Assembly: GCA_037441905.1 (NCBI GenBank)
Contig: JBBIRF010000003.1
Location: forward strand, 39,690 to 103,689
Direction of reading: 5' to 3'
Origin: Candidatus Aminicenantes bacterium
GTDB lineage: Bacteria; Acidobacteriota; Aminicenantia; Aminicenantales; CALLJL01
DNA: 64,000 nucleotides
Shown: positions 1-64,000 of the stretch, in pieces
Layout of the letters: every line of letters begins with the position of its first letter
Numbering within the stretch: position 1 is the first letter of the stretch
Made by a program: the position numbers and the translations under genes
Notes under the pieces: generated by a model
Told to the model about the DNA's origin: nothing
The model's input: only the letters and a program-made list of their open reading frames with translations
Database searches by the model: none

Positions 1-926
1 CGCCCGCCTGGCCCCAAGAAGGAAAGGTTCCGGTTTCGGCTCGCAAAAGCGTGGATTTCTCGGCCTTTGCTCAGGTGAGGTATACTCATTATTCCCAGGA
101 AGGGACTGATACTTTTGCCCTGAGACGGGTCAGGCTGAGTTTCGGGGCAGCCATCCTCGATGACCTTGATTTCAAGGTTCAGTTAGAGCAAACCAAGCAA
201 GCGAGCTTGGTTGAAGCTTACTTGAGTTTTCATCTTGGCCGCTGGGCTGAAATCCGGGCAGGACAGTTCAAGATTCCCTTCAGTTATGAGAATCTAAAAT
301 CGGCCTCGGAGCAGGATTTTATCAATCGTTCGGCTGTCGTCGAGAATCTTTGCCCGGGAAGGGATATCGGGGCGCAAGGAAGAGATATCGGCGCCATAGG
401 CCAGCTTCGCTCGTCTGTTTTTGAGGCTACGTTCGGGCTGTTCAACGGTTCAGGCATCAACCGGTTGGATAATGATGACCACAAAGATAAGGCCTTTCGC
501 CTGACTTTAAGCCCGTGGCGAAGCCTGACTGTTGGCGGTTCGTGGTATGAAGGGTTATGGCCTGAAAGAGACCCCTCTGGCTCAAGACTCCGGCGCCGCC
601 GCGGGGTTGAAGGACAATGGCGGACTAATTCATTGACCTTGGCGGCCGAGTACATCGCTGCGGTCAATTATGACCAGGAAGCCGAAGGGTGGGTGGTTCA
701 GGTATCCCTCTTGTTCCGGCAGGGGCAAATCCAGCCTGTCTTCCGTTTTGAATCTCTCGACCGGGATAAAGCTCTTCCGGATGATGAAGAAAAAGTGTTG
801 ACTTACGGAATTAATATTCATTTAGCTCCCCGGACAAAGCTGCAGTTCAACCTCGAGTCACACCGTCCTCAAGGAGAAAAGAAAAGGCAAAATGTTTATT
901 TATTCCAGTTTCAAATCGGGTTTTAA
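1..926 (+). CDS. Phosphate-selective outer-membrane porin (OprO/OprP family), 5'-truncated by window edge; reading frame open to position 3
   Basis: Beta-barrel-like alternating hydrophobic pattern, C-terminal ...FQFQIGF with terminal Phe typical of OM beta-barrels; immediately upstream of pstSCAB; no stop in-frame back to window start. Confidence 0.55.
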   Translation, partial: PAWPQEGKVPVSARKSVDFSAFAQVRYTHYSQEGTDTFALRRVRLSFGAAILDDLDFKVQLEQTKQASLVEAYLSFHLGRWAEIRAGQFKIPFSYENLKSASEQDFINRSAVVENLCPGRDIGAQGRDIGAIGQLRSSVFEATFGLFNGSGINRLDNDDHKDKAFRLTLSPWRSLTVGGSWYEGLWPERDPSGSRLRRRRGVEGQWRTNSLTLAAEYIAAVNYDQEAEGWVVQVSLLFRQGQIQPVFRFESLDRDKALPDDEEKVLTYGINIHLAPRTKLQFNLESHRPQGEKKRQNVYLFQFQIGF

Positions 927-976
927 AAAAATGCAGTCGGGTAGGTCCGGCAAATGGTTATGAGGGGAAGAATAAA

Positions 977-1966
977 TTGATAAGAAAAAGACTCGTCGTC
1001 TTAACCCTTATTCTCTGTGCGGCCGGGACATGGGTTTTTCTCGTCCTGTTCTGCCCGTTTCCAGTCGCAAGTCAGGCTAATTTTCTTGAGGGGCGGATTA
1101 CCATTTCTGGTGCCTGGGCTCTTTATCCCCTGGTGGTTCGGTGGGCCGAAGAATTTAAAAAGATTCAACCAAGGGTAAGGGTGGACGTCCAGGCAGGCGG
1201 CGCTGGAAAAGGGATGGCTGATATCCTTGCCGGCGCGGCTGACTTGGCCATGGTTTCCAGGGACTTACACCCGGAGGAAATGAAGAAAGGCGCGGTAGCC
1301 TGGCCAGTGGCCAAAGACGCGGTGGTCGCCGTTGTTTCCGCTCGCAATCCCTATCTCCAGAGGCTTCTCGGCCGCGGGCTAACCCGGCAAGAGCTCAAAG
1401 CCCTCTGGGTCGACGGGACGCTAACCTCGTGGAACAGTCTGCTCGAGCTAAAGGAAAAAGCGCCAGTGCACGTTTATACCCGCTCTGACGCCTGCGGCGC
1501 GGCCGAAACCTGGGCTTCCTTCTTGGATGCCCGCCAGGAAGACCTCAAGGGAACTGGAGTCTACGGCGACCCTGGGATAGCCGAAGCTGTCCGAAGGGAC
1601 CCGCTCGGAATCGGTTATAACAACCTTAATTTTGCCTACGACCCGAAAACTTTACTTCCGGTAAAAGGGTTAATCGTCCTGCCGCTTGACCTGAATGATA
1701 ACGGGAAGGTTGACCCGGAAGAGGCTTTTGTAGCCCGGCGGTCAGACCTGACCAGGGCGATTCAACAAGGAAAATACCCTTCGCCGCCGGCAAGAGACCT
1801 TTATCTGGTTACTCGCGGAAAGCCGAGTTCGCCCCAAGTTGTCGGGTTTTTGCGTTATGTGCTTGGACCGGGCCAGGAGCTGGTAGAAGATGCCGGTTAT
1901 GTCCGGATATCCCCGGAGGTTCTGGATGAGGCTAAACGCCTTCTTGAAAGTGAGCGCAAGAATTAA
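977..1966 (+). CDS. pstS: Phosphate ABC transporter substrate-binding protein PstS
   Basis: N-terminal signal/TM segment, PBP-like motifs (AGGAGKG...SRDL), first gene of pstSCAB operon. Confidence 0.8.
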   Translation: MIRKRLVVLTLILCAAGTWVFLVLFCPFPVASQANFLEGRITISGAWALYPLVVRWAEEFKKIQPRVRVDVQAGGAGKGMADILAGAADLAMVSRDLHPEEMKKGAVAWPVAKDAVVAVVSARNPYLQRLLGRGLTRQELKALWVDGTLTSWNSLLELKEKAPVHVYTRSDACGAAETWASFLDARQEDLKGTGVYGDPGIAEAVRRDPLGIGYNNLNFAYDPKTLLPVKGLIVLPLDLNDNGKVDPEEAFVARRSDLTRAIQQGKYPSPPARDLYLVTRGKPSSPQVVGFLRYVLGPGQELVEDAGYVRISPEVLDEAKRLLESERKN

Positions 1967-2135
1967 GGGGCGAAATCGAGCCCTGGAATTTTGAATTTCT
2001 TGAGGTTGAGCTTGAACCAGAAAACAGGTCTTTTCATGAGGCTAAAAGCCTTGCCAGACCACAGGAAAAAGAAATTAGTCGGAAGAAGCAGGTTTTGAGC
2101 AAAAGCTAAAAGCAATAAAAACAAAAAGGACCTCA

Positions 2136-3035
2136 ATGCCCCTCGGTCTTAACCGCCTGAAGCGAGAGTCGCTCGCCGGAAAAATAATCAAATGGATGGC
2201 CACGTTTCCGTTGTTCTTAACAGTTTTTATGCTTTTCGGGCTTGTTTCGAGGTCGAGGGGGCTTGTTCTCTCCCGCTCGCTGACTGAGACTCTGTTGTCC
2301 ACCACCTGGGCGCCGCTCAAAGGGAATTTTGGCCTGTGGCCTTTTATCATGGGAACCGTCTGGGTTACCGCCATCGCCATTGTTTTGGCCGCTCCGCTTT
2401 CGTTGCTCGTGGCCATCTTTCTTTCGGAGTATGCGCCGGCCAAATGGCGCGAAGCCGCCAAACCGATGATCGACCTTCTGGCAGGCCTGCCTTCGGTAAT
2501 CTACGGAGTCTGGGGCGTTTTGGTAATAGTGCCGTTTGTGGGAAGGGTAATAGCCCCGGCCTTTAAATCCACCTCGACCGGTTATAGCGTTCTCGCCGGC
2601 GGAATTGTCTTGGCTATTATGATTTTTCCCACGATTGTCCATGTAATTCTCGAGGTTTTCCGGGCTATCCCGGCGGCTATGCGGGAAGCTTCGCTCTCGC
2701 TGGGAGCGACCAGGTGGGAGACGGTAAAATACGTTCTCCTCAGGAAGGGAGCTTCTGGAATATTAGCCGCTTATGTTCTCGGAGTTTCACGAGCGTTGGG
2801 CGAGACCATGGCCGTCCTCATGGTGGTGGGCAATGTCGCCAAGGTTCCCCGGTCTCTTTTTTCCGGAGGGTATCCACTCCCAGCACTGATCGCTAATAAT
2901 TACGGCGAAATGATGTCGATCCCTCTTTATGATTCCGCCTTAATGCTGGCTGCGGCTATCCTGTTTTGTCTGGTTCTTGGTTTTAACGTTCTGGCCAGGT
3001 TTATCCTGGTCCGGATGGAGAGGCGGGTGGGATGA
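2136..3035 (+). CDS. pstC: Phosphate ABC transporter permease PstC
   Basis: Multi-TM permease with ABC 'EAA'-like loop (REASLSLGATRWE), operon position. Confidence 0.85.
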   Translation: MPLGLNRLKRESLAGKIIKWMATFPLFLTVFMLFGLVSRSRGLVLSRSLTETLLSTTWAPLKGNFGLWPFIMGTVWVTAIAIVLAAPLSLLVAIFLSEYAPAKWREAAKPMIDLLAGLPSVIYGVWGVLVIVPFVGRVIAPAFKSTSTGYSVLAGGIVLAIMIFPTIVHVILEVFRAIPAAMREASLSLGATRWETVKYVLLRKGASGILAAYVLGVSRALGETMAVLMVVGNVAKVPRSLFSGGYPLPALIANNYGEMMSIPLYDSALMLAAAILFCLVLGFNVLARFILVRMERRVG

Positions 3036-3883
3036 GCTGGCGCCACGTCGAAGAAAAAATTTTCCGGCTGATGATGGCAGCCGCAACGGTCGTGGCTTGC
3101 CTTGTTCTTGTTTTTATCGTCGGCGTCGTCCTCTTTAAGGGAATCGGAGCTCTGAGCTGGGAGATGGTCTTTCGGGGGCCGAAGGGCGGCTATTATCTTG
3201 GCGGGGAAGGCGGCATCCTTAACGCCATTCTCGGCTCGCTCGAGCTCGCCGGCGGGGCAACTTTCCTGGCGTTTTTCTTGAGCTTACCCGTGGCTTTTTA
3301 TCTCAACTATTTTTCTCCGCCTCGTTCTATCTTTGCTAACGTTGCCCGTTTGGCTCTCGATGTCCTCTGGGGAGTGCCGTCTATCGTTTATGGGGCCTTC
3401 GGGTTTCTTTTGATGATGCTTGTTGGCTTACGTGCTTCCCTCCTTGCGGGGATTGGCACTTTATCCTTGCTGGAAATTCCGGTCATGACTCGGGCTATGG
3501 ATGAAGTTCTCCGGCTGGTGCCCCGAGATTTGCTCGAGGCTTCCTATTCGCTCGGCGCCACGAGGTTAGAGACAGCCTCGAAGGTAGTGTTGCGGCAGGT
3601 TTTGCCCGGAGTCGTGACGGCGGTGTTGCTTGCTTTTGGCCGGGGGGTGGGAGATGCTGCCTCGGTCTTACTCACCGCTGGCTATACTGATAACATTGCC
3701 ACTTCCCTTTTCCAGCCGGTAGCTTCCCTTCCGTTGGCCATCTTCTTTCAGCTGGGAACTCCTTATCCCGAGGTGCAGCAAAGAGCTTATGCCGCCGCTA
3801 TCCTCTTGACCTTGCTCATCCTGGCCATTAGTCTGTTGACGCGAGGGCTTACCCGTCGCTATTCGCGACATATCGTCCGCTGA
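3032..3883 (+). CDS. pstA: Phosphate ABC transporter permease PstA
   Basis: Multi-TM permease, LEASYSLGATRLE motif, 4-nt overlap with pstC. Confidence 0.85.
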   Translation: MSWRHVEEKIFRLMMAAATVVACLVLVFIVGVVLFKGIGALSWEMVFRGPKGGYYLGGEGGILNAILGSLELAGGATFLAFFLSLPVAFYLNYFSPPRSIFANVARLALDVLWGVPSIVYGAFGFLLMMLVGLRASLLAGIGTLSLLEIPVMTRAMDEVLRLVPRDLLEASYSLGATRLETASKVVLRQVLPGVVTAVLLAFGRGVGDAASVLLTAGYTDNIATSLFQPVASLPLAIFFQLGTPYPEVQQRAYAAAILLTLLILAISLLTRGLTRRYSRHIVR

Positions 3884-3890
3884 GGGTAGA

Positions 3891-4664
3891 ATGATTAAAC
3901 AAACCGACTGGCGCTATCACATCAGCTTGCGGGGTCTGAATGTTTATTATGGCTCCCAGCATGTGCTTAAAAACATTAACCTGGATATCCCGGACCGTCA
4001 GATTACGGTAATCATCGGCCCATCAGGCTGTGGCAAAACAACCTTACTCAAATCTCTTAATAGGCTACTCGATTCAGCCGAGGGAGTCAGAGTCGAAGGG
4101 CAGGTGCTGGTGGATGGTGAGGATATATATGCTCCCGGAGTTGAGGTGACCAGGATTCGCAAGAAAATGGGCCTCCTTTCGCAACGACCTCAGGTTTTGC
4201 CGATGTCGATTTATGATAACGTGGCTTATGGTCCGCGGATTCACGGGATAAGAGAAAGAAAGAAGCTCGACCGGATAGTCGAACATTACTTGCGCGTCGC
4301 CGGTTTATGGGATGAAGTTAAAGGCCGGTTGTCCGAGCCAGCTTCCCGCCTTTCGGTGGGGCAGCAGCAGCGACTTTGCCTTGCCCGGGGGCTGGCTGTC
4401 GAACCGGAGATTATTCTCGGAGACGAACCGACCTCAGCTCTCGACCCTCAGTCGAGCCAGAATGTCGAGCGTTGCCTGCTCTCGCTTAAGTCGCAATACA
4501 CCGTGCTTGTCGTCACCCACATTCTGCGGCAGGCCAAAAGAATTGCTGATTATATTGTGTTTCTTTACCTGGGAGAGATAGTCGAGCACGGCCCGGCCGA
4601 GGTCGTGTTTAATCAGCCTAAGGACCCGAGAACCCGAGCTTATCTTTCGGGCGAAATAAGCTGA
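3891..4664 (+). CDS. pstB: Phosphate ABC transporter ATP-binding protein PstB
   Basis: Walker A GPSGCGKTT, ABC signature LSVGQQQRL, Walker B ILGDEPTSALD. Confidence 0.9.
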   Translation: MIKQTDWRYHISLRGLNVYYGSQHVLKNINLDIPDRQITVIIGPSGCGKTTLLKSLNRLLDSAEGVRVEGQVLVDGEDIYAPGVEVTRIRKKMGLLSQRPQVLPMSIYDNVAYGPRIHGIRERKKLDRIVEHYLRVAGLWDEVKGRLSEPASRLSVGQQQRLCLARGLAVEPEIILGDEPTSALDPQSSQNVERCLLSLKSQYTVLVVTHILRQAKRIADYIVFLYLGEIVEHGPAEVVFNQPKDPRTRAYLSGEIS

Positions 4665-4734
4665 GTTTTTCGGCCGCCCAAGTTTTTTCAGCCGACCGGC
4701 TAACCCTGATTTCCTTAGGCCACGCGACTTACTT

Positions 4735-7635
4735 TCAGCGGAGGTTTCTGAGAAAAGAAGTGAAATTAATTTCGTTAGCCTCGAGGCCGTATTGATAGAC
4801 ATACCGGCTGGCCAGGTGCGAGGCGAAAAGTGCCCGGAGATAGTTCGGAGGTAGACGCCGCAGCAGGCGCTCAAAACCGACTTTCTTTACCAGGACGGAA
4901 GGGATGCAACAGGAAGTCACCCGGCGAAAAAGGTCTTTGTCCAGGTGGAGGTCGGAGTTGCTGATGGCATCCTTGACTTGAATGATTTTTTCGCTGATCA
5001 TATCGGACAAAACAGAACGAGGGATGCCCCGCTTTTCGTTTTCCTGCCAGATGATGGCCCATTCCTGCCGGGCGTTGGCCCTGATAACTTCGAGAATCTC
5101 GTCTATATAGGCCTTCCGGAAGGCAGAGATTTTCCCGTCGCGGACGCACATCAGTTCTTCATACTCCTTGTCGCTCAGAGCCAGGCTCGCGAGTACCTCG
5201 AGCGAGGATGAAGTTACGCCCCCTTTATTGGCCGAGGCATCTTTATAAATAATGACCCCGTGCTCTTCCAGTCGGAGCCGCGCCTGCTGGGTGAAGAAGA
5301 GGTTAGCTCCCTCGACAATAATCCGGAAGCGGGGTTTGCCTTTTTCGTCCACCAGGGCTTGCCAGTTGTTGATGTTGACCGCGGCCGGCCGGCCGCCGCA
5401 GGGAACAAAAAGGTCGGCCTTGAACTTGGGGTGAAGATGGAACGAATTGCGGAATTCCAGCCCGCTCGAGACCTTCTCGCCGTCAGGAAGAGTGACATCC
5501 CTGTCCTTAGTTGTCACTAAGAAACCTTCAGGTGAAAGGAACTGACGCCGGAAAAATTCCACTGGCTTCCGCAACCGGGCAAGACGCCGCAGCTCCTTCC
5601 GGTTAATCCCTTGAGGGTCGTAGAGGACGCCGGAGCCGTCCACAATGGCTATGATTCTGTCTTTGGAGATAAGAATTTCGTTGCTGCCTAAATCACCGTC
5701 GGGGCCGCCCGTCATCACCTTGGTTATGTTTTCTTCCTTGAGGCCGAGTTTCTCGAGGGTGGCCAAGACGTATTCATGGATGGAGTTAGTTGTCATCCCG
5801 TAAAGGTCGTGCGGGATTCCACCCATAGAGACAGGTTTGCCGGTGGAAAACGAACGCCAATACCGGTAGCCTCTTACTCTTGCCCTTTCGGCCGCCCAGG
5901 CCATGAGTCCGGCGGTGCCTTCGTCCGGGCCGATAAAAAGAATAATCGGGCGCTGGAAATGGTCGACAGTTTCCTTCGCGGGGAGCATCAGGTCGAGAAG
6001 GCCATCAATGTATTTCTTGAAGGCCACCTCTCCATAGTCCATGAACCCCCAGTTAAGGAGGATGGTTCCTTTAGACCCGCCTTCTGGAATATCCTTGTTT
6101 TTTCTCTGCTGGGTCGAGGCCAGGTTATAGTTCTCGTCGAAAATAAAATCCGAGTTATGCAAATAATTTTGCAAGGTGTTCGAGCGGACAATCCTGATTC
6201 CCCCGCGGGCAATATCGCGGAAGCGGACGTGGAAACCGCGCATTTCGGCTGAGATTACATGGATAATGGAATACGGTTTTTCCGGATAATCTATCGGGTT
6301 TAAGAACCGAGGGTCGTAAAGAAAGGAAAGCGAGGTCTTTTCGCGCCAATAAAAATTTGTCTTAAGACAAACGCTGATAAACAGGGCGGCAGCCAGGACA
6401 ATCTGACGGTCGATTTCGACGGGAACCTCCCGCTGGATTTCCTGCTTCAGGGTTTCTAAGTCAGCCTGAATATCGTGGTCCGAAAATTCGGGGTTAAACT
6501 TGCGGTCAAAAAGGACAAAAAGTTTTTTCAAGAAGGGATAATATTGGAGATAGGCGTCCCAGACTCGTTGTTCATGGTAGGTGTCTTTAACCAGCTTGGT
6601 CCTGAGATTCCGGAGAACTCCCAGGAGCTCAGGCGAGTCTTTTAAGGCCTCGGCCACCCGCAGATACTCCTCGTTGAACCCGGTCAGGAATTGGTGGGCA
6701 AAACTCCAGGCAGCCACGCCGAACACTGTTTCCTGGGCGGTCAGCTTTCCCTCCCGGAAAAGTTCGGCCAGGGGAGAGTCGGGGATGACGTAGAGAAGAG
6801 AAATGTCCTGGATGATGTCCTGGAGCAAGGCTTTATCTTCGATGGCCGGGAGGTAGAAGGAATAGGCGGTTCGGCCGTTAGCGAACTGCTCAATGTACTT
6901 GCGGGAGGATACCAACCCATGCGAGTTGAAGACGTCGGAAACATTAGAAAAGAAGCGCTGGCTGCTGTCTTTTTTAGTGACGACGGTTATTCTTGTTTCT
7001 CCGGTCCGGGCGACCGAAGAAACTTCGATATACGGGCTTTCCCAGTCCCTGGTCAGTTTCAATAATCGCTGGTATCTTTTTTTTGTTTCTTCCGGCGAAG
7101 TGGCCAGGAAATTAATGTCGCCGACCAAATTGATGTCTGTTTCCGAAGGCGAAACCTCGTTGTTTTTAAACCGCGGCCGACAGGCGACATACATCCGGAG
7201 ATAACCAAGATTGGTGGCTTTATGCTGAGTTCGGTAACATTGAAGACGGCAATGAGGGTATCTTTGCTCGATACGGCGTTCGATTTCCAGGGCCCGGCTA
7301 TGGACATCGTCAACTAAATAGACAGCGTGGTCCTCCTGCTCGGTGCTGAGGTCGATGCGGACTGATTTTTTCTCGCCGATGGTAGCGATGATTTCAGCGG
7401 CTTTAATTGCCTGGATATGGTCAGCCATTGTTTTGAGGGGGGTAGTCCGGAAGTAATATTCGTTCATCCCCAAGCGAGAGCAGAACCAATCGACCTCTTC
7501 CCGGACTGTTTCGGGAGAATACTGGCCTTTTTCCAGGATTAGTTTTTCCAGCTGAGCCAGCTGTTTTTCCGTCAAGACCGAACGGCTGGCGATTTCCGCT
7601 AAGGTTTTCATTTTATCCTCCTCCGAAAACCACAT
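4735..7635 (-). CDS. Large (~110 kDa class) NAD-specific glutamate dehydrogenase-like protein
   Basis: 966 aa; GGSKG catalytic-Lys glycine-rich motif (PEGGSKGTILL), GPDEGT and TGGPDGDLGSNEI dinucleotide-binding-like motifs; no PEP-utilising motifs. Confidence 0.45.
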   Translation of the reverse strand: MWFSEEDKMKTLAEIASRSVLTEKQLAQLEKLILEKGQYSPETVREEVDWFCSRLGMNEYYFRTTPLKTMADHIQAIKAAEIIATIGEKKSVRIDLSTEQEDHAVYLVDDVHSRALEIERRIEQRYPHCRLQCYRTQHKATNLGYLRMYVACRPRFKNNEVSPSETDINLVGDINFLATSPEETKKRYQRLLKLTRDWESPYIEVSSVARTGETRITVVTKKDSSQRFFSNVSDVFNSHGLVSSRKYIEQFANGRTAYSFYLPAIEDKALLQDIIQDISLLYVIPDSPLAELFREGKLTAQETVFGVAAWSFAHQFLTGFNEEYLRVAEALKDSPELLGVLRNLRTKLVKDTYHEQRVWDAYLQYYPFLKKLFVLFDRKFNPEFSDHDIQADLETLKQEIQREVPVEIDRQIVLAAALFISVCLKTNFYWREKTSLSFLYDPRFLNPIDYPEKPYSIIHVISAEMRGFHVRFRDIARGGIRIVRSNTLQNYLHNSDFIFDENYNLASTQQRKNKDIPEGGSKGTILLNWGFMDYGEVAFKKYIDGLLDLMLPAKETVDHFQRPIILFIGPDEGTAGLMAWAAERARVRGYRYWRSFSTGKPVSMGGIPHDLYGMTTNSIHEYVLATLEKLGLKEENITKVMTGGPDGDLGSNEILISKDRIIAIVDGSGVLYDPQGINRKELRRLARLRKPVEFFRRQFLSPEGFLVTTKDRDVTLPDGEKVSSGLEFRNSFHLHPKFKADLFVPCGGRPAAVNINNWQALVDEKGKPRFRIIVEGANLFFTQQARLRLEEHGVIIYKDASANKGGVTSSSLEVLASLALSDKEYEELMCVRDGKISAFRKAYIDEILEVIRANARQEWAIIWQENEKRGIPRSVLSDMISEKIIQVKDAISNSDLHLDKDLFRRVTSCCIPSVLVKKVGFERLLRRLPPNYLRALFASHLASRYVYQYGLEANEINFTSFLRNLR

Positions 7636-7766
7636 TTTACCACAGGAAAAACCTGATTTCTTTCTTTATTCAGATTCAGCCCTCTTTTAATCACTCCAGG
7701 GAAATTTTTTTTCCTGAATTTTCTTAGTGGCCGTTTGCTTTTTGAAGCAGTAGCTATTTAAGAATG

Positions 7767-7797
7767 GGGAGAAAATTCCCCGGGAAAGGGGAAATTT
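7767..7797 (+). promoter_or_regulatory. Candidate enhancer/UAS: GGGGAGAAAATTCCCCGGGAAAGGGGAAATTT (GAAAATTCCCC / GGGGAAATTT inverted halves)
   Basis: Imperfect palindrome about 110-135 bp upstream of sigma-54 promoter; same GGGGAA/TTCCCC motif recurs upstream of hydB sigma-54 promoter. Confidence 0.4.
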
Positions 7798-7902
7798 ACC
7801 TCATAGGGCCGTCTGATTTTTCAGGCCAAACTCCCAGGGCGTTTTGTTTATTTATTTTCAGCTATTTAGCCTAAGAAAAGACAAATCAAAAACAGAGAAA
7901 AT

Positions 7903-7917
7903 TGGCACCTTTTTTGC
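7903..7917 (+). promoter_or_regulatory. Sigma-54 (-24/-12) promoter TGGCAC-N5-TTGC upstream of hdrC copy 1
   Basis: Exact TGGCAC cttttTTGC match with canonical spacing, ~100 nt upstream of hdrC start. Confidence 0.65.
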
Positions 7918-8017
7918 TTTCTTTTAAACCCGGTTAAGACCGCATTTTTCTGTTAAGAGCGTCGGGCGGTCAGTTTCAGTCACCCTTGACCCATCGGGGT
8001 CGAGGAGGAGGTTGTCG

Positions 8018-8647
8018 ATGGCGCTAAAAAATGTTCAGGAGGCGAAGGAAGCCTCTCGTTCTCAGGAACTGCTAAAAACCTTCTGGCTCCAGCTGAGAAA
8101 CATCCCCGGAGGCTTGAAAATCAGACGGTGTTTGCAGTGCGGCACATGCACCGGTTCTTGCCCGGTCAGCCATACGATGGACATTCCGCCCCGTGAAGTT
8201 ATTGCTCTGTTCAGGGCGGGAGAACTGGAGAAGATTCTGCAGTCAAGAACTATCTGGATTTGTGCTTCCTGTTATGCGTGTACCGTTCGCTGCCCTGTTG
8301 GCATCAAGGTAACTGACGTGCTTTATGCCCTCAAGCGGTTGGCCATGGAAAATGATTTATTCCCTCCTCGCTTCCCCGTTCATGCCCTTTCTCGTTCGTT
8401 TGTTTCTTTAGTTAACAAGTTTGGCCGAAGCTATGAGCCTGGGTTGTTGGTTCTTTTTTCCTTGAGGACCAACCCGTTTCGGCTGGTTGGGCTGCTTCCC
8501 CTGGCATGGAAATTGTGGCGGCACGGCCGCATCGGCCTTCTCCCGAAGAAAGTCAAACAGCGGAAAGAATTGGCCGCCATCCTCAAGGAAGCGCAGATAA
8601 TGGAAATGATTATTCCCTGGGAACCAGAGCCGGCGAAAGGTCATTGA
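8018..8647 (+). CDS. hdrC: Heterodisulfide reductase subunit C-like (2x[4Fe-4S])
   Basis: CLQCGTCTGSCP and CASCYACTVRCP motifs; start moved to ATG 8018 behind GAGGAGGAGG RBS. Confidence 0.8.
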   Translation: MALKNVQEAKEASRSQELLKTFWLQLRNIPGGLKIRRCLQCGTCTGSCPVSHTMDIPPREVIALFRAGELEKILQSRTIWICASCYACTVRCPVGIKVTDVLYALKRLAMENDLFPPRFPVHALSRSFVSLVNKFGRSYEPGLLVLFSLRTNPFRLVGLLPLAWKLWRHGRIGLLPKKVKQRKELAAILKEAQIMEMIIPWEPEPAKGH

Positions 8648-8664
8648 GCCGAGAGGAGGAGAAG

Positions 8665-9534
8665 ATGGAATATCTTTATTATCCCGGATGCAGCCTGGAG
8701 TCTTCCGCCAAGGCATACGACCAGGCAACGCGGTGGGTGTTCAAACGACTGGGACTTAACCTCCAGGAGTTGGAGGACTGGAATTGTTGTGGCGCCACGA
8801 TGTACATGTCCATCAAAGAAACCATTTCCTTGGCCTTTTCCGCCCGCAACCTCGCCTTGGCCGAGAAGGTTAACGGCGAAATCGTCGCGCCTTGTAGCTC
8901 ATGTTATACCATCCTTAACAAAACCAACCATGTTCTTCAGGAGAACTTTATCCTTCGGGCTAAGGTTAACCAGTCGCTGAAAAGGGCTGGTTTGGAATAC
9001 AGGGGGAAAGTCAGGGTTCGGCATCCGCTCGACGTCCTGGTGAACGACGTTGGCCTGGAGGCCATCAGGCAAAAAGCCGCTTTTTCCTTAGAAGGAATCC
9101 GCCTGGCGCCCTACTACGGCTGCCAGATTGTCCGGCCGGATGGCTTTTTCGACGACCGAGAAAACCCGATGACGATGGACCGGCTTTTTGCCTCGCTCGG
9201 AGCAACCATCGTTCCCTATCCAGTTAAGCTTCGTTGCTGCGGCGGCATGTTAATGACTACTTTTCCCGAGGTGGCTTTAAGGCTAAACCGGGAGATTATT
9301 GCCGCCGCCGTCGAGGCAAGGGCTGAGGCAATCGTTACCACCTGCCCTCTTTGCCAGATAAACCTTGACGCCTATCAGGATAAAATCAATCGCCTTTTCG
9401 GGACGGAATTCAAGATGCCCGTGTTATTTTTTACCCAGCTCCTGGCTCTGAGTTTGGGAGCTGACCGGTATGTGGCGGGGTGCAAAGAAAACATCGTTCC
9501 GGTACCGGAAAAATTGATTGGAGGGCAAAGATGA
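8665..9534 (+). CDS. hdrB: Heterodisulfide reductase subunit B-like (two CCG domains)
   Basis: NCCGATMY and CCGGMLM CCG-domain motifs; ATG at 8665 with GGAGGAG RBS (ORF-track start 8506 rejected). Confidence 0.8.
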   Translation: MEYLYYPGCSLESSAKAYDQATRWVFKRLGLNLQELEDWNCCGATMYMSIKETISLAFSARNLALAEKVNGEIVAPCSSCYTILNKTNHVLQENFILRAKVNQSLKRAGLEYRGKVRVRHPLDVLVNDVGLEAIRQKAAFSLEGIRLAPYYGCQIVRPDGFFDDRENPMTMDRLFASLGATIVPYPVKLRCCGGMLMTTFPEVALRLNREIIAAAVEARAEAIVTTCPLCQINLDAYQDKINRLFGTEFKMPVLFFTQLLALSLGADRYVAGCKENIVPVPEKLIGGQR

Positions 9535-10373
9535 GCGGCAACTCAGACCGACGCATAGGTGTTTATATCTGTCACTGCGGCTCCAACATCGCGGCCACCG
9601 TGGATGTTGTCGCCGTCAGGGATTTCGCTAGCAAGTTGCCTGAAGTGGTTATCGCCCGGGAGTATAAGTTCATGTGTTCTGACCCGGGCCAGGAAATGAT
9701 TCGCCAGGATATAAAAGAGCTGGGGCTTAACCGGGTCGTCGTGGCCAGCTGTTCGCCTTTGATGCACGAGCCGACTTTCCAAAAAACCTGCGAGAGCGCC
9801 GGGCTTAATCGGTATCTTTTCCAGATGGCCAACATCCGGGAACACTGCTCCTGGGTTCATAAGGACAGGCAAGCCGCCACCGAGAAGGCCAAGTACCTGG
9901 TGGCCGCGGCTGTTCGGCGAGTTTATTACCATGAGCCGCTTGAACCGATGCGAGTGAAGATTAACCCCGCCACCTTGATTGTCGGCGGCGGCGTGGCCGG
10001 GATTCAGGCTGCTTTGGAGATTTCGGAGGCTGGTCACGAGGTTTATCTCGTCGAAAAAGAACCCTCTATCGGCGGCCGGATGGCTGCCCTTGACAAAACC
10101 TTCCCGACTCTCGATTGTGCGGCTTGCATCCTGACTCCGAAGATGGTCAGCGTGGGGAGCCGGCCAAATATTCATCTCCTTAGCTACAGCGAGGTTGAAG
10201 AAGTTACTGGCTCCCTGGGCAAGTTCAAAGTCAAGATAAGACGCAAACCTCGGTATGTAAACGAGACTAAATGCACGGGTTGCGGGCTGTGCTATTCATC
10301 CTGCCCCGCGGTCAGAATTCCCACCCGCCGAGTGGTGAAGCTCGGCGACCGCGTCCTCAAAGAAATCGCCTGA
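9531..10373 (+). CDS. HdrA-like flavoprotein, N-terminal fragment only (Cys-cluster domain + FAD Rossmann + first ferredoxin CxxCxxCxxxCP), 280 aa
   Basis: GVYICHCGSNI...SCSP, LIVGGGVAGIQAALE...VYLVEKEPSIGGRMA, CTGCGLCYSSCP; ATGA overlap with hdrB stop; lacks CVGSRD/YCSRxCC half found in the downstream fusion. Confidence 0.7.
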   Translation: MSGNSDRRIGVYICHCGSNIAATVDVVAVRDFASKLPEVVIAREYKFMCSDPGQEMIRQDIKELGLNRVVVASCSPLMHEPTFQKTCESAGLNRYLFQMANIREHCSWVHKDRQAATEKAKYLVAAAVRRVYYHEPLEPMRVKINPATLIVGGGVAGIQAALEISEAGHEVYLVEKEPSIGGRMAALDKTFPTLDCAACILTPKMVSVGSRPNIHLLSYSEVEEVTGSLGKFKVKIRRKPRYVNETKCTGCGLCYSSCPAVRIPTRRVVKLGDRVLKEIA

Positions 10374-10410
10374 AGGCGCAGTAATGAGGAAAGAAGAAGG
10401 AGGCAAGAAG

Positions 10411-10920
10411 ATGGGAGACAAACTCGAGCTCGTCCAGAAAATCTTAGAAAAATGGCAGTTCCGGAAGGATTTCTTGATCGAAATTCTCCAGGACATCCAG
10501 GATGAGTTTCGCTATCTGCCTCATCACGCCCTGGCAGAGGTGGCCCGCTGGCTTGACCTCCCGCTGAACCAGGTTTATGAGGTGGCTACTTATTATAAGG
10601 CCTTCAGCCTCGAGCCCAAGGGAAAATTTCAAATAAGCATCTGTCAGGGGACGGCCTGCCATGTCCGGGGGGCGGCGACAGTTCGCGGTGCCTTCGAGCG
10701 AGAGCTGGGGATTAAACTCGGCGAAACCGACAAGAACCTGGAGTTCAGCCTGGAAGCGGTGCGTTGTTTGGGCTGCTGCGGGTTAGCGCCTGTTGTTACT
10801 GTAAACCAGGATATCTATGGGAAGATTGAGGCGAGCGAAGTACCCAAAATAATCGAGAAATACAGAAAAAGTAGCGGCCAGGTTAAAACCACGGCAACCC
10901 CCGCCAAAGGAGGCCGATGA
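10411..10920 (+). CDS. NuoE-like thioredoxin-fold [2Fe-2S] subunit
   Basis: CQGTACHVRG ... CLGCCGLAPV motifs; RBS GAAGGAGG before ATG 10411. Confidence 0.75.
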   Translation: MGDKLELVQKILEKWQFRKDFLIEILQDIQDEFRYLPHHALAEVARWLDLPLNQVYEVATYYKAFSLEPKGKFQISICQGTACHVRGAATVRGAFERELGIKLGETDKNLEFSLEAVRCLGCCGLAPVVTVNQDIYGKIEASEVPKIIEKYRKSSGQVKTTATPAKGGR

Positions 10921-12791
10921 TGAAAAAGCTGACGGTCGAAGACTTAAGCCGGATAAAGAAGAAGCGGCTCGAGGAGACGGCTCTGGGTGAAGCCGGGCCT
11001 TATCGAGCCCGAATCATCGTCCATCTCGGCACCTGCGGGTTAAGTGCCGGCGCCGGAGCTGTTCTGGAGGCTTTTGAAGCCCAGGTGGCCGCTCACCCTC
11101 AAGCCAAGGTTCATCTGCGCAAATGCGGCTGTGGCGGGTTCTGTGCCCGGGAGCCGATGGCCCAGGTTGAGGTTTTTGGGATAGAGCCGGTGATTTATAC
11201 CGACCTTAAGCCCAAGGATGCCAAACAGATTTTCGAAGAGCATGTGTTGAAAGGGAAGGTGGTCGAAGCTAAACGTCTACCCAAGGAGGAGCCTTTCTTT
11301 TCCCGCCAGCATTTCATCGTCCTCCGGAACCGAGGCCTGGTTGACCCGGAGAACATCGAGGACTACATCGCCCAGGATGGCTACACCGCCCTGGCCAAAG
11401 TATTGACCTCGATGTCTCCCGAGCAAGTAATCGCTGAAGTCAAAGCCTCGGGGTTGCGCGGCCGGGGCGGCGGAGGGTTCCCTACCGGCGTAAAGTGGGA
11501 GACATGCCGGCATGCGGGCGAGGAGAGAGGGGAGGAGCGATTTGTTATCTGCAATGCAGACGAAGGCGACCCCGGAGCTTACATGGACCGGAGCGTGATT
11601 GAATCCGACCCTCATGCGGTGATTGAAGGAATGATTATCGGCGCTTATGCTATCGGGGCCAAACAGGGCTATGTTTATATCCGCAAAGAGTACCCGATTG
11701 CTCTCGAGAAATTGAACCTGGCCTTAGACCAGGCGAGAGAATACGGTCTTCTTGGCGAGAAAATTCTCGGGACAGAATTTAGCTTTGATATCGAGGTCCA
11801 CCGGGGGGCGGGTGCTTTTGTTTGCGGCGAGTCAACGGCTTTGATGGCTTCGCTCGAGGGCCGAGCCGGCATTCCCCGCGCTAAATATATCCACACTGTG
11901 GAGTACGGCCTCTGGAATAAGCCGAGCTGCTTGAATAACGTCGAAACCTGGGCGAACGTCCCGGTGATAATAAACAAAGGAGCCTCATGGTTTACGCAGA
12001 TTGGGACAGGAGATGTAACCAATAACCCCTGGGGAGGGAGCAAGGGGACAAAAGTGTTTAGCTTGACGGGCAAAGTAAAGAACACTGGCCTGATCGAAGT
12101 GCCGATGGGGATTACCTTGCGGGAAATAATTTTTGACATCGGCGGCGGCATCCCCAACCAGAAGAAGTTCAAGACCGTCCAGACAGGAGGGCCGTCAGGC
12201 GGGTTCCTGCCCGAGAGCCTGCTCGACCTGCCGGTAGATTTTGACAGCTTGACAGAGGCCGGGTCGATGATGGGTTCGGGCGGGATGATTGTCGGCGACG
12301 AAGATACGTGCATGGTTGACATGGCCAAGTATTTCATCAATTTCCTGCTCGAGGAATCTTGCGGCAAATGTGTTCCCTGCCGGGAAGGGTTGCGCTCGAT
12401 GCATGCTATCCTCGAGCGGATTACCCATGGTCAGGGCAAAGAGAGTGACCTCGACGCTCTGATGGACCTTTCCAAGGCAATGATTCAATCTTCCCTCTGC
12501 GCCCTCGGCCAGAGTGCTCCCAACCCGGTTTTGACTTCCATTAAGTATTTCCGGGAAGAGTATGAAGCTCATATTCGGAACCACAAATGCCCGGCTGGAG
12601 TCTGTCCCGACCTTTACGAGATGACCATCATTCCCGAGCTATGCACCGGATGTATGGTCTGCGCTCGCTACTGCCCGACGAAAGCCATTGCGGGAGAGAA
12701 GCAAAAACCGCATCAAATTGACCGCAGCAAGTGTATCAAGTGCAATGTTTGCTATTCCCTCTGTAAGTTTAACGCCATCAAAAAAATTTAG
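10917..12791 (+). CDS. NuoF-like NADH-binding FMN/[4Fe-4S] subunit with N-terminal Trx-like Fdx domain and C-terminal 2x[4Fe-4S]
   Basis: GRGGGGFPTGVKWE FMN motif, ESCGKCVPCREG, C-terminal CTGCMVCARYCP / CIKCNVCYSLC. Confidence 0.8.
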   Translation: MMKKLTVEDLSRIKKKRLEETALGEAGPYRARIIVHLGTCGLSAGAGAVLEAFEAQVAAHPQAKVHLRKCGCGGFCAREPMAQVEVFGIEPVIYTDLKPKDAKQIFEEHVLKGKVVEAKRLPKEEPFFSRQHFIVLRNRGLVDPENIEDYIAQDGYTALAKVLTSMSPEQVIAEVKASGLRGRGGGGFPTGVKWETCRHAGEERGEERFVICNADEGDPGAYMDRSVIESDPHAVIEGMIIGAYAIGAKQGYVYIRKEYPIALEKLNLALDQAREYGLLGEKILGTEFSFDIEVHRGAGAFVCGESTALMASLEGRAGIPRAKYIHTVEYGLWNKPSCLNNVETWANVPVIINKGASWFTQIGTGDVTNNPWGGSKGTKVFSLTGKVKNTGLIEVPMGITLREIIFDIGGGIPNQKKFKTVQTGGPSGGFLPESLLDLPVDFDSLTEAGSMMGSGGMIVGDEDTCMVDMAKYFINFLLEESCGKCVPCREGLRSMHAILERITHGQGKESDLDALMDLSKAMIQSSLCALGQSAPNPVLTSIKYFREEYEAHIRNHKCPAGVCPDLYEMTIIPELCTGCMVCARYCPTKAIAGEKQKPHQIDRSKCIKCNVCYSLCKFNAIKKI

Positions 12792-12800
12792 GAGGCAGCC

Positions 12801-14576
12801 ATGGATGAGAAGAAAATCGTTACCCTCAAGATAGATGGTCATGAGGTGCAGGCGGAAAGAGGGACACCCATCATCAAACTGGCCTCGAAGCTTGGCATTT
12901 ATATTCCAACCCTTTGTCATAATGATTTCGTCGAGCCTTACGGAAGCTGCCGGGTTTGCTCGGTGGAGATGCGAAGAGGGAAGCGGAAAAGGCTGGTTAC
13001 TGCCTGTAATTACCCGGCCCAGCAGGGGGAGGAAATTTATACCGATACCGAGTGGGTGAGGGAAAACAGGCGGTTAATTCTTGAGCTGTTGCTGGCTCGT
13101 TGTCCGGAAGTGCCAGTCATTAAAGAAATGGCCGCCGCCTACGGAGTGACTGACACCCGGTTTGAAAAACTGAACTCTGATTGTATCAACTGCGGGCTAT
13201 GTGTCCGCGTATGTTCCGAGGTCGTCGGAGCCAATGCCATCGGGTGGGCAGGCCGGGGCGTCAACCGAGAAGTTACCACTCCTTTCGAGCTTAAACCCGA
13301 GGCTTGCATCGGCTGTGGCGCCTGTGCCGCGGTTTGTCCAACCGGACGAATCAGGGTTGAGCCTCTGTGGCAGACCAAAGAGGGTGAAGTTAGAGAATTT
13401 ACCCTCGGGCCGACAAGCGCCATTTATATTCCCACCTATCAGGCTGTTCCGAAGGTTCCGGTTATCGACCGCAATGCCTGTATCCACTTCAAGACAGGCG
13501 GATGTCAGGTGTGTGTGCGGGTTTGCGAACCGAAAGCGATTGACCATAACCAGGAGGAGAGGCTGGAAGAGGTCGAGGTTGGCCAGGTCTTAATCACCAC
13601 CGGTTACGACATCTTCGACCCCCGGGAGATGAAACAGTACGGCTACGGAATTTTAGACGACGTCTACAGCAGCCTGGAAATGGAATATCTGTTTAATTCG
13701 AGCGGCCCGACTTACGGCCGGGTTTTGATGAAAAACGGCCAGGAGCCGCGGTCAATCGGGATTATTCATTGTGTCGGGTCAAGAGATGTCAACCATCATC
13801 CCTACTGTTCCCGCATTTGCTGCATGTATGCCCTGAAATTTGCTCATCTGATTAAAGATAGGTCGACGGCCGATGTCTATCAGTTTTACATCGACATGAG
13901 AGCCTTCGGTAAAGGCTACGAAGAATTTTTCACCCGGATTCTGGACGAAGGAGTCAACGTCATCCGGGGACGGGTAGCGGAGGTAGTAAAGGCCGGGCCG
14001 GAAAAAGCGGCTGAAGGCAAGCTCTTGATTCGTTGCGAGGATACGCTCGTGCATCAGTTCCGAGAAATTCCCGTAGATATGGTAATCCTTTGCAGCGCGG
14101 TTGAACCAAGAAAAGACGCCGACCGGGTGCAGCGGCTTTTCACCCTCAGCCGGAGTCCAGACGGGTTCTTCCTGGAGAAACATCCGAAGCTCGACCCGAC
14201 GGCGACACCCACCGACGGCGTTTACATTGCCGGCTGTTGCCAGGGGCCGAAGGATATTCCTGATACCGTAGCTCAGGCGAGTTCAGCCGCCGCCCGGATT
14301 TTGGCTACGATTGCCAAAGGCGTGGTTGAAGTCGCCCCCATTGTCGCCCATATTGACCCCGAGGTTTGTGCCGGCTGCCGCCTTTGCCTTAACCTCTGCC
14401 CGTACGGGGCCATAGAATATCTTGAATCAGAAGGCGTCAGCCGCGTTAATGAAGCCTTGTGCAAAGGATGTGGCACCTGTGTTTCTGCCTGTCCGAGCGG
14501 GGCTTCTACCCAGCGGCATTTTCGTGACGAGCAGATTTTCGCCGAGATTGAAGGCATTCTTTTCCAGCCCCGTTGA
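12801..14576 (+). CDS. Fusion: NuoG-like N-terminus (2Fe-2S + 4Fe-4S) + HdrA C-terminal half (FAD domain part 2 + C-terminal ferredoxin)
   Basis: CHNDF..CRVCSVE 2Fe-2S, CINCGLCVRVC, CIGCGACAAVCP, then HdrA motifs HCVGSRD...YCSRICCMYALKFAHLIKD and C-terminal CAGCRLCLNLCP / CKGCGTCVSACP. Confidence 0.7.
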   Translation: MDEKKIVTLKIDGHEVQAERGTPIIKLASKLGIYIPTLCHNDFVEPYGSCRVCSVEMRRGKRKRLVTACNYPAQQGEEIYTDTEWVRENRRLILELLLARCPEVPVIKEMAAAYGVTDTRFEKLNSDCINCGLCVRVCSEVVGANAIGWAGRGVNREVTTPFELKPEACIGCGACAAVCPTGRIRVEPLWQTKEGEVREFTLGPTSAIYIPTYQAVPKVPVIDRNACIHFKTGGCQVCVRVCEPKAIDHNQEERLEEVEVGQVLITTGYDIFDPREMKQYGYGILDDVYSSLEMEYLFNSSGPTYGRVLMKNGQEPRSIGIIHCVGSRDVNHHPYCSRICCMYALKFAHLIKDRSTADVYQFYIDMRAFGKGYEEFFTRILDEGVNVIRGRVAEVVKAGPEKAAEGKLLIRCEDTLVHQFREIPVDMVILCSAVEPRKDADRVQRLFTLSRSPDGFFLEKHPKLDPTATPTDGVYIAGCCQGPKDIPDTVAQASSAAARILATIAKGVVEVAPIVAHIDPEVCAGCRLCLNLCPYGAIEYLESEGVSRVNEALCKGCGTCVSACPSGASTQRHFRDEQIFAEIEGILFQPR

Positions 14577-14708
14577 AGGTCAGAAGCAAAAACGAGGATT
14601 TTCAGGCTGGCCATTGCGGTCTTAACATCGTAGCGGAAGCCGAATCATAATTTGCCCCGCCGGGAAGCATATCTCCCTATCGTTAAACGAGAGGGCAGGA
14701 AGTTTTTC

Positions 14709-15062
14709 CTATTCAGGCTGGAGCTCTGCTTCCAGGCTCACCAGGGTCAGGTCTGTTCCGTCGAGGATGGCTACGTCGGTAGACTGACAGACTGGACAAA
14801 CAAGCGGCCAATCTTCTCGGGTTGCCTCTTGGCCGCAACGCCGGCAGCGGAACTTCACCGGCACGACTTCCAGCACAAGGGTAGCCTCGGAGGCGAAAGT
14901 ACCCTTTTTGTAGACGTCAAAGGCTGTCTGCAAGCATTCCGGAACGACGCCGGCAAAAAGACCGCAGCGGAGTTTGATTTGAGTTATCCGGCTAATTTTC
15001 TCTTCGGCCACCTTGGCTTCGAGGATATCAAAAAGGCTGGCAACCAAGGAAAGTTCATGCAC
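14709..15062 (-). CDS. hypA: [NiFe] hydrogenase nickel-insertion protein HypA
   Basis: MHELSL... N-terminus and CRRCG...CPVC zinc-finger. Confidence 0.85.
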   Translation of the reverse strand: MHELSLVASLFDILEAKVAEEKISRITQIKLRCGLFAGVVPECLQTAFDVYKKGTFASEATLVLEVVPVKFRCRRCGQEATREDWPLVCPVCQSTDVAILDGTDLTLVSLEAELQPE

Positions 15063-15741
15063 GGGTTTTTCCTAACTGCTGACGGCGTTCTAAGAGAAAC
15101 CGGCTAAACTCTTCGATTCCCTCGCCCGTCACCGCGGAGGTACAGAAGATTTTCAGCCCCGGGTTTATCTCCAGCGCCTCCTTTTTCACTTTCCCCAGGT
15201 CGTAGGGAACGTAACCGAGCAAATCAAGCTTGGTGACCACAAGACACTGGGCAGTAAGGAACGCCTTGGGATATTTCTTTGGTTTGTCTTCGCCTTCGGG
15301 GACCGAAAGGAGGACGCAGCGGAGGCTCTCTCCCAGGTCGTAAGAAGCAGGGCAGACGAGGTTGCCAACATTTTCGATAAAAAGAAACTCGGTCTCGGGA
15401 GGGATTTCTTTTACCAGACGTCCGACCATCCTGGCCTCTAAGTGGCAGGCGCCGCCCGTCGTTATTTGCCACGCGGGAACTCCCTTGGCTCTGATTCTGG
15501 CAGCATCCCGGTCAGTTTCGATATCTCCCTCGATGACCGCCAGCCGATGGCGAGGGAAAAGGAGGTCGATGATTTTTTCCAGAAGAGTCGTTTTCCCCGA
15601 CCCGGGGGAGCTCATAAAATTAACCGTCAAAATGTTTTGTTCTTCGAAAAAACGACGAATTTCAGCCGCAATTTTCTTGTTTGACCCGAGAAGGTCCTCA
15701 AGAACGTCAATTTCTTTTCGACTCATGAGCGATAGGGACAA
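15055..15741 (-). CDS. hypB: [NiFe] hydrogenase accessory GTPase HypB
   Basis: GSGKTTLL P-loop, CxxC(H) region GGACHLE, 8-nt overlap with hypA. Confidence 0.85.
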   Translation of the reverse strand: MSLSLMSRKEIDVLEDLLGSNKKIAAEIRRFFEEQNILTVNFMSSPGSGKTTLLEKIIDLLFPRHRLAVIEGDIETDRDAARIRAKGVPAWQITTGGACHLEARMVGRLVKEIPPETEFLFIENVGNLVCPASYDLGESLRCVLLSVPEGEDKPKKYPKAFLTAQCLVVTKLDLLGYVPYDLGKVKKEALEINPGLKIFCTSAVTGEGIEEFSRFLLERRQQLGKTRA

Positions 15742-16204
15742 GTCCCAAAATGGATTTTATTCGGGCTAAAATTTCCGGGATTTTGGCTTTCATCTCCGGC
15801 GATAAACCTTCGCCGAGATGGTAGATGTTTTTCGCCTCCACGGCAATGATCATCAGTTCCCTGGGAACAGGAAGGCCAGCTGCCCGGCCGATGGCTAATA
15901 CCTGGGGGAAAGAGAGATAATGAGGCGAAGGTCCGGGGATAGCCCTTAAGTCTTTCTCTTCGAGAACCCGGACAGCACCCGTTTTCGGGTTTTCGAGTTT
16001 GATGGTGTCGATGATGACCAACCGGTCATACCCCAGGACGAGGTCAAGGAGGGCCAATCCGGAAGAGGTTGAGGCTAAAAAATCAATCGAGCCTGAGGAA
16101 ACTTCCTGGCCGGACATTTCTGCTTGCAAACAGTTGACGAGATGGAGGCCGACGCCGTCGTCTCCGAAAAGGTCGTTTCCGAGGCCAAGAACCAGGGTCC
16201 TCAT
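15707..16204 (-). CDS. Hydrogenase maturation endopeptidase (HybD/HycI/FrhD family)
   Basis: MRTLVLGLGNDLFGDDGVG N-terminus, Asp (VIIDTIK) and His (PHYLSF) positions conserved. Confidence 0.8.
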   Translation of the reverse strand: MRTLVLGLGNDLFGDDGVGLHLVNCLQAEMSGQEVSSGSIDFLASTSSGLALLDLVLGYDRLVIIDTIKLENPKTGAVRVLEEKDLRAIPGPSPHYLSFPQVLAIGRAAGLPVPRELMIIAVEAKNIYHLGEGLSPEMKAKIPEILARIKSILGLVPIAHESKRN

Positions 16205-17307
16205 TATTTTTCTGCTCGGACGGGAAGTATGACTGTAAAAGTGCTGCCTTTGTCGACTTCACTCTTTACCTCGATTGTTCCGTCATGCGCCTCGATTATT
16301 TTCTTGGCGATAGATAACCCGAGGCCTGTGCCTTTGGTCATCCCCCGTCCTGTCCCGGGCACTCGATAGAATTGGTCGAAAATGAACGGTAGATGTTCAG
16401 GGGGAATACCTACGCCTGTATCCTGGATGTCGACGCCAACCTTTCCGTCGACCTGTCTTATTCGCAGAATAACTGAGCCTCCCGGACGGTTGTACTTAAT
16501 CGCGTTATGGATGAGGTTGGCCAGGGCTTGTTCGAGGCTCGCTTCATCGGCCATGATTATATCGGCAGGGGCAGTTTTTTCCAGACTTAAAGAAACCTTG
16601 TTTTCGCCAGCCAGGGGTTTGAAAGTCTCCATCTGGCGCCGCAGGATTGCCTCCAATGACACAGGCTTAAACTTGGCAATTAGTTCATTCTTGTTAATCC
16701 TGGCGAGGTCAAGCCAGTCGTTGATCAGATGAAGAAGACTGTCCAGCCTCTCTCTCACCCTTAAAATCATGTCTTTTATCGTCGGCGGAATTTCGCCGGC
16801 ATACCCGCCGAGGATGGTTTCGAAGTATTGCTGGATTGAAACGAGCGGGCTGCGGAGTTGATGGGTAACAAGCGTGATAAAATTTTCCTCCAGGAGCTTT
16901 TTCTCCCGTCGGAGTTTTTCCGCCTCCCGGGCGAGCTCCCTTCTTTCCAAGGCCCGTCGGATAATTACCCGCAGCTCCTCGGGAGTGAAGGGTTTCGGAA
17001 GAAAATCATAAGCCCCTTTTTTCATCGCTTCGACGGCTGATTCCACGGTGGCATACCCGGTGATGACAATCGGGATGATTTCCGGGTCGACCTCCTTAAT
17101 CCTGTCAAGAACATCAAACCCGCTGAGGCCGGGCATTTTAAGGTCGACTAAGGCAATATCGGGCTTGATGGCGGCGGCTTTATCCAGGCCGGTCTGTCCG
17201 TCAGCCGCCAGTTCCACCTGGAAACCATGCCGGGTTAGAATTTGCGAACACGAATCGCGCATCGATTCTTCATCGTCGATAACCAGGACCAAAGGCTTTT
17301 TTTCCAT
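16204..17307 (-). CDS. Hybrid two-component protein: N-terminal receiver + HisKA + HATPase_c
   Basis: Receiver DDEESMRD...DLKMPG, H-box LVTHQLRSPL, G-boxes DTGVGIP / GTGLGLSIAKKI. Confidence 0.75.
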   Translation of the reverse strand: MEKKPLVLVIDDEESMRDSCSQILTRHGFQVELAADGQTGLDKAAAIKPDIALVDLKMPGLSGFDVLDRIKEVDPEIIPIVITGYATVESAVEAMKKGAYDFLPKPFTPEELRVIIRRALERRELAREAEKLRREKKLLEENFITLVTHQLRSPLVSIQQYFETILGGYAGEIPPTIKDMILRVRERLDSLLHLINDWLDLARINKNELIAKFKPVSLEAILRRQMETFKPLAGENKVSLSLEKTAPADIIMADEASLEQALANLIHNAIKYNRPGGSVILRIRQVDGKVGVDIQDTGVGIPPEHLPFIFDQFYRVPGTGRGMTKGTGLGLSIAKKIIEAHDGTIEVKSEVDKGSTFTVILPVRAEK

Positions 17308-17779
17308 CGGGGCTTCCTCCGGTGTTCTTCCTCCGTTATTTTAGCCTAAAACTCACGGTTCGGGTAGCTTATTTTTTGGGCGCCGTTCCCTCTTGATAAA
17401 GTCTTCCCTTTGCCATTAGCCATCTCTTTTGGTCTTTACGAGGGTCTTATGATTGCCCGGTTAGGGTTACGCTAAATAAAGCAAGGGATGAATTATTCAA
17501 CGAGATTGCAGCTTATTTCCTATTCTCTTTTTCTTCTAACCAAGAAGCGGGTTTGACCTGCCCTCAAGACAAGTTTTGTTGCTAATCAACCAACGGAAGC
17601 AGCCTGGTTTTCGTTCACAATATCAGGGCGCTTCGGATAATGAGTCATTTTTTTGAAGCCAATAAGGCTCTTTTGGCTGGCTAAAGAAGCTTTGAAACCC
17701 GAAATTTATAAAGAGCAATACCTCCTAATTTCAGCTCTTTTTATCAAAATTTCCCTGTCAATCGTCCGGTTGTTCTTCT

Positions 17780-18184
17780 TTATTTTTTCAGGAGCTTTTC
17801 GATGCGCGCCAAGAGGTCGGCAGCCACCACCGGCTTGTCGATGTAATCATCCGGACCAACCATGCCCTGCTCTTCGCCCTTGAATTGAAAACGGGTTCCC
17901 GCAATTTCTTTAACGGCCGAGACAAAGATAATCGGCGTCTCTTTGAATTCTTTGAACTCTTTCGAGGTTTTAATCGCGTGGCAGAGGGAGAAACCATCGA
18001 ACAGGCTGTCCATCATAATGTCAAGCAGAATCAAGTCTGGCTTTTCGCTGAAGATTTTTTCCTTGGCTTCCTTCGGGTTAGCCGCTGTCGCTACCTCATA
18101 AAGAGCTGATTTCAGGATGGGAGTAACGGCAGCGATAAAATCAGGGTCGTCATCGATGACCAGGATTTTTTTGGGAGTAGCCAT
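17780..18184 (-). CDS. Single-domain CheY-like response regulator receiver
   Basis: KKILVIDDDPDF ... LILLDIMM receiver motifs, 134 aa. Confidence 0.7.
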   Translation of the reverse strand: MATPKKILVIDDDPDFIAAVTPILKSALYEVATAANPKEAKEKIFSEKPDLILLDIMMDSLFDGFSLCHAIKTSKEFKEFKETPIIFVSAVKEIAGTRFQFKGEEQGMVGPDDYIDKPVVAADLLARIEKLLKK

Positions 18185-18573
18185 TAATTATTCCTCCTTT
18201 CTTCTTGAATAAAGGCATTTTTTATTGCCAGTTTTAACTCTTCCAGACCGAATGACTTGATAAAATAAAAAAAGATATCTTGTTCCCGCACCTTGGCTTC
18301 GAGCTTTTTCGAGTTTTTCTTGGTCATCATTATTACCTTAAGCTTTGGGTCAAGACTTTTCAAGATAGAAACAGCTTCGTATCCTTTCATCTCGGGAAGG
18401 TCGACCTCCAGCAGAAGGCAGTCGTAGCTGCCCTCGCTTATTTTCTTGATCGCCTCGGAAAGGTTTTTCCCTGTATCGACGCTGTAGCCATCATTTTCAA
18501 CCTGAGCTGCCAGGTCTTTTCTTTCCCGCGGGTCCGGGTCGATTATAAGGATTTTTTTCTCCGCCGACGTCAT
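18184..18573 (-). CDS. Single-domain response regulator receiver (start at MTSAEKKILIID, ATG 18573)
   Basis: Receiver motifs ILIIDPDPRERKDL ... LLLEVDLPEMKG; GGAG RBS before internal ATG; upstream part of ORF-track ORF lacks homology. Confidence 0.6.
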   Translation of the reverse strand: MTSAEKKILIIDPDPRERKDLAAQVENDGYSVDTGKNLSEAIKKISEGSYDCLLLEVDLPEMKGYEAVSILKSLDPKLKVIMMTKKNSKKLEAKVREQDIFFYFIKSFGLEELKLAIKNAFIQEERRNN

Positions 18574-18904
18574 GGCCAGCTCCCTACACTCAGGGATAGA
18601 GCAATTAACGTGCCAATTTAGCACCCGCCGCAGGGGCAGTAGCCATGCTAAATTATTGAAAATAAAGGATTTATTTTGGAGGAAAGACTGGCCGGAAGTG
18701 ATTCCTGGGAATAAATTATACCCTGAGGTATTTCTCCCCATCCTTATTCCAGAATTGCCACCTTATCGAAAGAAGAATAGAATCTTATCAAAATAAGTAT
18801 TTTCCGACAATAAAAAAAGCTTGCTTTTTTTCATTTTTTCGTATTAGGAATAGAAAGCAGGCAGACGTCCAGTGGCCTGGGGATTGATGCAGGATTAAAA
18901 GGCA

Positions 18905-18995
18905 GGCAGAGCAGCCTCCGGGCTGCTCTGTGGTCTTTTTGACCACTGGACGGGTGGGGCCAACCCCGAAAAGCGGGGCTGGCCCCATCTTTTTA
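18905..18995. terminator. Cluster of three stem-loops (CAGAGCAGCC-tccg-GGCTGCTCTG; TGGTC-ttttt-GACCA; GGGGCCAACCCCG-aaaa-GCGGGGCTGGCCCC followed by ATCTTTTTATTTC)
   Basis: Perfect/near-perfect GC-rich inverted repeats read directly; directly downstream of minus-strand hydrogenase operon stop (18993); T-tract on plus side, weaker U-tract on minus side. Confidence 0.5.
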
Positions 18996-19373
18996 TTTCA
19001 GGACATCGCTGATTTTAGCGATGGCCTCAAGCACTGGTTCGGAAATGTCCTTAGATGTCAAGCTTTGTGGTTGAATCCCGAGAAGGTATGATTTTTTCAC
19101 GTGACCGGGGCTGAGCAGGCTGAGGAACGAAGGCAGAAGCCGGTGGCTGAGGGAGGAACTCCAGAGGGCCTGAGCGAGCGGCATTAAGGTAATCCTGCCC
19201 GGGGCGGCACCGAAGTTAAGCGCGTCAATCAGGATGAAAGGCCGATTCTGGTTAGTTTCCCAGAAAACTTCGTCCTCCTCGATTTCCGACTCAAGGTAGG
19301 CGTTTTGATAACCGCTGGCTTTCAGGGTTTCAGCCACCACCAGGCCGGCCCCGTCGTCGCCCTTATCAACGCA
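18993..19373 (-). CDS. Hydrogenase maturation endopeptidase-like segment in the same frame as the hydrogenase large subunit, separated from it only by TGA (19374-19376); first canonical start (GTG 19340) would delete the conserved N-terminal strand and Ni-binding acidic motif
   Basis: ...KPLRPIIVGI-TGA-CVDKGDDGAGLVVAETLK aligns to MRTLVLGLGNDLFGDDGVGLHLV of the standalone protease; downstream Asp (ILIDAL) and His (SHRLLPSF) conserved. Confidence 0.5.
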   Translation of the reverse strand, partial: CVDKGDDGAGLVVAETLKASGYQNAYLESEIEEDEVFWETNQNRPFILIDALNFGAAPGRITLMPLAQALWSSSLSHRLLPSFLSLLSPGHVKKSYLLGIQPQSLTSKDISEPVLEAIAKISDVLK

Positions 19374-20732
19374 TCAGATGCCGACGATTATGGGGCGAAG
19401 CGGCTTCAACTCGGCTAACTTCTGTTGCCAATCAACTTCTTCTGTCGTCCGGACCTCGACAAGATGGGCTGAACAGCTGATACAGGGGTCAAACGCCCGG
19501 ACGACCATTTCCAGCCGGTCGCGGATTTGGTCTTCCTTTCCCTCGTTCAGGAGTTTTTGGGCCGCCAGGAAGCAGTAGCGCTCGATTTCCTCCGCATTCT
19601 GGGCCGTGGGCGTGATGATGTCGGCAAAGACGATGCGGCCGTCTTTGATTTCATAATGGTGGATGAGTAGACCTCGCGGCGCCTCGACCAGGCCAGTTCC
19701 TTTGCCCTCCCGGCTCGAATAGGCCGTAATCCCGGGGTCTTCAGGGTATTTAAGAATTTCGTCAACGAGAGCGGGAATTTTTTCAAAACAATACATAATC
19801 TCGATAGCTTGGGCGGCATTCTGGAAAAGCGGGTTTCTCTTCCACCTTTCGTTATAGAAACGGCGGAGAATTTTCTTGGCTTCGCCGGACAGCCTTTCAC
19901 CCAGCAGGTTCACCCTTGCCTGGGCGCCAACCGTATAGCTTTTTCCCTGCTACCGGCTCCGCTTGGCCGTCGAATGAGGAACGAAAAACTCGTTGGTCAG
20001 ACGACGGTAATCATCACGATGGATTTTTTCGCCCGTCGAAACCAGAATCTCATCTCCCCAGAGGCCATACTTTCCGTCGCCGGGTTCACAACAAGCGAAG
20101 ATAGCCTCGTCTTCCGGAATATCAGGATAGGGTAGGCTGCAGAAAAGCTCGGTGGTTTTATGGACAAACGGCATGAATTGAATAGCCCTGGCTTTAATCA
20201 GCAAGAGCTCTTCCCTGGTGGGGTAGCGGCCGAAACCGCCGATGACGGGGTTTTCCCCGTGGATGAACCGGCCGCTCAAGACCTTCATGATGTTATTCCC
20301 GAACTGCTTCATTTCCAGGGCAATCTTGACCTCGAAGGGAAACCGGGTTGCCATGGCGATGGCGTTCGGGAACCCGACAAAATCGGGCAGAGCAAGGTAG
20401 TAGAGGTGGAGAGAATGACTTTCGATATATTCACCGAGATGCATCAGTTCGCGAAGCAGGGTAACCTTTGGCGGCACCTTGACACCGAGGGCGTTTTCCA
20501 TCGCCCTGATAACGGCGTTTTTATGAGAAAGAGTGCAAATGGCGCAGACCCGGGGAGTTATGCTGACGTCTTCCTCCGGTGTTTTACCCACGGCTAATCT
20601 TTCGACGAGTCTCGGGCCTTCATTTATCAGAAACTTAACTTCGGTGACGACTTTCCCGTCTACAGTTACGGTTACTCCACCGTTACCTTCAACTCGAGCC
20701 AGATGGTCGATAGTTATCTTTTTCATCGTCAA
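19374..20732 (-). pseudogene. Group 3b (sulfhydrogenase alpha-like) [NiFe]-hydrogenase large subunit, single frame interrupted by in-frame TAG at 19950-19952 (pseudogene, sequencing error or recoded)
   Basis: N-terminal RVCAICTLSH (RxCGxCxxxH variant) and C-terminal DPCISCSAH Ni-Fe ligand motifs; 260-aa ORF and 179-aa ORF are in the same frame, conserved ...HSTAKRSR*QGKSYTVGAQAR.. spans the stop. Confidence 0.65.
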
Positions 20733-21511
20733 CGCCTCCCTGTTTTCAATTGGTGAAAGAATTCAGTAATCGTTGTCCCGGCATAAATCGACATGCGTTG
20801 TTTGATGCTTTCTAAATCAAACCCTTTGTCGAGGAGAAGCTGAAATTCAGCCACCCGGTTAGCCTCTTCCGTCGGCCCCCAGCACCCAACACAAGCCAGG
20901 TTGTGCGAGGGACAGACTGCTCCGCAGCCAGCTTTAGTCAGCGGCCCGAGACAGGGGATGTTCTTGTTGAGCAAGCAATCGTTCTCATGCCATTTACATT
21001 CGAGACACACCGGAAAGCGATAAAGCTCTGGCGGATGGCCGGCCAGGAGCCGGGTAAAAGTTGCCAGGAACTGTTCCTGGCCAATCGGGCAGCCAGGCAA
21101 ATAATAATCAACTTTGATAAAAGCATCGATGGGCTGAGAAGGGATAGGATGAACGTTTGTATGTTTGAGGTCCTGATAGACCTGACGAAATTCCTTCTCC
21201 CATGTGCCCGCGGCCGTAAGGGCTGCCTGGATTCCTCCTTCACAAGCACAATTACCAATAGCAATGACCACGCCTGCCCGTTCGCGGATGCTCAATAGTT
21301 CGGTTTTTTCCTCCTCGGTAGTGACCGACCCCTCGACTAAAGCCACGTCTACAGGACCGTGACTGTTGTCACTCTTGGCCATCAGAAAAGCTTCAATATC
21401 AGCGGCCTGGAAAATATTAACCAGCTCGGATTCACAATCGAGGATGAGGAGGGCATCGCCCGCACAGCCGGTCAGCTCAAAGACGCCGATTTTCACGCGG
21501 GTTTTTTCCAT
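20729..21511 (-). CDS. Group 3 [NiFe]-hydrogenase small subunit (delta-like)
   Basis: ELTGCAGD, GNCACEGG, YYLPGCP, CLGPLTKAGCGAVCPSHNLACVGCWGP cluster motifs. Confidence 0.8.
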   Translation of the reverse strand: MEKTRVKIGVFELTGCAGDALLILDCESELVNIFQAADIEAFLMAKSDNSHGPVDVALVEGSVTTEEEKTELLSIRERAGVVIAIGNCACEGGIQAALTAAGTWEKEFRQVYQDLKHTNVHPIPSQPIDAFIKVDYYLPGCPIGQEQFLATFTRLLAGHPPELYRFPVCLECKWHENDCLLNKNIPCLGPLTKAGCGAVCPSHNLACVGCWGPTEEANRVAEFQLLLDKGFDLESIKQRMSIYAGTTITEFFHQLKTGRR

Positions 21512-21524
21512 CGGGGTTTCCTCC

Positions 21525-22382
21525 TTAAATTAACTCTCTCATGTGGAGCACATCCCAGTAAGTAAAAACAGGACCGTCCAAACAGGTATAAATATAATCA
21601 ATCGCGCAGTGGCCGCATTTGCCGACACCGCATTTCATCCTTCTTTCGAGAGTCATTAAAATCTGATGTTTCGGAATGTTAAGCTTGATTAACTCTCTGA
21701 TGACGAACTTGTACATCACTGGCGGGCCGCAAACGAGAGCAAAGGTGTTCGCCGGGTCGACATTTTTTAACTTGGGAAAGAGAGTCGTGACGACACCGAT
21801 GTTTTCGGTCCAGGTTCCGGTATCATCAGCGTCAACGGTCAGATGGCATTCCAGGTCTCCCCGCTTCTTTAAATCAAAATATTCCTCCCTGAAAATCATC
21901 TCGGCCGGTCTTTTCGCGCCGTAGAGCACGCTCACCCGGCCAAACTGGTCCCGGTTATCCAGGCAGTAGAGAAGCACAGACCGGAGGGGTGCGGCCCCAA
22001 GGCCGCCGACGACGATGATGATATCTTTTCCGGTCATAGCTTCAACGGGAAATCCATTGCCGTAGGGTCCCCTCAGACCGATTAAAGAATTTTCCTTAAG
22101 ACGGAACAGGGCGTTCGTGACCGTCCCCACTCGCCGAATGCAAAACTCGAGTAAACCCGGCCTGGAAGGAGGGGAAGAAATGGAAAAAGGCGCTTCCCCT
22201 GCTCCGAGGACGGAAAGCATGGCAAACTGTCCAGCCCGGTAACGAAAGCTGAGCGCTTTTTCCATATCGGTCAGGCGGACCTGGAAGAATTTCACGTCAG
22301 CCGTCAAATTATAAGCCCTGACAATCCGGGCTGGTTCGGGTAGGAGAGGGTTGGGGAGAGTGTTTTTTAATTCCGTGTTCAT
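21525..22382 (-). CDS. Sulfhydrogenase gamma-like FAD/NAD(P)-binding subunit (HydG/AsrB-like) with C-terminal [2Fe-2S] CxxxxCxxC
   Basis: RAGQFAMLSV...PFSISS FAD motif, VGGLGAAPL NAD(P) motif, CGVGKCGHC. Confidence 0.7.
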   Translation of the reverse strand: MNTELKNTLPNPLLPEPARIVRAYNLTADVKFFQVRLTDMEKALSFRYRAGQFAMLSVLGAGEAPFSISSPPSRPGLLEFCIRRVGTVTNALFRLKENSLIGLRGPYGNGFPVEAMTGKDIIIVVGGLGAAPLRSVLLYCLDNRDQFGRVSVLYGAKRPAEMIFREEYFDLKKRGDLECHLTVDADDTGTWTENIGVVTTLFPKLKNVDPANTFALVCGPPVMYKFVIRELIKLNIPKHQILMTLERRMKCGVGKCGHCAIDYIYTCLDGPVFTYWDVLHMRELI

Positions 22383-23443
22383 GGAGTCACCTCAGAAGAA
22401 AGCCGAGCCCAAAAGGCGTTGACGGGCTTGCCTTCCAGGGCATCGGCCACTGATTTTACGTTAATTCCCACCGGGCAGGTAACCAGGCAGCGGCCGCAGC
22501 CGACACAGCTTGGTTTTCCGTATTTCGAGCCATACGCCTGGAGTTTATGAGTATACCAGAGCTTGAGCCGCGAGGATTTTTTCTCCCGGAAGTTCTCGCC
22601 GCCGGCCACCTGAGAATATTCGGGCAAGGTGCAAGAATCCCATTCCCGGACGCGCAACCCCGGCTTCCCGGCCAGCCGGATTTCGTCGCGGACGTTATAA
22701 CAATTGCAGGTGGGACAGACCATCGAGCACGACCCGCAGGCTAAACAGGATGTGCCTAATTTTTCCCAGAGCGAATCACGGTACTTGAGCTCCATCAGGT
22801 CAGGCATAAACACATAGTTTATCGAGGTCTTAAATGCCCTGGCCCTGTTCTCTCGCCAGTCGATGTACTTCTGGATGTCGGCTGTCGCCAGAGTCTCCTC
22901 GAAAAACTCGGGGACAAGGCGGACGAGGTCGTCTCCCTGGCTGGAACCTATCCAGGCGAGGTAATTGTCTCCCAGGTCGGTGAAAAAGAGGTCATAGCCT
23001 TCTTCGATGATGTCGGTATGGGTAGACTGGCAGAGGCAATTTTCGTCAGGCCAGCAGGAAAGACCGAGAATAAGGGTCCGCTGCCTGGCCTTAAGATAAT
23101 AAGAATCAGGGAAAACCTGGCTAAAAATGCGGTCGAGAATGAGAAGACCGTGAATGTCGCAAGGATGAATCCCGAACAGAATCCGGTCCTTGACCCAGGA
23201 AAAATCCTCTTCATAGCCGCGGGAGGTGAATTGGAACATGGTGAAACTCGGGGGGACGAAAAGCTTCTTGGGCGGCAGAAGAGTCCGGGTCGCCTTGAGG
23301 TCGATTTTGGGAATCTCGGACGACGCTACCGGGGCAAAGCTTGTTTTGTTTTCCCTGGTCAAAGGAGCCCACAGCTCCGCTCCGTCGGAAATGGCTCCGA
23401 GGAAGGGATACAGATTTTCCTTCTTAAGCTTTAGGATTCTCAT
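22379..23443 (-). CDS. Sulfhydrogenase beta-like subunit (HydB/AsrA-like, multiple [4Fe-4S])
   Basis: CLACGSCSMVCPTCNC and CVGCGRCLVTCP motifs; operon position upstream of gamma, small, large subunits. Confidence 0.7.
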   Translation of the reverse strand: MRILKLKKENLYPFLGAISDGAELWAPLTRENKTSFAPVASSEIPKIDLKATRTLLPPKKLFVPPSFTMFQFTSRGYEEDFSWVKDRILFGIHPCDIHGLLILDRIFSQVFPDSYYLKARQRTLILGLSCWPDENCLCQSTHTDIIEEGYDLFFTDLGDNYLAWIGSSQGDDLVRLVPEFFEETLATADIQKYIDWRENRARAFKTSINYVFMPDLMELKYRDSLWEKLGTSCLACGSCSMVCPTCNCYNVRDEIRLAGKPGLRVREWDSCTLPEYSQVAGGENFREKKSSRLKLWYTHKLQAYGSKYGKPSCVGCGRCLVTCPVGINVKSVADALEGKPVNAFWARLSSEVTP

Positions 23444-23525
23444 GGTTTCGACCCTCTGAATTCATATAATTTATACCTCCTGTTTGAGACACTCGAGCGT
23501 GCATTCCTGCATCGCTCTAAATATA

Positions 23526-23541
23526 TGCAAGATTTATGCCT
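23526..23541 (-). promoter_or_regulatory. Sigma-54 promoter (minus strand: AGGCAT-aaatc-TTGCA) ~80 nt upstream of hydB
   Basis: Reverse complement of 23526-23541 reads GGCATAAATCTTGCA with GG/GC spacing of the -24/-12 consensus; followed by AGGAGGT RBS and ATG. Confidence 0.55.
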
Positions 23542-23651
23542 AAATATCTAAGTTTTCCCCTTTTTGGATGCTTCTAACTATATATAAAGTCTATGGTTAG
23601 AGCAATCTCTTTTAATAATTTTTTCCCTGGGATAAAGAACTTAAACAAAAA

Positions 23652-23678
23652 GGGGAATTTTTCCCCACGACTGGGGAA
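23652..23678. promoter_or_regulatory. Candidate activator-binding palindrome GGGGAATTTTTCCCC plus adjacent GGGGAA half-site (also TTCCCC at 23555-23560)
   Basis: 6-bp arms GGGGAA/TTCCCC with TTT centre, ~115-135 bp upstream of the minus-strand sigma-54 promoter; same motif family upstream of hdrC copy 1. Confidence 0.45.
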
Positions 23679-23702
23679 TAAAGAAAGCCTGAGCCTGATT
23701 GT

Positions 23703-25070
23703 TCAGAGGGAGTCGAGGTTGATCCCGTATTTCTTAATCTTGGCCCACAAGGTCTTCCGGTCGATACCGAGGATTTGAGCGGCGGCGCTTCTATTTCCTT
23801 TTTGATCCTTGAGAACAGCCGTGATGTAATCTTTTTCAACTTCTGCCAGAGTCCGTCGGGGGCTCATCCAGCTGGGTTCGGAGGCAACCCGGCCGCTTAT
23901 TCCGTGGGTAATTAGGTCTTCGAGGTTAATCGAGTCTACCCTGGCGAGGACAACAGCCCGCTCGATTGTATTCTCTAATTCTCTGATATTTCCCGGCCAA
24001 TCATACTCCATTAGAGCCTTCATCGCTTGGGGCGTAATGCCTTTGATAGCCTTTTTGGCCTTTCGGTTATATTTCTGGAGGAAGTGCTCGGCTAAGAGGG
24101 TAATATCTTCTTTTCTTTCCCGCAGCGGGGGTAAATGAAGCGGGACGACATTAAGCCGGTAGAAAAGGTCTTCCCGAAACTTTCCCGCCTTGACAAGCTC
24201 AGCCAGGTTTTCGTTAGTCGCCGCCAGGATACGGACATCTACTTTGATCGGCCGGTTGCTGCCAATCCGGGTAACTTCTCTTTCCTGGATTACCCGCAGG
24301 AGCTTCGCTTGAATATTAGGGCTGATGTTGGACACTTCGTCAAAAAAAATAGTCCCGCCGTCAGCCACCTCGAACCGGCCGTGCTTGGTCTCGTGGGCAC
24401 CGGTGAAAGAGCCCTTGACATGGCCAAAAAGTTCGCTTTCAAAAAGAGTCTCGACCAGGGCGCCACAATCGACGACGACAAAAGGAGCGTTGCGTCGGCT
24501 GCTATGCCGGTGAATCTCGCGAGCAATAAGCTCCTTTCCTGTGCCGCTTTCTCCCGTGATCAGGACAGTCGATTCCGTCGGGCTCACCCTTCTGACGACG
24601 TCGAGCACTTTTTGCATGGCCGGACTCTTGCCAATGACCAGCTCGAATTCTATCTTGGCTTCGAGTTCCTGCCGCAAGTACATGTTTTCATAAAAAATCC
24701 GCCTGTTTTCCAGCGCTTTCCGGGTGACGACGCGGAGCTCCTCAGGGGTAAAAGGCTTGGGCATGTAATCGAAGGCGCCTCGTTTCATTGCTTCGACCGC
24801 TGATTCGATTGAACTGTAACCCGTGATGATGATAACCGGGGTTTCCGGGCTGACCTCTTTTATCCTTGAGAGAACATCCATACCCCTAATTCCAGGGAGT
24901 TTGAGGTCGAGAAAAACCAGGTGAAAAGTGTCTTTTTGAAAAATCTCCAGCCCTTCTTTTCCTTCCCTGGCTTGCTTGACTTCGTAGCCTTCCCGCGAGA
25001 GCACCTGATTCATCGCGTCGCGGATGGCTTCCTCGTCGTCAATGATTAGAATCTGAGCTCTTTCGGTCAT
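23703..25070 (-). CDS. Sigma-54-dependent response regulator (NtrC family: receiver + AAA+ + Fis-type HTH)
   Basis: Receiver ILIIDDEEAIRD, Walker A GESGTGKE, GAFTGA-like GSFTGA, C-terminal HTH. Confidence 0.85.
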   Translation of the reverse strand: MTERAQILIIDDEEAIRDAMNQVLSREGYEVKQAREGKEGLEIFQKDTFHLVFLDLKLPGIRGMDVLSRIKEVSPETPVIIITGYSSIESAVEAMKRGAFDYMPKPFTPEELRVVTRKALENRRIFYENMYLRQELEAKIEFELVIGKSPAMQKVLDVVRRVSPTESTVLITGESGTGKELIAREIHRHSSRRNAPFVVVDCGALVETLFESELFGHVKGSFTGAHETKHGRFEVADGGTIFFDEVSNISPNIQAKLLRVIQEREVTRIGSNRPIKVDVRILAATNENLAELVKAGKFREDLFYRLNVVPLHLPPLRERKEDITLLAEHFLQKYNRKAKKAIKGITPQAMKALMEYDWPGNIRELENTIERAVVLARVDSINLEDLITHGISGRVASEPSWMSPRRTLAEVEKDYITAVLKDQKGNRSAAAQILGIDRKTLWAKIKKYGINLDSL

Positions 25071-27045
25071 TGTCTGATTCCTTTTGCAGGGGCAGAACCA
25101 CGGTAAAGGTTGAACCTTTCCCGGGTTCGCTCGAAACTTCTATCGTCCCTTGATGTTTCTGGATGATGCTGTAGCTGATGGCTAAGCCAAGACCGGTACC
25201 TTTGCCGACTTCTTTGGTGGTGAAAAATGGTTCGAACAGCCGTGACATATCCTCTGGCCTGATCCCGTGGCCGTTGTCCGCAAAAGCGATTCTTATTTGC
25301 TTTTTCTCCAGGTCCATCGAAGTGCTTATGGTTAGCGTTCCTCGGCCGTCCATGGCTTCGGCGGCGTTAAGGATAATATTCATGAAGACCTGCTGTAACT
25401 GGGAAGCATCGGCAATCACACGGGGCAGCGCGCTATATTGCTTATTAATGGCGATGTTCTGGAATAGAGCCTGTTTTTCCATGATGGCCAGAGCCCGCTC
25501 GACAACTTCGTTGACGTCAGTGGCTACCATTTCCGGTTCTTTCGGCCGGGCAAACTCGAGCAACCCTTTAACGATATCCTTACACCGGCTGGTCTCTTTA
25601 ACTATCTTTCTTAAATTTTCGTAAGCTGGAGTATTCTTAGGCGTATCTTCGAGCAGCAGATGGCTGTAGATGAGAATGGCTCCCAGGGGGTTATTAATTT
25701 CATGAGCCACGCCCGCGGCCAGTTTGCCCAGGGAAGCAAGCTTTTCCGACTGAATTAGTTTCGTCTGCATCTCGGTCAGCTCTCTGGTTCTTGCTTCCAC
25801 TTTTTTCTCCAAGGTCCTCCCCCATTCCATCAGCGCTTCGTTCGCCTGACGGAGCTGGTCAATCATTTCGTTGAAGGAGGAAGCCAAATGGCCGAGTTCA
25901 TCCTTTGACCTGATATCAACCTTATGCGAGAGGTCACCCCTGGCTATTTCCTCCGTAGCCATGACCATTCTTTGCAGCGGTCGGATGATCTGCGTTGTCG
26001 AGAAATAGAGGATGACAAGCAGGAAGACGACGCAGAGCGAGGCCATAAAGGTAAAAGTTAGCATTAGTTTATTGGCCGTATCGATGTAAGGCTTTTCGAG
26101 CATGCCGACATAAAGGATGCCGATGATTTTGCCCTCGACATTTCTAATGGGTTCATAAGCGGTAATGTACCAGTCGGTCACGACAAAGGCCCGGTCGACC
26201 CAGGCCTTACCTTCGTCCAGGACTGCCTTTTTTACCTGGGCTGAAAGCAGGGTTCCGATGGCTCTTTCGCCCTTTTCGTTCCGGACGTTGGTCGAGACCC
26301 GGAGGTCGTTGAGAAAAATAGTGGCCGTGCCAACGTCCCGGCCTTTATATTTTTCGCCCTTAAAAACGGTTTCCTTAATCCGGTCGACGATTTCGTAATT
26401 CCGGTTGAGGAGAATTCCTCCATAAAGCACCCCCCGGGTGCGATGGCTTTCATCCTGAATGCTGGCCGCCGCCTTGAGGACAAGCCCGCGGTCTTCGAAG
26501 CTCTTGGGCTTCGGCTCTGCCCGGGGAGTGGGGATGAATTCAAGATAAGCTTGCGCCGCCAGGTCTTCGCCCTCAAGCCTGAGCTGCTCGCCCGGGACAA
26601 CCTGAGGGCCGGCTACTACCCCGCCTTTCAGGGCTAAGCGGACGAGTTCATCTTCGGCTTGAGAATCACCCACGACCCCTGGATTTCTTGTCCGGATGAT
26701 AACTTTTCCAGCTCCGTCCGTAAGCGTGAGAAAATCCAGCCCGAAATCTGTCCTTACCCGGGATAAATACCGGAGCAAAAGGTCGGTATTTCCCGATTTG
26801 AGGGCTTCTTGAATGCTTTCTCTTGAAGCCGTGAGAGTGACGATCTGCTGAATATCGTTAAGTTTTTCGTTGAAAACCATCCAGGCAGCGGCCAGGTCGT
26901 GCTTGACTTTCAGCTGGGCCTGGCCGATGAGAGTGCGCCTAACCAGGCGCGAGCCGATGACGAGCGAAATCAGCCCGCCGACAACAATAACTGCCAGGAA
27001 GCTCAGAATGAGCTTCGTCCGGAGGGAAAGAGCCCTTTCTTTCAT
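25039..27045 (-). CDS. Sensor histidine kinase with periplasmic sensing domain, HAMP, HisKA, HATPase_c
   Basis: Two TM segments flanking ~280-aa extracytoplasmic region, H-box AHEINNPL, G-boxes DNGHGI / GTGLGLAIS. Confidence 0.8.
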   Translation of the reverse strand: MKERALSLRTKLILSFLAVIVVGGLISLVIGSRLVRRTLIGQAQLKVKHDLAAAWMVFNEKLNDIQQIVTLTASRESIQEALKSGNTDLLLRYLSRVRTDFGLDFLTLTDGAGKVIIRTRNPGVVGDSQAEDELVRLALKGGVVAGPQVVPGEQLRLEGEDLAAQAYLEFIPTPRAEPKPKSFEDRGLVLKAAASIQDESHRTRGVLYGGILLNRNYEIVDRIKETVFKGEKYKGRDVGTATIFLNDLRVSTNVRNEKGERAIGTLLSAQVKKAVLDEGKAWVDRAFVVTDWYITAYEPIRNVEGKIIGILYVGMLEKPYIDTANKLMLTFTFMASLCVVFLLVILYFSTTQIIRPLQRMVMATEEIARGDLSHKVDIRSKDELGHLASSFNEMIDQLRQANEALMEWGRTLEKKVEARTRELTEMQTKLIQSEKLASLGKLAAGVAHEINNPLGAILIYSHLLLEDTPKNTPAYENLRKIVKETSRCKDIVKGLLEFARPKEPEMVATDVNEVVERALAIMEKQALFQNIAINKQYSALPRVIADASQLQQVFMNIILNAAEAMDGRGTLTISTSMDLEKKQIRIAFADNGHGIRPEDMSRLFEPFFTTKEVGKGTGLGLAISYSIIQKHQGTIEVSSEPGKGSTFTVVLPLQKESDNDRKSSDSNH

Positions 27046-27132
27046 CGAAGATTTGCTTTGAAGCAGGCGTCATCTTGGCGGTTCGTCTGCTCTCAAAGCG
27101 AAAACAAACCTTTTTCTTTGTCCTGGACTGGG

Positions 27133-28596
27133 TTAATCTCTTTTTATCTGTTCCACCAACTCGCGACGGCTGTTGTAAATGTTGATGATTAGAGGCATGT
27201 CACCCGGAAGGGCATGAGTGCCGCATGCATGGCAGGGGTCATACGGACGAAAAGCCATCTCCGCTAAATTGAGTAGTCCGTCGGAAACCTTGCCTTCCTT
27301 GATAAAAGCCTTGGCTGCTTTTTCGATCGACATCGTAATGGCGGCTGAATTATTCATCGTGGCGACAATCAGGTTGGCTTCAGTCACAATGCCTTTTTCG
27401 TCGGTTTTATAATGGTGGAATAACGTTCCCCGGGGAGCTTCGACTACCCCCACTCCCTCGGTGGGCGTTTCTGTCGGCACCCGCCGGATGTCCGGGCTGG
27501 TAATTTCTTTGTCTTCCAGCAGGGCTACCATAGCCTCAGCTGCCTGGAGGGCTTCGATCAGACGAGCCCAGTGGAATGCCAGGGTGTTATGAGCCGGTTT
27601 TCCTCCGAGGACCTGGTACATCCTTTCGTATTCCTGTTGCGCTAAGGGAGTGGCCATGCCGTCAGCCGCGTTTAAGCGGGCGAGAGGCGCCACTCGGTAA
27701 ATACTGGTTTCTCTTCCCTCTACGAAGCCCTTCCAGCCAATTTTTTTCAGGTAAGGAAACTTAATGTAAGTCCAGGGCTCGACGTGTTCAGCCACGTGTT
27801 CGAGATAATCAGCGGCCTTAAACTTGGCGAACTCCTTGCCTTCGGGGTCGACCACCCGGATCAGGCCGTCATAAAAATTAACCCTGTTCTTCTCATCAAC
27901 CAGCCCCATGTAATAAGTGACGAGTTTATAAGCGTCGCCGACTACCAGGTCGACGTACTCTTTGTTTTTCAAGACGACGTCGTCGAAGATTTTCAGGGCA
28001 AACTTGGCGAATTCAACCGCATACCGGGCTGTCTCTAAGAATTTTAAGCGATGTTCCTCATCCAGCCCTTTGGAAACGCCGCCCGGAAGTCCGCAGACAG
28101 GGTGAATAACCTTGCCGCCGAGGTAGTTGATGATATCGCGACATTCCCGGCGGACCCTGATTACCTGGCCGCCGATTTCCAGCCCTACTTTACCCAGGAC
28201 ACCCAGAATATTTCTCTCCGCCGCCGGCGCCTGGGGGCCGACGACAAAATCAGGACCGCCCAGGAAAAAGAAATGAAGCGAATGGTCCTCCATCATAAAG
28301 GTGTTGTAAATTAACTCTCTTATCTTGCGGGCGGTTGGGGTTGGCTCGACATGAAAAACGGCGTCAACGCATTTTGTCGAGGCCATATGATGGGCGGTGG
28401 GGCAGACACCGCAGATGCGAGGGGTAATCCGGGGCATCTCTTCCACCGGACGGCCGACCGCGAACTGCTCAAAACCGCGCAGCTCCGGCACTTGAAGAAA
28501 AGCCCTTTCGACATCCCCGGCATCATTGAGGAAAATCTCTATCTTTCCGTGACCTTCAAGCCTGGTTATCGGGTCGATGGTTATTCGCTGACTCAT
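27133..28596 (-). CDS. mvhA: Mvh/Vhu-type (group 3c) [NiFe]-hydrogenase large subunit
   Basis: PRICGVCPTAHH and DPCHACGTHA motifs, 25-aa C-terminal extension. Confidence 0.85.
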   Translation of the reverse strand: MSQRITIDPITRLEGHGKIEIFLNDAGDVERAFLQVPELRGFEQFAVGRPVEEMPRITPRICGVCPTAHHMASTKCVDAVFHVEPTPTARKIRELIYNTFMMEDHSLHFFFLGGPDFVVGPQAPAAERNILGVLGKVGLEIGGQVIRVRRECRDIINYLGGKVIHPVCGLPGGVSKGLDEEHRLKFLETARYAVEFAKFALKIFDDVVLKNKEYVDLVVGDAYKLVTYYMGLVDEKNRVNFYDGLIRVVDPEGKEFAKFKAADYLEHVAEHVEPWTYIKFPYLKKIGWKGFVEGRETSIYRVAPLARLNAADGMATPLAQQEYERMYQVLGGKPAHNTLAFHWARLIEALQAAEAMVALLEDKEITSPDIRRVPTETPTEGVGVVEAPRGTLFHHYKTDEKGIVTEANLIVATMNNSAAITMSIEKAAKAFIKEGKVSDGLLNLAEMAFRPYDPCHACGTHALPGDMPLIINIYNSRRELVEQIKRD

Positions 28597-29567
28597 TTTA
28601 TTGCCTCCAGTTTCCTGCGGCCAAGAATTGACTTGGGCAGGCTAAAACGATAGAAGGTGCCGGCGGGGTCGGCGATAGTCTGGACAACCTTTTCTATTTC
28701 CTTTTCGTCCTTAAAATCGATAAGCGAAGCTAAGGCGGAAAGGAATTTGGCGCCCTGGTCGTAGACCTGGTCGGTTGGCCCGAAGCAACCCCGGCAGGGC
28801 ATGTTGGCCGTGATGCATCTTTCTTCGCAACCAGTTCTCGTAGCCGGTCCCATGCAGATAACCCCCTGGGCCAAAAAGCACTTTTCCGGGTCAAGAAGGA
28901 CTTCCCACGGCCGCTTAAACTCTTTAATCGTTAATTTCTCCGGCTTGGTCTTATTCCGGTCGCAATCGTCGCACAGAGATTTGTTGGGAGAAAGCACAGC
29001 TCCCTTCGGAGGGAGCTTACCCTCTAAAATAGCCCCGACAGCGTTGAGGATGAGGTGGCGGGGAGGAGCACAGCCGGGGAGATAATAGTCAACATCGATA
29101 ACCTGGTCGAGGGCCCTCACGGTGTCATAAAAAGCGGGCAGGGTTAATTCTTTGCCCTCGACAACGACTTTTTCCTGAGGAACAACGCCATCAGGGTTAA
29201 CCGTGGACGGGGTGGTGAAATAGGCCCGGCGGAAAATGGCCTCTTTGTTCCAGAAATTCGCCAGCCCGGGTATTCCGCCAAGATGCGAGCAGCTTCCGAA
29301 GGCAACGACGAGCTGCGATTTCCGGCGGAGCAGATGAACCATTTCTTCCTGTTCCGATAACCTGACCGACCCGTTAATAAAGCTAACCGCGATCGAGCCG
29401 TCAGCCATGGCCTCGACATCTTTTTTCTTAAAATCGAGGGCTACAGGCCAGAAAACGATGTCAACCGCTTCGACTACCTTAAGGATGTCTTCGGCCAGGT
29501 CGACAACCGCTTCCTCGCAGCCGCCGCAAGATGCACACCAGTAAAAAGCAACTTTGGGCTTACTCAT
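28593..29567 (-). CDS. mvhG: Mvh-type [NiFe]-hydrogenase small subunit
   Basis: [12 protein letters not shown]-terminus, multiple Cys cluster motifs ([21 protein letters not shown]). Confidence 0.8.
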
Positions 29568-29994
29568 GGGAACCTCCGTTGAACTTGAAGTTTAGCGGCC
29601 CGAGGCGCCGGACCTGTTCGGTAAACTCATTAACCACCTGCTGAAACCTGGCCCCTTCTGAGGCCGAAACCCATTCGAGCCTGAACCTTTCTTTTTCGAT
29701 GCCCAGCTGTTCGAGCAACCGCGAAAGAAGTTTATAACGGCGCAAGGCTTTATAATTACCTTCTTGATAATGGCAATCTCCAGGATGGCAGCCGGAAATC
29801 AGCACGCCGTCAGCCCCCTCGCGGAATGCCTTGAGGACAAACTGGGGGTCAACCCGGCCGCTGCACATAACCCGGATGATCCTTATGTTAGGGGCATAAG
29901 TCATCCTGGCCGTGCCTGCGAGGTCGGCCCCGGTATAAGAACACCAATTACAAAGGAACCCCACTAAGCGGGGTTCAAACCCAGCTTGACTCAT
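29560..29994 (-). CDS. mvhD: MvhD-like [2Fe-2S] electron-transfer subunit
   Basis: [18 protein letters not shown]...MCSGRVD...[11 protein letters not shown] motif pattern typical of MvhD. Confidence 0.8.
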
Positions 29995-30090
29995 TATTGC
30001 CTCCTCACCAGCTAAAATCGGATGACATGTTTTTAAAATAAAGCTTTACATTATATCTAAAACGGAAACAGGTTGCTACCTCCCGTGCGA

Positions 30091-31848
30091 TTATACAAGT
30101 AATAACCCTTCGATTTCGGCCATGATTTGCCGGTCGCGAAAGTGTTTCTGCTGAGCCGCACCCGACGGACAGGCGGCGACGCATGTCCCGCATCCTTTAC
30201 ACAGGGCGTCGTTTATGACGGATATTTCCTTTTCTCGGTCAAATGTTATGGCCGTAAATGGACAGAGGCCGACACAAATCTGACAGCCGGAGCAAAGGTT
30301 TTCGTCTATCTCCGCGGTTACTGGCTCAAGGCTGAAACTGGCTTTATCAGCCAGGGCTAAAGCTTCCGCCGCCGCCCCGCCTGCCTGAGCTACCGTATCG
30401 GGAATATCCCGGGGAGCCTGGCAACATCCCGCGAGAAAGATGCCGTCGGAGAAGGTCGAGACCGGAGCTAATTTCGGGTGTCTTTCTAAGAAGAAAGTAT
30501 CCTGACTGCAGGAAATGTTGAAGGTTTTGGCCAGCTGGTTATGGTCGACTGACGGCTCAAGCCCTGTTGCCAGAATCACCATATCGACGGGAATTCGCCG
30601 GACGACGCCCAGGAGCGTATCTTCCACCCGGATGATAAGCTTCCCTTCCTCTTCCTTGGTCACGGCCAGGTCGGTAATTTCCGAAACCCGACCGCGGATA
30701 AATTTTGTTCCTTCCTCGAGCAGACGATGATAAAACTCTTCATAGCCCTTACCGAAACAACGCATGTCGATATAAAAGTCATAAATGTCAGCTTCGGTTT
30801 TTTCTTTAATCAAATGGGCGAACTTGAGGGAGTACATGCAGCAGACCCGGGAGCAATATTCGTTGTAATTTTCATCTCTTGAGCCGACACAGTGAACTAT
30901 CCCGACTGATTTCGGTTCTTCTCCGCTAGCCAGCAAGATTTTGCCGCCGGTAGGACCAGAAGCATTCACCAGATGCTCAAACTCCAGGGCTGTAATCACG
31001 TTCGGCAACCTGCCGTAGCCGTAGGCCGGGATGCGGCGGGCGTCAAACGGCTTAAAACCGGTGGCCAGGATTATCGACCCGACTTCGACCTCCACCTCCT
31101 CTTCTTTCATTTCATGGTTAACGGCCTGTCGGTCGCAAACCTTGACGCAGAGCTGGCATTTGCCCGTCTTAAAATGGATGCAGGCGGATTCATCGATAAA
31201 AGGAACCATCGGAACAGCTTGGCGGATGGGAACCCGGATGGCGGTCGATGGCCCAAGATATAGCTCGGAATGGATAACCTGGCGGCCGTACTTATCTTCA
31301 TAGGTGATTGCTCCTGTCGGGCAGAAATGGGCGCAGGCGGTACAGCCGATGCAAGCTTCTGAAGGTTCGCCAAAAGGAGGCATTACTTTCCTCTCTGTAC
31401 CGCGGTCGATAAAACTAATCGCACAGGCGCCCACCACTTGTTCGCAAGCGCGGACGCACAGACCGCAGAGGATGCATTTTTCATTTGGGTCCTTTATCGG
31501 GAAACGCGGCTTATCAATGCCCATTTCCCTGGCAAGCCTCTGGACAGGTTCAGCGGCCGGCGCCCGGGCTAGAAGCATTTCCACGTTAAGCCGCCGGCTT
31601 CTGAGGACCCGCGGGGAGGCGGTTTCAACCTCCATCCCGTCTTGAACCTTATTGTTACATGACGTAATAAGGTCTTTCCGGCCCCGCACGCTTACTTCAA
31701 CCAAACAGACGCGGCAGGCGGCATAAGGCTCGATTAATGGATGATAGCAAAGAGTCGGGATGGAAATATCTAATTTCTTGGCCGCCTGGAGGATGGTTGT
31801 CCCCTCTTCTACCTGAATTTTCTTGCCATCAATCGTAACGGTAACCAT
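30091..31848 (-). CDS. Fusion: NuoG-like N-terminus + HdrA C-terminal half (paralog of 12801-14576)
   Basis: CYHPLIEPYAACRVC 2Fe-2S, CILCGLCVRAC, CIGCTACAHFCP, HCVGSRD...YCSRVCCMYSLKFAHLIKE, C-terminal CSGCQICVGLCP / CKGCGTCVAACP. Confidence 0.7.
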   Translation of the reverse strand: MVTVTIDGKKIQVEEGTTILQAAKKLDISIPTLCYHPLIEPYAACRVCLVEVSVRGRKDLITSCNNKVQDGMEVETASPRVLRSRRLNVEMLLARAPAAEPVQRLAREMGIDKPRFPIKDPNEKCILCGLCVRACEQVVGACAISFIDRGTERKVMPPFGEPSEACIGCTACAHFCPTGAITYEDKYGRQVIHSELYLGPSTAIRVPIRQAVPMVPFIDESACIHFKTGKCQLCVKVCDRQAVNHEMKEEEVEVEVGSIILATGFKPFDARRIPAYGYGRLPNVITALEFEHLVNASGPTGGKILLASGEEPKSVGIVHCVGSRDENYNEYCSRVCCMYSLKFAHLIKEKTEADIYDFYIDMRCFGKGYEEFYHRLLEEGTKFIRGRVSEITDLAVTKEEEGKLIIRVEDTLLGVVRRIPVDMVILATGLEPSVDHNQLAKTFNISCSQDTFFLERHPKLAPVSTFSDGIFLAGCCQAPRDIPDTVAQAGGAAAEALALADKASFSLEPVTAEIDENLCSGCQICVGLCPFTAITFDREKEISVINDALCKGCGTCVAACPSGAAQQKHFRDRQIMAEIEGLLLV

Positions 31849-31859
31849 TTCTTACCTCC

Positions 31860-33686
31860 TCACTCAACTCTTACGGCGCCAAAATTGCATACGTCAAAAC
31901 AGACGCCGCACTTAATACACTTGGCCTGGTCTATCTTATGAGATTCGCCCTTAGCCCCGGTTATGGCTTCAGAGGCGCAGTTCCGCCGGCAGACGTCGCA
32001 GCCATGACCCTTTTCCAGACAGATTTGCGGGTCAATGGTGTAAACGTTAAGTTGCCGGCAGACATGAGCCGGGCATTTTTTATCACGGATATGGGTGATA
32101 TATTCATCGCGGAAGTAGCGAAGCGTCGTGAGAACCGGGTTAGGAGCGGTTTTTCCTAAACCGCAGAGCGACGCTTCTTTGACGGTCTGGGCGAGTTCTT
32201 CGAGCAAAACCAGGTCTTCTTCTGTCCCTTTGCCTTCAGTGATTCGGGTGAGGATATCGAGCATGGCCTTTGTTCCCTCCCGGCAAGGAGTGCATTTGCC
32301 GCAGCTTTCATCCTGGGTGAAAGACAGGAAGTAACGAGCGACATCCACCATGCAGGTATCTTCGTCCATGACGACCATGCCGCCCGAGCCCATCATGCTT
32401 CCCGCCTCAGTCAAGCTTTCATAATCAATCGGGAGGTCGATCTTTTCCGCCGGGATGCATCCTCCGGAAGGGCCGCCAGTTTGGACAGCTTTGAATTTTT
32501 TCCCGCCAGGAATACCGCCGCCGATGTCATAAATAATTTCGCGCAGGGTTATTCCCATCGGGACCTCAACCAGGCCGGTGTTGTTAATTTTGCCGACAAG
32601 AGAAAAAACCTTGGTACCCTTTGAGGTCGGTGTCCCGATCGAGGCGAACCATTTTCCTCCCCGGTCGATGATAACAGGGACATTAGCCCAGGTTTCAACG
32701 TTATTGATGCAGGTAGGTTTACCCCAGAGTCCCTTTTCCGCCGGATAAGGCGGCCTCGGTCTTGGTTCGCCCAAACGGCCCTCGATTGAGGCCAGCAGGG
32801 CGGTTTCCTCGCCGCAAACAAAGGCGCCGGCTCCCCGGACAACTCTGATGTCGAAGTCAAAACCGGTCCCTAAGATATCATGACCGAGCAGGCCAAGACT
32901 GCGGGCCCGGTCGAGTGCGATATAGATTCTTTTTACGGCCAGGGGATATTCATTCCGGACATAAATGAAGCCCTGGGTCGCCCCGATGGCCTTGGCCCCG
33001 ATGAGCATTCCCTCGATAACCGAATGCGGGTCGGCTTCGAGGATGCTTCGGTCCATGAAAGCGCCCGGGTCGCCTTCGTCGCCGTTGCAGACGAGATATT
33101 TTTCTCCGTTGGGCGAAGGTGAATTCCGGACGAGTTGCCACTTTAGGCCCGTGGGAAAACCGGCACCGCCCCGGCCCCGCAGCCCGGAAACGGTGATTTC
33201 CTGGATTATTTCTTCCGGCGTCATCTGGGTCAGAGCCTTAACCAGGGCTTTATACCCGTCACGGGCTATGTAATCTTCGATTTTTTCCGGGTCGATGAGG
33301 CCGCGGTTGCGCAGGGCGACGAGCACCTGTTTCTTGAAAAAGTTGATTTCGCTCAAAACCGGCACGGGTGTTTTTTCTTCGGGCGGCTGGTACATGAACT
33401 TCTTCACCGGCCGGCCTTTAAGGAGATGTTCTTCCACCAGCAGCGGCACATCTTTCACGCTCAGGGTTTGGTAAAAGATGTTGCCGGGCTGGACGACAAG
33501 CAGCGGGCCTCGTTCACAGAACCCGTTGCAACCGGTAGTCACCACTTTAACTTCGTTTTCCAGCCCCTGGCGCTTAATTTCTTTTTCCAGAGCTTCTTTA
33601 ATTTCGAAGGCGTGGTTGGAGACACACCCCGTCCCGGCGCAGACCATTAAGTGGGTCCGGTATAGCTTTTCTTTTGCTTCCGCCAT
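31860..33686 (-). CDS. NuoF-like NADH-binding FMN/[4Fe-4S] subunit with N-terminal Trx-like Fdx domain
   Basis: GRGGAGFPTGLKWQ, ESCGKCTPCREG, C-terminal Cys clusters. Confidence 0.8.
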   Translation of the reverse strand: MAEAKEKLYRTHLMVCAGTGCVSNHAFEIKEALEKEIKRQGLENEVKVVTTGCNGFCERGPLLVVQPGNIFYQTLSVKDVPLLVEEHLLKGRPVKKFMYQPPEEKTPVPVLSEINFFKKQVLVALRNRGLIDPEKIEDYIARDGYKALVKALTQMTPEEIIQEITVSGLRGRGGAGFPTGLKWQLVRNSPSPNGEKYLVCNGDEGDPGAFMDRSILEADPHSVIEGMLIGAKAIGATQGFIYVRNEYPLAVKRIYIALDRARSLGLLGHDILGTGFDFDIRVVRGAGAFVCGEETALLASIEGRLGEPRPRPPYPAEKGLWGKPTCINNVETWANVPVIIDRGGKWFASIGTPTSKGTKVFSLVGKINNTGLVEVPMGITLREIIYDIGGGIPGGKKFKAVQTGGPSGGCIPAEKIDLPIDYESLTEAGSMMGSGGMVVMDEDTCMVDVARYFLSFTQDESCGKCTPCREGTKAMLDILTRITEGKGTEEDLVLLEELAQTVKEASLCGLGKTAPNPVLTTLRYFRDEYITHIRDKKCPAHVCRQLNVYTIDPQICLEKGHGCDVCRRNCASEAITGAKGESHKIDQAKCIKCGVCFDVCNFGAVRVE

Positions 33687-33699
33687 TTTTCACTCCTTC

Positions 33700-34089
33700 C
33701 TACAGGTCGGTCTTTTCGCTGCCAATACCCAGGGCATAGGCAGTGACGATTTGTCCCCCGAGGACATGCTTCTCGAAGATCTCCTGGGCCTTTTTCTCAG
33801 TCAGGTCGACGTACTTAACCGGAGCCTGGCCGGCCAGCTCGACCGTTGCCATCGGCTCGCGGCTGCAGAGGCCGGCACATCCGGATGTCGTCAGAAGAAC
33901 GTCCGTCGTTCCTCGCTTTTCCACTTCCCGGAGAAAAGCATTCATGATATTTCTGGCGCCGGCCGCAATCCCGCAAGTGCCCATATGGACAATGATTTTG
34001 GCCTTGAATTGGCCCTGCTCGCGGATAAAAATCGACTTTCTGGCCTCTTGCCTTATTTTTTCGAGGTCTTCAAGCGTGAGCTTTGGCAT
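33700..34089 (-). CDS. Stand-alone thioredoxin-like [2Fe-2S] ferredoxin (homolog of the N-terminal domain of the NuoF-like protein)
   Basis: IIVHMGTCGIAAGA...SGCAGLCSREP, aligns to residues 1-120 of 10917-12791 product. Confidence 0.6.
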   Translation of the reverse strand: MPKLTLEDLEKIRQEARKSIFIREQGQFKAKIIVHMGTCGIAAGARNIMNAFLREVEKRGTTDVLLTTSGCAGLCSREPMATVELAGQAPVKYVDLTEKKAQEIFEKHVLGGQIVTAYALGIGSEKTDL

Positions 34090-34101
34090 GGCTTCCTCTC
34101 C

Positions 34102-34557
34102 TCATTTCTTGTATTTTTTGATGATGCCCGGGACCTTCGTTTGAGTAACTTTTCCGTGGACTTCCTCGCCAACCATAACTACGGGCGCAAGGCCACAGCA
34201 CCCCAGGCAACGGACAGCATCCAGGCTGAAAAGCCGGTCTTCGCTCGTCTCGCCCGCCTTTATGCCGAGTTCCCGCTCGAATTTCTCCAGAACCAGCTGG
34301 GCTCCGCGGACATGACAGGCGGTCCCGAGACACACATGGATGGGATGTTTGCCCTTAGGTTTGAGGCTAAAAGCCCGGAAAAAAGTAGCTAAGCTAAGAA
34401 TGCGACTAAGGGGGACATCCATCTCCCGGGAAATTTGCTCCAGGGCTTCCCGCGGCAGGTAGGAATATTCTTCCTGCAGGTCCTGGAGCATGGCGATGAG
34501 GGAACTCTCATCGCGAGCGTATTTTTCCAGGATTTCAGAGACTTTGGCTTCGACCAT
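34102..34557 (-). CDS. NuoE-like [2Fe-2S] subunit
   Basis: CLGTACHVRGA...CLGCCGLAPV. Confidence 0.75.
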   Translation of the reverse strand: MVEAKVSEILEKYARDESSLIAMLQDLQEEYSYLPREALEQISREMDVPLSRILSLATFFRAFSLKPKGKHPIHVCLGTACHVRGAQLVLEKFERELGIKAGETSEDRLFSLDAVRCLGCCGLAPVVMVGEEVHGKVTQTKVPGIIKKYKK

Positions 34558-35101
34558 GTTCCCTCCTTAAAAAAGATAACCTATGGTCAATATAATTCCT
34601 GATGGCGTTTAAAACCTCAGGATGATTGAGTGCTATTCCGGGGTAAGTTTCTTTAAACTGCCGCGTGTTGAACTCAAATTCTGCCCCGTCGCGGCGATGA
34701 TAATAGACCCATTCTATTTCCGGATGCCCGGCTATCAAGGTAACCAGGGTTAAGGCCAAGTCACCCATCGGCTTGAGGTCGATGTGGCTCAAACGAAACG
34801 ACGCCCGTACTTTTGTTCCTTTTTGCGGGGCTGAAGTCAGCGTCAGGTCGCCGCCCGCCGCTCGACAGGCTTCTTGAAGGAAGGGCAAACCGAGCCCGAT
34901 TCTTCTTGTCTGGCGCGTGGAATAAAAAGGGTCGAGGGCGCGACGGCATTCTTCTTCGCTCATCCCTCGCCCGTTATCCTCCACCTCGAGAAGAAGAAGG
35001 TCGGCAGCGGCGTCTTCGATAATAGTAATCTTTATGCGTGAGGCGCCTGCATTCACCGAATTCTCGGCGATGTCCAGAAGGTGAAGCGATAAGTCTTCCA
35101 T
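34535..35101 (-). CDS. Histidine-kinase-like ATPase (HATPase_c only; start likely ATG 35101 MEDLSL...)
   Basis: LLEVEDNGRGM and GLGLPF G1/G2-box-like motifs, no HisKA/receiver. Confidence 0.55.
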   Translation of the reverse strand: MEDLSLHLLDIAENSVNAGASRIKITIIEDAAADLLLLEVEDNGRGMSEEECRRALDPFYSTRQTRRIGLGLPFLQEACRAAGGDLTLTSAPQKGTKVRASFRLSHIDLKPMGDLALTLVTLIAGHPEIEWVYYHRRDGAEFEFNTRQFKETYPGIALNHPEVLNAIRNYIDHRLSFLRREHGRSQSL

Positions 35102-35108
35102 GGCTATC

Positions 35109-35840
35109 TCAATTGAGAATCCTTCTGCCTTCTTGTTGCCGCAGGCTGAGAACGATTTCTTCAAAGGTTAAGTCAGTCATCAAGAAAGAAGTGGTGGCGG
35201 CGCCGATTTCTTTGAGGTCATGGGCGTCGGAAAAAGTTACCAGGGGATATGGTTCAGGGAATTTTTTTCTGGCCTCCGCCAGCGATAGACGGGATGAGAT
35301 TTCCAGCCCGTCCAGGGCGAGAGAAGCAGGAATAAACCCAAGCTGGCTGATGAGCGAAAACGCTTCCCGGTCGACATGGGAGGCTATGGCCAGACCCCCG
35401 AGCTGATGGATGAGATTGACTGTTTCTTCCAGGCTGAGGGTCGTCGCGCCGATCAGCAGGCGGTCGTTGAAGCGGAGGACTTCGCCTTCCTCGTTCACCA
35501 CTACCTGGAGTCCGTAAAGTTCCGGGTTGTTTTCTCCCGGAAGATGTTCGTAGATTTTCTCCTGGAGCTCGAAAGCGGCCTCAACCCGGCCAAAAAGGGC
35601 TAACAGGTGCACTTCTTCCTTCGTCGTCACTTCGATTCCCGGGATCACCGGAAGCGAGAATTTCTCGCCCGCCGCGACCAGGGCTGGAATGTTTTCAGCC
35701 GAGTTGTGGTCGCAGATGCCGATTATTTCGATATCCTTATCCCTGGCCATTTTAACAATGCCCCGGGGGGACAGGTTCAGCTCGCCGCAGGGCGAAAGGC
35801 AAGTGTGGATGTGAAGGTCAGTTTTCACCGCTCGCAGCAT
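35109..35840 (-). CDS. PHP-domain (polymerase/histidinol phosphatase) metal-dependent phosphoesterase
   Basis: DLHIHTCLSPCG...ICDHNS PHP His/Asp motifs. Confidence 0.65.
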   Translation of the reverse strand: MLRAVKTDLHIHTCLSPCGELNLSPRGIVKMARDKDIEIIGICDHNSAENIPALVAAGEKFSLPVIPGIEVTTKEEVHLLALFGRVEAAFELQEKIYEHLPGENNPELYGLQVVVNEEGEVLRFNDRLLIGATTLSLEETVNLIHQLGGLAIASHVDREAFSLISQLGFIPASLALDGLEISSRLSLAEARKKFPEPYPLVTFSDAHDLKEIGAATTSFLMTDLTFEEIVLSLRQQEGRRILN

Positions 35841-35843
35841 CTC

Positions 35844-36185
35844 CTATTCTTTTTCCATGAGCAATTGATACAACCGGCCCGAGATAACGAAGGAGTTATC
35901 CAGGGTTCCTAAAAGGGGAATTTTTTCTTCTTCGGCCTTGCGTTTTGTTTCCGCTTCCGGCTGGCGGTCATGAACAATGATGATGCCTGCCAGGTCTTTA
36001 AGCCGCGCCACGGCAATAATATTGGGATGCGTCTGGAGAGTTATCCAGAGATTGCCCTCCCGGGCATGGGCGATCACATCGCTCAAGAGGTCGGAGGTAT
36101 AACCGCCGGTCACTTCTGTTTCCAGCTGGCCGGCTTCAGTCAAGACTTTGAGGCCGAGATGAGAAATTATTTCTTTTAAAATCAT
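35844..36185 (-). CDS. DRTGG-domain protein
   Basis: Short ~113 aa; LLSDVIAHAREGNLWITLQTH pattern resembling DRTGG fold; paralog of 38016-38378. Confidence 0.5.
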   Translation of the reverse strand: MILKEIISHLGLKVLTEAGQLETEVTGGYTSDLLSDVIAHAREGNLWITLQTHPNIIAVARLKDLAGIIIVHDRQPEAETKRKAEEEKIPLLGTLDNSFVISGRLYQLLMEKE

Positions 36186-37558
36186 GCTTCCTCTTCCTTT
36201 TTGTTTTTGGCCGAACTGATTTCAGCCTGACCCCTCCGGCAACCGGTTTTTTCCACGAGCTCGATGATTTCTTTGGCCAGAGCGGTTATTTTTTGCGGCC
36301 AGAGAAAAACGCAATCAGCCAGCTCGACCTCGCCTTGAATCAGGTCCTCAGCGAATGCCTGGCAGGAGGGTGAACCGCAGGCGCCGCAGTCAATCTGAGG
36401 CAGCTTTTCATAGATGGCCTCTTTTTGTTTTTTCTTCTGGATTGCTTTGCCGATGTCTTCATCCAGAGGGGCAAGAGGTCGGGGCTCAAGCTGGCCCTCG
36501 ATGAAATAATATTTTTGTTCGTAGCGTCGCCTCACATCCCGGATGTCCGGGCAGGCTTTAATTTTTTCGTATTCGAGAGTTTCAATTAGCTTTATTATTT
36601 TGTTATATGAGCTGTATGTATTTTCGACGGTTAACGAACCGCCGACACATCCGTGGGTACAAGAATAGGCCTCGATAAAGTCGATGTTGCGGATTTTGCC
36701 TTTTTCGATGTCGTCGAACACTTTGATCAATTCAGCCAGGGCAGAAACAGCGATCGAATTCCGCAGCCGGAGTGTCCGGCTCATCCCACCGACGACCGCC
36801 CACCCGATACCGAGAATGCAAATGCTTTCGAGAGCTCGGCGCTCAGGCTCGGTTTCTTCCAGACTCTCCATGGCGGAAAGGAGCGGGCCATAAACATCGG
36901 CGATCGAAAGAGCCCCGTCAAGATGGCTCCGGCCTTTTTCTGCCGGCTGTTTGATCGAGATCATCTTTACAGGGCAGGGAGTTATGTAGAAAGTGCCGAT
37001 ATCCTTTTCCGGGATTTCCAGTTGCTTCGACTTTTTCCTTTTTATTTCCCTGGCAGCGATTTCTCGCGGGGTGTCGATCGGAATGATGTGGTCGATGAGG
37101 TCAGGGTATTTGACCTGAATGAGGCGAACCACCGTGGGGCAGGCGTTCGAAATCAGGGGCCTTGCGCCGTTATAGTTACGCAGAAATTCTTGAATCGCAA
37201 AACTTACTTCTCCGCAGGTGTTTGCCAGGTCGACGGCCTCGTCGAACCCGAGTTTTTTTAAACCGGCTAATATCTTGGCCGGGAGGATTTCGCGGCCAAA
37301 CTGGGCATAGAGCGCGGGAGAAGGGACGGCGATGGTGTAGCGGAACCGGCTGAGCTCGCCGAACGGGTCGGTAAGGGGGATGATAGCCCCGTTGGGGCAG
37401 ACATTAATGCACTCGCCGCAGTCGATGCACCTTTCCTCGATCATCCGGGCTTTGCCTTTACGGACGCGAATTGCCTGGGTTGGACAAACGCGCAGACAAC
37501 GCATCCGTCCCTCGCAGCGCTCCTGGTCGAAGCGAATCGAATGATAATACTGGTTCAT
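36182..37558 (-). CDS. [FeFe]-hydrogenase-like Fe-S protein (H-cluster-domain homolog with altered L1 motif) + C-terminal CxxCxxxxC Fe-S motif; putative sensory/regulatory
   Basis: N-terminal 2x[4Fe-4S] (CLRVCPTQAI, CIDCGECINVCP); SNACPTV (vs TSCCP), TPCPVKM (vs MPCxxK), EAYSCTHGCVGGS (vs ExMACxxGCxxGG); C-terminal CGACGSPSCQAF..ADCVF. Confidence 0.6.
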   Translation of the reverse strand: MNQYYHSIRFDQERCEGRMRCLRVCPTQAIRVRKGKARMIEERCIDCGECINVCPNGAIIPLTDPFGELSRFRYTIAVPSPALYAQFGREILPAKILAGLKKLGFDEAVDLANTCGEVSFAIQEFLRNYNGARPLISNACPTVVRLIQVKYPDLIDHIIPIDTPREIAAREIKRKKSKQLEIPEKDIGTFYITPCPVKMISIKQPAEKGRSHLDGALSIADVYGPLLSAMESLEETEPERRALESICILGIGWAVVGGMSRTLRLRNSIAVSALAELIKVFDDIEKGKIRNIDFIEAYSCTHGCVGGSLTVENTYSSYNKIIKLIETLEYEKIKACPDIRDVRRRYEQKYYFIEGQLEPRPLAPLDEDIGKAIQKKKQKEAIYEKLPQIDCGACGSPSCQAFAEDLIQGEVELADCVFLWPQKITALAKEIIELVEKTGCRRGQAEISSAKNKKEEEA

Positions 37559-38019
37559 CGCACCTTCTTCTGGTTAAGAAAAATCGTGATTCTGAGGAGG
37601 GTGCCTTTGCCCACTTCGGAGGTTATCTCAAACCGGTCGGCGTTTTTCTTGATGTTGGGCAAACCCATCCCGGCGCCAAACCCCATTTCGCGCATCTCTG
37701 GAGTGGCGGTCGAATAACCCTCCTGCATGGCCAGTTCGATATCAGGAATCCCCTCGCCTTCGTCTTCCACCCAAAAATTTACTTCGCCCGGGGTCACCTC
37801 TAAAATAAAAGTCCCGTGCCGGGCATACATCACAACGTTCATTTCAGCCTCGTATGCCGCGATTGCCGCCCGGCGAACTACGGCTGGTTCTATCCCCAGC
37901 TCCTTAAGGATTTCTTTAATCTGGGTTGAAACATGGCCGGCATGATGGAAATCGCCGCCCTGAATAGGAAAGGATTCGACAAAGCAGCTTTCTCGTCCGT
38001 TTGCCGGCAGGTTAGTCAT
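37555..38019 (-). CDS. Histidine-kinase-like ATPase / anti-sigma-factor-type Ser kinase fold (RsbW/SpoIIAB-like)
   Basis: EDEGEGIP and GFGAGMGLP nucleotide-binding box-like motifs, 154 aa, no HisKA. Confidence 0.55.
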   Translation of the reverse strand: MTNLPANGRESCFVESFPIQGGDFHHAGHVSTQIKEILKELGIEPAVVRRAAIAAYEAEMNVVMYARHGTFILEVTPGEVNFWVEDEGEGIPDIELAMQEGYSTATPEMREMGFGAGMGLPNIKKNADRFEITSEVGKGTLLRITIFLNQKKVR

Positions 38020-38378
38020 CGGTCGACTTCTTCATCCTTGACGCTTTTCAGACCCCGGCCGAAGAGAAGGCCGCAAGCCTGATACATCAGAAATTCGGTG
38101 GATAAAAGCGGGATGCCCTTTTTCTTGGCCAGGGCAATTCCTTCCTGGTCGGGTATTTTGCCCCGGACATAAAGAATTGCTTTGGCTTCGATGATATCGG
38201 CTGTCCTGACGCTCTGAACGTTGGCTAAGCCAGTGATCAGGAGCATGCCTGGTTTACCAAGAGCTAAGACGTCGCTCATCAGGTCAGAGGCTCCCGCCCT
38301 TTCTACCTCATGGTCGAGGTATTCTTCTCCGCAGATAACTCTGGACCGGAGCAACTCCTTTATTTCGCTGAGTTTCAT
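38016..38378 (-). CDS. DRTGG-domain protein
   Basis: LLITGLANVQSVRTADIIEA motif (DRTGG-like), ~120 aa. Confidence 0.55.
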   Translation of the reverse strand: MKLSEIKELLRSRVICGEEYLDHEVERAGASDLMSDVLALGKPGMLLITGLANVQSVRTADIIEAKAILYVRGKIPDQEGIALAKKKGIPLLSTEFLMYQACGLLFGRGLKSVKDEEVDR

Positions 38379-38379
38379 T

Positions 38380-39231
38380 TCAGTGTTCTTTTTCCACGAC
38401 TTTTATAATCATATCTCCTTTGCGGATAACCCTCTCGGAAGGCGTGATAGTTGCGGGACAATTTTCCCAGCAAGCACCACACCCGCTGCATTTGCTGATG
38501 TCGACATACCGCGGTTTTTTTCTTATTTTTACCTTGAAGTTGCCGACAAACCCGGAGACTTCAGCCACTTCGCTCCAGGTCATCAGGACGATATTCGGGT
38601 GTTTACCCACCTCGCTCATCTTGGGCGTAAGAATGCAGGCGGCGCAATCGAGCGTCGGAAAAGTCTTATCGAGATGGGACATATGACCGCCTATCGAGGG
38701 TTCCTTCTCCACCAGGTAGACCTTTTTGCCAGAATTAGCGTAAGTAAGGGCGGCGTGGATGCCGGCAATGCCGCCGCCAACGATGAGGACTTCTGGCCTT
38801 ACGGGTACTTCTTTCTTGAGCAGCGGGTCATGCAGCGCCACTCGCCGGACAGCCGCCGAAACCATAGCTTTGGCCTTTTTGGTGGCTTTTTCCGGGTCTT
38901 CCGTCACCCAGGAGACTTGCTCCCGAATGTTGGCCATCTGGAAAAAGAAGGGGTTTAAGCCACCTTCGTTTGTCACCGTGCGAAAAGTTGGTTCGTGCAT
39001 TAAGGGAGAACAGGAGGCGACGACAACTCGATTGAGGTTATAGTCCTTGATCGCCTGGCGGATGAGCTCCTGACCAGGGTCTGAGCACATGAACTTATAT
39101 TCCTTGGCCACCGCCACGTTATCGAGCTGGGCGGCAAAAGCCACTACTTCGCTCACGTTGACTTTGCCCGCAATGTTAGTGCCGCAATGGCAAATAAAAA
39201 CGCCGATTCTTGGCTCACCATTCTGGTTCAT
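38380..39231 (-). CDS. HdrA-like flavoprotein N-terminal fragment (paralog of 9531-10373)
   Basis: IGVFICHCGTNI..SCSP, LIVGGGIAGIHAAL..VYLVEKEPSIGGHM, CSGCGACWENCP; ATGA overlap with hdrB. Confidence 0.7.
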   Translation of the reverse strand: MNQNGEPRIGVFICHCGTNIAGKVNVSEVVAFAAQLDNVAVAKEYKFMCSDPGQELIRQAIKDYNLNRVVVASCSPLMHEPTFRTVTNEGGLNPFFFQMANIREQVSWVTEDPEKATKKAKAMVSAAVRRVALHDPLLKKEVPVRPEVLIVGGGIAGIHAALTYANSGKKVYLVEKEPSIGGHMSHLDKTFPTLDCAACILTPKMSEVGKHPNIVLMTWSEVAEVSGFVGNFKVKIRKKPRYVDISKCSGCGACWENCPATITPSERVIRKGDMIIKVVEKEH

Positions 39232-40115
39232 CTGGCTCCTCCCATGCTAATTTTTTGCCAGAAAGGCTTAAGGTCGATAATTGACCGGCTAAAGCCCAGG
39301 TCTTCCTTAGGCAGACCAAACGCCAGGCCCATCAACTGACTGAAGTACAAGACTGGCATCATTACGTCCTCACCGTAAGCTTTAACGATCTTGTCTTGAA
39401 GAATTTCCAGGTTGAACTGACAGAGAGGACATATGGTGACAATAGCGTCAGCTCCTCGACGCCTGGCTTCTTTAAGCAGGATAAAATTAAGCCTTTTGCC
39501 TACTTCTTCGATTGTTCCTGTCAGCGACCCACCACAGCAGCGAGTCTTAGCTGAATAAGGAACCGGTTCAGCCCCGATGGCTTCCATCAGGCTGTCGAGC
39601 GTCGTCGGATAATCCGGGTCGTCGAAGTCTGTAAAAGGCCGGACCAGCTGACACCCGTAATAGCAGGCCACTTTCAACCCCGTAAGCTTATTGCGAACCT
39701 TCTCCCGCACCCGGTCGAGGCCGATGTCTTTCACCAGAACTTCGAGCGGATGTTTAACTTCAACGCCACCGTGGTAGGCGCAGCCGGCTTGTTCCAAGGC
39801 ATGATTGATCTTTTTTGCTTTCTCGGTCTCAGCCTTCAAGACTTTATTTGCCTTTTTCAGGGTAAGATAGCATCCGGCGCAGGGGGCTACGATGTCGCTG
39901 GCTTTCTTTTCGGCCAGGCTAAGGTTGCGACCACAGATGGCCGTTGCCAGCGTCTCGTCGACCGAAAAATAGGCGGTCGCCCCGCAGCAGTTCCAGTCCT
40001 CTAGCTCGTCGAGCGGCAGACCCACCTCTTTAAAGACCGGAAGGATTGATTCTTCATATTGCTTGGAGTTACCTTTAAGAGAGCACCCGGGATAATAAAT
40101 ATAATTATTATTCAT
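39228..40115 (-). CDS. hdrB: HdrB-like (two CCG domains)
   Basis: NCCGATAY and CCGGSLT motifs. Confidence 0.8.
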   Translation of the reverse strand: MNNNYIYYPGCSLKGNSKQYEESILPVFKEVGLPLDELEDWNCCGATAYFSVDETLATAICGRNLSLAEKKASDIVAPCAGCYLTLKKANKVLKAETEKAKKINHALEQAGCAYHGGVEVKHPLEVLVKDIGLDRVREKVRNKLTGLKVACYYGCQLVRPFTDFDDPDYPTTLDSLMEAIGAEPVPYSAKTRCCGGSLTGTIEEVGKRLNFILLKEARRRGADAIVTICPLCQFNLEILQDKIVKAYGEDVMMPVLYFSQLMGLAFGLPKEDLGFSRSIIDLKPFWQKISMGGAR

Positions 40116-40693
40116 CAGGCCGCCTCCTTGATTGCCTTCAACAGGGCCTTTAATTGCTTCCTGTCCTTAATGGCTTCTCGCTTAAAACTCATCCGGCCGG
40201 TCTTGAGCAGCTTCAACCCGAGAGGAGTCATTCTTAGCAGGCCCATCGGGTTGCGTGATTTCAGGTAAAGCCGCAGGATAAGCCAGAGTTCGGAATTACG
40301 GCCGTAGTTCCGGATAAGCTGGCTCATTTCCTTATCCAGGACAGGGATGGCCAGGCCCTGAGGGTATACCTTTTCCTCGATAGCTTTTCTCTTGAGAGCA
40401 TACATTACTTCCGTAATCTCGATTTTCGCCGGGCAACGTACCTGGCAGGTGTAACAGGAGGAACAGAGCCAGATGGTGAAGCTCCGTAATGCCTCGTCCT
40501 TGAACCCGTTCTTAACCAGGCCGATAATTTTCCGCGGGGGGTAATCCATATAAACCGACATCGGGCACGAGGAGCTGCAGGTGCCGCACTGGATACAACG
40601 GTCAAGGTCTTCAGCCCCCGACATTTCCTTAATTTCTTCGAGGAAGGTCTTATCTAACTCTTCCTCGTATTTAACTTTGCGCTGGATATCCAT
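40115..40693 (-). CDS. hdrC: HdrC-like (2x[4Fe-4S])
   Basis: CIQCGTCSSSCP, CSSCYTCQVRCP. Confidence 0.8.
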   Translation of the reverse strand: MDIQRKVKYEEELDKTFLEEIKEMSGAEDLDRCIQCGTCSSSCPMSVYMDYPPRKIIGLVKNGFKDEALRSFTIWLCSSCYTCQVRCPAKIEITEVMYALKRKAIEEKVYPQGLAIPVLDKEMSQLIRNYGRNSELWLILRLYLKSRNPMGLLRMTPLGLKLLKTGRMSFKREAIKDRKQLKALLKAIKEAA

Positions 40694-40934
40694 GAATCCT
40701 CCTTAGGTCAAAATGGGAGATTTATGAAAAAAAGACCTTTTTTGAAAGCCGACGGGAAAAAGGCAAAACAGAGCAAAAAAAGCTGGTCTAAACCTTCCCC
40801 CAAGAAGGTCTGGCGCCTGCCTTGTTTAATGAATGCCATAAAAATAAAAATTAGTATTATGCCGCCCGTGTTTTATAAAAAACCGGGTTACGAAAGAGGC
40901 ATTCAACCAAAATTAACTCCTGCATCAATCCAGC

Positions 40935-40970
40935 CTGAAAATGCCTGAACCCCGTTTTCGGCATTTTCAG
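40935..40970. repeat. Perfect 11-bp inverted repeat CTGAAAATGCC-N14-GGCATTTTCAG in divergent intergenic region
   Basis: Read directly; lies between hdrC copy 2 start (40693) and gatC (41072). Confidence 0.5.
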
Positions 40971-41071
40971 AAATGGAATTTTAGTTGTAAGTTAATTGTC
41001 TTGTCAACAGAAAAAATGAAAATATTTCATTCGTTGATTTTTCGGGCGAATCTTAACTATAATGGCGCCGC

Positions 41072-41356
41072 ATGCGTGACCGATTTGACCTTGAACATCT
41101 ATGCCGGCTGGCCCATCTCCATTTGGACTCAGAGGAGATGGCCGAGCTTCGCCCTCAACTCGAGCAGATTGTCGCCTGGGTAAGCCAGCTCGGCGAATTA
41201 ACTATCGAGAAGGAAGCCGGGTTAACCGGAGAAACGCGTCTTCCTTTCCGTCCCGATGAGGTCGAGGCCTCTCTTCCCCGGGAGGAAGTTCTCGCGGCCG
41301 CGGCAGAAAAGGACGAAGCTTTTATCAAAGTTCCCAAGGTGATAGAAGAAAGATGA
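41072..41356 (+). CDS. gatC: Asp/Glu-tRNA(Asn/Gln) amidotransferase subunit C
   Basis: ~94 aa, GatC-like sequence, immediately upstream and overlapping gatA. Confidence 0.75.
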   Translation: MRDRFDLEHLCRLAHLHLDSEEMAELRPQLEQIVAWVSQLGELTIEKEAGLTGETRLPFRPDEVEASLPREEVLAAAAEKDEAFIKVPKVIEER

Positions 41357-42783
41357 GCCGCCCCTTGACCGACTTGCCGGTGCATGAGCTGAGCCAGCTC
41401 GTCCGGCGGGGAGAGGTTAAAGCTCAGGAGGTGGTCGAAGCTTATTTAAATAATATTAAGGAAAAAGAGCCCAAGCTTAAGGCCTTTATTACCGTTACCG
41501 AGGAGTTAGCCCGGCGACAAGCCCGCTCGGTGGATGAGAAAAAGGCAAAGGGCAAGTTGGCCGGCGTTCCGTTGGCGATAAAAGATAACATTTTGACGGC
41601 CGGAGTAAGGACGACCTGCGCCTCCCGCATCCTCGAGCACTATATCCCTCCTTATAATGCCACTGTTATCGATAAACTTCTCGCGGCCGACGCCGTCATA
41701 ATTGGTAAGACTAACATGGACGAGTTCGCGATGGGGTCGTCGACTGAAAATTCGGCTTTTTACCCCACCCACAACCCTTACGACGAAAAGCGGGTGCCCG
41801 GGGGGTCGAGCGGGGGTTCAGCCGCGGCTGTGGCTGCTGGTGAGGCTGCCGCCGCCTTAGGGTCGGATACCGGTGGTTCGATTCGCCAGCCGGCCGCCTT
41901 CTGTGGACTGGTGGGGTTAAAACCGACTTATGGCAGGGTTTCCCGGTATGGGCTGGTAGCGTTTGCTTCTTCCTTGGACCAGATTGGGCCGCTGACAAGG
42001 TCAGTCGTTGATGCTGCCTTGATTTTAGAAGTGATCTCAGGTTATGACCCTAAGGACTCAACTTCAGCCAAAGAGCCGGTCGCTGCTTACAGCCAGGAGC
42101 TTGAACTCACTCCTGGAAGTCTGAGAGTTGGCTATCTTGAAGAATCAAGAGCCAAAGACGCATCTGCCGAAGTCAGGGAAGCCTATCGTCGTGTTCTCGA
42201 GGTTGTGGAATCCGAGGGGTTTGAGTTAGTCCCGGTAGATTTTGCCCTACTCGACTACGCGCTCGCCTGTTATTATGTTATTGCCCCTTCTGAAGCGAGT
42301 TCCAACCTCGCCCGGTATGATGGAGTCCGCTACGGCTTCAGGTATCCAGGAGAACATACCCTTCGAGAAATGTACAGCCTTACGAGGACAGCTGGTTTCG
42401 GTCGTGAGGTTAAACGCCGGATTCTTTTAGGAACTTTTGCCCTTAGCGCCGGCTATTATGAGGCTTATTATGGACGGGCCAGGGTGGTCAGGCAAAAGAT
42501 AGGTGAGGAATTCAGGCAGGCTTTTAAGAAAGCCGATGTGATAATTACGCCAACGACGCCTGAGCCTGCTTTTCTCCTTGGGGCTAAGGTTGACCCGATA
42601 GCTATGTATCTTTCTGATTATTTCACCGTAGCAGTCAACCTCGCAGGTTTGCCCGCCATTTCGCTTCCCGCAGGGTTTACCCCCGAGGGACTGCCTTTAG
42701 GAGTGCAGCTTATCGGCGATGCTTTTAAAGAACAAAGCATATTTCAGCTTGCTTTTTTCCTTGAAAAAAAAGTAAAATCTTAA
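41353..42783 (+). CDS. gatA: Asp/Glu-tRNA amidotransferase subunit A (amidase signature)
   Basis: Amidase signature GGSSGGSAAAVAAG, K...S...S catalytic context. Confidence 0.85.
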   Translation: MSRPLTDLPVHELSQLVRRGEVKAQEVVEAYLNNIKEKEPKLKAFITVTEELARRQARSVDEKKAKGKLAGVPLAIKDNILTAGVRTTCASRILEHYIPPYNATVIDKLLAADAVIIGKTNMDEFAMGSSTENSAFYPTHNPYDEKRVPGGSSGGSAAAVAAGEAAAALGSDTGGSIRQPAAFCGLVGLKPTYGRVSRYGLVAFASSLDQIGPLTRSVVDAALILEVISGYDPKDSTSAKEPVAAYSQELELTPGSLRVGYLEESRAKDASAEVREAYRRVLEVVESEGFELVPVDFALLDYALACYYVIAPSEASSNLARYDGVRYGFRYPGEHTLREMYSLTRTAGFGREVKRRILLGTFALSAGYYEAYYGRARVVRQKIGEEFRQAFKKADVIITPTTPEPAFLLGAKVDPIAMYLSDYFTVAVNLAGLPAISLPAGFTPEGLPLGVQLIGDAFKEQSIFQLAFFLEKKVKS

Positions 42784-42812
42784 CGAAAGTAATTTTAATG
42801 GAAGGAGGAAAC

Positions 42813-43505
42813 ATGACCAGGAAGGGGCTTATGGCCTTTGCCGTGGTAGTGGTCTTTTTAGCTTTGGCGAGCTGTGCTTCCAAGCCAGAAGAAGCTCTCT
42901 TAAAAAGATACTTCAACGCTCTTCAATTGAGGGATGTGACGACGCTTTCGACGATGGCTCTTGAACCGGTTGAAATCGAGGTGGCCGGATGGCAGATTAT
43001 GGCAGTAACTCCGGAGACCGTGGCTCCGGCATCGCTCCCTGAACTCAACAAGAAGGAGCTGGAGCTCAAGAAAAAGGTCGAAGACCACATTGGCCCCACG
43101 ATGGACGCTAAGGATGCCCTGGATGCAGCCCAGGCTGACCTGGAGGCTGCCCGGACAGGCGGGGCGAGGGCTGCGGCCAAAAAGAAAGTGGAGGAACTCC
43201 AGGCAAAGTATGACCAGGAATATAATCTCCATAAAGAACTGCAAAAAAACTATAACGACGCGAAGGCCGCGGCTGCCAAAGAAGAAGAAATGACCCTTTT
43301 TTCGCTGGGGATGACCCAGCTTCCTTCGGTCCGGGACCTTACAGGAACGGTTCATTCGAAAGAGGTCGACGTCAAAATCACTGACCGGGCGGGTAACGAA
43401 AAAACTTACCGGTTATATTTGCGTCGTTATGAACTAAAAGACGAAGCGACGAACATGAACTACCGGGGCCGCTGGGTCATCATCAAGTTCGAACCTCTCA
43501 GTTGA
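42813..43505 (+). CDS. Hypothetical lipoprotein with coiled-coil/Ala-Lys-rich middle
   Basis: Signal + lipobox LALASC; RBS GGAGGAA before ATG 42813. Confidence 0.5.
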   Translation: MTRKGLMAFAVVVVFLALASCASKPEEALLKRYFNALQLRDVTTLSTMALEPVEIEVAGWQIMAVTPETVAPASLPELNKKELELKKKVEDHIGPTMDAKDALDAAQADLEAARTGGARAAAKKKVEELQAKYDQEYNLHKELQKNYNDAKAAAAKEEEMTLFSLGMTQLPSVRDLTGTVHSKEVDVKITDRAGNEKTYRLYLRRYELKDEATNMNYRGRWVIIKFEPLS

Positions 43506-43551
43506 GCTTGACTCATTCCGTTTATAAGCTAAAATATACGGGTTCTCCTGC

Positions 43552-43626
43552 GGGCCGTTAGCTCAGAGGGAGAGCACCGGCCTTTTAAGCCGGGTGTCGC
43601 TGGTTCGAGTCCAGCACGGCTCACCA
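43552..43626 (+). tRNA. tRNA-Lys (anticodon UUU) with encoded CCA
   Basis: Cloverleaf folded by hand: acceptor GGGCCGT/ACGGCTC, anticodon loop CTTTTAA, T-loop GGTTCGAGTCC. Confidence 0.8.
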
Positions 43627-43635
43627 CTCTAAGGC

Positions 43636-43713
43636 GCCCCTGTCGTCTAGCTCGGTCTAGGACATCGCCCTTTCAAGGCGGCAACACGGGTTCAAATCCC
43701 GTCGGGGGCGCCA
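43636..43713 (+). tRNA. tRNA-Glu (anticodon UUC) with encoded CCA
   Basis: Acceptor GCCCCTG/CGGGGGC, anticodon loop CTTTCAA, T-arm ACGGGTTCAAATCCCGT; resembles bacterial tRNA-Glu. Confidence 0.75.
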
Positions 43714-43759
43714 AACTTCTTTTGCTGATTATCCCCGAAGTAGATTCCTCCGGAGAGGG

Positions 43760-45106
43760 CTATGACCACTGGAAATGTTCTTTCCGGAAAAGATGGAGAC
43801 AGGCGTCCACGGCCTCGGAGTCAAAAAGAATCCCCTTGAACCGGAGGATTTCCACTAAGGCTTTTTCGACTCCGAGAGCCGGTCGGTAGGGGCGGTGGGA
43901 GGCCATGGCTTCGACAGTATCGGCCACGGCGATAATTCTGGCTTCGGGCAGGATTTCCTCGCTTCTCAGCCCTGCGGGATAACCCGAGCCGTCGTTTCTC
44001 TCATGATGCTGGAGAACAATTTGGGCCACCGGCCAAGGGAAACGGACGTTCTTCAGGATATCGTAACCAACCTGCGGATGGGTTTTTATTATGTCAAACT
44101 CGACCTTGTTAAGCTTTGACGGTCGGCTGAGAATTTCCGCCGGCACGGAGATTTTGCCGATATCGTGGATATCTCCGGCGACCCGAACCGCCTGAACCTG
44201 GTCCTCGGTTAACCCCATTTTCTTGGCTATGGCCGCGGCGAGCTGGCTCACCCGCCGCTGGTGGCCGGCCGTGTAAGGGTCGCGAATTTCGATCGTCAGA
44301 GCCAGAGCTTGAATCGTTCCTTCGAGAGCTTGCTGGAGCTTATGCCAGCTTTCGACGGCTTCCTTTTCGGCTTGAACGCGGTCGCTAATATCCCGGACGA
44401 CAACGAGCTCGCCCGCGGGTACACGAGGAGAGCCCAATCTCAGCGGCGAAATCGAATATTCTACCGAGACGAGGTTTTTACTCTTCGACCGGAGATAGGT
44501 CAACGACCGATTTTCCTCCACGAGGGGAATCAGCTCGAGAACCTCATCCAGAGGCTTGTTCAGCGCCTCGGCAGCTTTCCACCCGGTGAGCCTTTCCGCG
44601 GATGGATTAAAATAGGTTATCCTCTTCTCGCCGTCCGTGGCGATAACGGCATCGCCGATTGTCCGGAGAATAGTCGTCAGCCAGTTTTCTCTTTCCCGGA
44701 GTTTGATTTCCATCCGGCTCTTAAAAAGAGCCATTTCAATGTTAACCCGCAGCTCTCTTTCATCAAACGGTTTGAGGATATAACCGAAAGGCGTGGTCTC
44801 TTTTGCCCGGAGAAGAGTGAACTCGTCGGCATAAGCTGTGACATAAATAGAGGGAATATCCATTTCCTCCCAGAGTTTTTTGGCTGCCTCGATTCCGTCG
44901 ACCGAACCGCGAAGAATGATGTCAACCAGAGCCAGGTCTGGTTTAAGAGTCGCGGCTAAGTCGAGGGCTTGTTCGCCAGTGGTAGCTACCCCGCAAACTT
45001 CATAGCCAGCCCTTTCAGCCATGTTTTCGATATCGCGGGCGACCAGCCCTTCGTCTTCGACAATAAGCAAGCGAATTTTTGGCTTCATCCCGTTAATAAT
45101 TGCCAA
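43760..45106 (-). CDS. Response regulator with receiver + PAS + HD-GYP phosphodiesterase domain
   Basis: Receiver IRLLIVEDEG...DLALVDI, HDIGK and HHERNDGSGYP HD-GYP motifs. Confidence 0.75.
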   Translation of the reverse strand: MAIINGMKPKIRLLIVEDEGLVARDIENMAERAGYEVCGVATTGEQALDLAATLKPDLALVDIILRGSVDGIEAAKKLWEEMDIPSIYVTAYADEFTLLRAKETTPFGYILKPFDERELRVNIEMALFKSRMEIKLRERENWLTTILRTIGDAVIATDGEKRITYFNPSAERLTGWKAAEALNKPLDEVLELIPLVEENRSLTYLRSKSKNLVSVEYSISPLRLGSPRVPAGELVVVRDISDRVQAEKEAVESWHKLQQALEGTIQALALTIEIRDPYTAGHQRRVSQLAAAIAKKMGLTEDQVQAVRVAGDIHDIGKISVPAEILSRPSKLNKVEFDIIKTHPQVGYDILKNVRFPWPVAQIVLQHHERNDGSGYPAGLRSEEILPEARIIAVADTVEAMASHRPYRPALGVEKALVEILRFKGILFDSEAVDACLHLFRKEHFQWS

Positions 45107-45194
45107 TTATTATATTTATTTAGAGCCTCAGGAAACAAGTTTTTTTTTAGATAACCCGAGAAGCCGACGAGGCGGTTATCGGGAGGAGTAAAAT

Positions 45195-47663
45195 TCAGGT
45201 GTCAGTATTGTAAGGGAAGATAATCCGGAAAGAAGTCCCTGGCCCGGGCTCAAGCTCGATCTCTGCTCGAATCTGGTTCGTCAGGGTATGGACAATTTGA
45301 AGCCCGAGGGTAGCTGAGTTTTCCAGGGAAAAGTCGGCGGGCAAGCCTATCCCGTTATCCGCCACCGCAAGCAAAGCCTTTGAGGCCTCAACCCGGCGCA
45401 AAATTACTTTTATTTCGCCGCTTCTTTCATGAGGAAAGCCATGCTTGAGAGAGTTGGTCAGGAGCTCGTTAAAAATCATCCCTAAAGGAATGGCGGTGTT
45501 GACTTCAAGCTCCAGTTCTTCAGTTTCAAGCTCGAGATGGACCCGATGGGTGCTGACCCCGCACGACTGGAAGAGGTGGCTCGAGAGATGCTTGAGGTAG
45601 GAAGCAAAGTTGATTCGGGAGAGGTTGGCCGATTGATAAAGTTGTTCATGCACCAGAGCCATCGACCGGATGCGGCGCTGGGCATCGCGAAACATTTCCT
45701 TGGCCGCAGGGTCGGTTACATGATTAGCTTGCAGGTTAAGAAGAGAGGAGATTACCTGCATGTTGTTTTTTACCCGGTGATGGAGTTCGCGCAACAGGAT
45801 ATCCTTTTCTTTTAAGCTCTCCCTGAGCCGGTCTTCGGCGTTTTTCCGGGCGGTTATATCACGCACATATTCGATCACGCCGGAGACGGCGCCGGTTTCC
45901 CTGTCGATGAGCGGCGAGGTAAAAACTTCCAGCCAGCCATCTACTTTCCCTTCCGTTGGGTGATAGGGAATTATCTCCATGGCGGGAAGTCCGGTCTCCA
46001 AGGAGCGGCGGGTCGGGCAGGTTTCGCATGGGTGCTGGCGACCATGATAAGCTTCGTAGCATTTTTTTCCTTCGAGCGGCATGGATTGCCGGTACCATCG
46101 TTCCATAGCCTGGTTAACGCTGATTATGTTGTATTCCCGGTCGAGGACGCACAGCCCGTCCTGAAGGCTGGAAAAAATATTGCTCAAGAAATGTTCTTTT
46201 TCGGCCAGTTCAGCTTCCTTGCGTTTTCTCTCAATCGCCAGAGCCACATCTTCTGAGATTAGCTGGAGCATCGCTTTATCTTCTTCTGAGTAAGTAATTC
46301 TTTCATCGTAGCTTTGAAGGGCCATAACCCCTATGGTCCTTTCGTTAATGCGAAGCGGCACCCCCAGCCATACCTGGGGGATGGTTCCGATGAGTTCCAC
46401 TTCTTGCTGGCTGATGAGTTCTTCAATAACCTTTTGGGTTGCCAGAAGAGGCTGGCCCGTGTGCAAGACGTACTCGGTCAGCCCCCGACGAAGTGACCTC
46501 GGCCGCGGTCGGGGGTCTTTTTCGTCCACAAAGTAGGGAAAAGAGACCTCTTTTTTCTCGGCGTCATAAAGAGCCAGGTAGAAATTGAATGCTGGAATCA
46601 GCTCGCTGATAGTGTTATGAATGATTTCGAGAAAAGCCTCCAGGCTCTGGGTTTTTCCCGCCGCCTCGCCGATTTGGATAAGGGCGGCCAGGGTTTTTGC
46701 CCTTTGATAACGGTTGAGTGCGCTGCTAAATATTCCGGCTGCCAGGCTGAGAAAATTCGAAGTCTCATCTGGCCAATCTTTTGGTTGCTGGGAGGAAACC
46801 CCCAGAAGGCCGATGACTCGTTTTTCCTGGAAAATAGGTACCATGAGGAGGCTCTGAATTCCATAATCAGCCAAAAGCTTCTTTTCCGCGCCATCGGGTA
46901 GTTCGGCCGTATCCGAGACTCGAATCATCCTCCCCTTTAAAAGGTCTTCATACCAGGAAGGAAAAGACTTGGGGTTAAAATCCCGGAGTTTTTCCTCGAG
47001 AGAAGGTCGGCCCTCCTGGCGCCATTCAGCCGCCATCGTCCCGCCAATGCCACCTCTTCTTTCCAGGATTATCGAAGCTCGGTCAGCCTGGGCATAATTC
47101 CCGATAGGCGCCAGAGATTCACGCATTATAGCCTCGATTTTATCTGCCGGACAATTAAGAAGCGAAGACGCCAGCTCGAGAAGGAATCGCTGTTTGTCGA
47201 ACTCCAGGCTGGTCTCCTTCTGCCTTTCCCTGTTTTCAGTGACATCTGCCAGGAAAATAGCCGCTATGGCCGGCGGCCACGAAGAAACCCGGGGGAGCGG
47301 CAACAAGGAACACTCAAGAATTCTTGAGCCAATTTTTGCTTCCCAGGATAGCAGTTGCTTCTCTGGTGAGGCTTCCTGAAAGAAGCCGGCAGGAAGACCC
47401 GGGACCAAGGCTTCAGCCTGGACGCCTATCAGTTCTTCCGAATTCCTGCCTAAGAGGCTGGCGGCTGTCGGGTTAATTGCTTTTACCCGGCCGCGGTGGT
47501 CGAGAATCAGGCAAGGATGCGGGATAGCCTGGAAAAAAACCTCAAAAGGGTTGGAAACAGAAGGTGAAGAAGTTTTCTCCTTGGTCGAAGTCGATTTCTT
47601 CCTGGTCGATCCCTTTGCCTTCCGGCCAGAACTCGGGCGCTGGTTATTTTGCTTTGCGGCCAT
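45195..47663 (-). CDS. Multi-PAS/GAF sensor histidine kinase (HisKA_2-type H-box) with K/S-rich N-terminus
   Basis: ELHHRVKNNMQVISSLLNLQ H-box, C-terminal HATPase (DNGIGLP), several PAS/GAF-like segments, Cys motif HPCETCP. Confidence 0.7.
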   Translation of the reverse strand: MAAKQNNQRPSSGRKAKGSTRKKSTSTKEKTSSPSVSNPFEVFFQAIPHPCLILDHRGRVKAINPTAASLLGRNSEELIGVQAEALVPGLPAGFFQEASPEKQLLSWEAKIGSRILECSLLPLPRVSSWPPAIAAIFLADVTENRERQKETSLEFDKQRFLLELASSLLNCPADKIEAIMRESLAPIGNYAQADRASIILERRGGIGGTMAAEWRQEGRPSLEEKLRDFNPKSFPSWYEDLLKGRMIRVSDTAELPDGAEKKLLADYGIQSLLMVPIFQEKRVIGLLGVSSQQPKDWPDETSNFLSLAAGIFSSALNRYQRAKTLAALIQIGEAAGKTQSLEAFLEIIHNTISELIPAFNFYLALYDAEKKEVSFPYFVDEKDPRPRPRSLRRGLTEYVLHTGQPLLATQKVIEELISQQEVELIGTIPQVWLGVPLRINERTIGVMALQSYDERITYSEEDKAMLQLISEDVALAIERKRKEAELAEKEHFLSNIFSSLQDGLCVLDREYNIISVNQAMERWYRQSMPLEGKKCYEAYHGRQHPCETCPTRRSLETGLPAMEIIPYHPTEGKVDGWLEVFTSPLIDRETGAVSGVIEYVRDITARKNAEDRLRESLKEKDILLRELHHRVKNNMQVISSLLNLQANHVTDPAAKEMFRDAQRRIRSMALVHEQLYQSANLSRINFASYLKHLSSHLFQSCGVSTHRVHLELETEELELEVNTAIPLGMIFNELLTNSLKHGFPHERSGEIKVILRRVEASKALLAVADNGIGLPADFSLENSATLGLQIVHTLTNQIRAEIELEPGPGTSFRIIFPYNTDT

Positions 47664-47705
47664 TATTAAGCCTTTCGCGGTTGGAATGAATAATAAACAA
47701 AAAAA

Positions 47706-47780
47706 TGGTGGGCGGTACTGGGTTCGAACCAGTGACCCCCGGTTTGTAAGACCGATACTCTACCACTGAGCTAACCGCCC
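47706..47780 (-). tRNA. tRNA-Val (anticodon UAC) with encoded CCA
   Basis: Reverse complement reads GGGCGGTTAGCTCAGTGGTAGAGT...CTTACAA...GGTTCGAACCCAGTACCGCCCACCA. Confidence 0.8.
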
Positions 47781-48086
47781 ATCTTTCTTCTAATAGATAA
47801 TATCTTTTCTTTATATCTGTCAAGAAGACCTCCCTGTCCCCATTGGGCGCTGAAACTAAAAACGCCATAAGAGTATTATGTCCAATGGAAGAAAAATCTT
47901 AAACCCAAGGTGTCACTAATGTCCTGACCCGATACAACGCCTTGTAATGACAAAAAATTAAGGATAAAATTTCGGAGCGTCATTGTGGTAGGTTAACTCC
48001 TTTCTTAACTTCTTCATTTTGAAGGAGTTCCTACCACATCTCTATCTAAAAATCACCACACTTTTTACGGATGAGCCTCCAGGGAT

Positions 48087-48115
48087 TTGACAGGGAGGGG
48101 CGCGTATGATAGATT
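48087..48115 (+). promoter_or_regulatory. Sigma-70-like promoter TTGACA-N17-TAGATT upstream of rplU
   Basis: Exact -35 hexamer, 17-nt spacer, 4/6 -10 match, ~35 nt before rplU start. Confidence 0.4.
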
Positions 48116-48147
48116 TATTTTTCCCTTTAAAGCGAGGTTAAAATTTC

Positions 48148-48693
48148 ATGTTTGCCATTATTAAAACAGGCGGAAAGCAATACTGGGTCAAGCCGGGTGA
48201 TGTTATTGAAATAGAAAGACTCAAGGGCCAGGAAGGGCCAGCGGTCGAGTTCAGAGAAGTGTTACTGGTCGACGACGGAACTCAGACACTCGTCGGAATG
48301 CCCTATCTTGAGAAGGCGGTAGTCAGGGCAGAAATAATCGAAGAGTTCAAAGACGACAAAGTCGTGGTGTTTAAAAAAAAGAGGCGCAAGCAGTATAAGA
48401 AGAAAAGAGGCCATCGGCAGGTGAAGACAAGGGTTAAAATCCTGGAAGTGATTCCAGAGGCGTTCGAAGAAAAAGAGCCTGTCTCGGCCGAGAAGCCGGC
48501 AGTCGAAAGGCCACCCGTTACAGAAGTTGCCGCCGAAGAAGTTGTTGCCGTTTCCCCTCAGGCGGAAGTTGTGGAGACGAAGAAACCGGCAAGAGCCGGA
48601 CGGCGGACGCGAGAAAAAGCGCCTGAGGAAGGAGAAGCAAAACAAGAGCCCTCAGGCCCGAAAAGGTCGAGAGGCGCTAAAAAAGAGGGTTAA
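48148..48693 (+). CDS. rplU: Ribosomal protein bL21 with ~80-aa charged C-terminal extension
   Basis: MFAIIKTGGKQYWVKPGDVIEIERL canonical L21 N-terminus; long E/K/P/A-rich tail. Confidence 0.85.
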   Translation: MFAIIKTGGKQYWVKPGDVIEIERLKGQEGPAVEFREVLLVDDGTQTLVGMPYLEKAVVRAEIIEEFKDDKVVVFKKKRRKQYKKKRGHRQVKTRVKILEVIPEAFEEKEPVSAEKPAVERPPVTEVAAEEVVAVSPQAEVVETKKPARAGRRTREKAPEEGEAKQEPSGPKRSRGAKKEG

Positions 48694-48713
48694 GATTATT
48701 CGGGAGTTGACCT

Positions 48714-48968
48714 GTGGCCCATAAAAAATCAGGCGGTAGCGCCCGCAACGGAAGGGACAGCCGCGGCAAGAGATTAGGGGTTAAGCGTTTTGGGGGGCAG
48801 TTTGTTCTTGCCGGAAGCATCTTAGTCAGGCAGAGAGGGACGCCTTTTAAGCCAGGATTGAATGTCGGCCGCGGAAGCGATGACACCCTTTACGCTAAGG
48901 TCAGCGGCCGAGTCGTTTTTCATGATAAAGGGACCAGGGGAAAATTTGTTTCTGTCCTGCCGGCCTGA
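48714..48968 (+). CDS. rpmA: Ribosomal protein bL27
   Basis: [24 protein letters not shown] canonical L27 N-terminus. Confidence 0.9.
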
Positions 48969-49061
48969 ATTTAGTTTGCCCCGTTCTATGGCTTCGAGAG
49001 AGTGACCAGCGAAAATCTGCCGATAATTCCCGTCTCGAGGCTGGTTTATTAAGCTATCCGT

Positions 49062-50144
49062 ATGTTTATCGACCAGGTTAAGATATTAGTAAGGGCTGGC
49101 AAGGGGGGCAATGGCTGCGTCAGCTTCCGGCGGGAATGGGGTGTCCCCCGGGGAGGCCCGGACGGCGGAAACGGGGGCCGGGGAGGAAACATAATAATTA
49201 TCGCCGACGAAAGAGTCAAATCTTTGGCCTACTATCGTTTCCATCCGATAAACAGGGCTAAAAATGGCGGCCACGGTCGGGGGAGTAACTGTCATGGAAA
49301 ATCGGGTGAAGATTTGACCCTGAGAGTTCCGGTAGGCACCGTGGTCAAGGACGAGCTAACGGGCGAGGTGCTGTATGATTTTGTTAAGCCAGGCGAGAGA
49401 TTTATTGTCGCTCGCGGGGGCAGGGGAGGTCGGGGCAATGCCGCTTTTGCCACTCCGACTCACCAGGCCCCCCGGGAAGCTGAGCCAGGAGCGCCGGGCG
49501 AAGAAAGACAGCTAATCCTGGAGCTGAAGCTGATTGCTGATGTCGGCCTGATAGGGTTTCCTAACACTGGTAAATCAACCCTGATTTCGAGGATTTCAGC
49601 GGCCCGGCCAAAAATAGCAGATTATCCGTTCACCACGCTTTCCCCCAACTTAGGAGTTGTGGATGTCGATGAGAATCAAAGCTTTGTCGTCGCTGATATT
49701 CCCGGGATAATCGAAGGAGCTCATGAGGGGCATGGGCTGGGAATAAAGTTCCTCCGTCATATAGAAAGGACCAAGCTGCTTGTCCATCTCATCGATATTT
49801 CTCCCTTTACCGGTCGTGAACCAACCGAGGACTACTACGTTGTCCTCAAAGAACTAAAGGCTTATAATCCCGAGCTCGGAGAGAGGAGGCAGATTATCGT
49901 CGCCAATAAAATTGACCTTATCGGAAAGGACCGGACTCGGCTGAAAGCTGTCGAGGCCCTTGCCCGGAAGGAGGGGTTCCCGTTCGCAGCTATCTCGGCC
50001 CTCAAGGGTGTTGGCTTGAGAAGACTAATCTTCTTAATGGCCAGGGAACTCGAGAGAGCCAGGGAGAGCGCTCCGAAAAAAGAAGAAGATTTGTTTTCTG
50101 GCCGGGATTCGGCTTCAGGAAGGCAAGGAACTCAGGAGAGATGA
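49062..50144 (+). CDS. obg: GTPase Obg/CgtA
   Basis: Gly-rich Obg fold N-terminus (GGNGGRGG), G1 GFPNTGKST, classic rplU-rpmA-obg synteny. Confidence 0.9.
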   Translation: MFIDQVKILVRAGKGGNGCVSFRREWGVPRGGPDGGNGGRGGNIIIIADERVKSLAYYRFHPINRAKNGGHGRGSNCHGKSGEDLTLRVPVGTVVKDELTGEVLYDFVKPGERFIVARGGRGGRGNAAFATPTHQAPREAEPGAPGEERQLILELKLIADVGLIGFPNTGKSTLISRISAARPKIADYPFTTLSPNLGVVDVDENQSFVVADIPGIIEGAHEGHGLGIKFLRHIERTKLLVHLIDISPFTGREPTEDYYVVLKELKAYNPELGERRQIIVANKIDLIGKDRTRLKAVEALARKEGFPFAAISALKGVGLRRLIFLMARELERARESAPKKEEDLFSGRDSASGRQGTQER

Positions 50145-50815
50145 ACGGCTCAGGCGTTAGCCGGTTAGGTCTTTTTGGCGGCACTTTTAACCCCATTCAT
50201 AACGGGCATCTTAAGGTAGCCAGGGAGGCGAGCCGCTTTTTCTCTCTGGATAAAGTCCTCTTTATCCCCTCCCATCTTCCCCCCCATAAACCAGCCTGGG
50301 AGGTCGTTTCAGGCGAAGACCGTTTGCGGATGGTGGAGTTAGCTATTGCTGGCTATCCTCAGTTCGAAGCGAGCGCGGTCGAGGTGGAAAGGCCCGGCCC
50401 TTCTTATTCTATCGTAACCATCAAAGAGATAAAGAAGGAGTATCCGGCGGCCGAAATTTTCTTCCTCGTGGGAATAGATGCCTTCCTGGAAATAAAAACC
50501 TGGAGGGATTATGACCAGGTTCTCAGGTCATGTTCCTTTATCGTGGTCAGTCGACCAGGGTATGACCTAAATCAAGCGGCTGCGGTTTTAGGAAAAGAAT
50601 GGAAAGACAGGGTGATTGAAGTAAACAAGACGGCATTCATCCACCAGCCGGCCAAGGCAGGTCCGTTAATCTTCCTTTTTCCGATGGCTTCCCTGGAGAT
50701 ATCATCGAGTGAAATCAGGCGTCGCTTGCATGAGCGGGAACCTGTATCCGGAATGCTGCCCGAAGCGGTTGAAAAATATATCCAGCAAAATAAACTTTAC
50801 CGGGAAATTCCATGA
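50141..50815 (+). CDS. nadD: Nicotinate-nucleotide adenylyltransferase
   Basis: GGTFNPIHNGH motif. Confidence 0.85.
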   Translation: MNGSGVSRLGLFGGTFNPIHNGHLKVAREASRFFSLDKVLFIPSHLPPHKPAWEVVSGEDRLRMVELAIAGYPQFEASAVEVERPGPSYSIVTIKEIKKEYPAAEIFFLVGIDAFLEIKTWRDYDQVLRSCSFIVVSRPGYDLNQAAAVLGKEWKDRVIEVNKTAFIHQPAKAGPLIFLFPMASLEISSSEIRRRLHEREPVSGMLPEAVEKYIQQNKLYREIP

Positions 50816-51189
50816 AGAACGTCCAAGGGAAAAAACTCACTCGAAGAGGGCTCCCTTCTGAGGTTCGTTTATCCTTAAAGGTGAGCCAGGCCAAGAAGGC
50901 GGAGGAGATTGTGGTCCTCGACTTAAGAGGCATAGCCTCGTTTACAGACTATTTTGTCATCATGCACGGCAATTCTACTAGGCAAAACATCGCCATTTAT
51001 CAGGCTATCGAAGAGAGCCTCGCAAAAGAGGGCATATTCCCCTTAGGCGTGGAGGGAGAGGTTAACGGCGAATGGGTCTTGATGGATTATGGGCATTTCG
51101 TTATCCATATTTTTTCCCGGCGGGCGAGAGATTATTATGCTCTGGAGAAACTCTGGCAGGATGCCCCATCCCTTAGCCTTAAGCCCTGA
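50812..51189 (+). CDS. rsfS: Ribosomal silencing factor RsfS (Iojap)
   Basis: VVLDLRGIASFTDYFVIMHGNSTRQ motif, synteny after nadD. Confidence 0.8.
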   Translation: MKNVQGKKLTRRGLPSEVRLSLKVSQAKKAEEIVVLDLRGIASFTDYFVIMHGNSTRQNIAIYQAIEESLAKEGIFPLGVEGEVNGEWVLMDYGHFVIHIFSRRARDYYALEKLWQDAPSLSLKP

Positions 51190-51297
51190 TATATATTTTT
51201 AAGCAAGAAAAAAGCTATTGACTTTTAGCGGCCGGGTCGCTATTTATTATTGGCCCAAATAAGGAGCCAGGGGGTTTTGGGCTAACCTGGAAGACCG

Positions 51298-51762
51298 ATG
51301 ATTCGAGTTCTTTGGCCGGGTAAAACCAAGAACCCAGAGCTCCGGCGCCTGGTCGAGGAATATGTAAACCGACTCAAGAAATTAACAGCTATTGAGGTAA
51401 TTGAGACTAAGGAAGGGATTGCCGGGAAAGCCGGGTCGGTTGAAAAAATTAAGACCCAGGAGGCGCGTTATTTGAAAAAAAGGGCCGGGACAGGGTATCT
51501 TGTTTGTCTTAGCGACCGGGGCAGGGAGATGACGTCGGAGGAATTCGGCCAATGGCTGAGAAAAAGGATTGAAACCGACTCCCGGCCGCTGACGTTTATT
51601 ATAGGAGGCTACGCGGGAATAGACGACAAGCTTGCCGCTGAGGCGGACGAGCTCCTGGCTTTGTCGCGGATGACCTTAAGCCATGAGTTAAGTCGTCTGG
51701 TCCTGCTGGAACAAATTTACCGCGGTTTAACCCAGATGAAAGGATGGCCCTATGCCAAGTAA
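51298..51762 (+). CDS. rlmH: 23S rRNA (pseudouridine1915-N3)-methyltransferase RlmH (SPOUT)
   Basis: ~155 aa SPOUT fold, synteny after rsfS. Confidence 0.75.
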   Translation: MIRVLWPGKTKNPELRRLVEEYVNRLKKLTAIEVIETKEGIAGKAGSVEKIKTQEARYLKKRAGTGYLVCLSDRGREMTSEEFGQWLRKRIETDSRPLTFIIGGYAGIDDKLAAEADELLALSRMTLSHELSRLVLLEQIYRGLTQMKGWPYAK

Positions 51763-52162
51763 AACTGAAAATCTAAGCAAGAAAGACTTGCAAGAACTGA
51801 AAAAAAGGCTTCTCGAGAGGAAAGAAGCTATCCTGAAGAAAATGCGGCAGTATTATGAAGAAAGCCAGGAAGTAGAAGCCAACATTGCCCAGGATGCCGT
51901 TGACCGAGCCGAGAGTTCTTACACCAAGGAATTCTTATTATCATTAACCGATGCCGAGAGAGAACAACTCTCTTTAATCAACGAAGCGCTCCGCCGACTC
52001 GCCCGCGGGAATTACGGGCTTTGTCAGAGTTGCGGCCAGCCGATTAGCAAGAAAAGGTTAGAGATCGTGCCCTGGGCCCCTCTCTGCGTTGCCTGCCAGC
52101 AGAAAAAAGAGAAGGAAGAGCAGGAAGAGAAAGAGATTGAACGCGAAAAAGAAATCCTGTGA
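51752..52162 (+). CDS. DksA/TraR-family C4 zinc-finger protein
   Basis: Coiled-coil N-terminus, CQSCGQPI...CVAC zinc finger. Confidence 0.65.
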   Translation: MPSKTENLSKKDLQELKKRLLERKEAILKKMRQYYEESQEVEANIAQDAVDRAESSYTKEFLLSLTDAEREQLSLINEALRRLARGNYGLCQSCGQPISKKRLEIVPWAPLCVACQQKKEKEEQEEKEIEREKEIL

Positions 52163-52899
52163 AGCAAGGAAGAGAGCTGCTCTGGAAAAAAGGGGCTCGA
52201 CTGTTCGAATTGCTAATTTTTCCCTCTTTTTGTCGGATTTGTTCGCGTCTGCTTGACGGGCCGGACGAGAGAATAATCTGCCGTAGCTGCTGGGAAAAAA
52301 TTCCTTTTCCGCCGGCGGGGTACTGTCCTGGCTGTGGCCGCTTCCTGAGCGACGGCGACCAGCCAGGTTATTGTTTCTCTTGCCAGCAGGAGAGAAAGGT
52401 TTTTTCCCTTCACCGCTCGTGCACTCGGTATGAAGGTATGGCCAAAGAAATTATCTGGCTGTTCAAGTACGGCAAGATAAGGGTTCTGGGTAAAAGGCTG
52501 GCCCGGTTGGCCGTCGAGCGCTTAGGAGGAGAAGGTATTTTTGCCGGAGTGGAGGTTATCGTTCCTGTCCCTCTCCACCCGAAAAAACAGAAGAGGCGCG
52601 GGTTTAACCAGGCAGCGGAAATAGCCTTGGGCCTCGGCCAGGAGCTCAGAATAAGAGTCGCCCCGAAGGCTCTGGCGAAAAGAAGGGATAATCCCGCCCA
52701 GGCTTCGCTCGAAGCTGAAGCCAGGAGAGAGAATGTCAAGGGAGTTTATGAAATCAAGGAGCAGGGAAAGGTAGGGGGGAAGGTGGTGTTATTAGTCGAC
52801 GACGTTTATACTACCGGGTCGACCATTGCCGAATGCAGCCTGATTTTGAAAAAAGCTGGAGCTAAAGAAATCAGGGCGCTGACAATTGCCCAGGCCTGA
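52159..52899 (+). CDS. comF: ComF-family phosphoribosyltransferase-like protein
   Basis: N-terminal Cys4 zinc fingers, C-terminal PRTase motif VLLVDDVYTTGST. Confidence 0.75.
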   Translation: MKQGRELLWKKGARLFELLIFPSFCRICSRLLDGPDERIICRSCWEKIPFPPAGYCPGCGRFLSDGDQPGYCFSCQQERKVFSLHRSCTRYEGMAKEIIWLFKYGKIRVLGKRLARLAVERLGGEGIFAGVEVIVPVPLHPKKQKRRGFNQAAEIALGLGQELRIRVAPKALAKRRDNPAQASLEAEARRENVKGVYEIKEQGKVGGKVVLLVDDVYTTGSTIAECSLILKKAGAKEIRALTIAQA

Positions 52900-52958
52900 G
52901 GGGGGCTGGAAATAAAAAAGCCCGGCCGGATGGCCGGGCTTTTTAGCTCAACCGCTGA

Positions 52959-53432
52959 TTACTTTTTGTTAGCTTTTTCCGGGGAAGAAGGCTTAAGAAC
53001 TTTGACCCTCCGGGGTTTTAACTCTTCTCTCTTGGGCATAACCACCTTGAGGACTCCGTTATCGTATTCGGCCCGGATTTTGTCCTGGTCGATATAATCA
53101 GGTAGAGTGAAGGACCGGTAGAAGGTGCCGTACGACCTCTCTATCCGGTGGTAGTTTTCTTCCTTGGTTTCCTTTTCGAATTTCCTTTCGCCTTTCAGGA
53201 CGAGGGTGTTGTCTTCGATCTTAATCTCAACATCGTCTTCCTTTACGCCCGGAATTTCCGCAGTGAGGACGAGTTCGTTATCCTTCTCGTAGATGTCAAC
53301 AGCGGGAACCCAGGTGCTGCCGATGAACTCTTTTTCCTCGGTCCGGAAGGGGAAGGCTTCTTCGAAAAGGCGGTTCATCCTTTCCCGGAGAGTCAAAAGG
53401 TCTTTGAAGGGGTCCCATCTGATAATCGCCAT
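52959..53432 (-). CDS. Hsp20/alpha-crystallin small heat-shock protein
   Basis: ACD-type sequence (VDIYEKDNELVLTAEIPGV...). Confidence 0.85.
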   Translation of the reverse strand: MAIIRWDPFKDLLTLRERMNRLFEEAFPFRTEEKEFIGSTWVPAVDIYEKDNELVLTAEIPGVKEDDVEIKIEDNTLVLKGERKFEKETKEENYHRIERSYGTFYRSFTLPDYIDQDKIRAEYDNGVLKVVMPKREELKPRRVKVLKPSSPEKANKK

Positions 53433-53464
53433 TTTATCACCTCCTTTTTAGTTTTTCCAATTAA

Positions 53465-53493
53465 AATATAATCCTTTAGCATGATTTTGTCAA
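53465..53493 (-). promoter_or_regulatory. Sigma-70-like promoter TTGACA-N17-TATATT for hsp20 (minus strand)
   Basis: Reverse complement reads TTGACAaaatcatgctaaaggatTATATT, ~30 nt upstream of AGGAGGTG RBS. Confidence 0.45.
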
Positions 53494-53635
53494 GTATTTT
53501 TGATTAAATTATAATTAATTTTTGCCGCGCTTCGTTTGCCTTCCCTTAGCCCTATTTTTTAAGGGAAGGCTAGTCTAATCATTTGGTGCTTTTTCTTGAG
53601 CGCCAATCAAAAGAGAAGGGAAAATGCGGGTTGAT

Positions 53636-54331
53636 TTAGGTTTTTTTGCCCTCGATTAACATGGTAATTTCCCCCAGGATCTGTTTCCCCTGAATCATTC
53701 TGATTACCTCTTCCACCCTCCCCCGGATAAACTCTTCATGTACCTTTGTCAGCTCCCGGGCGATTACGACTTGCCTGTTCCCGAGGACCTCAGCTATCAA
53801 TTCTAAAAAACCCATTAGCCTCCGGCCAGGGAGGTAGAAAGCTATTATTCCTTCTTCTTCGGCCAGCGAGCTAACCAGCCTGCGCAAGCGCTCCTTCTTG
53901 GCCGTCGGGAATCCGAGGAATAACACTCTATTCAGTGGCAAACCGGCGGCGCTGAGCGCGGCTGTGAGGGCTGATGGCCCCGGGACGGGCACGACCTTGA
54001 TATTCTCGGCTATGGCCGCCTGAAGCAGCCGGTATCCCGGGTCAGAAATCCCTGGAGTTCCTGAATCAGATACCAGCGCCACCTTCTTACCCTCCCGGAG
54101 ATAATTGATAATCCGGGGAACGCGGCTCGCCTCCTTAGGCTGGTAATAGCTGATTAATTTTTTCCTCAGCCCGTATTTGTTGAGCAATTTTATGGTTACT
54201 CTCGTATCCTCACAGGCAATTATATCCGCCTCTGAAAGCACGCGAAGAGCCCGAAGGGTGATATCTTCCAGGTTTCCGATGGGAGTGGCGACAACGAAAA
54301 GAACACCCCTGGTCAGTTGAGACCCAGCCAT
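53636..54331 (-). CDS. rsmI: 16S rRNA 2'-O-methyltransferase RsmI (tetrapyrrole-methylase fold)
   Basis: LFVVATPIGNLEDITLRA N-terminus typical of RsmI. Confidence 0.8.
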   Translation of the reverse strand: MAGSQLTRGVLFVVATPIGNLEDITLRALRVLSEADIIACEDTRVTIKLLNKYGLRKKLISYYQPKEASRVPRIINYLREGKKVALVSDSGTPGISDPGYRLLQAAIAENIKVVPVPGPSALTAALSAAGLPLNRVLFLGFPTAKKERLRRLVSSLAEEEGIIAFYLPGRRLMGFLELIAEVLGNRQVVIARELTKVHEEFIRGRVEEVIRMIQGKQILGEITMLIEGKKT

Positions 54332-54339
54332 TGCCCGTT

Positions 54340-55152
54340 TCAGCGCTCCCAGTCGTAGGGATAAAGGAAATCATGCCCTACGGTGCGGGAAGAGAGTTTG
54401 ACTATCGGAGGCGTCCGGCGCTTAAACTCATTCCGCCGGACCATTTCCCAGACTCTTTCGACCTTCGACCGGTCAAAACCTCCAGCTATGAGCTCCTGTC
54501 TGGTTCGCCTGAGGTCGACGAGCTCGTACAGGATTCGGTCAAGCTCCTCGTAGGCAAGCCCGATTTCGGCCTCGTCGGTTTGTCCTGGCCACAGGCCAGC
54601 CGTCGGCTTTTTCTTCAGGATTTTTTCCGGCACCCCTAACCAGGATCCCAGAGCCCGAATCTGGGTCTTGTAGAGGTCTCCGAGGGGGTTGAGGCCGCAG
54701 GCCATATCCCCGTGGATAGTCCCGTAGCCTATCAATAATTCTGTTTTATTGCTTGTCCCTAAAATGAGGGCCTTTTCGCGGACCGAATAGTCGTAGAGAA
54801 TTGACATCCTCTCGCGGGCCATCTTGTTGCCTTTCTGGACATGGTTAGTGGTCGAATGGAGGTTGAAGTAAGCGTCAATCATCGGTTTTATGTCGATTGT
54901 GATTGACCGGCAGCCAACTATCGCCGCAACCTCCCGGGCGTCTTCTACCTCTTCGGGGAAGGTTTCTCCGTAAGGCATGACCAGGCCGACAACATGCTCC
55001 GGGCCGAGGGCTCTGGTGGCCAAGAAAGCGCAAACAGAAGAATCAAGGCCACCGGAAAGCCCGATAATTGCCCGTTCAAACCCGAACTTGGCTAACTCTT
55101 CGCGGATAAAAGAAACAATTATCCTGGTGACAAACTCAGGGTTAATCTTCAT
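54340..55152 (-). CDS. nadE: NH3-dependent NAD+ synthetase
   Basis: PP-loop LSGGLDSS. Confidence 0.85.
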   Translation of the reverse strand: MKINPEFVTRIIVSFIREELAKFGFERAIIGLSGGLDSSVCAFLATRALGPEHVVGLVMPYGETFPEEVEDAREVAAIVGCRSITIDIKPMIDAYFNLHSTTNHVQKGNKMARERMSILYDYSVREKALILGTSNKTELLIGYGTIHGDMACGLNPLGDLYKTQIRALGSWLGVPEKILKKKPTAGLWPGQTDEAEIGLAYEELDRILYELVDLRRTRQELIAGGFDRSKVERVWEMVRRNEFKRRTPPIVKLSSRTVGHDFLYPYDWER

Positions 55153-55990
55153 TTTTGGCGAGTAAGCGGCTCAAGCTCTGGAAAATAACCTCGGGCTTAT
55201 CATCCCGCAGGAATGACCAGGTGCGACGAGCCCGGTTGAGCTCGTCAAAGTCAAGGTCGACAACGAGGAAAGCCTCCTCAAGGTCAGGCGCCCTTTTGAC
55301 CAGCGTGCCCCAGGGGTCGAAAGCGAAAGAACCGCCGGCGAAAGCCACCCCGTCTTCGAAGCCAACGCGGTTGCAATAAATCACGAAGGCGGTGGAGAAA
55401 CGCGAGATTGCTTTCGCCATCAGCTCCCACATCTCGCTGGAGGCAAAACCGACTTGTTCAGACATGCCGCGGCCGGGAGCAGCGCTGATAACGATAATCA
55501 GGTCAGCCTTGTCAGCCATTAAGAGATAGCTGGCCCCGTAGTGGAGAAAATCCCGGCAGATAAGCAGGCCAACCCGACCGAATGAGGCGGGAAAAACCTG
55601 GAAGGCCCGGCCAGTAGCAAAAAACTTTCCTTCTTCAAACAGGCCGAAGGTCGGCAGAAAAACTTTCCGATGGACATGGAGGATTTTCCCGTCGGCAAAA
55701 TAAACCGCGCTGTTGTAAAAAAGTCCTTTCTCCTTTTCTTCAACCAGCCCGCAGACAACATCAATTTTTTTACTCAGCTTCTTTATATCTTCAAGCCGAG
55801 GGTCGCGACCGGGGTTTAAAGCCACTTCGGCCACCAGGTCCTTCAGGGTGTAGCCGGTTAAACTGAGCTCGGGGAAAACAATCAGCCGGGCTTCAGCCTT
55901 AATTGCTTTTTCGATATAAGCCTGATGGGCTTCGAGGTTTTGCTCGACCAGCCCTAACCGGGGGGCGAATTGAACTAAGGCGCATTTCAT
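55142..55990 (-). CDS. Carbon-nitrogen hydrolase (nitrilase superfamily), likely glutaminase partner of NadE
   Basis: FPEL..E, K, C (CRD) catalytic triad context; adjacent to nadE. Confidence 0.7.
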   Translation of the reverse strand: MKCALVQFAPRLGLVEQNLEAHQAYIEKAIKAEARLIVFPELSLTGYTLKDLVAEVALNPGRDPRLEDIKKLSKKIDVVCGLVEEKEKGLFYNSAVYFADGKILHVHRKVFLPTFGLFEEGKFFATGRAFQVFPASFGRVGLLICRDFLHYGASYLLMADKADLIIVISAAPGRGMSEQVGFASSEMWELMAKAISRFSTAFVIYCNRVGFEDGVAFAGGSFAFDPWGTLVKRAPDLEEAFLVVDLDFDELNRARRTWSFLRDDKPEVIFQSLSRLLAKNED

Positions 55991-56088
55991 GGTAAATAAC
56001 TTATCATAATCTGCCCGGAAAAAAAAGCTTCGACTGGAGGGGGAGTTGCTAAATATGAATAATTATTTTATAAAATGTAGGTGGTGGG

Positions 56089-57501
56089 ATGGACCATATA
56101 GGGCTTCACCTGCGGAAAATTTACTTTAACCGGCTTTCGGGAGAGCTGGCGGTTGTCTTTGGCCGGATTGAAAAACACCTGTATTTCGATAAAGGTGACC
56201 TGATTTTTGCCAAGACCAATCAACCCGGCGAGAGGCTGGGGGAAATTTTGTTTAAATTAGGAAAGATTTCCGAGAGCACCTTCTTAAAAATTGAGAGCTA
56301 CATCGAGCCCCAGCAGAACATCGGGAAAATTCTCCTCCGCCGCGGTTTATTATCAGAAAGGAACCTCAAAGAAAGCTTGATATACCAGATGAAAGAGATA
56401 ACCCTGAACCTCTTTAACATTTTTGAGGCCGCGAGCAATTTTGCCGAGAAGAAAACGGTCGTGAGTCCGGTTGCCGAGGAAACCAGAATCGCCACCCCGC
56501 AGCTGATTGAGGACGGGGTCAGGTTGATGAAGCTCCATCCTAAGTTGAGTGCTTTCTTGGAAGACAAAATTCCCTATATTAAAAGTAAATCTTTTCTCCA
56601 CGTTTTGACGGAGGAAGAAAGGGATTTATTAACCCGAATTTCCGGCCGGGCCAGCGCCAAAGCCCTGCTGAAAGCGGCCAACATCGAACCGGATTTCTTC
56701 TGGCGGACGCTGTATCTTTTCTATTGCCTTGACCTGGTTGATTTTCAGGGTGAAGCTGAGTCCTGGAAGGCGGAGTCAAAGGAGACAGAGGTTGATTGGG
56801 CCGGCGAGCTCAGCGAAGTTCTTGATTTTTACTCTCGACTGGGAGGCCTTAATTATTATGAGATATTGGGGGTAGCTAAAACTGCCTCGGAGGAAGAGAT
56901 AAAAAAAGCTTATTTCCATCTCGCCCGCCGCTACCATCCTGACCGCTTCGGCCGGGAGATGCCAACTGCTTACCGGGACAAAGTTAACCACGTATTCGAC
57001 CAGGTGACCAAAGCCTACCGAACTTTATCCAATGTTGAAGCTCGAAGGGCTTATGACGTAGCGCTCGCGGCCGAAGGCAAAGTTGATGAAAGAAGTGCCG
57101 CGGCCCAGGCTGAGCACAGGTTCCGGCAGGGAAGGACGCTTTTCAACCAGGGGCGGTATGAGGAGGCCGTGATTTATCTCGAGGAGTGTGTCCGTTTGAA
57201 CCGTCATAAAGCCGATTACCTGTTGCTTTTAGCCATGGCCGAGGCCAAGATTCCAGCTCTCAAACGGAAGGCCGAGCTTGATTTCCTCCGAGTTCAAGAA
57301 TTCGAGCCGTGGAATGCCGAGGGATATGTTGGCTTAGGGCTTCTTTACAAGCAAGAAGGGCTGGCCGTGAAGGCCTCCCGCCAGTTCGAGAAAGCCCTCC
57401 AGGTTGACCCCGAGCACAAGATGGCCCGGCAGGAGCTCGAGGCTCTTAGCGGCAAATCAAAAGGAACCAAAAGCATTTTCTCTTTTTTCAAGAAAAAATA
57501 A
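56089..57501 (+). CDS. DnaJ (J-domain) protein with TPR repeats and ~230-aa N-terminal domain of unknown function
   Basis: J-domain YYEILGVAKTASEEEIKKAYFHLARRYHPDRF; C-terminal TPR-like repeats. Confidence 0.7.
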   Translation: MDHIGLHLRKIYFNRLSGELAVVFGRIEKHLYFDKGDLIFAKTNQPGERLGEILFKLGKISESTFLKIESYIEPQQNIGKILLRRGLLSERNLKESLIYQMKEITLNLFNIFEAASNFAEKKTVVSPVAEETRIATPQLIEDGVRLMKLHPKLSAFLEDKIPYIKSKSFLHVLTEEERDLLTRISGRASAKALLKAANIEPDFFWRTLYLFYCLDLVDFQGEAESWKAESKETEVDWAGELSEVLDFYSRLGGLNYYEILGVAKTASEEEIKKAYFHLARRYHPDRFGREMPTAYRDKVNHVFDQVTKAYRTLSNVEARRAYDVALAAEGKVDERSAAAQAEHRFRQGRTLFNQGRYEEAVIYLEECVRLNRHKADYLLLLAMAEAKIPALKRKAELDFLRVQEFEPWNAEGYVGLGLLYKQEGLAVKASRQFEKALQVDPEHKMARQELEALSGKSKGTKSIFSFFKKK

Positions 57502-57530
57502 ATGAAGAAATAACTTGAGGAAAGAATAGT

Positions 57531-58733
57531 TTATTTTATTCCGAGCTTTTTTCTGGTTTCTTCAACTAATTTGTTAAACTGAGCAATCGCGGTATTCTGT
57601 TCAGCTTGTAACTTTTCGATTGATTTTTTAACTTCATCAATCTGGGCAAGAAGCGTTTTCATTTCTTTCTTTTCAGCCTCGCTCAGGTCTTCTTCGTCCT
57701 TATTCCCGAACTTGGAATTATAGGTATTGGTTAAATCTTCAATCTTTTTTCCGAGCTCCTGGAGTTTCTGAACGGTTTCATTATATTTTAAACTAGGGTT
57801 GGCGGTGAAAAAGAGACTTTCGGCCATGCTCATAGCCTGTTGAGCCTGGGCCGGATAAGTTGAGCTGGCTTCGATCAAATAGGTGACTGCCTCCATTACC
57901 AGGGCCGGGTTAGTTTGAGCCTGTTTGGCCAGAATCAAACCGATATTGTAGGCAATTTCGCCATTTCGTTGTTTGGCGTATGCTTCTTTGAAAAGCTTTA
58001 AAGCCTCCTCATTCCGGCCATTCCGGTAAAGACACTTGGCCAGGAAAACCGTGCTTTCAAAATCCTTCGTCAGGTTATAAATCGACCGGCCGACTTTCTC
58101 GGCTTCGGCATAATGCTTATTATCGTATTGAGTCTTGGCGAGTTTTTTCAAAGTCTGGATGATCTGAGGGTTTTTGAGCAGGTTGTAAGAAGCCACATAA
58201 GAATCAACGGCCGCGCTTATTTCTCTATTTTTTTCTTGAGCCTGACCGAGGGCAAAATAACCGGCGCCGATAATTTTGTTCCACTCGGCGCCCGACTCGG
58301 TCGCTGATTCTTTGTCTTTATTAGTCTTGCCTATCTCAATCGCCTGGCTGGCGCAAGTTTTAGCCCGGTCGAGGTTCTGACCGAGCTTGCTGTATAGACC
58401 TGAGAGGACTAATAAAACCTGGGTCTTAGTCAGGTCATCCAGCCCGCCCGCAGCCAGGGCTTTTTCGCCGTAATCCAGGGTTTCTTTTTCAGTTTTTCCG
58501 GGATAGGCTAAGAGGCAAAGGTTAGCGTAAGCAAAATTTTCGTATTTTGTCCCTTTCCCTGCGTACTTAGCAATGTAATCTTTTAAAAGTTGCGCCCGCT
58601 GGGCCGGAGATTGAGCCGTCATCGCTTTAATGTAAGCTTCATCCGCCTCTGTCGTCTGGCCGGCAATCGAAAGCGGGCTAAGAAATAGGAGGAAAAGGGT
58701 AACAGCCAGAATCAGGGTTGTCTTCATTTCCAT
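57531..58733 (-). CDS. Secreted TPR-repeat protein with C-terminal coiled-coil
   Basis: Signal peptide, TPR-like 34-residue periodicity, coiled-coil tail. Confidence 0.55.
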   Translation of the reverse strand: MEMKTTLILAVTLFLLFLSPLSIAGQTTEADEAYIKAMTAQSPAQRAQLLKDYIAKYAGKGTKYENFAYANLCLLAYPGKTEKETLDYGEKALAAGGLDDLTKTQVLLVLSGLYSKLGQNLDRAKTCASQAIEIGKTNKDKESATESGAEWNKIIGAGYFALGQAQEKNREISAAVDSYVASYNLLKNPQIIQTLKKLAKTQYDNKHYAEAEKVGRSIYNLTKDFESTVFLAKCLYRNGRNEEALKLFKEAYAKQRNGEIAYNIGLILAKQAQTNPALVMEAVTYLIEASSTYPAQAQQAMSMAESLFFTANPSLKYNETVQKLQELGKKIEDLTNTYNSKFGNKDEEDLSEAEKKEMKTLLAQIDEVKKSIEKLQAEQNTAIAQFNKLVEETRKKLGIK

Positions 58734-58941
58734 ACCTCACAATCAAATTTCCTGAATGATAGCCAGGTTGTTGCCTCTTGTCAACTAAAATACATATCCT
58801 CTTTTTATATAAAAGCACCCATTCTAAAAAGCAATTTTAAATTTTTTCTCCAAATAGATTATACCAGAAACGTGGCTGAAGCCAAAAATGCCCGCTTTTA
58901 TCTTCCTTTTCTTTCCCTTCTCCCTTAAAATAGAGCTACCG

Positions 58942-59886
58942 ATGTCGAGGATACCTCAGGAATTGGCCCAGCTTTTCGAGGCAGCCGTCGGCCGGCGCTG
59001 GAAAGAAGGGGTGTCTCTGAAGGAGTATTCAACCTTCAAAATCGGCGGGGAGGCCGACCTTTTTTTCGAAGCCCGGAGTTTGGAAGACCTCGAGAGAGCG
59101 GCTGATTTTGCCCGAACCCAGGGTATTTCCTTCTATGTTATCGGTGCCGGCAGTAACCTTCTTTTTGCCGACGAAGGGTATCGTGGCCTCATAATCAAGA
59201 ATTCAGCTGAAGGCGTTTCCGTTTCCCATGAGCCGCCCGGGCTGGAAGCGGTTTCAGGGACCATGCTTCGCGAGGTGGTCAGGAAGGCTCAGGATGCGGG
59301 TTTAAGCGGGCTGGAATTCCTGGCGGGGATTCCGGGAACCGTCGGCGGCGCCGTGTGGGGCAATGCCGGAGCTTTTGGGTTGAGTATCGCCGACGCCTTC
59401 CAATCGGGTATTATCTGGGGAAAGGATGGGAGGCAAGAAGTCAACCGAGATTTTTTTTCTTTCGGCTATCGTCACTCGAGCCTCCGGGAGAAAAAAACCC
59501 TGCTTTTTTCAGCCCGTTTTTGTCTGCAAAAAGAGAAAAGGGAGATTATTGCCAAAAGGGTGGCCGAGATTATCGCCCTCCGCCGGGTTAAGCACCCTCC
59601 TGAAAACACGGCCTGTGCCGGAAGCTTTTTTAAGAACGTCGTCATGCCGGACGGTCAGAAAATTGCGGCCGGCTTGCTGCTCGACCAGGCTGGAGTTAAA
59701 GGCCTGAGACGCGGGGATGCCGTCGTTTATTCCGGCCATGCGAACTTTATCCTTAACTTGGGCCGAGCCACGGCGCGGGATGTCCTGGAGCTCGCCCAGG
59801 AAATGAAGCGAAGGGTTAAAGACAAGTTCGGGATAGACCTCGAGGAAGAAGTCGTTTATCTTGAAGCAACCGCTTCAATGCTTTAA
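58942..59886 (+). CDS. murB: UDP-N-acetylenolpyruvoylglucosamine reductase
   Basis: FAD-binding PCMH motifs, start moved to MSRIPQ... (ATG 58942). Confidence 0.8.
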   Translation: MSRIPQELAQLFEAAVGRRWKEGVSLKEYSTFKIGGEADLFFEARSLEDLERAADFARTQGISFYVIGAGSNLLFADEGYRGLIIKNSAEGVSVSHEPPGLEAVSGTMLREVVRKAQDAGLSGLEFLAGIPGTVGGAVWGNAGAFGLSIADAFQSGIIWGKDGRQEVNRDFFSFGYRHSSLREKKTLLFSARFCLQKEKREIIAKRVAEIIALRRVKHPPENTACAGSFFKNVVMPDGQKIAAGLLLDQAGVKGLRRGDAVVYSGHANFILNLGRATARDVLELAQEMKRRVKDKFGIDLEEEVVYLEATASML

Positions 59887-60742
59887 CCTCAGACGAGCTT
59901 AGCCCTGTTTTTTCCACCAACCTGACTGCCTCCAGGCCAAGCTGGCGGTAAATTATCGACGCCCGGGGATACGGTTTCAGGACTTCCAGATGCCGCCTGA
60001 CTGTTTCCACGTCGGCTCGAGCTACCGGTCCAGTTAAAGCTCGAGCCGGGTCGACTGAAACGAGATTGCGGCAAGTTCCGGAAACGAGCGGTCTTAGAGC
60101 GGCCAGAGCCTCCTTTTCCTTCACCCCGGATTCCCGAAGAAGGGAGATGGCCAGGGAAAAAAGCGCCACCAGATGGTTTGAAGCCAGGCTGCAAGCTGCA
60201 TGATACAGAGGTTTCTTGTTTTTTTTAACCGATAGCGGCCTTGCGCCCAGGCGGAGGCTAATTTTTTTGGCCAGGGCCAACGCCCTCCGACCTCCTTCTA
60301 TCCCGATAAAAATATCTTGCCAATGGGAAGGAGGCATTCCTTTTACCGGGAATGACTGGATAGGATGGAAAGAACCAGTTATCGCCCCCTTTTTCTCCAA
60401 AGGCTTCAGGATTTCTGAGTCTATGAGCCCCGACAGATGAAAAACAAACTTTCCCCGCCAGGCAACACGACTATGGGAAAGCCTGTTGACCAACCGGCCG
60501 AGCTGGTCGTCGGGAACACTCAGGAAAATTAGCTCGGCTTTTTCGACGGCTTCTTCGGGTTGGAAGATAATTTTTTTCTTTCCCAGAATGGCTTGACTTT
60601 CTAAGGCCGAATTCTTTCGCCGGCAAGAAATCGCCCGAATCAAGAACCCCTTTTTCTCGAGGGCAAGACCGAGGGAAGTGCCTGCCCGGCCAGCGCCGAT
60701 GATGGCTACAGATTTTATTTCTTGCTCAGCGTTTCTAACCAC
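59816..60742 (-). CDS. Rossmann-fold NAD(P)-binding protein (ProC-like / DUF2520-like)
   Basis: VAIIGAGRAG dinucleotide motif; 71-nt convergent overlap with murB. Confidence 0.45.
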   Translation of the reverse strand: MVRNAEQEIKSVAIIGAGRAGTSLGLALEKKGFLIRAISCRRKNSALESQAILGKKKIIFQPEEAVEKAELIFLSVPDDQLGRLVNRLSHSRVAWRGKFVFHLSGLIDSEILKPLEKKGAITGSFHPIQSFPVKGMPPSHWQDIFIGIEGGRRALALAKKISLRLGARPLSVKKNKKPLYHAACSLASNHLVALFSLAISLLRESGVKEKEALAALRPLVSGTCRNLVSVDPARALTGPVARADVETVRRHLEVLKPYPRASIIYRQLGLEAVRLVEKTGLSSSEVKALKRLLQDKRLLPRGLSRTCL

Positions 60743-61191
60743 AGCTCTGTTTCCAGAGGCGAAGTTCGAAAACCCGGTTTCTTGAGCTCCGCTTCCTTTT
60801 TTCTTTCCCTGGCCACTTTTTTCAACTGGCGGTCAAATTCGGGGGAACTCAGAGTCTTCACTCCCATGGCCTTTGCCTTCAACCGCAGGTCGCGGTCTGA
60901 AGTGACTAAAATAATCGTGCGCGGCTGCCGGTTTTGGTTGATGACCCGGGTGATTACGTCGTCAGCCCTCTGCCCCTCCTCCGGAAAAAGAACCTGGAAT
61001 TTTTTCCATCGGCTGCATTCGGCAGACAGGCCAGGGTCTGCCGGGCCGTCGAAGACCACCCACACCCGGGCTCTTGTGGCCTGCTGGAAGGTCCAGAGCC
61101 GGCCGAGTAGTTCCAACCGGCTGCGCTTATCTTTCAGACCAAAGCTGCCAGTTTGCCCGATGAGGTTGTTGCCATCGATGAGGTAGGGCAT
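60715..61191 (-). CDS. NYN/PIN-like domain protein (YacP-like)
   Basis: MPYLIDGNNLIG...VFDG pattern. Confidence 0.5.
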   Translation of the reverse strand: MPYLIDGNNLIGQTGSFGLKDKRSRLELLGRLWTFQQATRARVWVVFDGPADPGLSAECSRWKKFQVLFPEEGQRADDVITRVINQNRQPRTIILVTSDRDLRLKAKAMGVKTLSSPEFDRQLKKVARERKKEAELKKPGFRTSPLETELWLETLSKK

Positions 61192-61200
61192 TGAACCCGC

Positions 61201-61854
61201 TTAAAGGCGGTAGGTTTCTCCAGGGCTAAGGATAATGACCTCGGCGAGCGAGCTTACCCGACGCCGCAACTCTTCCGGGTCAGCATTGACTATAGGGAAA
61301 GTGCCATAATGAATCGGGATTACGCGTTTGGTCTGGAGAAATTCTACCGCTTTGGCGGCTGAAGGAACGCCCATGGTGTAGCGGTCGCCGATAGGCAAAA
61401 AGGTCAGGTCCGGAGCGAAGAATTCGCCAATAATTTTCATGTCGTATGTCAACCCCGTATCGCCCGCATGATAAAGCTTTCGTCCGTCCATTTCGACGAC
61501 AACGCCGGCGGCAGCTCCCTTTTCGGCTGAATGAAGGGCGGGAACCATGTGAATTTTGACCCCTTTAACCTCGACTGTTCCGCCGATGTTCATACCCTCG
61601 GCCGGGATGCCGAGCCCTTGTGCTTCCACGGCTATCTCATGGATGGCCACGACCGTAGCCCCCGTCTTCTGAGCTATGTGGAAAGCATCGCCTTTATGGT
61701 CTCCGTGGTCGTGCGTTACGATAATGATGTCAGCCTTCTTGATTTCCTCGGGTTTGACGGCTGCAGCCGGGTTACCTGTAAGAAAAGGGTCGATAATCAC
61801 AGTCTTGGTGCCTTCAATCTTGACAGCCGCGTGGCCAAGCCAGGTTATTTCCAT
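61201..61854 (-). CDS. MBL-fold metal-dependent hydrolase (UPF0173-like)
   Basis: THDHGDH motif. Confidence 0.75.
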   Translation of the reverse strand: MEITWLGHAAVKIEGTKTVIIDPFLTGNPAAAVKPEEIKKADIIIVTHDHGDHKGDAFHIAQKTGATVVAIHEIAVEAQGLGIPAEGMNIGGTVEVKGVKIHMVPALHSAEKGAAAGVVVEMDGRKLYHAGDTGLTYDMKIIGEFFAPDLTFLPIGDRYTMGVPSAAKAVEFLQTKRVIPIHYGTFPIVNADPEELRRRVSSLAEVIILSPGETYRL

Positions 61855-61884
61855 GTTCGCCTCCCTTTTTATAGATTACCAGCC

Positions 61885-62232
61885 CTATCCTGGAGGCCAG
61901 GAAAGACGACGGCCGCCGAGCAGATGAACATGCAGATGGAAAACGGCCTGCCCGGAATCGGGGCCGGTGTTGATTACTATCCGGTAGCCGGTACGGGCCA
62001 GCCCTTTTTCCTGACCTATTTTTGTCGCCACCCGAAGCATGTGTCCGAGGAGGCTTTCCTTCCCGGCCGGCACCTCGTTAAGAGAAGTAAAATGTTCCTT
62101 AGGAATCACCAGAATATGAACAGGAGCCTTTGGGTTTATGTCTTTAAACCCCAGAACCTCCTCATCTTCATAAACCACTTCAACCGGGAGTTTGCGGTCG
62201 CGCAAGCGGCAAAAAAGGCAAGCCTCGCTCAT
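61885..62232 (-). CDS. HIT-family (histidine triad) protein
   Basis: HLHVHLLGG HIT motif. Confidence 0.85.
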   Translation of the reverse strand: MSEACLFCRLRDRKLPVEVVYEDEEVLGFKDINPKAPVHILVIPKEHFTSLNEVPAGKESLLGHMLRVATKIGQEKGLARTGYRIVINTGPDSGQAVFHLHVHLLGGRRLSWPPG

Positions 62233-63509
62233 TTGCCCCTGATTTTTTCTCCCGCGATTCTTTCGATGGCCGCTCCCAGGAGTTTTAGTTTTGCCTCGAT
62301 GCCTTCATACCCGCGGTCGAGATGTTCGACTTCATTAATAATAGTTTCGCCCTGGGCGATTAGCCCCGCCAGGACCAGGCAAGCCGAGGCCCGAAGGTCA
62401 GTGGCCGTGGTTTCTGCTCCAGAAAGGGGCGTCTTCCCCTTGATGATAGCTTTATCCCCGTGGACTTCGATATTGGCTCCGAGACGGAGCAATTCGTTGA
62501 CGTGGAGAAAACGGCGGTCGAAGATGGTTTCGGTAATGATGGATGTGCCGTTGGCCTGGGTCATCAACACCATGAATTGAGCCTGAATGTCGGTCGGGAA
62601 CCCGGGATAAGGCGAGGTGATGATGTCCTGAGGTCTGATTTCCTCGCTCCCTTGAACTCGCAGGCAATCAGGGGCGATTTTTTCCACTGTCGCCCCGGAA
62701 TAACGGAGTTTCTCGATCGTGGTCGTCAAGTGCTCAGGCCTTACTTGACGCAAGCAGATATCACCCCGGGTAAGAGCCCCGGCGACAAGAAAAGTTCCAG
62801 CTTCTATCCGGTCGGGGATGATGTCGTGGGTCGTTCCGCCTAACTCTTCAACACCCTTAACCCGAATCGTCTCCTCGCCTATGCCGTCGATCTTCGCCCC
62901 CATTTTGACCAGGAGTTCACAGAGATTGCTAACCTCTGGCTCCTGGGCGCAGTTCTTGAGGACTGTTTCTCCCTCGGCTAAGCAGGCCGCCATGACGAGG
63001 TTTTCGGTCCCGCCAACGGTTTTTTTCTCGAATTCAATCGCCGCCCCCCGGAGTTTCTTGGCTTCGGCCTTAATATAGCCATGTTCAAGGGTGATATGAG
63101 CCCCGAGTTTTTCTAACCCGTGAATGTGCAGGTCGATTGGCCGGGAACCGATGGCGCATCCGCCCGGCAGGGCGACGACGGCCCGTCCGTGCCGGGCCAA
63201 CAGGGGTCCAAGGACAAGAATCGACGCCCGCATCGACCGGACTAAATCGTAAGAGGCCTCATGCGAGGTTACCGCTTCGGTCATGATTTCCAGGCTGTTT
63301 CCCTGGAGTTTATATTCCGAACCGAGTTCCGACATCAAAGTAAGGATGGTGAAAACATCTTTGACCAGCGGAATGTTGTTCAGCCGGAGCTTTTCTCGGG
63401 TTAGGAGCGAGGCCGCGATGGCGGGTAAGACGGCGTTCTTGGCGCCGCTGATCTTAACTTCCCCGCGCAATGATTTATCCGGGGCGCCGATTATCCTGAT
63501 CTTTTCCAT
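62229..63509 (-). CDS. murA: UDP-N-acetylglucosamine 1-carboxyvinyltransferase
   Basis: MurA-typical sequence (KISGAKNAVLP, catalytic-loop Cys region LPGGCAIGSRPIDLH). Confidence 0.9.
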   Translation of the reverse strand: MEKIRIIGAPDKSLRGEVKISGAKNAVLPAIAASLLTREKLRLNNIPLVKDVFTILTLMSELGSEYKLQGNSLEIMTEAVTSHEASYDLVRSMRASILVLGPLLARHGRAVVALPGGCAIGSRPIDLHIHGLEKLGAHITLEHGYIKAEAKKLRGAAIEFEKKTVGGTENLVMAACLAEGETVLKNCAQEPEVSNLCELLVKMGAKIDGIGEETIRVKGVEELGGTTHDIIPDRIEAGTFLVAGALTRGDICLRQVRPEHLTTTIEKLRYSGATVEKIAPDCLRVQGSEEIRPQDIITSPYPGFPTDIQAQFMVLMTQANGTSIITETIFDRRFLHVNELLRLGANIEVHGDKAIIKGKTPLSGAETTATDLRASACLVLAGLIAQGETIINEVEHLDRGYEGIEAKLKLLGAAIERIAGEKIRGK

Positions 63510-63704
63510 CTGACTTCATTTTAAACCAGGCTAAACCTGAATTCAAGAAAGCTTCAGGAAGCCACCGGACTAAATTGTCTGCGGAAAATTTACTAATAAT
63601 AAGAGACGAAATCGGGCTGGGGCGATAAGAGGAGCGCTTGTTTCTTCAGCCTGAGAAAACCCCGCCGATTTCTCGCCCGGTTCCTCCCAGGGCGAGGAAA
63701 AGGC

Positions 63705-64000
63705 TCAGATTCCCTTTAGAGCTTGGTCGAGGTCGTTGATTATGTCTGCCGGGTCCTCGGCGCCGACGCACAGCCGGATGAGTTGGGGAGGGATATCAGC
63801 CATCCGCCTGGCTTCTTCTCCCTGCTGCTGGTGCGTCGAGATGGCCGGAATGGTGGCGACACTCTTGAGCCGGCCGAGGTCAGTCGCCCGAAAGATTATT
63901 TTTAGCCTGTCAAAAACCTTCCGGGCATTTTCTGGAGGCCCGTCAACGCGGAAGCTCATCAAATGGCCGTAACGGTTGACCTCTTCGCCCTGGCCGTTGT
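63705..64000 (-). CDS. PLP-dependent Cys/Met-metabolism enzyme (cystathionine lyase/synthase family), 3' end only; 5' end beyond window
   Basis: C-terminal ...IPAISTHQQ...LIRLCVGAEDPADIINDL motif typical of this family; frame open to window edge. Confidence 0.55.
   Translation of the reverse strand, partial: NGQGEEVNRYGHLMSFRVDGPPENARKVFDRLKIIFRATDLGRLKSVATIPAISTHQQQGEEARRMADIPPQLIRLCVGAEDPADIINDLDQALKGI

Follow-up and report, generated by a model that had tools for sequence, protein, structure and literature searches.

How the heterodisulfide-reductase/NADH-dehydrogenase-type (hdr-nuo) genes of an Aminicenantes genome are switched on, and whether they share a regulator with the NiFe hydrogenase genes nearby, is the question raised by the 64-kb stretch of DNA analyzed here, hereafter the window. 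Aminicenantes are abundant, uncultured fermenters of sediments and the subsurface, and to our knowledge nothing is known experimentally about gene regulation in this group.

Architecture of the control region in front of hdrC

The region in question lies between two divergent transcription units, for which Pfam (glutamate dehydrogenase) and Pfam together with NCBIfam (the hdr-nuo genes) yielded the following assignments:

4735–7635, minus strand: glutamate dehydrogenase (NAD), divergent from hdrC
8018–14576, plus strand: P1 operon, genes co-oriented and closely spaced
8018–8647, plus strand: hdrC, first gene of the P1 operon
to 9534, plus strand: hdrB
9480–10373, plus strand: HdrA N-terminal part
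10384–10920, plus strand: nuoE-like gene
10917–12791, plus strand: nuoF-like gene
12801–14576, plus strand: fusion of a HoxU-like protein with the HdrA C-terminal part

The unusual split-HdrA/NuoEF module encoded by this operon is probably electron-bifurcating. A preliminary description of the locus had reported an exact TGGCAC-N5-TTGC in front of the module, and we recovered this element as TGGCACCTTTTTTGC at 7903–7917 on the plus strand, matching 11 of 11 consensus positions including the following W. It is one of only two exact matches on both strands of the window, compared with 0.14 expected from shuffled sequences, and both are located upstream of genes. The promoter, termed P1, resides in the 382-nt intergenic region 7636–8017 and is oriented toward hdrC, with 101 nt separating the -12 GC from the hdrC ATG (8018), and its transcription start is predicted at about 7928–7930. 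No sigma-70-like promoter for hdrC was found in 7560–8060. Upstream of the -24/-12 element we delineated two candidate activator sites, whose centres are 21.5 bp or roughly two helical turns apart, and an IHF-like site:

7766–7781, plus strand: GGGGAGAAAATTCCCC, candidate distal activator site of P1, an inverted repeat whose halves are 6 nt apart, centre 130.5 nt upstream of the -24 GG
7788–7802, plus strand: candidate proximal activator site of P1, GGGGAAATTTACCTC, 15 bp, centre 109 nt upstream of the -24 GG
7856–7868, plus strand: TTTCAGCTATTTA, putative IHF-like site of P1, 48 nt before the -24 GG, on the promoter side of the activator sites
7903–7917, plus strand: sigma-54 -24/-12 element of P1, TGGCAC-CTTTT-TTGC, exact consensus, GG and GC 10 nt apart

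Conservation of the P1 elements among orthologous hdrC loci

A metagenome scan based on HdrC provided nine orthologous hdrC loci (L081–L086, L089, L107 and L137), eight of which carry the divergent glutamate dehydrogenase gene, while the stretch available for L086 ends without an upstream gene. The gene order of the P1 operon is identical in L081–L085, L107 and L137. In all nine loci a promoter of the form TGGYAY-N5-TTGCw was present 102–170 nt before hdrC (303 nt in L137), preceded by a proximal site GGGGAAAwwTaCCTC with its centre 108–115 nt from the GG; this site is unchanged or almost unchanged in L081, L082, L083 and L137, while L084–L086, L089 and L107 conserve it. Likewise, each of the nine showed a counterpart of the distal site, GGGrAAAATTCC(C), 21–22 bp upstream of the proximal one, a tandem spacing that recurs at the receiver-gene promoter (P3, see below) of the syntenic locus L012. 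Conservation of these elements in nine loci thus identifies 7766–7781 and 7788–7802 as the functional units in the window.

This assignment differs from the repeat unit originally proposed. The imperfect palindrome GAAAATTCCCC..GGGGAAATTT of the preliminary description is indeed present at 7771–7797, spanning the repeat stretch GAAAATTCCCCGGGAAAGGGGAAATTT that lies 107–133 nt upstream of the P1 -24 GG; it is, however, weak, agreeing with its own reverse complement at 8 of 11 positions. As it joins the inner halves of two neighboring conserved sites, right half to left half, and hence straddles them, it is not the functional unit. An outward-facing TTCCCC-N6-GGGGAA pairing is accordingly not what evolution has kept: the orthologs retain two tandem 15–16-bp inverted repeats of the form GGGGA-N5/6-YCCYC.

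Two further promoters carrying the same site

Using the activator protein encoded in the window (see below) as query, we scanned a genome collection, which placed the window in Candidatus Aminicenantes and provided the syntenic loci L001–L012 and L021, with activator identities of 58–85%. Together with the window, these loci delineate two further sigma-54 promoters on the minus strand, P2 in front of hydB and P3 in front of a receiver gene:

23652–23666, minus strand: candidate activator site of P2, GGGGAAAAATTCCCC (perfect palindrome GGGGAATTTTTCCCC), centre 119 nt upstream of the -24 GG
23527–23541, minus strand: sigma-54 -24/-12 element of P2, AGGCATAAATCTTGC, AGGCAT-AAATC-TTGC, 84–98 nt before the hydB ATG (23443)
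18993–23443, minus strand: P2 operon, hydB, hydG, hydD and hydA of a group 3b NiFe hydrogenase (NCBIfam sulfhydrogenase HydB/HydA; other subunits by Pfam) and a protease-like ORF (18993–19340)
18725–18739, minus strand: candidate activator site of P3, GGGGAGAAATACCTC, centre 118 nt upstream of the -24 GG
18649–18661, minus strand: TTTCAATAATTTA, putative IHF-like site of P3, 47 nt before the -24 GG
18601–18615, minus strand: sigma-54 -24/-12 element of P3, TGGCACGTTAATTGC, TGGCAC-GTTAA-TTGC, exact, with the REC1 ATG (18573) about 28 nt downstream
15055–18573, minus strand: probable P3 operon (Pfam assignments for all genes)
18184–18573, minus strand: REC1, single-domain receiver
17780–18184, minus strand: REC2, single-domain receiver
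16204–17307, minus strand: receiver-histidine-kinase hybrid
15707–16204, minus strand: hycI-like protease
15055–15741, minus strand: hypB

That the same motif stands upstream of the hydB sigma-54 promoter had been suggested before and was borne out by the perfect palindrome at 23652–23666, which is conserved in the orthologous loci and is accompanied in the window by an extra half-site at 23673–23678. The promoter element aGGCATnnAwTTTGCAta is conserved in L001–L008 and L021, and so is the synteny of the P2 operon. Transcription is predicted to start at about 23514–23516 from P2 and at about 18588–18590 from P3, both on the minus strand. The motif, GGGGAAawwTnCCCC, is kept in L001–L006 and L008 with its centre 112–124 nt upstream of the GG and scores of 18.7–23.3 bits against a position weight matrix built from 22 sites outside the window (cut-off 17 bits). 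In L007 the best match, GGGGAAAATTCACCT, falls below this cut-off, and the L021 sequence, in which the promoter is kept, is too short upstream to cover the motif position. Within the operon, selenocysteine insertion or another recoding event at the in-frame stop of hydA was considered and rejected, as the codon is TAG and stands in place of a Tyr conserved in all orthologs.

P3 is a third member of the set that the preliminary description did not contain. Its site GGGGAGAAATACCTC is nearly identical to both P1 sites and is kept at 118–131 nt in L001–L003, L007, L008, L012, L021 and about 15 additional loci (more than 20 in all), where the promoter consensus TGGCACrTTAATTGCw is almost invariant and the site reads GGGGArAAwTaCCTC. 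The listed open reading frame 18184–18741 is over-extended, because the receiver domain begins at residue 64; REC1 is taken from the ATG at 18573. An Rfam search yielded three tRNAs as its sole hits in the window and no meaningful match at 18560–19020. The genes in 15055–18573 probably form one P3 transcript, and their order is the same in L001–L003 and L007.

Ranking all positions of the window with the same matrix placed the three sites first, at 23652 (P2, 23.3 bits), 7788 (P1 proximal, 22.6 bits) and 18725 (P3, 21.6 bits). The next entries are two of these palindromes read on the opposite strand, and the best unrelated position reached 15.8 bits. The distal P1 site obtained only 12–13 bits with this 15-mer matrix, owing to its extra spacer base. 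The enhancer-type geometry proposed earlier is thus retained, with dyad centres 109 and 130.5 nt (P1), 119 nt (P2) and 118 nt (P3) upstream of the -24 GG and 108–131 nt in the orthologs. The recurrence of the same site at the same distance suggests that P1, P2 and P3 form one regulon, in which P2 would drive hydBGDA and P3 the two receiver genes, the receiver-kinase hybrid, hycI and hypB.

A putative IHF-like site, which would extend the P1 architecture beyond what had been described, was observed between the activator sites and the promoter. In the window, the P1 copy follows a T-rich tract (about 7840–7855) and has two mismatches to WATCAANNNNTTR, and the P3 copy, at the position seen in the orthologs, has one, both being tentative matches to an AT-rich pattern. 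In all nine hdrC loci a TTCAATAAnTTA element comes after a T-rich tract, at -46 to -51, and corresponds to the IHF consensus WATCAANNNNTTR with 0–2 mismatches. More broadly, most P1 and P3 orthologs and several P2 orthologs carry WATCAANNNNTTR with 0–2 mismatches at -46 to -51 after a TTATTTATT tract, again as tentative AT-rich matches.

The adjacent NtrC-family activator as candidate regulator

Immediately upstream of P2, the window encodes a two-component pair, preceded in turn by the genes of a second hydrogenase:

23703–25070, minus strand: NtrC-family sigma-54 activator (Pfam Response_reg (REC), Sigma54_activat, AAA_lid_14, HTH_8)
25039–27045, minus strand: Cache/HAMP sensor histidine kinase (Pfam Cache, HAMP, HisKA, HATPase), its gene sharing 32 nt with that of the activator
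28593–29567 and 27133–28596, minus strand: group 3c-like NiFe hydrogenase, best NCBIfam scores to VhuA/VhuG (Vhu/Mvh) models

The activator had been noted as the only one of its kind in the window and as a candidate common regulator. The first point was confirmed by a tblastn search with the protein, in which the window yielded no further AAA+ sigma-54 domain. It possesses a GSFTGA loop at residue 220 and an intact Walker A motif (GESGTGKE), and among solved structures those of Aquifex NtrC1/NtrC4 and ZraR are nearest to it. No NCBIfam equivalog cut-off was reached (AtoC, 501 bits vs 714), indicating that the protein is not a named ortholog. The kinase–activator gene pair is kept in L001–L012 and L021. 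Neither an rpoN gene nor genes for IHF were seen in the 64-kb window, and their presence in the genome is assumed.

The second point gains from the gene neighborhood. A motif-bearing sigma-54 promoter directly follows the activator gene in the window, in L001–L008 (with the L007 motif below cut-off), in L012 and in L110, whereas the stretch for L021 lacks the upstream DNA needed to judge this adjacency. Across several gene rearrangements, this includes each orthologous locus in which intergenic DNA follows the activator gene. The helix-turn-helix segment GIDRKTLWAKIKKY of the activator is conserved among the Aminicenantes orthologs and different in the homologs of other phyla. Based on the retained adjacency, we infer that the activator encoded at 23703–25070 is fairly likely to bind the P1, P2 and P3 sites, in keeping with its earlier designation as candidate common regulator.

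The most serious alternative is that promoter and sites are real but are bound by another sigma-54 activator encoded outside the window, with the local regulator controlling some other target or P2 only. Just 64 kb of the genome are visible, NtrC-family activators are usually numerous, Aminicenantes genomes probably encode further ones, the activator scan gave more than 560 relatives across phyla, and L009–L011 encode an orthologous activator with no motif within the sequence covered. Against this, a motif-bearing promoter stands right after the activator gene even though the genes downstream differ from locus to locus, being hydBGDA, the receivers or mvhGA, and conservation of the motif goes hand in hand with that of the helix-turn-helix segment. 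We therefore regard regulation by an activator from elsewhere in the genome as unlikely and retain the local protein as the candidate.

Rearranged loci separate the motif from the glutamate dehydrogenase gene

Since the P1 sites lie in a divergent intergenic region, the repeats 7766–7802 might instead serve as an operator for the glutamate dehydrogenase gene, or form a hairpin or terminator, with the nearness of the sigma-54 element being incidental. The repeats are indeed located 131–167 nt upstream of the start codon of this gene, which is divergent from hdrC in the P1 orthologs as well, and a terminator scan flagged hairpins at 7793–7776 on the minus strand and at 7697–7716 on the plus strand. 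The terminator reading was rejected for both, as no gene ends upstream on the respective strands; for the hairpin overlapping the repeats there is thus nothing to terminate on the minus strand. P2 and P3, moreover, carry this motif equally far from their sigma-54 elements, and there no glutamate dehydrogenase gene is nearby.

The link between the motif and its target genes persists in loci with a different gene order. In eight of them (L090, L095, L098, L103, L118, L119, L123 and L127) the hdr module is found inside the P3 operon, the order being hydBGDA, protease, site plus P3, REC1, REC2, hdrCBA, an Fe-S fusion protein and the receiver-kinase. L110 has a site plus a P2-type promoter after the end of the activator gene, with mvhG, mvhA, hycI, REC1, REC2 and hdrCBA-nuoEF next in order; in L012, P3 comes after the activator gene and precedes the receiver genes and hydBGDA, without a further promoter. 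Conversely, L003 lacks the hdr module between hypB and the glutamate dehydrogenase gene, and in this spacer no motif scored even 8 bits. The rearranged loci together with L003 thus indicate that the motif travels with the hdr, hyd, receiver and activator genes and not with the glutamate dehydrogenase gene. An operator or hairpin function of the repeats is accordingly very improbable, and we continue to read them as activator sites of P1.

Specificity of the motif

We next considered how far the sequence matches exceed chance. Relaxed patterns are of little help here: sigma-54 elements with up to two mismatches occur 39 times in the window against 47 expected, which is uninformative, and GGGGAA-N3-TTCCCC with up to two mismatches is not enriched either (5 vs 8 expected). 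GGGGAA itself is rarer than chance (45 copies vs 85 expected) and, despite this overall scarcity, clusters at 7776–7793 and 23555–23678. The degenerate consensus GGGGARWWWTNCCYC, derived after the sites had been seen, matches the window only at 7788, 18725 and 23652, with 0.06 matches expected.

A broader view was obtained from 160 loci comprising 1.88 Mb. The matrix scored 45 positions at 17 bits or more, 37 of which have a correctly oriented sigma-54-like element (9 or more of the 11 consensus positions) 108–131 nt from the motif centre, compared with a chance expectation of 0.54 calculated from the element density; the relatedness of the loci, and the use of 22 of the sites for training the matrix, inflate this enrichment. 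About 15 promoter-associated sites (L006, P3 of L008, and L090–L127) were, however, neither part of the training set nor chosen for the motif. Four of the eight exceptions are promoters with TTGA or TTGT at -12 that the filter missed, and the remaining four fall in coding sequence. L013–L080, which contain activator homologs of at most 54% identity from other phyla, gave only two weak matches, neither adjoining a promoter. Across these related loci the motif is thus not randomly distributed. The unremarkable counts of the relaxed patterns could be cited for a reading in which short consensus sequences coincide by chance in AT-rich intergenic DNA. The conservation data effectively refute it: exact matches are rare, and both position and sequence are kept in dozens of loci with HdrC and activator proteins 58–85% identical to those of the window. 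Taken together, we are highly confident that the promoter and the activator sites in 7766–7917 are genuine.

A working model for the regulon

These elements can be assembled into a tentative sequence of events. RNA polymerase carrying sigma-54 would bind TGGCAC-N5-TTGC (7903–7917) as a closed complex, while the tandem repeats 7766–7781 and 7788–7802 would recruit dimers of the NtrC-family activator that assemble into an AAA+ ring. Bending at the IHF-like site 7856–7868 may then loop this ring onto the polymerase, and ATP hydrolysis, coupled through the GSFTGA loop, would open the promoter. The adjacent Cache/HAMP kinase (25039–27045) is the presumed source of the phosphoryl group on the activator's receiver domain, responding to a signal that is probably extracytoplasmic, and feedback could arise through the receivers encoded under P3. 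The receiver-kinase hybrid has a receiver domain that shares 52% identity with that of the activator.

With good confidence, though on sequence evidence, we propose that 7766–7917 controls a sigma-54-dependent promoter, P1, from which the hdrCB-hdrA(N)-nuoEF-hoxU::hdrA(C) operon is transcribed, that P1, P2 and P3 constitute one regulon, and that the local activator is its likely regulator. A wider reading, which we put forward tentatively and rate at slightly short of even, is that the GGGGA-N5-YCCYC site, the activator and the Cache kinase make up an Aminicenantes-wide circuit co-ordinating the split-HdrA/NuoEF module with group 3b or 3c hydrogenases, endowed with its own feedback layer of two receivers and a receiver-kinase hybrid expressed from a regulated promoter. 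If true, this would represent a previously undescribed signaling circuit of hydrogen and redox balance in an uncultured phylum.

The proposed regulon provides a testable cis-regulatory code built from a 15-bp activator site, a putative IHF-like site and the -24/-12 element, and it names a candidate regulator and sensor kinase. The predicted regulon ties a heterodisulfide-reductase/NADH-dehydrogenase-type module to NiFe hydrogenases, and such co-regulation would independently indicate that hdr-nuo module and hydrogenases act in one pathway. The motif can, furthermore, be used for finding additional regulon members in metagenome-assembled genomes.

Comparison with known systems

A literature search revealed no paper combining sigma-54, an enhancer-binding protein, a heterodisulfide reductase and a hydrogenase, and nothing on sigma-54 regulation in Aminicenantes, so far as the search found. 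Related systems can nevertheless be compared part by part. The hydrogenase regulators HoxA and HupR work with the HoxJ/HupT kinase, a soluble PAS protein, and the sensing hydrogenase HoxBC/HupUV of group 2b, and HupR recognizes TTG-N5-CAA. The Aminicenantes system resembles them in having an NtrC-family regulator with hydrogenase targets and in that its kinase and activator genes follow NiFe hydrogenase genes (27133–29567). A hydrogen-sensing arrangement of the HoxBC/HupUV type was nonetheless rejected, as the adjacent hydrogenase is Vhu/Mvh-like (group 3c) and not group 2b, and the kinase, with a periplasmic Cache domain and HAMP, is not a soluble PAS protein. The HupR site is unrelated to the Aminicenantes motif.

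In Desulfovibrio vulgaris, the orp operons are described as co-regulated by sigma-54 polymerase, IHF and OrpR (PMC8359166). The likeness consists in several operons under sigma-54 polymerase, IHF (here a putative IHF-like site) and one cognate activator; OrpR, however, senses redox state through an iron-sulfur cluster and is not a phosphorylated receiver protein, and its targets and motif differ from those of the Aminicenantes system.

Functionally closest is DVU2394/DVU2395 of D. vulgaris Hildenborough, a sigma-54 two-component system with a GSFTGA loop that controls the adh-hdr (flx-hdr) operon (PMC3333781, PMC4641369). Both systems have a two-component sigma-54 regulator with the same GSFTGA variant and a heterodisulfide-reductase-type, NADH-linked module as target, a likeness at the level of the published description. 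They differ in the site, which is reported as a direct repeat for DVU2394 (PMC3333781) and an inverted repeat here, and in the regulon, which here also comprises a NiFe hydrogenase and receiver genes.

The closest analogs in overall design are the classical NtrC-type promoters (glnAp2, glnHp2 and nifH-type), with which the system shares a GG/GC -24/-12 element, tandem dyad sites more than 100 nt upstream and about two helical turns apart, a putative IHF-like site between these sites and the promoter, and a regulator of REC/AAA+/Fis-type-HTH organization paired with a histidine kinase. The system departs from them in its recognition sequence, GGGGA-N5-YCCYC as opposed to TGCACC-N5-GGTGCA or TGT-N10-ACA, and in its redox and hydrogen targets in place of nitrogen assimilation, and it belongs to an uncultured phylum and is described here from sequence. 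Mechanistically it is a standard sigma-54 enhancer system that changes no general concept, and whose recognition motif and regulon are previously undescribed.

Promoter variants and elements flanking P2

P3, the predicted sigma-54 promoter of the receiver genes, the receiver-histidine-kinase hybrid, hycI and hypB, has counterparts in three related loci that carry TTGA in place of TTGC at -12, with the sequences TGGCATAAAAGTTGAC and TGGCATTAAATTTGAC:

L104, ~800-830, P3-type promoter with TTGA
L109, ~810-840, P3-type promoter with TTGA
L129, ~190-215, P3-type promoter with TTGA

The upstream GGGGAGAAATTCCTC site is retained at all three, and the TTGA is, as judged from the sequence, a non-canonical -12 element. 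Further non-coding features lie around P2, the predicted sigma-54 promoter of hydBGDA, and in front of the glutamate dehydrogenase gene:

L003, ~11365-11385 (equivalent positions in L004-L007 and L110), block GTATGTCAAAATnGAACAG
Window, 23555-23560, extra GGGGAA ~15 nt upstream of the P2 -24 GG
Window, ~7640-7665, extended -10-like TGGTAAAAT

The block constitutes a second conserved non-coding element, which in L003-L007 and L110 directly precedes the P2 activator site. The window, L001 and L002 lack it and contain a TTCCC(C)-N5/6 half-site in its place; a sequence resembling the extra GGGGAA is also present at P2 in L001 and L002. As the extended -10-like element faces the glutamate dehydrogenase gene, it suggests that this gene has its own sigma-70 promoter.

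A receiver domain related to that of the activator

16204-17307, minus, receiver-histidine-kinase hybrid

The receiver domain of the hybrid shares 52% identity with that of the activator, the NtrC-family response regulator, far above the 26-28% obtained for the other receivers in the window. This similarity suggests that the hybrid's receiver competes for the activator's kinase or feeds back on it.

An in-frame TAG in hydA and a conserved structured element

19374-20732, minus, hydA, group 3b hydrogenase large-subunit gene
19950-19952, minus, in-frame TAG at hydA codon 261
18952-18866, minus, conserved structured element downstream of the protease-like ORF 18993-19340

The position of the TAG is occupied by tyrosine (TAT or TAC) in all 10 orthologs examined, and recoding was rejected on this ground. 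By comparison of the codons, the TAG reflects either a nonsense mutation of a single base or a sequencing error; if real, hydA would be a pseudogene in the window's genome.

The structured element occurs at the same place in at least 13 loci. Its outer stem is formed by CGTCCAGTGG / CCACTGGACG, compensatory changes are seen in its inner hairpin, and a single-stranded TTCCTGCATCAAT is invariant. Across the whole element, double changes affect 8 of the 16 predicted pairs, and most orthologs contain a T-run. A search for a matching Rfam family returned none. The predicted fold may represent an elaborate terminator or a 3'-end RNA.

Split HdrA and the hfs-like gene set

9480-10373, plus, HdrA N-terminal part, matching HdrA2 residues 1-265
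12801-14576, plus, HoxU/NuoG-like N-terminus fused to HdrA2 residues 262-640
30091-34557, minus, module paralogous to 9480-14576
34535-38019, minus, hfs-like gene set
36182-37558, minus, FeFe-hydrogenase large subunit-like protein with an extra Fe-S domain
35109-35840, minus, PHP-domain protein of the set
34535-35164, minus, HATPase protein of the set

The two parts of HdrA are encoded on either side of nuoE and nuoF (9480-14576, plus), an arrangement kept by the orthologs and recurring in part in the paralogous module. Directly upstream of this second nuoE/nuoF module lies the hfs-like set, which may constitute a sensory hydrogenase system.

Follow-up and report, generated by a model that had tools for sequence, protein, structure and literature searches.

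A predicted HdrA-type flavoprotein gene cut in two by an inserted module of the NADH/ferredoxin electron-bifurcating type

Six tightly packed genes occupy positions 8018-14576 on the forward strand of the window, by which we mean the whole 64,000-nucleotide stretch of DNA that was analyzed. All six open reading frames are present at the coordinates of the first-pass annotation (Table 1), which had read them as HdrC, HdrB, a 280-aa N-terminal part of HdrA, NuoE-like and NuoF-like proteins and a fusion protein, and both the reading frames and the profile matches bear out this anatomy. The last gene (12801-14576) encodes 591 aa, comprising a BfuA domain and the remainder of HdrA. Successive genes are separated by 20, −4, 10, −4 and 9 nt and carry GGAGG-type ribosome-binding sites or ATGA overlaps; they are translationally coupled. 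The hdrC frame opens at a TTG at 8012; since GGAGGAGG precedes the ATG at 8018, the hdrC start given by the first-pass annotation is right. An exact match to the sigma-54 consensus precedes hdrC, one of just two in the whole window, both intergenic and upstream of genes, and a sigma-54 activator gene, assigned by synteny with a genome of the same clade (L081), lies at 23703-25070. As a pattern match and nothing more, the site upstream of hdrC remains a candidate promoter. The convergent genes downstream of 14576 are hypA, hypB and a hycI-like gene. Compared with a genome in which the fusion protein shares 89% identity with the one studied here, all six genes are under purifying selection (dN 0.075-0.20, with synonymous sites saturated).

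Table 1. Features of the six-gene operon and of its paralogous copy in the window
Feature	Position	Strand	Basis or remark
Candidate sigma-54 promoter, TGGCAC-N5-TTGC	7903..7917	+	~100 nt upstream of hdrC; exact consensus match
hdrC-like gene, 209 aa from ATG at 8018	8018..8647	+	Pfam, NCBIfam
hdrB-like gene, 288 aa	8668..9534	+	Pfam, NCBIfam
hdrA N-terminal fragment, 280 aa	9531..10373	+	HdrA2 profile, PDB 8rvu_a
bfuC (nuoE/hoxE/hydC-like), thioredoxin-like [2Fe-2S] protein, 178 aa	10384..10920	+	Pfam, NCBIfam
bfuB (nuoF/hydB-like), 624 aa	10917..12791	+	Pfam architecture, solved BfuB/HydB relatives
BfuA-like (NuoG/HoxU-like) domain, fusion residues 1-190	12801..13370	+	Pfam, NCBIfam, PDB 9mqx_A
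hdrA C-terminal part, fusion residues ~191-591	13371..14576	+	HdrA2 profile, PDB 8rvu_a
Paralogous fuller copy with mvhD and [NiFe]-hydrogenase	27136..40666	-	tblastn, Pfam

The first two proteins have what is expected of an HdrABC-type enzyme, namely an HdrC with two [4Fe-4S] motifs and an HdrB with two CCG domains for non-cubane cluster binding. HdrC gives Pfam matches to Fer4_8/Fer4_17 and an NCBIfam match to CoB-CoM heterodisulfide reductase subunit C (E 3e-23, under the equivalog cut-off), and its two CxxCxxCxxxC motifs begin at residues 38 and 82 (CLQCGTCTGSC and CASCYACTVRC). HdrB matches the CCG domain twice in Pfam (E 7e-29) and the NCBIfam HdrB profile (E 4e-60), and the C-x(n)-CCG-x(n)-CxxC pattern is complete in each domain (residues 8-79 and 152-229).

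HdrA has four domains (N-terminal cluster, FAD, inserted ferredoxin and C-terminal ferredoxin), and here they are found only as the sum of two proteins, encoded at 9531-10373 and 12801-14576, and not in a single polypeptide. Residues 8-271 of the N-piece match positions 1-265 of the NCBIfam HdrA2 profile (E 4.6e-115), and residues 199-586 of the fusion match positions 262-640 (E 1.1e-130). Alignment to the solved HdrA 8rvu_a gives the same division, residues 11-266 for the N-piece (E 2e-107) and 245-656 for the fusion (E 3e-121). Besides the N-terminal Cys domain, the N-piece has the GxGxxG start of the Rossmann segment and, ~20 residues before its end, ferredoxin motif 1 (C248-x2-C-x2-C-x3-C-P). 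The HdrA part of the fusion contains (i) ferredoxin motif 2 (C227-x7-C-x2-C-x3-C), (ii) the HCVGSRD...YCSRICC cluster site (C324/C336/C340/C341), (iii) the second FAD motif, TDGVYIAGCCQGPKDIP, in a thioredoxin-reductase-like FAD domain and (iv) an intact C-terminal 2x[4Fe-4S] domain with motifs at 523 and 554. Every cluster and FAD motif of HdrA is thus present once across the two proteins. The first-pass annotation would have failed had the N-piece been an unrelated stand-alone flavoprotein or had the fusion lacked the FAD-domain residues, and neither is the case; its placement of the split inside the inserted ferredoxin region also holds, since the cut falls between the two Cys motifs of that domain, which in unsplit bacterial HdrA lie in one chain. 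Two complete genes and the BfuA-coding 5' third of the fusion gene separate the pieces. Both pieces belong to large families of full-length proteins: stand-alone N-piece homologues of 276-297 aa are abundant, and in each search all of the best 120 clusters of 8000 scored matches were stand-alone N-pieces or full-length fusions. Modelled by itself with AlphaFold, the fusion reached a pLDDT of only 51.5, a poor model that is silent on pairing with the N-piece.

The inserted genes meet the expectations for the Bfu family, which are a BfuB extended by a [2Fe-2S] domain at its N-terminus and by a 2x[4Fe-4S] domain at its C-terminus, a NuoE-like [2Fe-2S] BfuC, and a BfuA N-terminal domain ([2Fe-2S] plus [4Fe-4S]) feeding the BC core. 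BfuC matches Pfam 2Fe-2S_thioredx (E 5e-50) and NCBIfam HoxE/NuoE, with cysteines at 87, 92, 128 and 131/132. By Pfam, BfuB runs from the N-terminal [2Fe-2S] through the FMN/NADH site, SLBB and [4Fe-4S] to the C-terminal 2x[4Fe-4S]. Its best solved relatives, aligned over the full length, are 7t2r_B (1.7e-217) followed by 7q4v_B, 9mqx_B and 9n5u_B, all of them BfuB/HydB subunits of bifurcating enzymes, whereas complex I NuoF aligns with residues 146-556 only (~1e-107). On these full-length matches, a complex-I-type NuoE/NuoF identity was rejected in favor of the BfuC/BfuB (HydC/HydB) core found in bifurcating enzymes of the HydABC type. Of the NADH-oxidizing NuoEF unit proposed earlier, the attachment of an NADH module stands and the NuoE/NuoF assignment does not; as BfuC/BfuB, the module would handle both NADH and ferredoxin. 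Bifurcation is not universal among NuoF-type HydABC enzymes, some of which lack it (S. wolfei, cited in PMC5861303).

The N-terminus of the fusion, described before as a NuoG-like segment joined to the second half of HdrA, is indeed so built. It matches Pfam Fer2_4 and Fer4, with one [2Fe-2S] site and two [4Fe-4S] motifs, and NCBIfam profiles for the [FeFe]-hydrogenase A6 N-terminus, HoxU and NuoG. The closest solved protein to residues 1-187 is the 247-aa WorA (PDB 9mqx_A, E 3.8e-39), which serves as a short BfuA in a bifurcating enzyme of known structure. Cysteines 39, 50, 53 and 69 do not vary among relatives, nor do the motifs at 128 and 169; the BfuA-like domain shows no His-ligated cluster motif. 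Judged by these matches, the NuoG-like part is a short BfuA. Taken together, the six genes are predicted to hold an HdrA-type flavoprotein gene cut in two by an inserted NADH/ferredoxin module of the bifurcating type, bifurcation itself being inferred.

Whether other genomes have the same fission and fusion, a matter raised with the first-pass annotation, can be answered: the order hdrC-hdrB-hdrA(N)-bfuC-bfuB-bfuA::hdrA(C) is kept in at least 38 fetched loci with ~13 phylum labels, archaea included. The layout recurs in dozens of unrelated genomes and across many anaerobic phyla, far beyond chance. In two lineages (L020 and L016) HdrA-N and BfuC form one reading frame, and the N-piece and the fusion co-occur wherever the flanking DNA sufficed, with one exception (L028). 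Most split loci have mvhD and the genes for the small and large subunits of a [NiFe]-hydrogenase directly downstream, and the usual form of the family, as deduced from gene content, is a bacterial Mvh-Hdr operon whose hdrA is interrupted by bfuCBA.

The Hdr-Bfu system is neither rare nor isolated, and a full, hydrogenase-bearing copy lies on the reverse strand of the same window. It was located by tblastn with the six proteins and with accessory proteins from two other loci (L083 and L004), and is 41-62% identical to the six-gene copy. It begins with hdrC, hdrB, hdrA-N and genes for DRTGG, a HydS-like sensor, DRTGG, PHP and HATPase, and continues with bfuC, a small subunit, bfuB, bfuA::hdrA-C, mvhD and the small and large [NiFe]-hydrogenase genes (mvhD and hydrogenase at 27136-29982); the Pfam matches bear out FlpD/MvhD, the N-fragment and the architecture of the fusion. 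Regulatory genes for a HydS-like sensor, DRTGG, PHP and HATPase accompany HydABC operons, and their presence in the second copy is a further likeness to the Bfu family. No mvhD was found in the six-gene operon in any of the four genomes of its clade (this window, L001, L081 and L082), and from gene content this operon is best described as a hydrogenase-less paralogue of the widespread Mvh-Hdr-Bfu cluster. A hydrogenase of group-3b type that neighbors it is self-contained, with four subunits, and has two in-frame stops in this window. The first-pass annotation did not recognize the operon as a characterized complex, and a literature search likewise found no paper describing the split Hdr-Bfu arrangement and no biochemical study of it; the main text of PMC9304861 and one of its supplementary files name no Bfu clade of the Hdr-fused kind.

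The gene anatomy, the cofactor motifs, the family to which each part belongs, the conservation and the co-fusions are observations. From them we infer, with rather more confidence than doubt, that the six proteins form one soluble Hdr-Bfu complex that links NAD(H) and ferredoxin with a thiol/disulfide couple of unknown identity; assembly, direction, substrate and bifurcating flavin sites are all inferred. HdrA would be rebuilt from two polypeptides. Its inserted ferredoxin domain would take Cys motif 1 from the N-piece and Cys motif 2 from the fusion, and its FAD fold would likewise be divided, the first half in the N-piece and the remainder in the fusion; the N-terminal cluster domain would come from the N-piece alone and the C-terminal ferredoxin domain from the fusion alone. 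That the two would have to assemble had been proposed from the start, and the complementary halves with their divided motifs agree with it. Because the fusion begins with a short BfuA, the Bfu Fe-S chain would be covalently joined to HdrA at the inserted ferredoxin domain, in the literature on solved Hdr complexes the anticipated low-potential electron exit. HdrC and HdrB would provide the usual high-potential branch, ending at two CCG-bound clusters where the disulfide would be reduced. In the common form, Mvh [NiFe]-hydrogenase and MvhD would feed HdrA, and four couples (H2, disulfide, NAD and ferredoxin) would be connected. The only substrate sites in the six-gene copy are the disulfide site of HdrB and the NADH and ferredoxin sites of BfuB. 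Its most likely function is therefore disulfide reduction linked to NADH and ferredoxin, in which BfuBC would combine the electrons of NADH with those of reduced ferredoxin and send them through BfuA, the rebuilt ferredoxin domain and the HdrA flavin to HdrCB. A single complex is supported by the halves being essentially non-overlapping on HdrA profiles and on solved HdrA, by the HdrA-N::BfuC co-fusions, which link the Hdr and Bfu parts, and by the conserved gene order, the translational coupling, the purifying selection on all six genes and the use of the same HdrA site by another pyridine-nucleotide module in relatives. Against it, assembly is without support from experiment or structure. 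It would also be wasteful of energy to spend NADH and reduced ferredoxin on an ordinary disulfide, which means that the true stoichiometry may be another one, and the analysis yielded no candidate for the thiol/disulfide substrate. The HdrA flavin may also draw on a mid-potential donor whose genes lie elsewhere, such as the MvhADG of the second copy; the HdrA studied here keeps the C-terminal ferredoxin arm, the part that binds MvhD in solved enzymes.

There are four other possibilities. A minority one is that this copy uses a hydrogenase in trans, whether MvhADG from the second copy or some other donor that docks on the C-terminal arm of HdrA, and is an H2-dependent Mvh-Hdr-Bfu enzyme like its paralogue rather than an NADH/ferredoxin:disulfide reductase. 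The intact arm, the hydrogenase genes downstream of most split loci and in this very window, and the convergent hypA, hypB and hycI-like genes are all in keeping with such a donor. However, the operon is without mvhD throughout its clade, the two copies are too divergent for subunit exchange to be assured, and the adjoining group-3b enzyme is self-contained and interrupted by stops.

Somewhat less likely is tandem bifurcation in the reverse direction, in which the HdrA flavin would split the electrons of a mid-potential donor, the high-potential one reducing the disulfide and the low-potential one passing through the rebuilt ferredoxin domain and BfuA to BfuBC, to be split again between NAD+ and ferredoxin. 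Were this so, the second split would yield reduced ferredoxin at an unusually low potential. The Bfu module is attached at the anticipated low-potential exit of HdrA, BfuA donates electrons in Bfu enzymes while NAD and ferredoxin are reduced (PMC9304861 and PMC12318220), and two coupled bifurcating modules were proposed for Bam-Bfu by Schut et al. (PMC9304861). Yet the operon encodes no mid-potential donor, so the scheme fits the Mvh-containing paralogue better than this copy, and there are no thermodynamic or kinetic data.

We give very little credence to two independent enzymes sharing the operon (HdrCB with the 280-aa piece, and BfuCB with the fusion) and leaving HdrA unreconstituted. The two pieces are indeed separate polypeptides, and AlphaFold is uninformative on their pairing, but the N-piece has only the first Rossmann segment of a FAD fold whose rest is in the fusion, a two-cluster ferredoxin domain needs two Cys motifs and each piece has one, the pieces co-occur given enough flanking DNA (except in L028), and the HdrA-N::BfuC fusions tie the N-piece physically to the Bfu side. 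Finally, although another gene of the window has in-frame stops, so that sequence errors or gene decay do occur in the record, the comparative data refute an artefactual or decayed split (a frameshift, a misassembly or a pseudogenized hdrA beside an unrelated NuoEFG-like operon), given the complete genes between the pieces, the separate start and ribosome-binding site of either piece, the same layout in the second copy and across dozens of genomes of unrelated phyla, the many stand-alone N-pieces and full-length fusions that make up the best 120 clusters of each search, the conserved cofactor motifs and the purifying selection.

The proposed Hdr-Bfu complex can be set beside several known systems, and its distinctness from FlxABCD-HdrABC, Qmo and MvhADG-HdrABC, asserted earlier, is upheld by the absence of FlxA-D, a membrane QmoC and MvhDGA from the operon. 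With MvhAGD-HdrABC of methanogens (PDB 5ODC and 8RVU), an Hdr linked to a group 3c [NiFe]-hydrogenase, it shares the two-CCG HdrB, the two-cluster HdrC and HdrA matches that are unambiguous over every domain, and the operon frame of that system recurs in the usual family form and in the second copy in the window. It differs in that HdrA is in two polypeptides with bfuC, bfuB and the BfuA domain in the cut, that mvhD, mvhG and mvhA are missing (they are present at 27136-40666) and that the host is an Aminicenantales-like bacterium. Unsplit bacterial Mvh-Hdr homologues (for example L054-L056) have the order hdrC, hdrB, hdrA, mvhD, [NiFe]-small, [NiFe]-large and hycI.

The Bfu (HydABC-type) family (Schut et al. 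2022, PMC9304861) comprises NiFe-HydABCSL (7T2R), FeFe-HydABC (7Q4V, 8A6T and 7P5H), NfnABC (9N5U) and WorABCSL (9MQX). Common to it and the operon are a full-length BfuB with both terminal domains, BfuC and a WorA-like short BfuA; here, the third-substrate module is the C-terminal two-thirds of HdrA fused to BfuA, and not a hydrogenase, formate dehydrogenase, WOR or GltD. Class II benzoyl-CoA reductase BamBCDEFGHI (Bam-Bfu) also has an HdrA-type protein (BamE) and BfuABC homologues (BamGHI) in one complex, but its active site is the tungsten BamB and it has no HdrBC pair of the present type; Pfam found no BamB-like or AOR-family gene among the six.

FlxABCD-HdrABC of Desulfovibrio and many anaerobes has the same proposed job, NADH-linked reduction of a disulfide (DsrC) and ferredoxin, performed with an unrelated NADH module (FNR-type FlxA, FlxBC and the MvhD-like FlxD) and an intact HdrA; FlxA, FlxB/C and FlxD domains are absent from all six proteins by Pfam. 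QmoABC has two HdrA-like subunits and a membrane QmoC with a cytochrome b domain, whereas the 209-aa protein here scores higher on HdrC models than on QmoC, aligns with the QmoC model only over its ferredoxin region (13-96 of 360) and is accompanied by HdrB. In HdrL, a heterodisulfide reductase/glutamate synthase fusion of Desulfobacterium autotrophicum (PMC2702500), a GltD/NfnB-like module lies within a single chain, in contrast to the three-subunit Bfu module and broken chain of this operon, which lacks the Fer4_20 plus Pyr_redox_2 module. In a rough tree, the nearest relatives of the C-terminal HdrA part are 1140-aa HdrA proteins (L026, L027, L031-L036 and L072) with a pyridine-nucleotide module between N-piece and C-piece. 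The Fer4_20 plus Pyr_redox_2 module, of the HdrL type, is present in L027 and others at the same HdrA site, which is thus a recurrent docking point for pyridine-nucleotide modules.

The flagged operon consists of six ORFs separated by spacers of 20, -4, 10, -4 and 9 nt. The ORFs have ribosome-binding sites of the GGAGG type or overlap at ATGA. Pfam and NCBIfam identified HdrC with two 4Fe-4S motifs, HdrB with two CCG domains, a NuoE/HoxE-like [2Fe-2S] protein (gene 4) and a 624-aa NuoF-like protein (gene 5). The 280-aa product of the third gene, HdrA-N, matched the HdrA2 profile at positions 1-265 only (E 4.6e-115). In the 591-aa product of the sixth gene, residues 1-~187 matched the [2Fe-2S]/[4Fe-4S] N-terminus common to NuoG, HoxU and HydA, while residues 199-586 matched positions 262-640 of the HdrA2 profile (E 1.1e-130). 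When aligned to the solved HdrA 8rvu_a, HdrA-N covered residues 11-266 (E 2e-107) and the fusion covered residues 245-656 (E 3e-121). Since the two proteins match complementary parts of HdrA in both the profile and the solved structure, the layout and coordinates reported in the first-pass annotation, an HdrA divided over two genes with NuoE- and NuoF-like genes between them, are confirmed. An AlphaFold2 model of the fusion built from a 12-sequence alignment (pLDDT 51.5, pTM 0.34) was too poor for a fold search or a structural argument.

Positions of features in the window and in homologous loci fetched from other genomes
Sequence	Feature	Positions	Strand	Remarks
Window	NAD-specific glutamate dehydrogenase, 966 aa	4735-7635	-	Divergent from hdrC
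Window	Exact sigma-54 consensus TGGCAC-N5-TTGC	7903-7917	+	Pattern match upstream of hdrC
Window	Flagged operon	8018-14576	+	hdrC, hdrB, hdrA-N, bfuC, bfuB, bfuA::hdrA-C
Window	Exact sigma-54 consensus TGGCAC-N5-TTGC	18601-18615	-	Pattern match upstream of response-regulator gene
Window	Large-subunit gene of four-subunit group-3b-type [NiFe]-hydrogenase	18993-20732	-	Fused to HycI-like protease domain; broken by in-frame TGA (19374-19376) and in-frame TAG (19947-19949)
Window	NtrC-type sigma-54 activator	23703-25070		Between the two Hdr-Bfu copies
Window	Cache/HAMP sensor kinase	25039-27045		Between the two Hdr-Bfu copies
Window	Second copy, complete	27136-40666	-	hdrC, hdrB, hdrA-N, DRTGG, HydS-like sensor, DRTGG, PHP, HATPase, bfuC, 127-aa small subunit, bfuB, bfuA::hdrA-C, mvhD, [NiFe]-hydrogenase small, large; 41-62% identical to flagged copy, protein by protein
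L016 (Desulfobacterales MAG)	HdrA-N and BfuC as a single ORF	5191-6543		
L016	BfuB homologue, 1037 aa	6540-9653		Added C-terminal GltD-like domain
L020 (Planctomycetaceae MAG)	HdrA-N and BfuC as a single ORF	2923-4599		
L027	GltD-insert HdrA, ~1140 aa	7631-11065		Also in L026, L031-L036, L044, L072
L028 (Fidelibacterota)	Fusion	10025-11485		Matches second half of BfuA domain only; HdrA-N not found within 10 kb upstream
L034	HdrA-N directly followed by BfuA::HdrA-C fusion	9150-11772		No bfuC/bfuB between

The split point lies in the inserted ferredoxin domain of HdrA, where the first-pass annotation had put it. HdrA-N ends ~20 residues past the first motif of this domain, C-x2-C-x2-C-x3-C-P (C248-C258). 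In the fusion, HdrA sequence restarts after the BfuA-like domain at EFTLGPTSAIYIPTYQAVPKVPVID, and the second motif, C227-x7-C-x2-C-x3-C, follows. Unsplit bacterial HdrA proteins (loci L054-L056 and L039) carry both motifs and the same linker in a single chain. The FAD fold is split likewise, with the GxGxxG segment on HdrA-N and the CVGSRD...YCSRICC cluster site and the TDGVYIAG...GPKDIP motif on the fusion. Thus, neither observation that would have refuted the split was made: HdrA-N is not a complete flavoprotein unrelated to HdrA, and the C-terminal region of the fusion does not lack FAD-domain residues. The fusion has three ferredoxin-type motifs in its first 250 residues and HdrA-N has one, giving one motif for each of four predicted clusters: the BfuA ferredoxin domain would hold two of these, and the inserted ferredoxin domain, which would need to be completed in trans, the other two.

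The unit between the two HdrA pieces had been described as an NADH-oxidizing NuoEF unit to which HdrA is hard-wired. The fusion architecture held; the nature of the unit did not. Along its entire length, the 624-aa protein most resembles BfuB/HydB subunits of experimentally characterized electron-bifurcating enzymes: A. mobile NiFe-HydB (7t2r_B; residues 29-624, E 1.7e-217), with FeFe-HydB (7q4v_B, 8a6t_B and 7p5h_B), WorB (9mqx_B) and NfnB (9n5u_B) also among its closest solved relatives. Complex I NuoF aligned with residues 146-556 only (~1e-107), and the domains that define BfuB, an extra [2Fe-2S] domain at the N-terminus and a 2x[4Fe-4S] domain at the C-terminus, are both present. These full-length matches rule out a NuoEF unit of the complex I type. 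For the NuoG-like part of the fusion, the closest match is WorA (9mqx_A, 247 aa, E 3.8e-39), which is the short BfuA in the Bfu enzyme of the tungsten aldehyde oxidoreductase type (PMC12318220). Because of the full-length BfuB match and the WorA-like BfuA domain, the inserted unit is, on sequence criteria, a BfuCBA module sensu Schut et al. 2022 (PMC9304861). Both NAD(H) and ferredoxin are substrates of such a module, which is not a simple NADH dehydrogenase head; that this copy turns over both is inferred.

The first-pass annotation had asked whether orthologous operons show the same fission and fusion, and they do. In a search with the fusion, the best 120 clusters of 8000 scored matches were all 585-602 aa long, with at least 97% query coverage and 59-100% identity, and their source names included Aminicenantes, Ignavibacteriae, Bacteroidota, Neomarinimicrobiota and Sumerlaeia. 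Stand-alone homologues of HdrA-N of 276-297 aa were abundant among the matches listed, the closest of these (94%) being from 'Candidatus Aminicenantales bacterium', a match that gives the placement of the organism behind the window. A one-genome-per-species scan gave at least 594 confirmed relatives (594 of the first 600 pattern matches listed), and 80 loci were fetched. By tblastn of all parts against these 80 loci, at least 38 HdrA-C copies have the order hdrC-hdrB-hdrA(N)-bfuC-bfuB-bfuA::hdrA(C). The genomes with this arrangement carry ~13 phylum labels, mostly of uncultured sediment and subsurface lineages: Zixibacteria, Acidobacteriota (Bryobacterales, Terriglobia and Aminicenantes), Ignavibacteria, GN15, Armatimonadota, Calditrichota, Desulfobacterota, Planctomycetota, Chloroflexota, Fidelibacterota, Verrucomicrobiota, a Clostridia-labelled MAG and Thermoplasmata archaea. 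Between the window and its relative L081, whose fusion is 89% identical, dN was 0.075-0.20 across all six genes; dN/dS could be given for HdrA-N only (0.026), the other five genes being saturated at synonymous sites. The conserved order, large families and low dN exclude an artefact or pseudogene as the source of the split. Thus, the original finding is real and was correctly read, and the split system is not a one-off but a member of a large family, uncharacterized as far as we found. In L020 and L016, where HdrA-N and BfuC are a single ORF, the Bfu module has a covalent link to HdrA at each end.

Downstream of the fusion gene, most split loci carry mvhD, the [NiFe]-hydrogenase small and large subunit genes and hycI. 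Many also have an extra block between hdrA(N) and bfuC encoding DRTGG proteins, a HydS-like [FeFe]-hydrogenase-type sensor, a PHP phosphoesterase and a HATPase, along with a small protein that corresponds to the BfuB N-terminal domain. Since the unsplit relatives L054-L056 show the simple bacterial Mvh-Hdr arrangement (hdrC hdrB hdrA mvhD small large hycI), the split family can best be viewed as an Mvh-Hdr operon in which inserted bfuCBA genes interrupt hdrA. A third form has a GltD/NfnB-like domain (Fer4_20 + Pyr_redox_2) at the same site in place of the Bfu module, within a single 1140-aa HdrA. Its [NiFe]-hydrogenase genes lie upstream of hdrC in L026, L027, L031, L032, L036 and L072 and downstream instead in L035 and L044. 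This HdrL type was first named in Desulfobacterium autotrophicum (PMC2702500). A rough neighbour-joining tree of the HdrA-C parts placed the GltD-insert forms nearest to the HdrA-C of the flagged copy. Because this tree has no support values and interleaves the split, unsplit and GltD-insert forms, the number of split origins was not inferred.

Together with its counterparts in loci L001, L081 and L082, the flagged copy of the window forms a small clade in which the small subunit is fused to BfuB and mvhDGA and the regulatory block are absent at the flagged-type operon. It is a hydrogenase-less paralogue within the Hdr-Bfu family. On its 3' side lie hypA, hypB and hycI-like genes in convergent orientation, genes for a kinase and for response regulators, and those of a separate four-subunit group-3b-type hydrogenase. 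The large-subunit gene of the latter is either a pseudogene or carries a sequence error; the L081 orthologue is one 579-aa ORF with Tyr in place of the TAG and Gly in place of the TGA. The window holds only two exact matches to the sigma-54 consensus, and an exact site also lies upstream of several HdrL-type clusters. The glutamate dehydrogenase/hdrC neighbourhood recurs in L081 and L082, within this one clade only, and the dehydrogenase is a possible NADH source for the Hdr-Bfu complex.

We observed the parts, motifs, conservation and co-fusion of the Hdr-Bfu system; for the flagged copy, assembly, direction, stoichiometry, bifurcation at either flavin site and the thiol substrate are inferred. 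In Hdr complexes of known structure, the polyferredoxins FmdF and MvhB bind to the inserted ferredoxin domain. The low-potential electron arrives there by way of the C-terminal shuttle cluster, and the high-potential one passes through the FAD-adjacent cluster to HdrC and HdrB (PMC12350162). In Bfu enzymes, BfuA moves electrons between the third-substrate module and the BfuBC core, which turns over NAD(H) and ferredoxin (PMC9304861, PMC12318220). Because the inserted ferredoxin domain is taken to be the low-potential exit and BfuA exchanges electrons with BfuBC, the anatomy says that the low-potential port of HdrA is hard-wired to the Bfu core, with the assembly itself inferred. The only substrate sites encoded by the flagged copy are BfuB and HdrB, and its most likely function, by inference, is that of an NADH- and ferredoxin-linked disulfide reductase. 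NADH and reduced ferredoxin would supply electrons to be merged by BfuBC and passed, by way of BfuA and the rebuilt ferredoxin domain, to the HdrA flavin and on to HdrCB. There are at least two other possibilities. The flagged copy could use MvhADG in trans, which we consider unlikely; this reading fits the second copy better than the flagged one. Opposite electron flow with two-stage bifurcation is quite improbable for the flagged copy and again suits the second copy better. In a copy with Mvh, such as the second, H2, disulfide, NAD and ferredoxin would be linked within one complex. Tentatively, and with real doubt, we propose that the HdrA FAD and the Bfu FMN/Fe-S devices form one two-stage bifurcating/confurcating complex for up to four couples (H2, disulfide, NAD and ferredoxin), widespread in uncultured anaerobes, with the Bfu operon inserted at the presumed low-potential exit of HdrA and the flagged copy a new NADH-/ferredoxin-dependent disulfide reductase for an unknown bacterial thiol.

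Flavin-based electron bifurcation is the way in which strict anaerobes make low-potential electrons, and four independently evolved enzyme lineages are known for it. Here, gene fusion joins two of these lineages at one defined point within HdrA, its inserted ferredoxin domain. The routine annotation of such clusters, 'MvhADG/HdrABC' or 'heterodisulfide reductase subunit A', overlooks the Bfu part and the link to NAD(H), which would mislead metabolic reconstructions of the H2, NADH and ferredoxin balance in carriers. The system also offers a handle on the HdrBC substrate in bacteria without CoM-S-S-CoB or DsrC and on the serial coupling of two bifurcating sites, to our knowledge proposed so far only for class II benzoyl-CoA reductase. 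Two paralogues in one genome, with and without hydrogenase, provide a natural experimental comparison.

The operon had not been recognized as a characterized complex, and our literature search, which was incomplete and does not exclude an earlier account, likewise found no publication on the HdrA split or on an Hdr-Bfu enzyme. Genome work on Caldithrix abyssi, Thermoanaerobaculum aquaticum and Ca. Acetothermum has noted Hdr genes upstream of a group 3c hydrogenase and called the function unknown (PMC5317091). A comparable hydrogenase in an Ignavibacteriae MAG was annotated simply as MvhADG/HdrABC (PMC7509429); a split hdrA is not established there. Compared with known systems, the flagged copy meets the sequence criteria of HdrABC for HdrB and HdrC, those for HdrA only as two chains, and those of the Bfu family for BfuB, BfuC and the BfuA N-domain. 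It is, as originally claimed, distinct from FlxABCD-HdrABC, QmoABC and MvhAGD-HdrABC, failing the defining gene content of each, and it likewise lacks that of Bam class II benzoyl-CoA reductase and the defining content of HdrL. Two bifurcating modules in one enzyme have their nearest precedent in Bam-Bfu, whose modules Schut et al. proposed to be coupled in series (PMC9304861).

Follow-up and report, generated by a model that had tools for sequence, protein, structure and literature searches.

A hydrogenase large subunit fused to its maturation endopeptidase in Aminicenantes, with one copy interrupted by two nonsense codons and likely a recent pseudogene

An interrupted reading frame in a hyd operon

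The window, i.e., the whole 64,000-nucleotide stretch that was analysed, carries a hydBGDA-type operon on its minus strand. The first gene (22379–23443) encodes a HydB-like subunit, a Fer4_22 4Fe-4S dicluster protein (PF17179, E=2.6e-32) found at the same position and with 92% amino acid identity in two syntenic loci from more distant relatives, L001 and L003. It is followed by the gene for a HydG-like subunit with FAD/NAD(P)-binding domains and an Fe-S domain (21525–22382; PF00970, PF00175, PF10418; 97.5% amino acid identity to L003) and by that for a HydD-like hydrogenase small subunit (20729–21511; PF01058). The latter ends at an ordinary TGA stop and is 260 aa long, as it is in L001, L003 and a conspecific contig, L005. 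A single minus-strand frame from 20726 to 18993 then encodes a group 3b large subunit, a 29-aa tail, a TGA and an endopeptidase of the HycI/HybD type.

Translation of the minus strand from 20732 to 18990 gave DPCISCSAH, LVEVRTTEEVDWQQKLAELKPLRPIIVGI, the stop and CVDKGDDGAGLVVAETLK in one frame, which confirmed the claim of an earlier note on this DNA that large subunit and protease are joined by an in-frame TGA, located at 19374–19376. The tail of 29 aa is counted from the His of DPCISCSAH to this TGA. A second in-frame stop, overlooked in the earlier note, is a TAG at 19950–19952 (codon 259) in the middle of the large subunit, between STAKRSR and QGKSYTVGAQAR. The stops split the frame into pieces of 258, 191 and 126 codons. 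When the read-through translation was compared with uninterrupted proteins of 577–579 aa, the identity was 89–96% over the full length, and a chance resemblance is thus excluded.

The N-terminal 258 codons of the large subunit (19953–20726, minus strand) start at ATG 20726, with TTG 20732 as an alternative upstream, and match PF00374 (E=1.4e-31). The C-terminal part (19464–19949) ends at the L2 motif DPCISCSAH (19464–19490), which together with the L1 motif RVCAICTLSH (20523–20552) represents the nickel-ligand motifs RxCxxC and DPCxxCxxH. The D, P, C, C and H residues of L2 are invariant in 124/124 family members; for L1, an alignment of 120 sequences shows no variation at the R and at one Cys and hardly any at the remaining Cys. 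The large-subunit part is 40% identical to the alpha subunit of Pyrococcus furiosus sulfhydrogenase I (SHI; 9nez_D, E=3.4e-96) and also matches 5yxy (E=2.1e-95), and the model of an intact relative, P0001, superimposes on SHI alpha with a TM score of 0.96 and an rmsd of 1.8 Å. By its motifs, its similarity and its hydBGDA context this part is a group 3b [NiFe]-hydrogenase large subunit (HydA/sulfhydrogenase alpha). A working gene is expected to be an uninterrupted ORF, which the window copy is not: the TAG stands at a conserved Tyr codon (Tyr in 116/124 and Phe in 7/124 family members, and Tyr in the P. furiosus enzyme as well).

Cleavage is predicted to occur after His421 (19464–19466), the His following Cys-4, where this enzyme class is known to be cut (PMC6769069); the site is conserved as H421, then M/L, then A/V. 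A linker of fixed length with an invariant Trp, LVEVRTTEEVDWQQKLAELKPLR (19395–19463), leads from the scissile bond to the protease domain; in all 124 members 29–30 residues separate the His from the second Gly of the GxG motif. In the model of P0001 residues 421–432 have a pLDDT below 50, presumably reflecting a flexible segment, and are followed by a helix (435–445) and by a predicted strand (448–451) that is beta1 of the protease. In the window this strand (PIIVGI, 19377–19394) is encoded upstream of the TGA (codon 451), which occupies the position of an invariant Gly of GxG. The rest of the endopeptidase domain (MEROPS A31) extends over 18996–19373 and the frame ends with a TAA at 18993–18995. 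Immediately 3′ of it a G+C-rich hairpin, GGGGCCAGCCCCGCTTTTCGGGGTTGGCCCC (18950–18992), can be read from the sequence and is probably a terminator; a scan for terminator-like hairpins matched a second one at 18907–18930.

An AF2 model of the domain encoded by 18996–19373 had a pLDDT of 86.7. Its ten best PDB matches were all HycI/HybD endopeptidases (2i8l, 5zby, 2e85, 5ija and 1cfz among them), with E values from 9e-6 to 4e-3, while all other structures had E≥0.4. Profile scores for the window domain were under the curated cut-offs (TIGR00072, E=6.2e-9 and 36.0 bits against 47.45; PF01750, 15.1 bits against 23), and precomputed records hold PF01750 for many intact relatives. The match to the NCBIfam hycI profile runs across the TGA. 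The putative metal ligands D457/D458 (19353–19358), D501 (19224–19226) and H528 (19143–19145) fall in columns invariant in 124/124 members, and a GIQP motif of the endopeptidase domain is found at 19068–19079. From the alignment we take D457/D458, D501 and H528 to be the counterparts of the HybD metal ligands Glu16, Asp62 and His93.

A stand-alone maturation endopeptidase is encoded beside hypB and hypA (15707–16204, minus strand; TIGR00072, E=3.6e-29) and is in the same place in L001, L003 and an independent sample, L086. Its N-terminus, MRTLVLGLGNDLFGDDGVG, aligns with the fused protease across the TGA, its LVLGLG pairing with PIIVGI. Hence the proposal in the earlier note that beta1 precedes the TGA is borne out, as is the match to the stand-alone protease on which it drew. 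The same holds for its remark on the earliest ATG, GTG or TTG 3′ of the TGA, GTG 19340: a start there would drop both beta1 and the acidic motif (GDDG). The stand-alone endopeptidase probably serves a second hydrogenase, Mvh-type and of group 3c, at 27133–29994.

Internal stops were found in only one of 19 syntenic genes, the fusion gene itself, and the remainder of the hyd operon is still intact. Same-frame neighbours in the window that could have been taken for other broken genes (10917/12801, 34102/33700, 35844/35109 and 7928/8437) turned out to be separate, normal genes.

The fusion in relatives

The best 120 database proteins are 576–608 aa long, contain both domains and cover 96–100% of the read-through translation; many of them have both PF00374 and PF01750. 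The gene was present in 80 species-representative genomes, mostly of Aminicenantes, and in a tblastn check 79 of the 80 align without an in-frame stop. A separate protease gene occurs in none of them. The residue at the TGA position is Gly in all 124 family members and in 77/77 species-representative genomes. Four syntenic loci, L001–L004, have the order hydB-hydG-hydD followed by a fusion gene encoding 577 or 579 aa. The conspecific contig L005, which is 97.1% identical in nucleotide sequence over 4359 bp, has TAC and GGA at the two stop sites and encodes an uninterrupted product of 577 aa; L001 and L003 have TAC and GGA at both sites too. None of 80 other genomes has either stop at the corresponding codon.

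The large subunit–protease fusion is therefore the normal state, with the protease in place of the usual short C-terminal extension. The earlier note had named a fused substrate–protease polypeptide as one functional form, and this is what essentially all relatives encode. It had also held that a sense codon in place of the TGA would confirm a true fusion; the evidence for such a codon comes from the relatives.

An in-frame stop at a different codon was observed in one locus, L069. Candidates for a naturally split orthologue were rejected: the one in L074 is due to a scaffold gap of 10 N, and those among the short matches in a search of 1.84 billion proteins are contig-edge or mis-started fragments.

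The fusion family is large and conserved, being present in at least 80 species-level genomes. Full-text literature searching found no description of a natural large subunit–endopeptidase fusion, absence there not being proof. The fusion proteins are named “large subunit” or “maturation protease” depending on the source, and this split naming matters for automated annotation.

Origin of the two stops in the window copy

Each stop is a single-base nonsense change, TAC to TAG at 19950–19952 and GGA to TGA at 19374–19376. As the relatives have GGA at the same site, the TGA arose by mutation and does not serve to signal recoding. Changes in the window lineage number 15 non-synonymous and 13 synonymous in the fusion gene, compared with 6 and 43 in eight neighbouring genes pooled (Fisher p=1.6e-4), which suggests relaxed constraint. 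With 13 synonymous changes ~2 nonsense changes would be expected under neutrality, as many as are seen. Several observations count against a pseudogene. The missense changes number 13, about a third of the ~41 expected under neutrality. The ratio of non-synonymous to synonymous changes is also raised in the conspecific lineage (7:12), and the contrast between window and conspecific is not significant (p=0.37). Besides the two stops there are no indels and the 21 further amino acid differences between window copy and conspecific are all in columns that vary, and the stops have been seen in just one deposited contig. Nevertheless, the most likely reading is that the window copy became a pseudogene recently; an assembly error is less likely. 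The earlier note had mentioned a degraded locus as a fallback, and this fits a copy with two nonsense codons.

The stops could be sequencing, assembly or consensus artefacts of a metagenome-assembled contig, the organism's own gene being as intact as that of the conspecific. In a collection of ~15 billion proteins the exact interrupted fragments were found in one NCBI contig only, a scan of metagenome contigs with patterns spanning either stop gave no match, and neither did a contig look-up with the 115-aa fragment. The rest of the gene looks selected, in that it lacks indels and its other substitutions are confined to variable columns, and the adjacent subunit genes are intact and nearly free of non-synonymous change. 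The TGA lies in a cluster of five substitutions within 15 nt, a possible sign that the consensus is poor at this spot; neither the window nor 86 fetched loci yielded a donor or second copy for this cluster. However, two independent substitution errors that both create stops within 580 bp of an otherwise clean contig are improbable, the other 18 syntenic genes having no internal stop, and the raised non-synonymous share in the window lineage fits a real relaxation of constraint. In addition, early stops in the HypA and HycI tails of the same contig recur in the independent sample L086, and thus the assembly reports real variants. We consider an artefact unlikely, though it is the alternative to be taken most seriously.

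Two further explanations would leave the gene functional, and we regard both as very improbable. In one, the strain still makes some full-length fusion because the TGA (and also the TAG) is subject to programmed recoding, being read as selenocysteine, by a suppressor tRNA or by leaky read-through. This would account for both stops being in frame with well-preserved sequence downstream. Moreover, the TGA replaces a Gly, and there are other lineages of bacteria with TGA reassigned to Gly, as in genetic code 25. However, the homologous residues are Gly and Tyr and not Cys, the conspecific has GGA and TAC, neither stop recurs at its position in the 80 other genomes, and two different stop codons would require two mechanisms. 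Of the genuine terminators in the window TGA is also the commonest, ending 32 of 54 ORFs of at least 150 aa (TAG ends 3/54). Reassignment of the stop codon, as in code 25, was rejected on these counts, on the agreement of the ends of hydD and other genes with those in relatives, and on the presence of internal stops in only one of 19 genes. No SECIS element or tRNA-Sec matched Rfam at gathering thresholds across the window, nothing matched at E≤10 over 18900–20100, and the tRNAs found in the window by ARAGORN and Rfam, those for Lys, Glu and Val, include neither a tRNA-Sec nor a suppressor. The 67 nt after each stop fold in no unusual way, those after the TGA no better than shuffled sequence (z = +0.16). 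The suggestion in the earlier note of selenocysteine, suppression or programmed read-through is thus not supported: the position is Gly in every family member, the conspecific has GGA, and TGA serves as an ordinary stop. The recoding reading is already largely refuted.

In the other explanation, pieces of 258, 179 and 115 aa are translated separately and form an active hydrogenase and a truncated protease. GTG codons are present 3′ of both stops (19913 and 19340), and split large subunits have a precedent in VhuA/VhuU of Methanococcus voltae. Against this, a restart at GTG 19913 loses 12 residues, some of them in columns where G, Y, V, G, A, A and R are invariant, a restart at GTG 19340 loses beta1 and the invariant DD ligand motif, and no relative has such an arrangement, the look-alikes being fragments or the scaffold gap in L074. 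Restart or translational coupling at the junction itself was discarded: the TGATG overlap opens only ATG-CGT-TGA, and the next in-frame start is GTG 19340.

Taken together, the best joint explanation, to which we assign a probability of roughly 0.7, is that the locus holds an Aminicenantes-type group 3b large subunit–protease fusion and that the window copy, with its two nonsense substitutions, is likely a recent pseudogene. For the window itself this outcome is deflationary, the TGA being neither selenocysteine nor a new genetic code nor programmed read-through, and the annotation of the gene should read pseudogene.

Maturation of the intact fusion and comparison with known systems

For this enzyme class it is established that the cut is made after the His of the C-terminal motif and that nickel serves as the recognition template (PMC6769069). 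By analogy, the intact fusion would take up Fe(CN)2CO and afterwards Ni, and the tethered A31 protease domain, with its predicted Asp/Asp/His site, would recognise the Ni-loaded active site and cut after His421 of DPCxxCxxH. The products would be a large subunit of ~47 kDa, whose new C-terminus would close the active site, and a linker-plus-protease fragment of ~17 kDa. Judged from the conserved cleavage site and the low-confidence, presumably flexible segment at 421–432 of the model, self-cleavage after His421 once nickel is inserted would be the most likely behaviour of the intact fusion. The wider proposal is that the Aminicenantes-type group 3b hydrogenase is a self-processing precursor whose C-terminal extension serves as its dedicated endopeptidase, cutting a single time and probably in cis, and that the window copy is a natural knock-out in one strain; we give this proposal even odds.

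A self-processing mode of maturation is not described in the literature searched. If it is real, it would provide a natural, stoichiometric, tethered large subunit–protease complex. It is only recently that a stable substrate–protease complex has been reported (PMC5299533). The C-terminal extension's function and the way in which the protease recognises the nickel-loaded precursor are described as unresolved in PMC6769069, and both questions could be approached directly with a natural fusion whose linker has a fixed length. Such a fusion permits tests of cleavage in cis versus in trans as well as structures of an uncleavable or catalytically dead variant.

The stand-alone proteases HycI, HybD, HyaD and HoxW (MEROPS A31; PF01750, TIGR00072) share with the fused domain the beta1-GxG-x4-DD motif, the Asp and His ligand positions and, according to the model, the fold. 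Both are also expected to cut the precursor of a large subunit, on the C-terminal side of the His in DPCxxCxxH (PMC6769069). Unlike the stand-alone enzymes, the fused protease forms the C-terminal extension of the very protein that it would cut, attached by a linker of ~23 aa and fixed length; its sequence is divergent and it would act once, on the substrate to which it is tethered.

Genes for [NiFeSe] large subunits, such as those of D. vulgaris Hildenborough and Desulfomicrobium baculatum, likewise have an in-frame TGA near the 3′ end, the feature from which the earlier note set out. There the TGA encodes Sec at the Ni-ligand Cys of DPUxxCxxH and depends on a SECIS, whereas the window motif DPCISCSAH has Cys, the window TGA is located 30 codons further downstream, at the site of a Gly, and a SECIS was not found. 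A close parallel in operon structure is given by HydBGDA of P. furiosus sulfhydrogenase I and Hyh of Thermococcus kodakarensis, with which the hydB-hydG-hydD-hydA order, the domains and the Cys motifs are shared. The archaeal 3b large subunits have 428 aa, end a few residues past the His and have a separate protease, whereas the Aminicenantes-type subunit has ~156 extra residues that include the protease.

The reading frame and its two stops

The large subunit and the protease lie in one minus-strand frame, which runs from the large-subunit start at ATG 20726 (TTG 20732 is also possible) to the TAA at 18993–18995. The nickel-ligand motif DPCISCSAH (19464–19490, minus strand) is followed by the 29 residues LVEVRTTEEVDWQQKLAELKPLRPIIVGI and an in-frame TGA (19374–19376), directly past which the same frame encodes CVDKGDDGAGLVVAETLK. 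Read across this stop, PIIVGI-stop-CVDKGDDGAG aligns with LVLGLGNDLFGDDGVG of the stand-alone protease at 15707–16204. The NCBIfam hycI profile match also crosses the TGA, and the first canonical start past it is GTG 19340. Thus, the earlier note was correct in describing a single frame with a 29-residue tail, in which the protease begins before the TGA. It did, however, overlook a second in-frame stop, a TAG at 19950–19952 midway through the large subunit (HSTAKRSR-stop-QGKSYTVGAQAR). The two stops leave pieces of 258, 179 and 115 aa.

Judged from the sequence, separate translation of these pieces is unlikely. Restarting at GTG 19913 would lose 12 residues rich in invariant positions, and restarting at GTG 19340 would remove the β1 strand and the acidic motif, as noted before; this Asp-Asp motif is invariant across the family.

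The intact fusion in related genomes

A protein database search with the read-through translation, carrying X at both stops, gave 5043 matches. The best 120 of these are all 576–608 aa long and cover 96–100% of the query, so that the fused substrate-protease polypeptide proposed as one alternative in the earlier note is indeed encoded by relatives. For many of the best 120, the database entries list PF00374 (large subunit) together with PF01750 (HycI protease), and their named sources are mostly Aminicenantes. Using one genome per species and a tblastn check for in-frame stops, we found the gene in 80 genomes, in 79 of which it aligns without an in-frame stop. Only two of these alignments are interrupted: in L069 by one in-frame stop at codon 239, away from the stop positions of the window, and in L074 by 10 consecutive N, a scaffold gap, within the linker. 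The other organisation considered for relatives, in which the protease is encoded separately and has its own start, was not found among the 80 genomes, which carry the fusion instead. In the alignment of 124 fused proteins, the TGA column is Gly in all 124 (the second Gly of the protease GxG motif) and the TAG column is Tyr in 116 and Phe in 7. The species representatives have Gly at the TGA position (77/77) and Tyr or Phe at the TAG position (80/80).

Four syntenic loci (L001–L004, two of them NCBI Aminicenantales MAGs) are 84% identical to the window at the nucleotide level and share with it the order hydB-hydG-hydD-fusion-two response regulators-histidine kinase-hycI-hypB-hypA, upstream of which they have a Mvh-type hydrogenase. 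About half of the genomes with the fused gene (L006–L085) bear the title "uncultured Eubacteriales bacterium" and come from third-party co-assembly MAGs; single ones are titled Bathyarchaeia (L009), Desulfaltia (L014) and Clostridiales (L010). Their fused genes are 56–80% identical to that of the window and resemble those of named Aminicenantes; either the odd titles or the bins to which they were given seem unreliable.

Residues 1–421 form a large subunit of group 3b, matching P. furiosus sulfhydrogenase I alpha with E=3.4e-96, and the HydB, HydG and HydD domain sets are encoded upstream. The AF2 model of P0001, an intact fused relative, matches the same P. furiosus subunit with a TM of 0.96 and an rmsd of 1.8 Å. 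A model of the C-terminal 126 residues, built from the window sequence and the family alignment (pLDDT 86.7), has HycI/HybD endopeptidases as all ten best PDB matches. The DPCxxCxxH motif and the P1 His are invariant in the 124 fused proteins, as are D457/D458, D501 and H528, the predicted counterparts of the HybD metal ligands. In 120 of them Met or Leu occupies P1′, the spacing from His to GxG is 29 or 30 residues, and the linker holds an invariant Trp. In the full-length model the scissile-bond segment (421–432) has a pLDDT below 50 and is followed by a helix (435–445) and β1 (448–451).

[NiFe]-hydrogenase maturation proteases cleave directly behind the His that lies three residues past Cys-4, and only once Ni has been inserted, with the nickel as recognition template, and the active site closes when the extension is removed (PMC6769069). 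We infer that the fusion may be a self-processing precursor. Its extension would be its own single-use protease, and cleavage would set protease and linker free together. The second hydrogenase, which is of Mvh type (group 3c; 27133–29994, minus strand), probably provides the substrate of the stand-alone protease next to hypAB. There, MvhD/FlpD (29560–29994), the small subunit (28593–29567) and the large subunit (27133–28596), which has an ordinary 26-aa extension past DPCHACGTH, are encoded on the minus strand, as is an HdrA-like gene at 30091–31848.

NuoE-like, NuoF-like and HdrA-like genes also occur in the window, as two paralogous sets (9480–14576, plus strand; 31860–34557, minus strand) that are 52–56% identical to each other in protein sequence. 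The second set has a small thioredoxin-like [2Fe-2S] ORF (33700–34101) between its NuoE-like and NuoF-like genes. A large NAD-specific glutamate dehydrogenase of 966 aa (PF05088, PF23152, PF00208; 4735–7635, minus strand) adjoins the hydrogenase/Hdr-like cluster.

Origin of the stops

The earlier note suggested that a functional protease might need selenocysteine or read-through. TGA is the commonest terminator among the 54 window ORFs of at least 150 aa (32/54; TAG, 3/54), and hydD, which ends in TGA, has the same length (260 aa) as in relatives. Of 19 genes common to the window and L003, only the fusion gene has internal stops. The only Rfam RNAs in the window are three tRNAs (Lys, Glu, Val); neither SECIS nor tRNA-Sec was detected, and relaxing the threshold to E≤10 in the region of the gene did not change this. 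Folds of the 67 nt past either stop are not more stable than those of shuffled sequences (z = +0.16 and −1.1), and the stops replace Gly and Tyr rather than Cys. Thus, neither selenocysteine nor code reassignment nor programmed read-through is supported.

Instead, the window TGA is an ordinary nonsense mutation. L005, a 4.5-kb contig obtained from a different sample, shares 97.1% identity with the window across 4359 bp and is therefore conspecific; its gene is uninterrupted over 577 codons. In L005, L001 and L003 the window TGA is GGA and the window TAG is TAC, so that a one-base difference separates each stop from the ancestral sense codon. A cluster of five substitutions specific to the window lies within 15 nt at and just past the TGA (19361–19379, minus strand), changing GGAAGCCTGGATAAC of these three loci to TGATGCGTTGATAAG and yielding the 11-nt perfect palindrome GCATCTGATGC. 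A donor copy was found neither in the window nor in the 86 fetched loci; the cluster may have arisen in one complex mutation or reflect a consensus sequence that is locally faulty.

We consider a recent pseudogene the most likely reading of the window copy, with a probability of about 70%. The main rival, that the stops are an assembly or consensus artefact, seems to us rather improbable. In a collection of 15 billion proteins, the 258-, 179- and 115-aa fragments come only from one NCBI contig (131,042 bp), which is evidently the source of the window, and metagenome scans around either stop gave no match; thus, the stops are without independent confirmation. Against an artefact, other early stops of this contig recur in L086, a conspecific contig from another sample. 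In the window, hypA (14709–15062) ends at a TAG where the 84%-identity relatives have Glu and run 17 codons further, and hycI (15707–16204) ends at a TGA where they have Arg and run 3 codons further; similarity to the relatives extends past both stops. Their recurrence indicates real, species-level C-terminal truncations and therefore an assembly that reports real variants. That two independent stops hit the same gene, the contig being clean elsewhere, also counts for real inactivation. When changes were polarised by the outgroups L001 and L003, the fusion gene showed 15 non-synonymous and 13 synonymous ones on the window lineage, compared with 6 and 43 in eight neighbouring genes pooled (p=1.6e-4), and two nonsense changes are the neutral expectation for 13 synonymous ones. 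Several observations argue against long decay of the pseudogene: the gene has no indels, the conspecific differs from it at 21 further amino-acid positions, all of them in variable columns, and missense changes reach about one third of the neutral expectation. A further such point is that the ratio of non-synonymous to synonymous changes in this gene is also raised in the conspecific lineage (7:12), and the difference between lineages is not significant (p=0.37). Of the earlier interpretation, the fusion and, for the window copy with its two nonsense codons, the degraded locus stand; selenocysteine and read-through do not.

Relation to known systems

In the full-text literature searched we found no description of a natural large subunit-protease fusion; most subscription journals are outside its coverage, so this is not proof. 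Database names for the fusion are inconsistent ("large subunit", "sulfhydrogenase subunit alpha", "hydrogenase maturation protease"). Both domains belong to well-known families, and the only fusions found in that literature are artificial, e.g., two-hybrid constructs. The fusion family is a useful, apparently undescribed system for questions on [NiFe]-hydrogenase maturation, namely on the C-terminal extension and on recognition by the protease.
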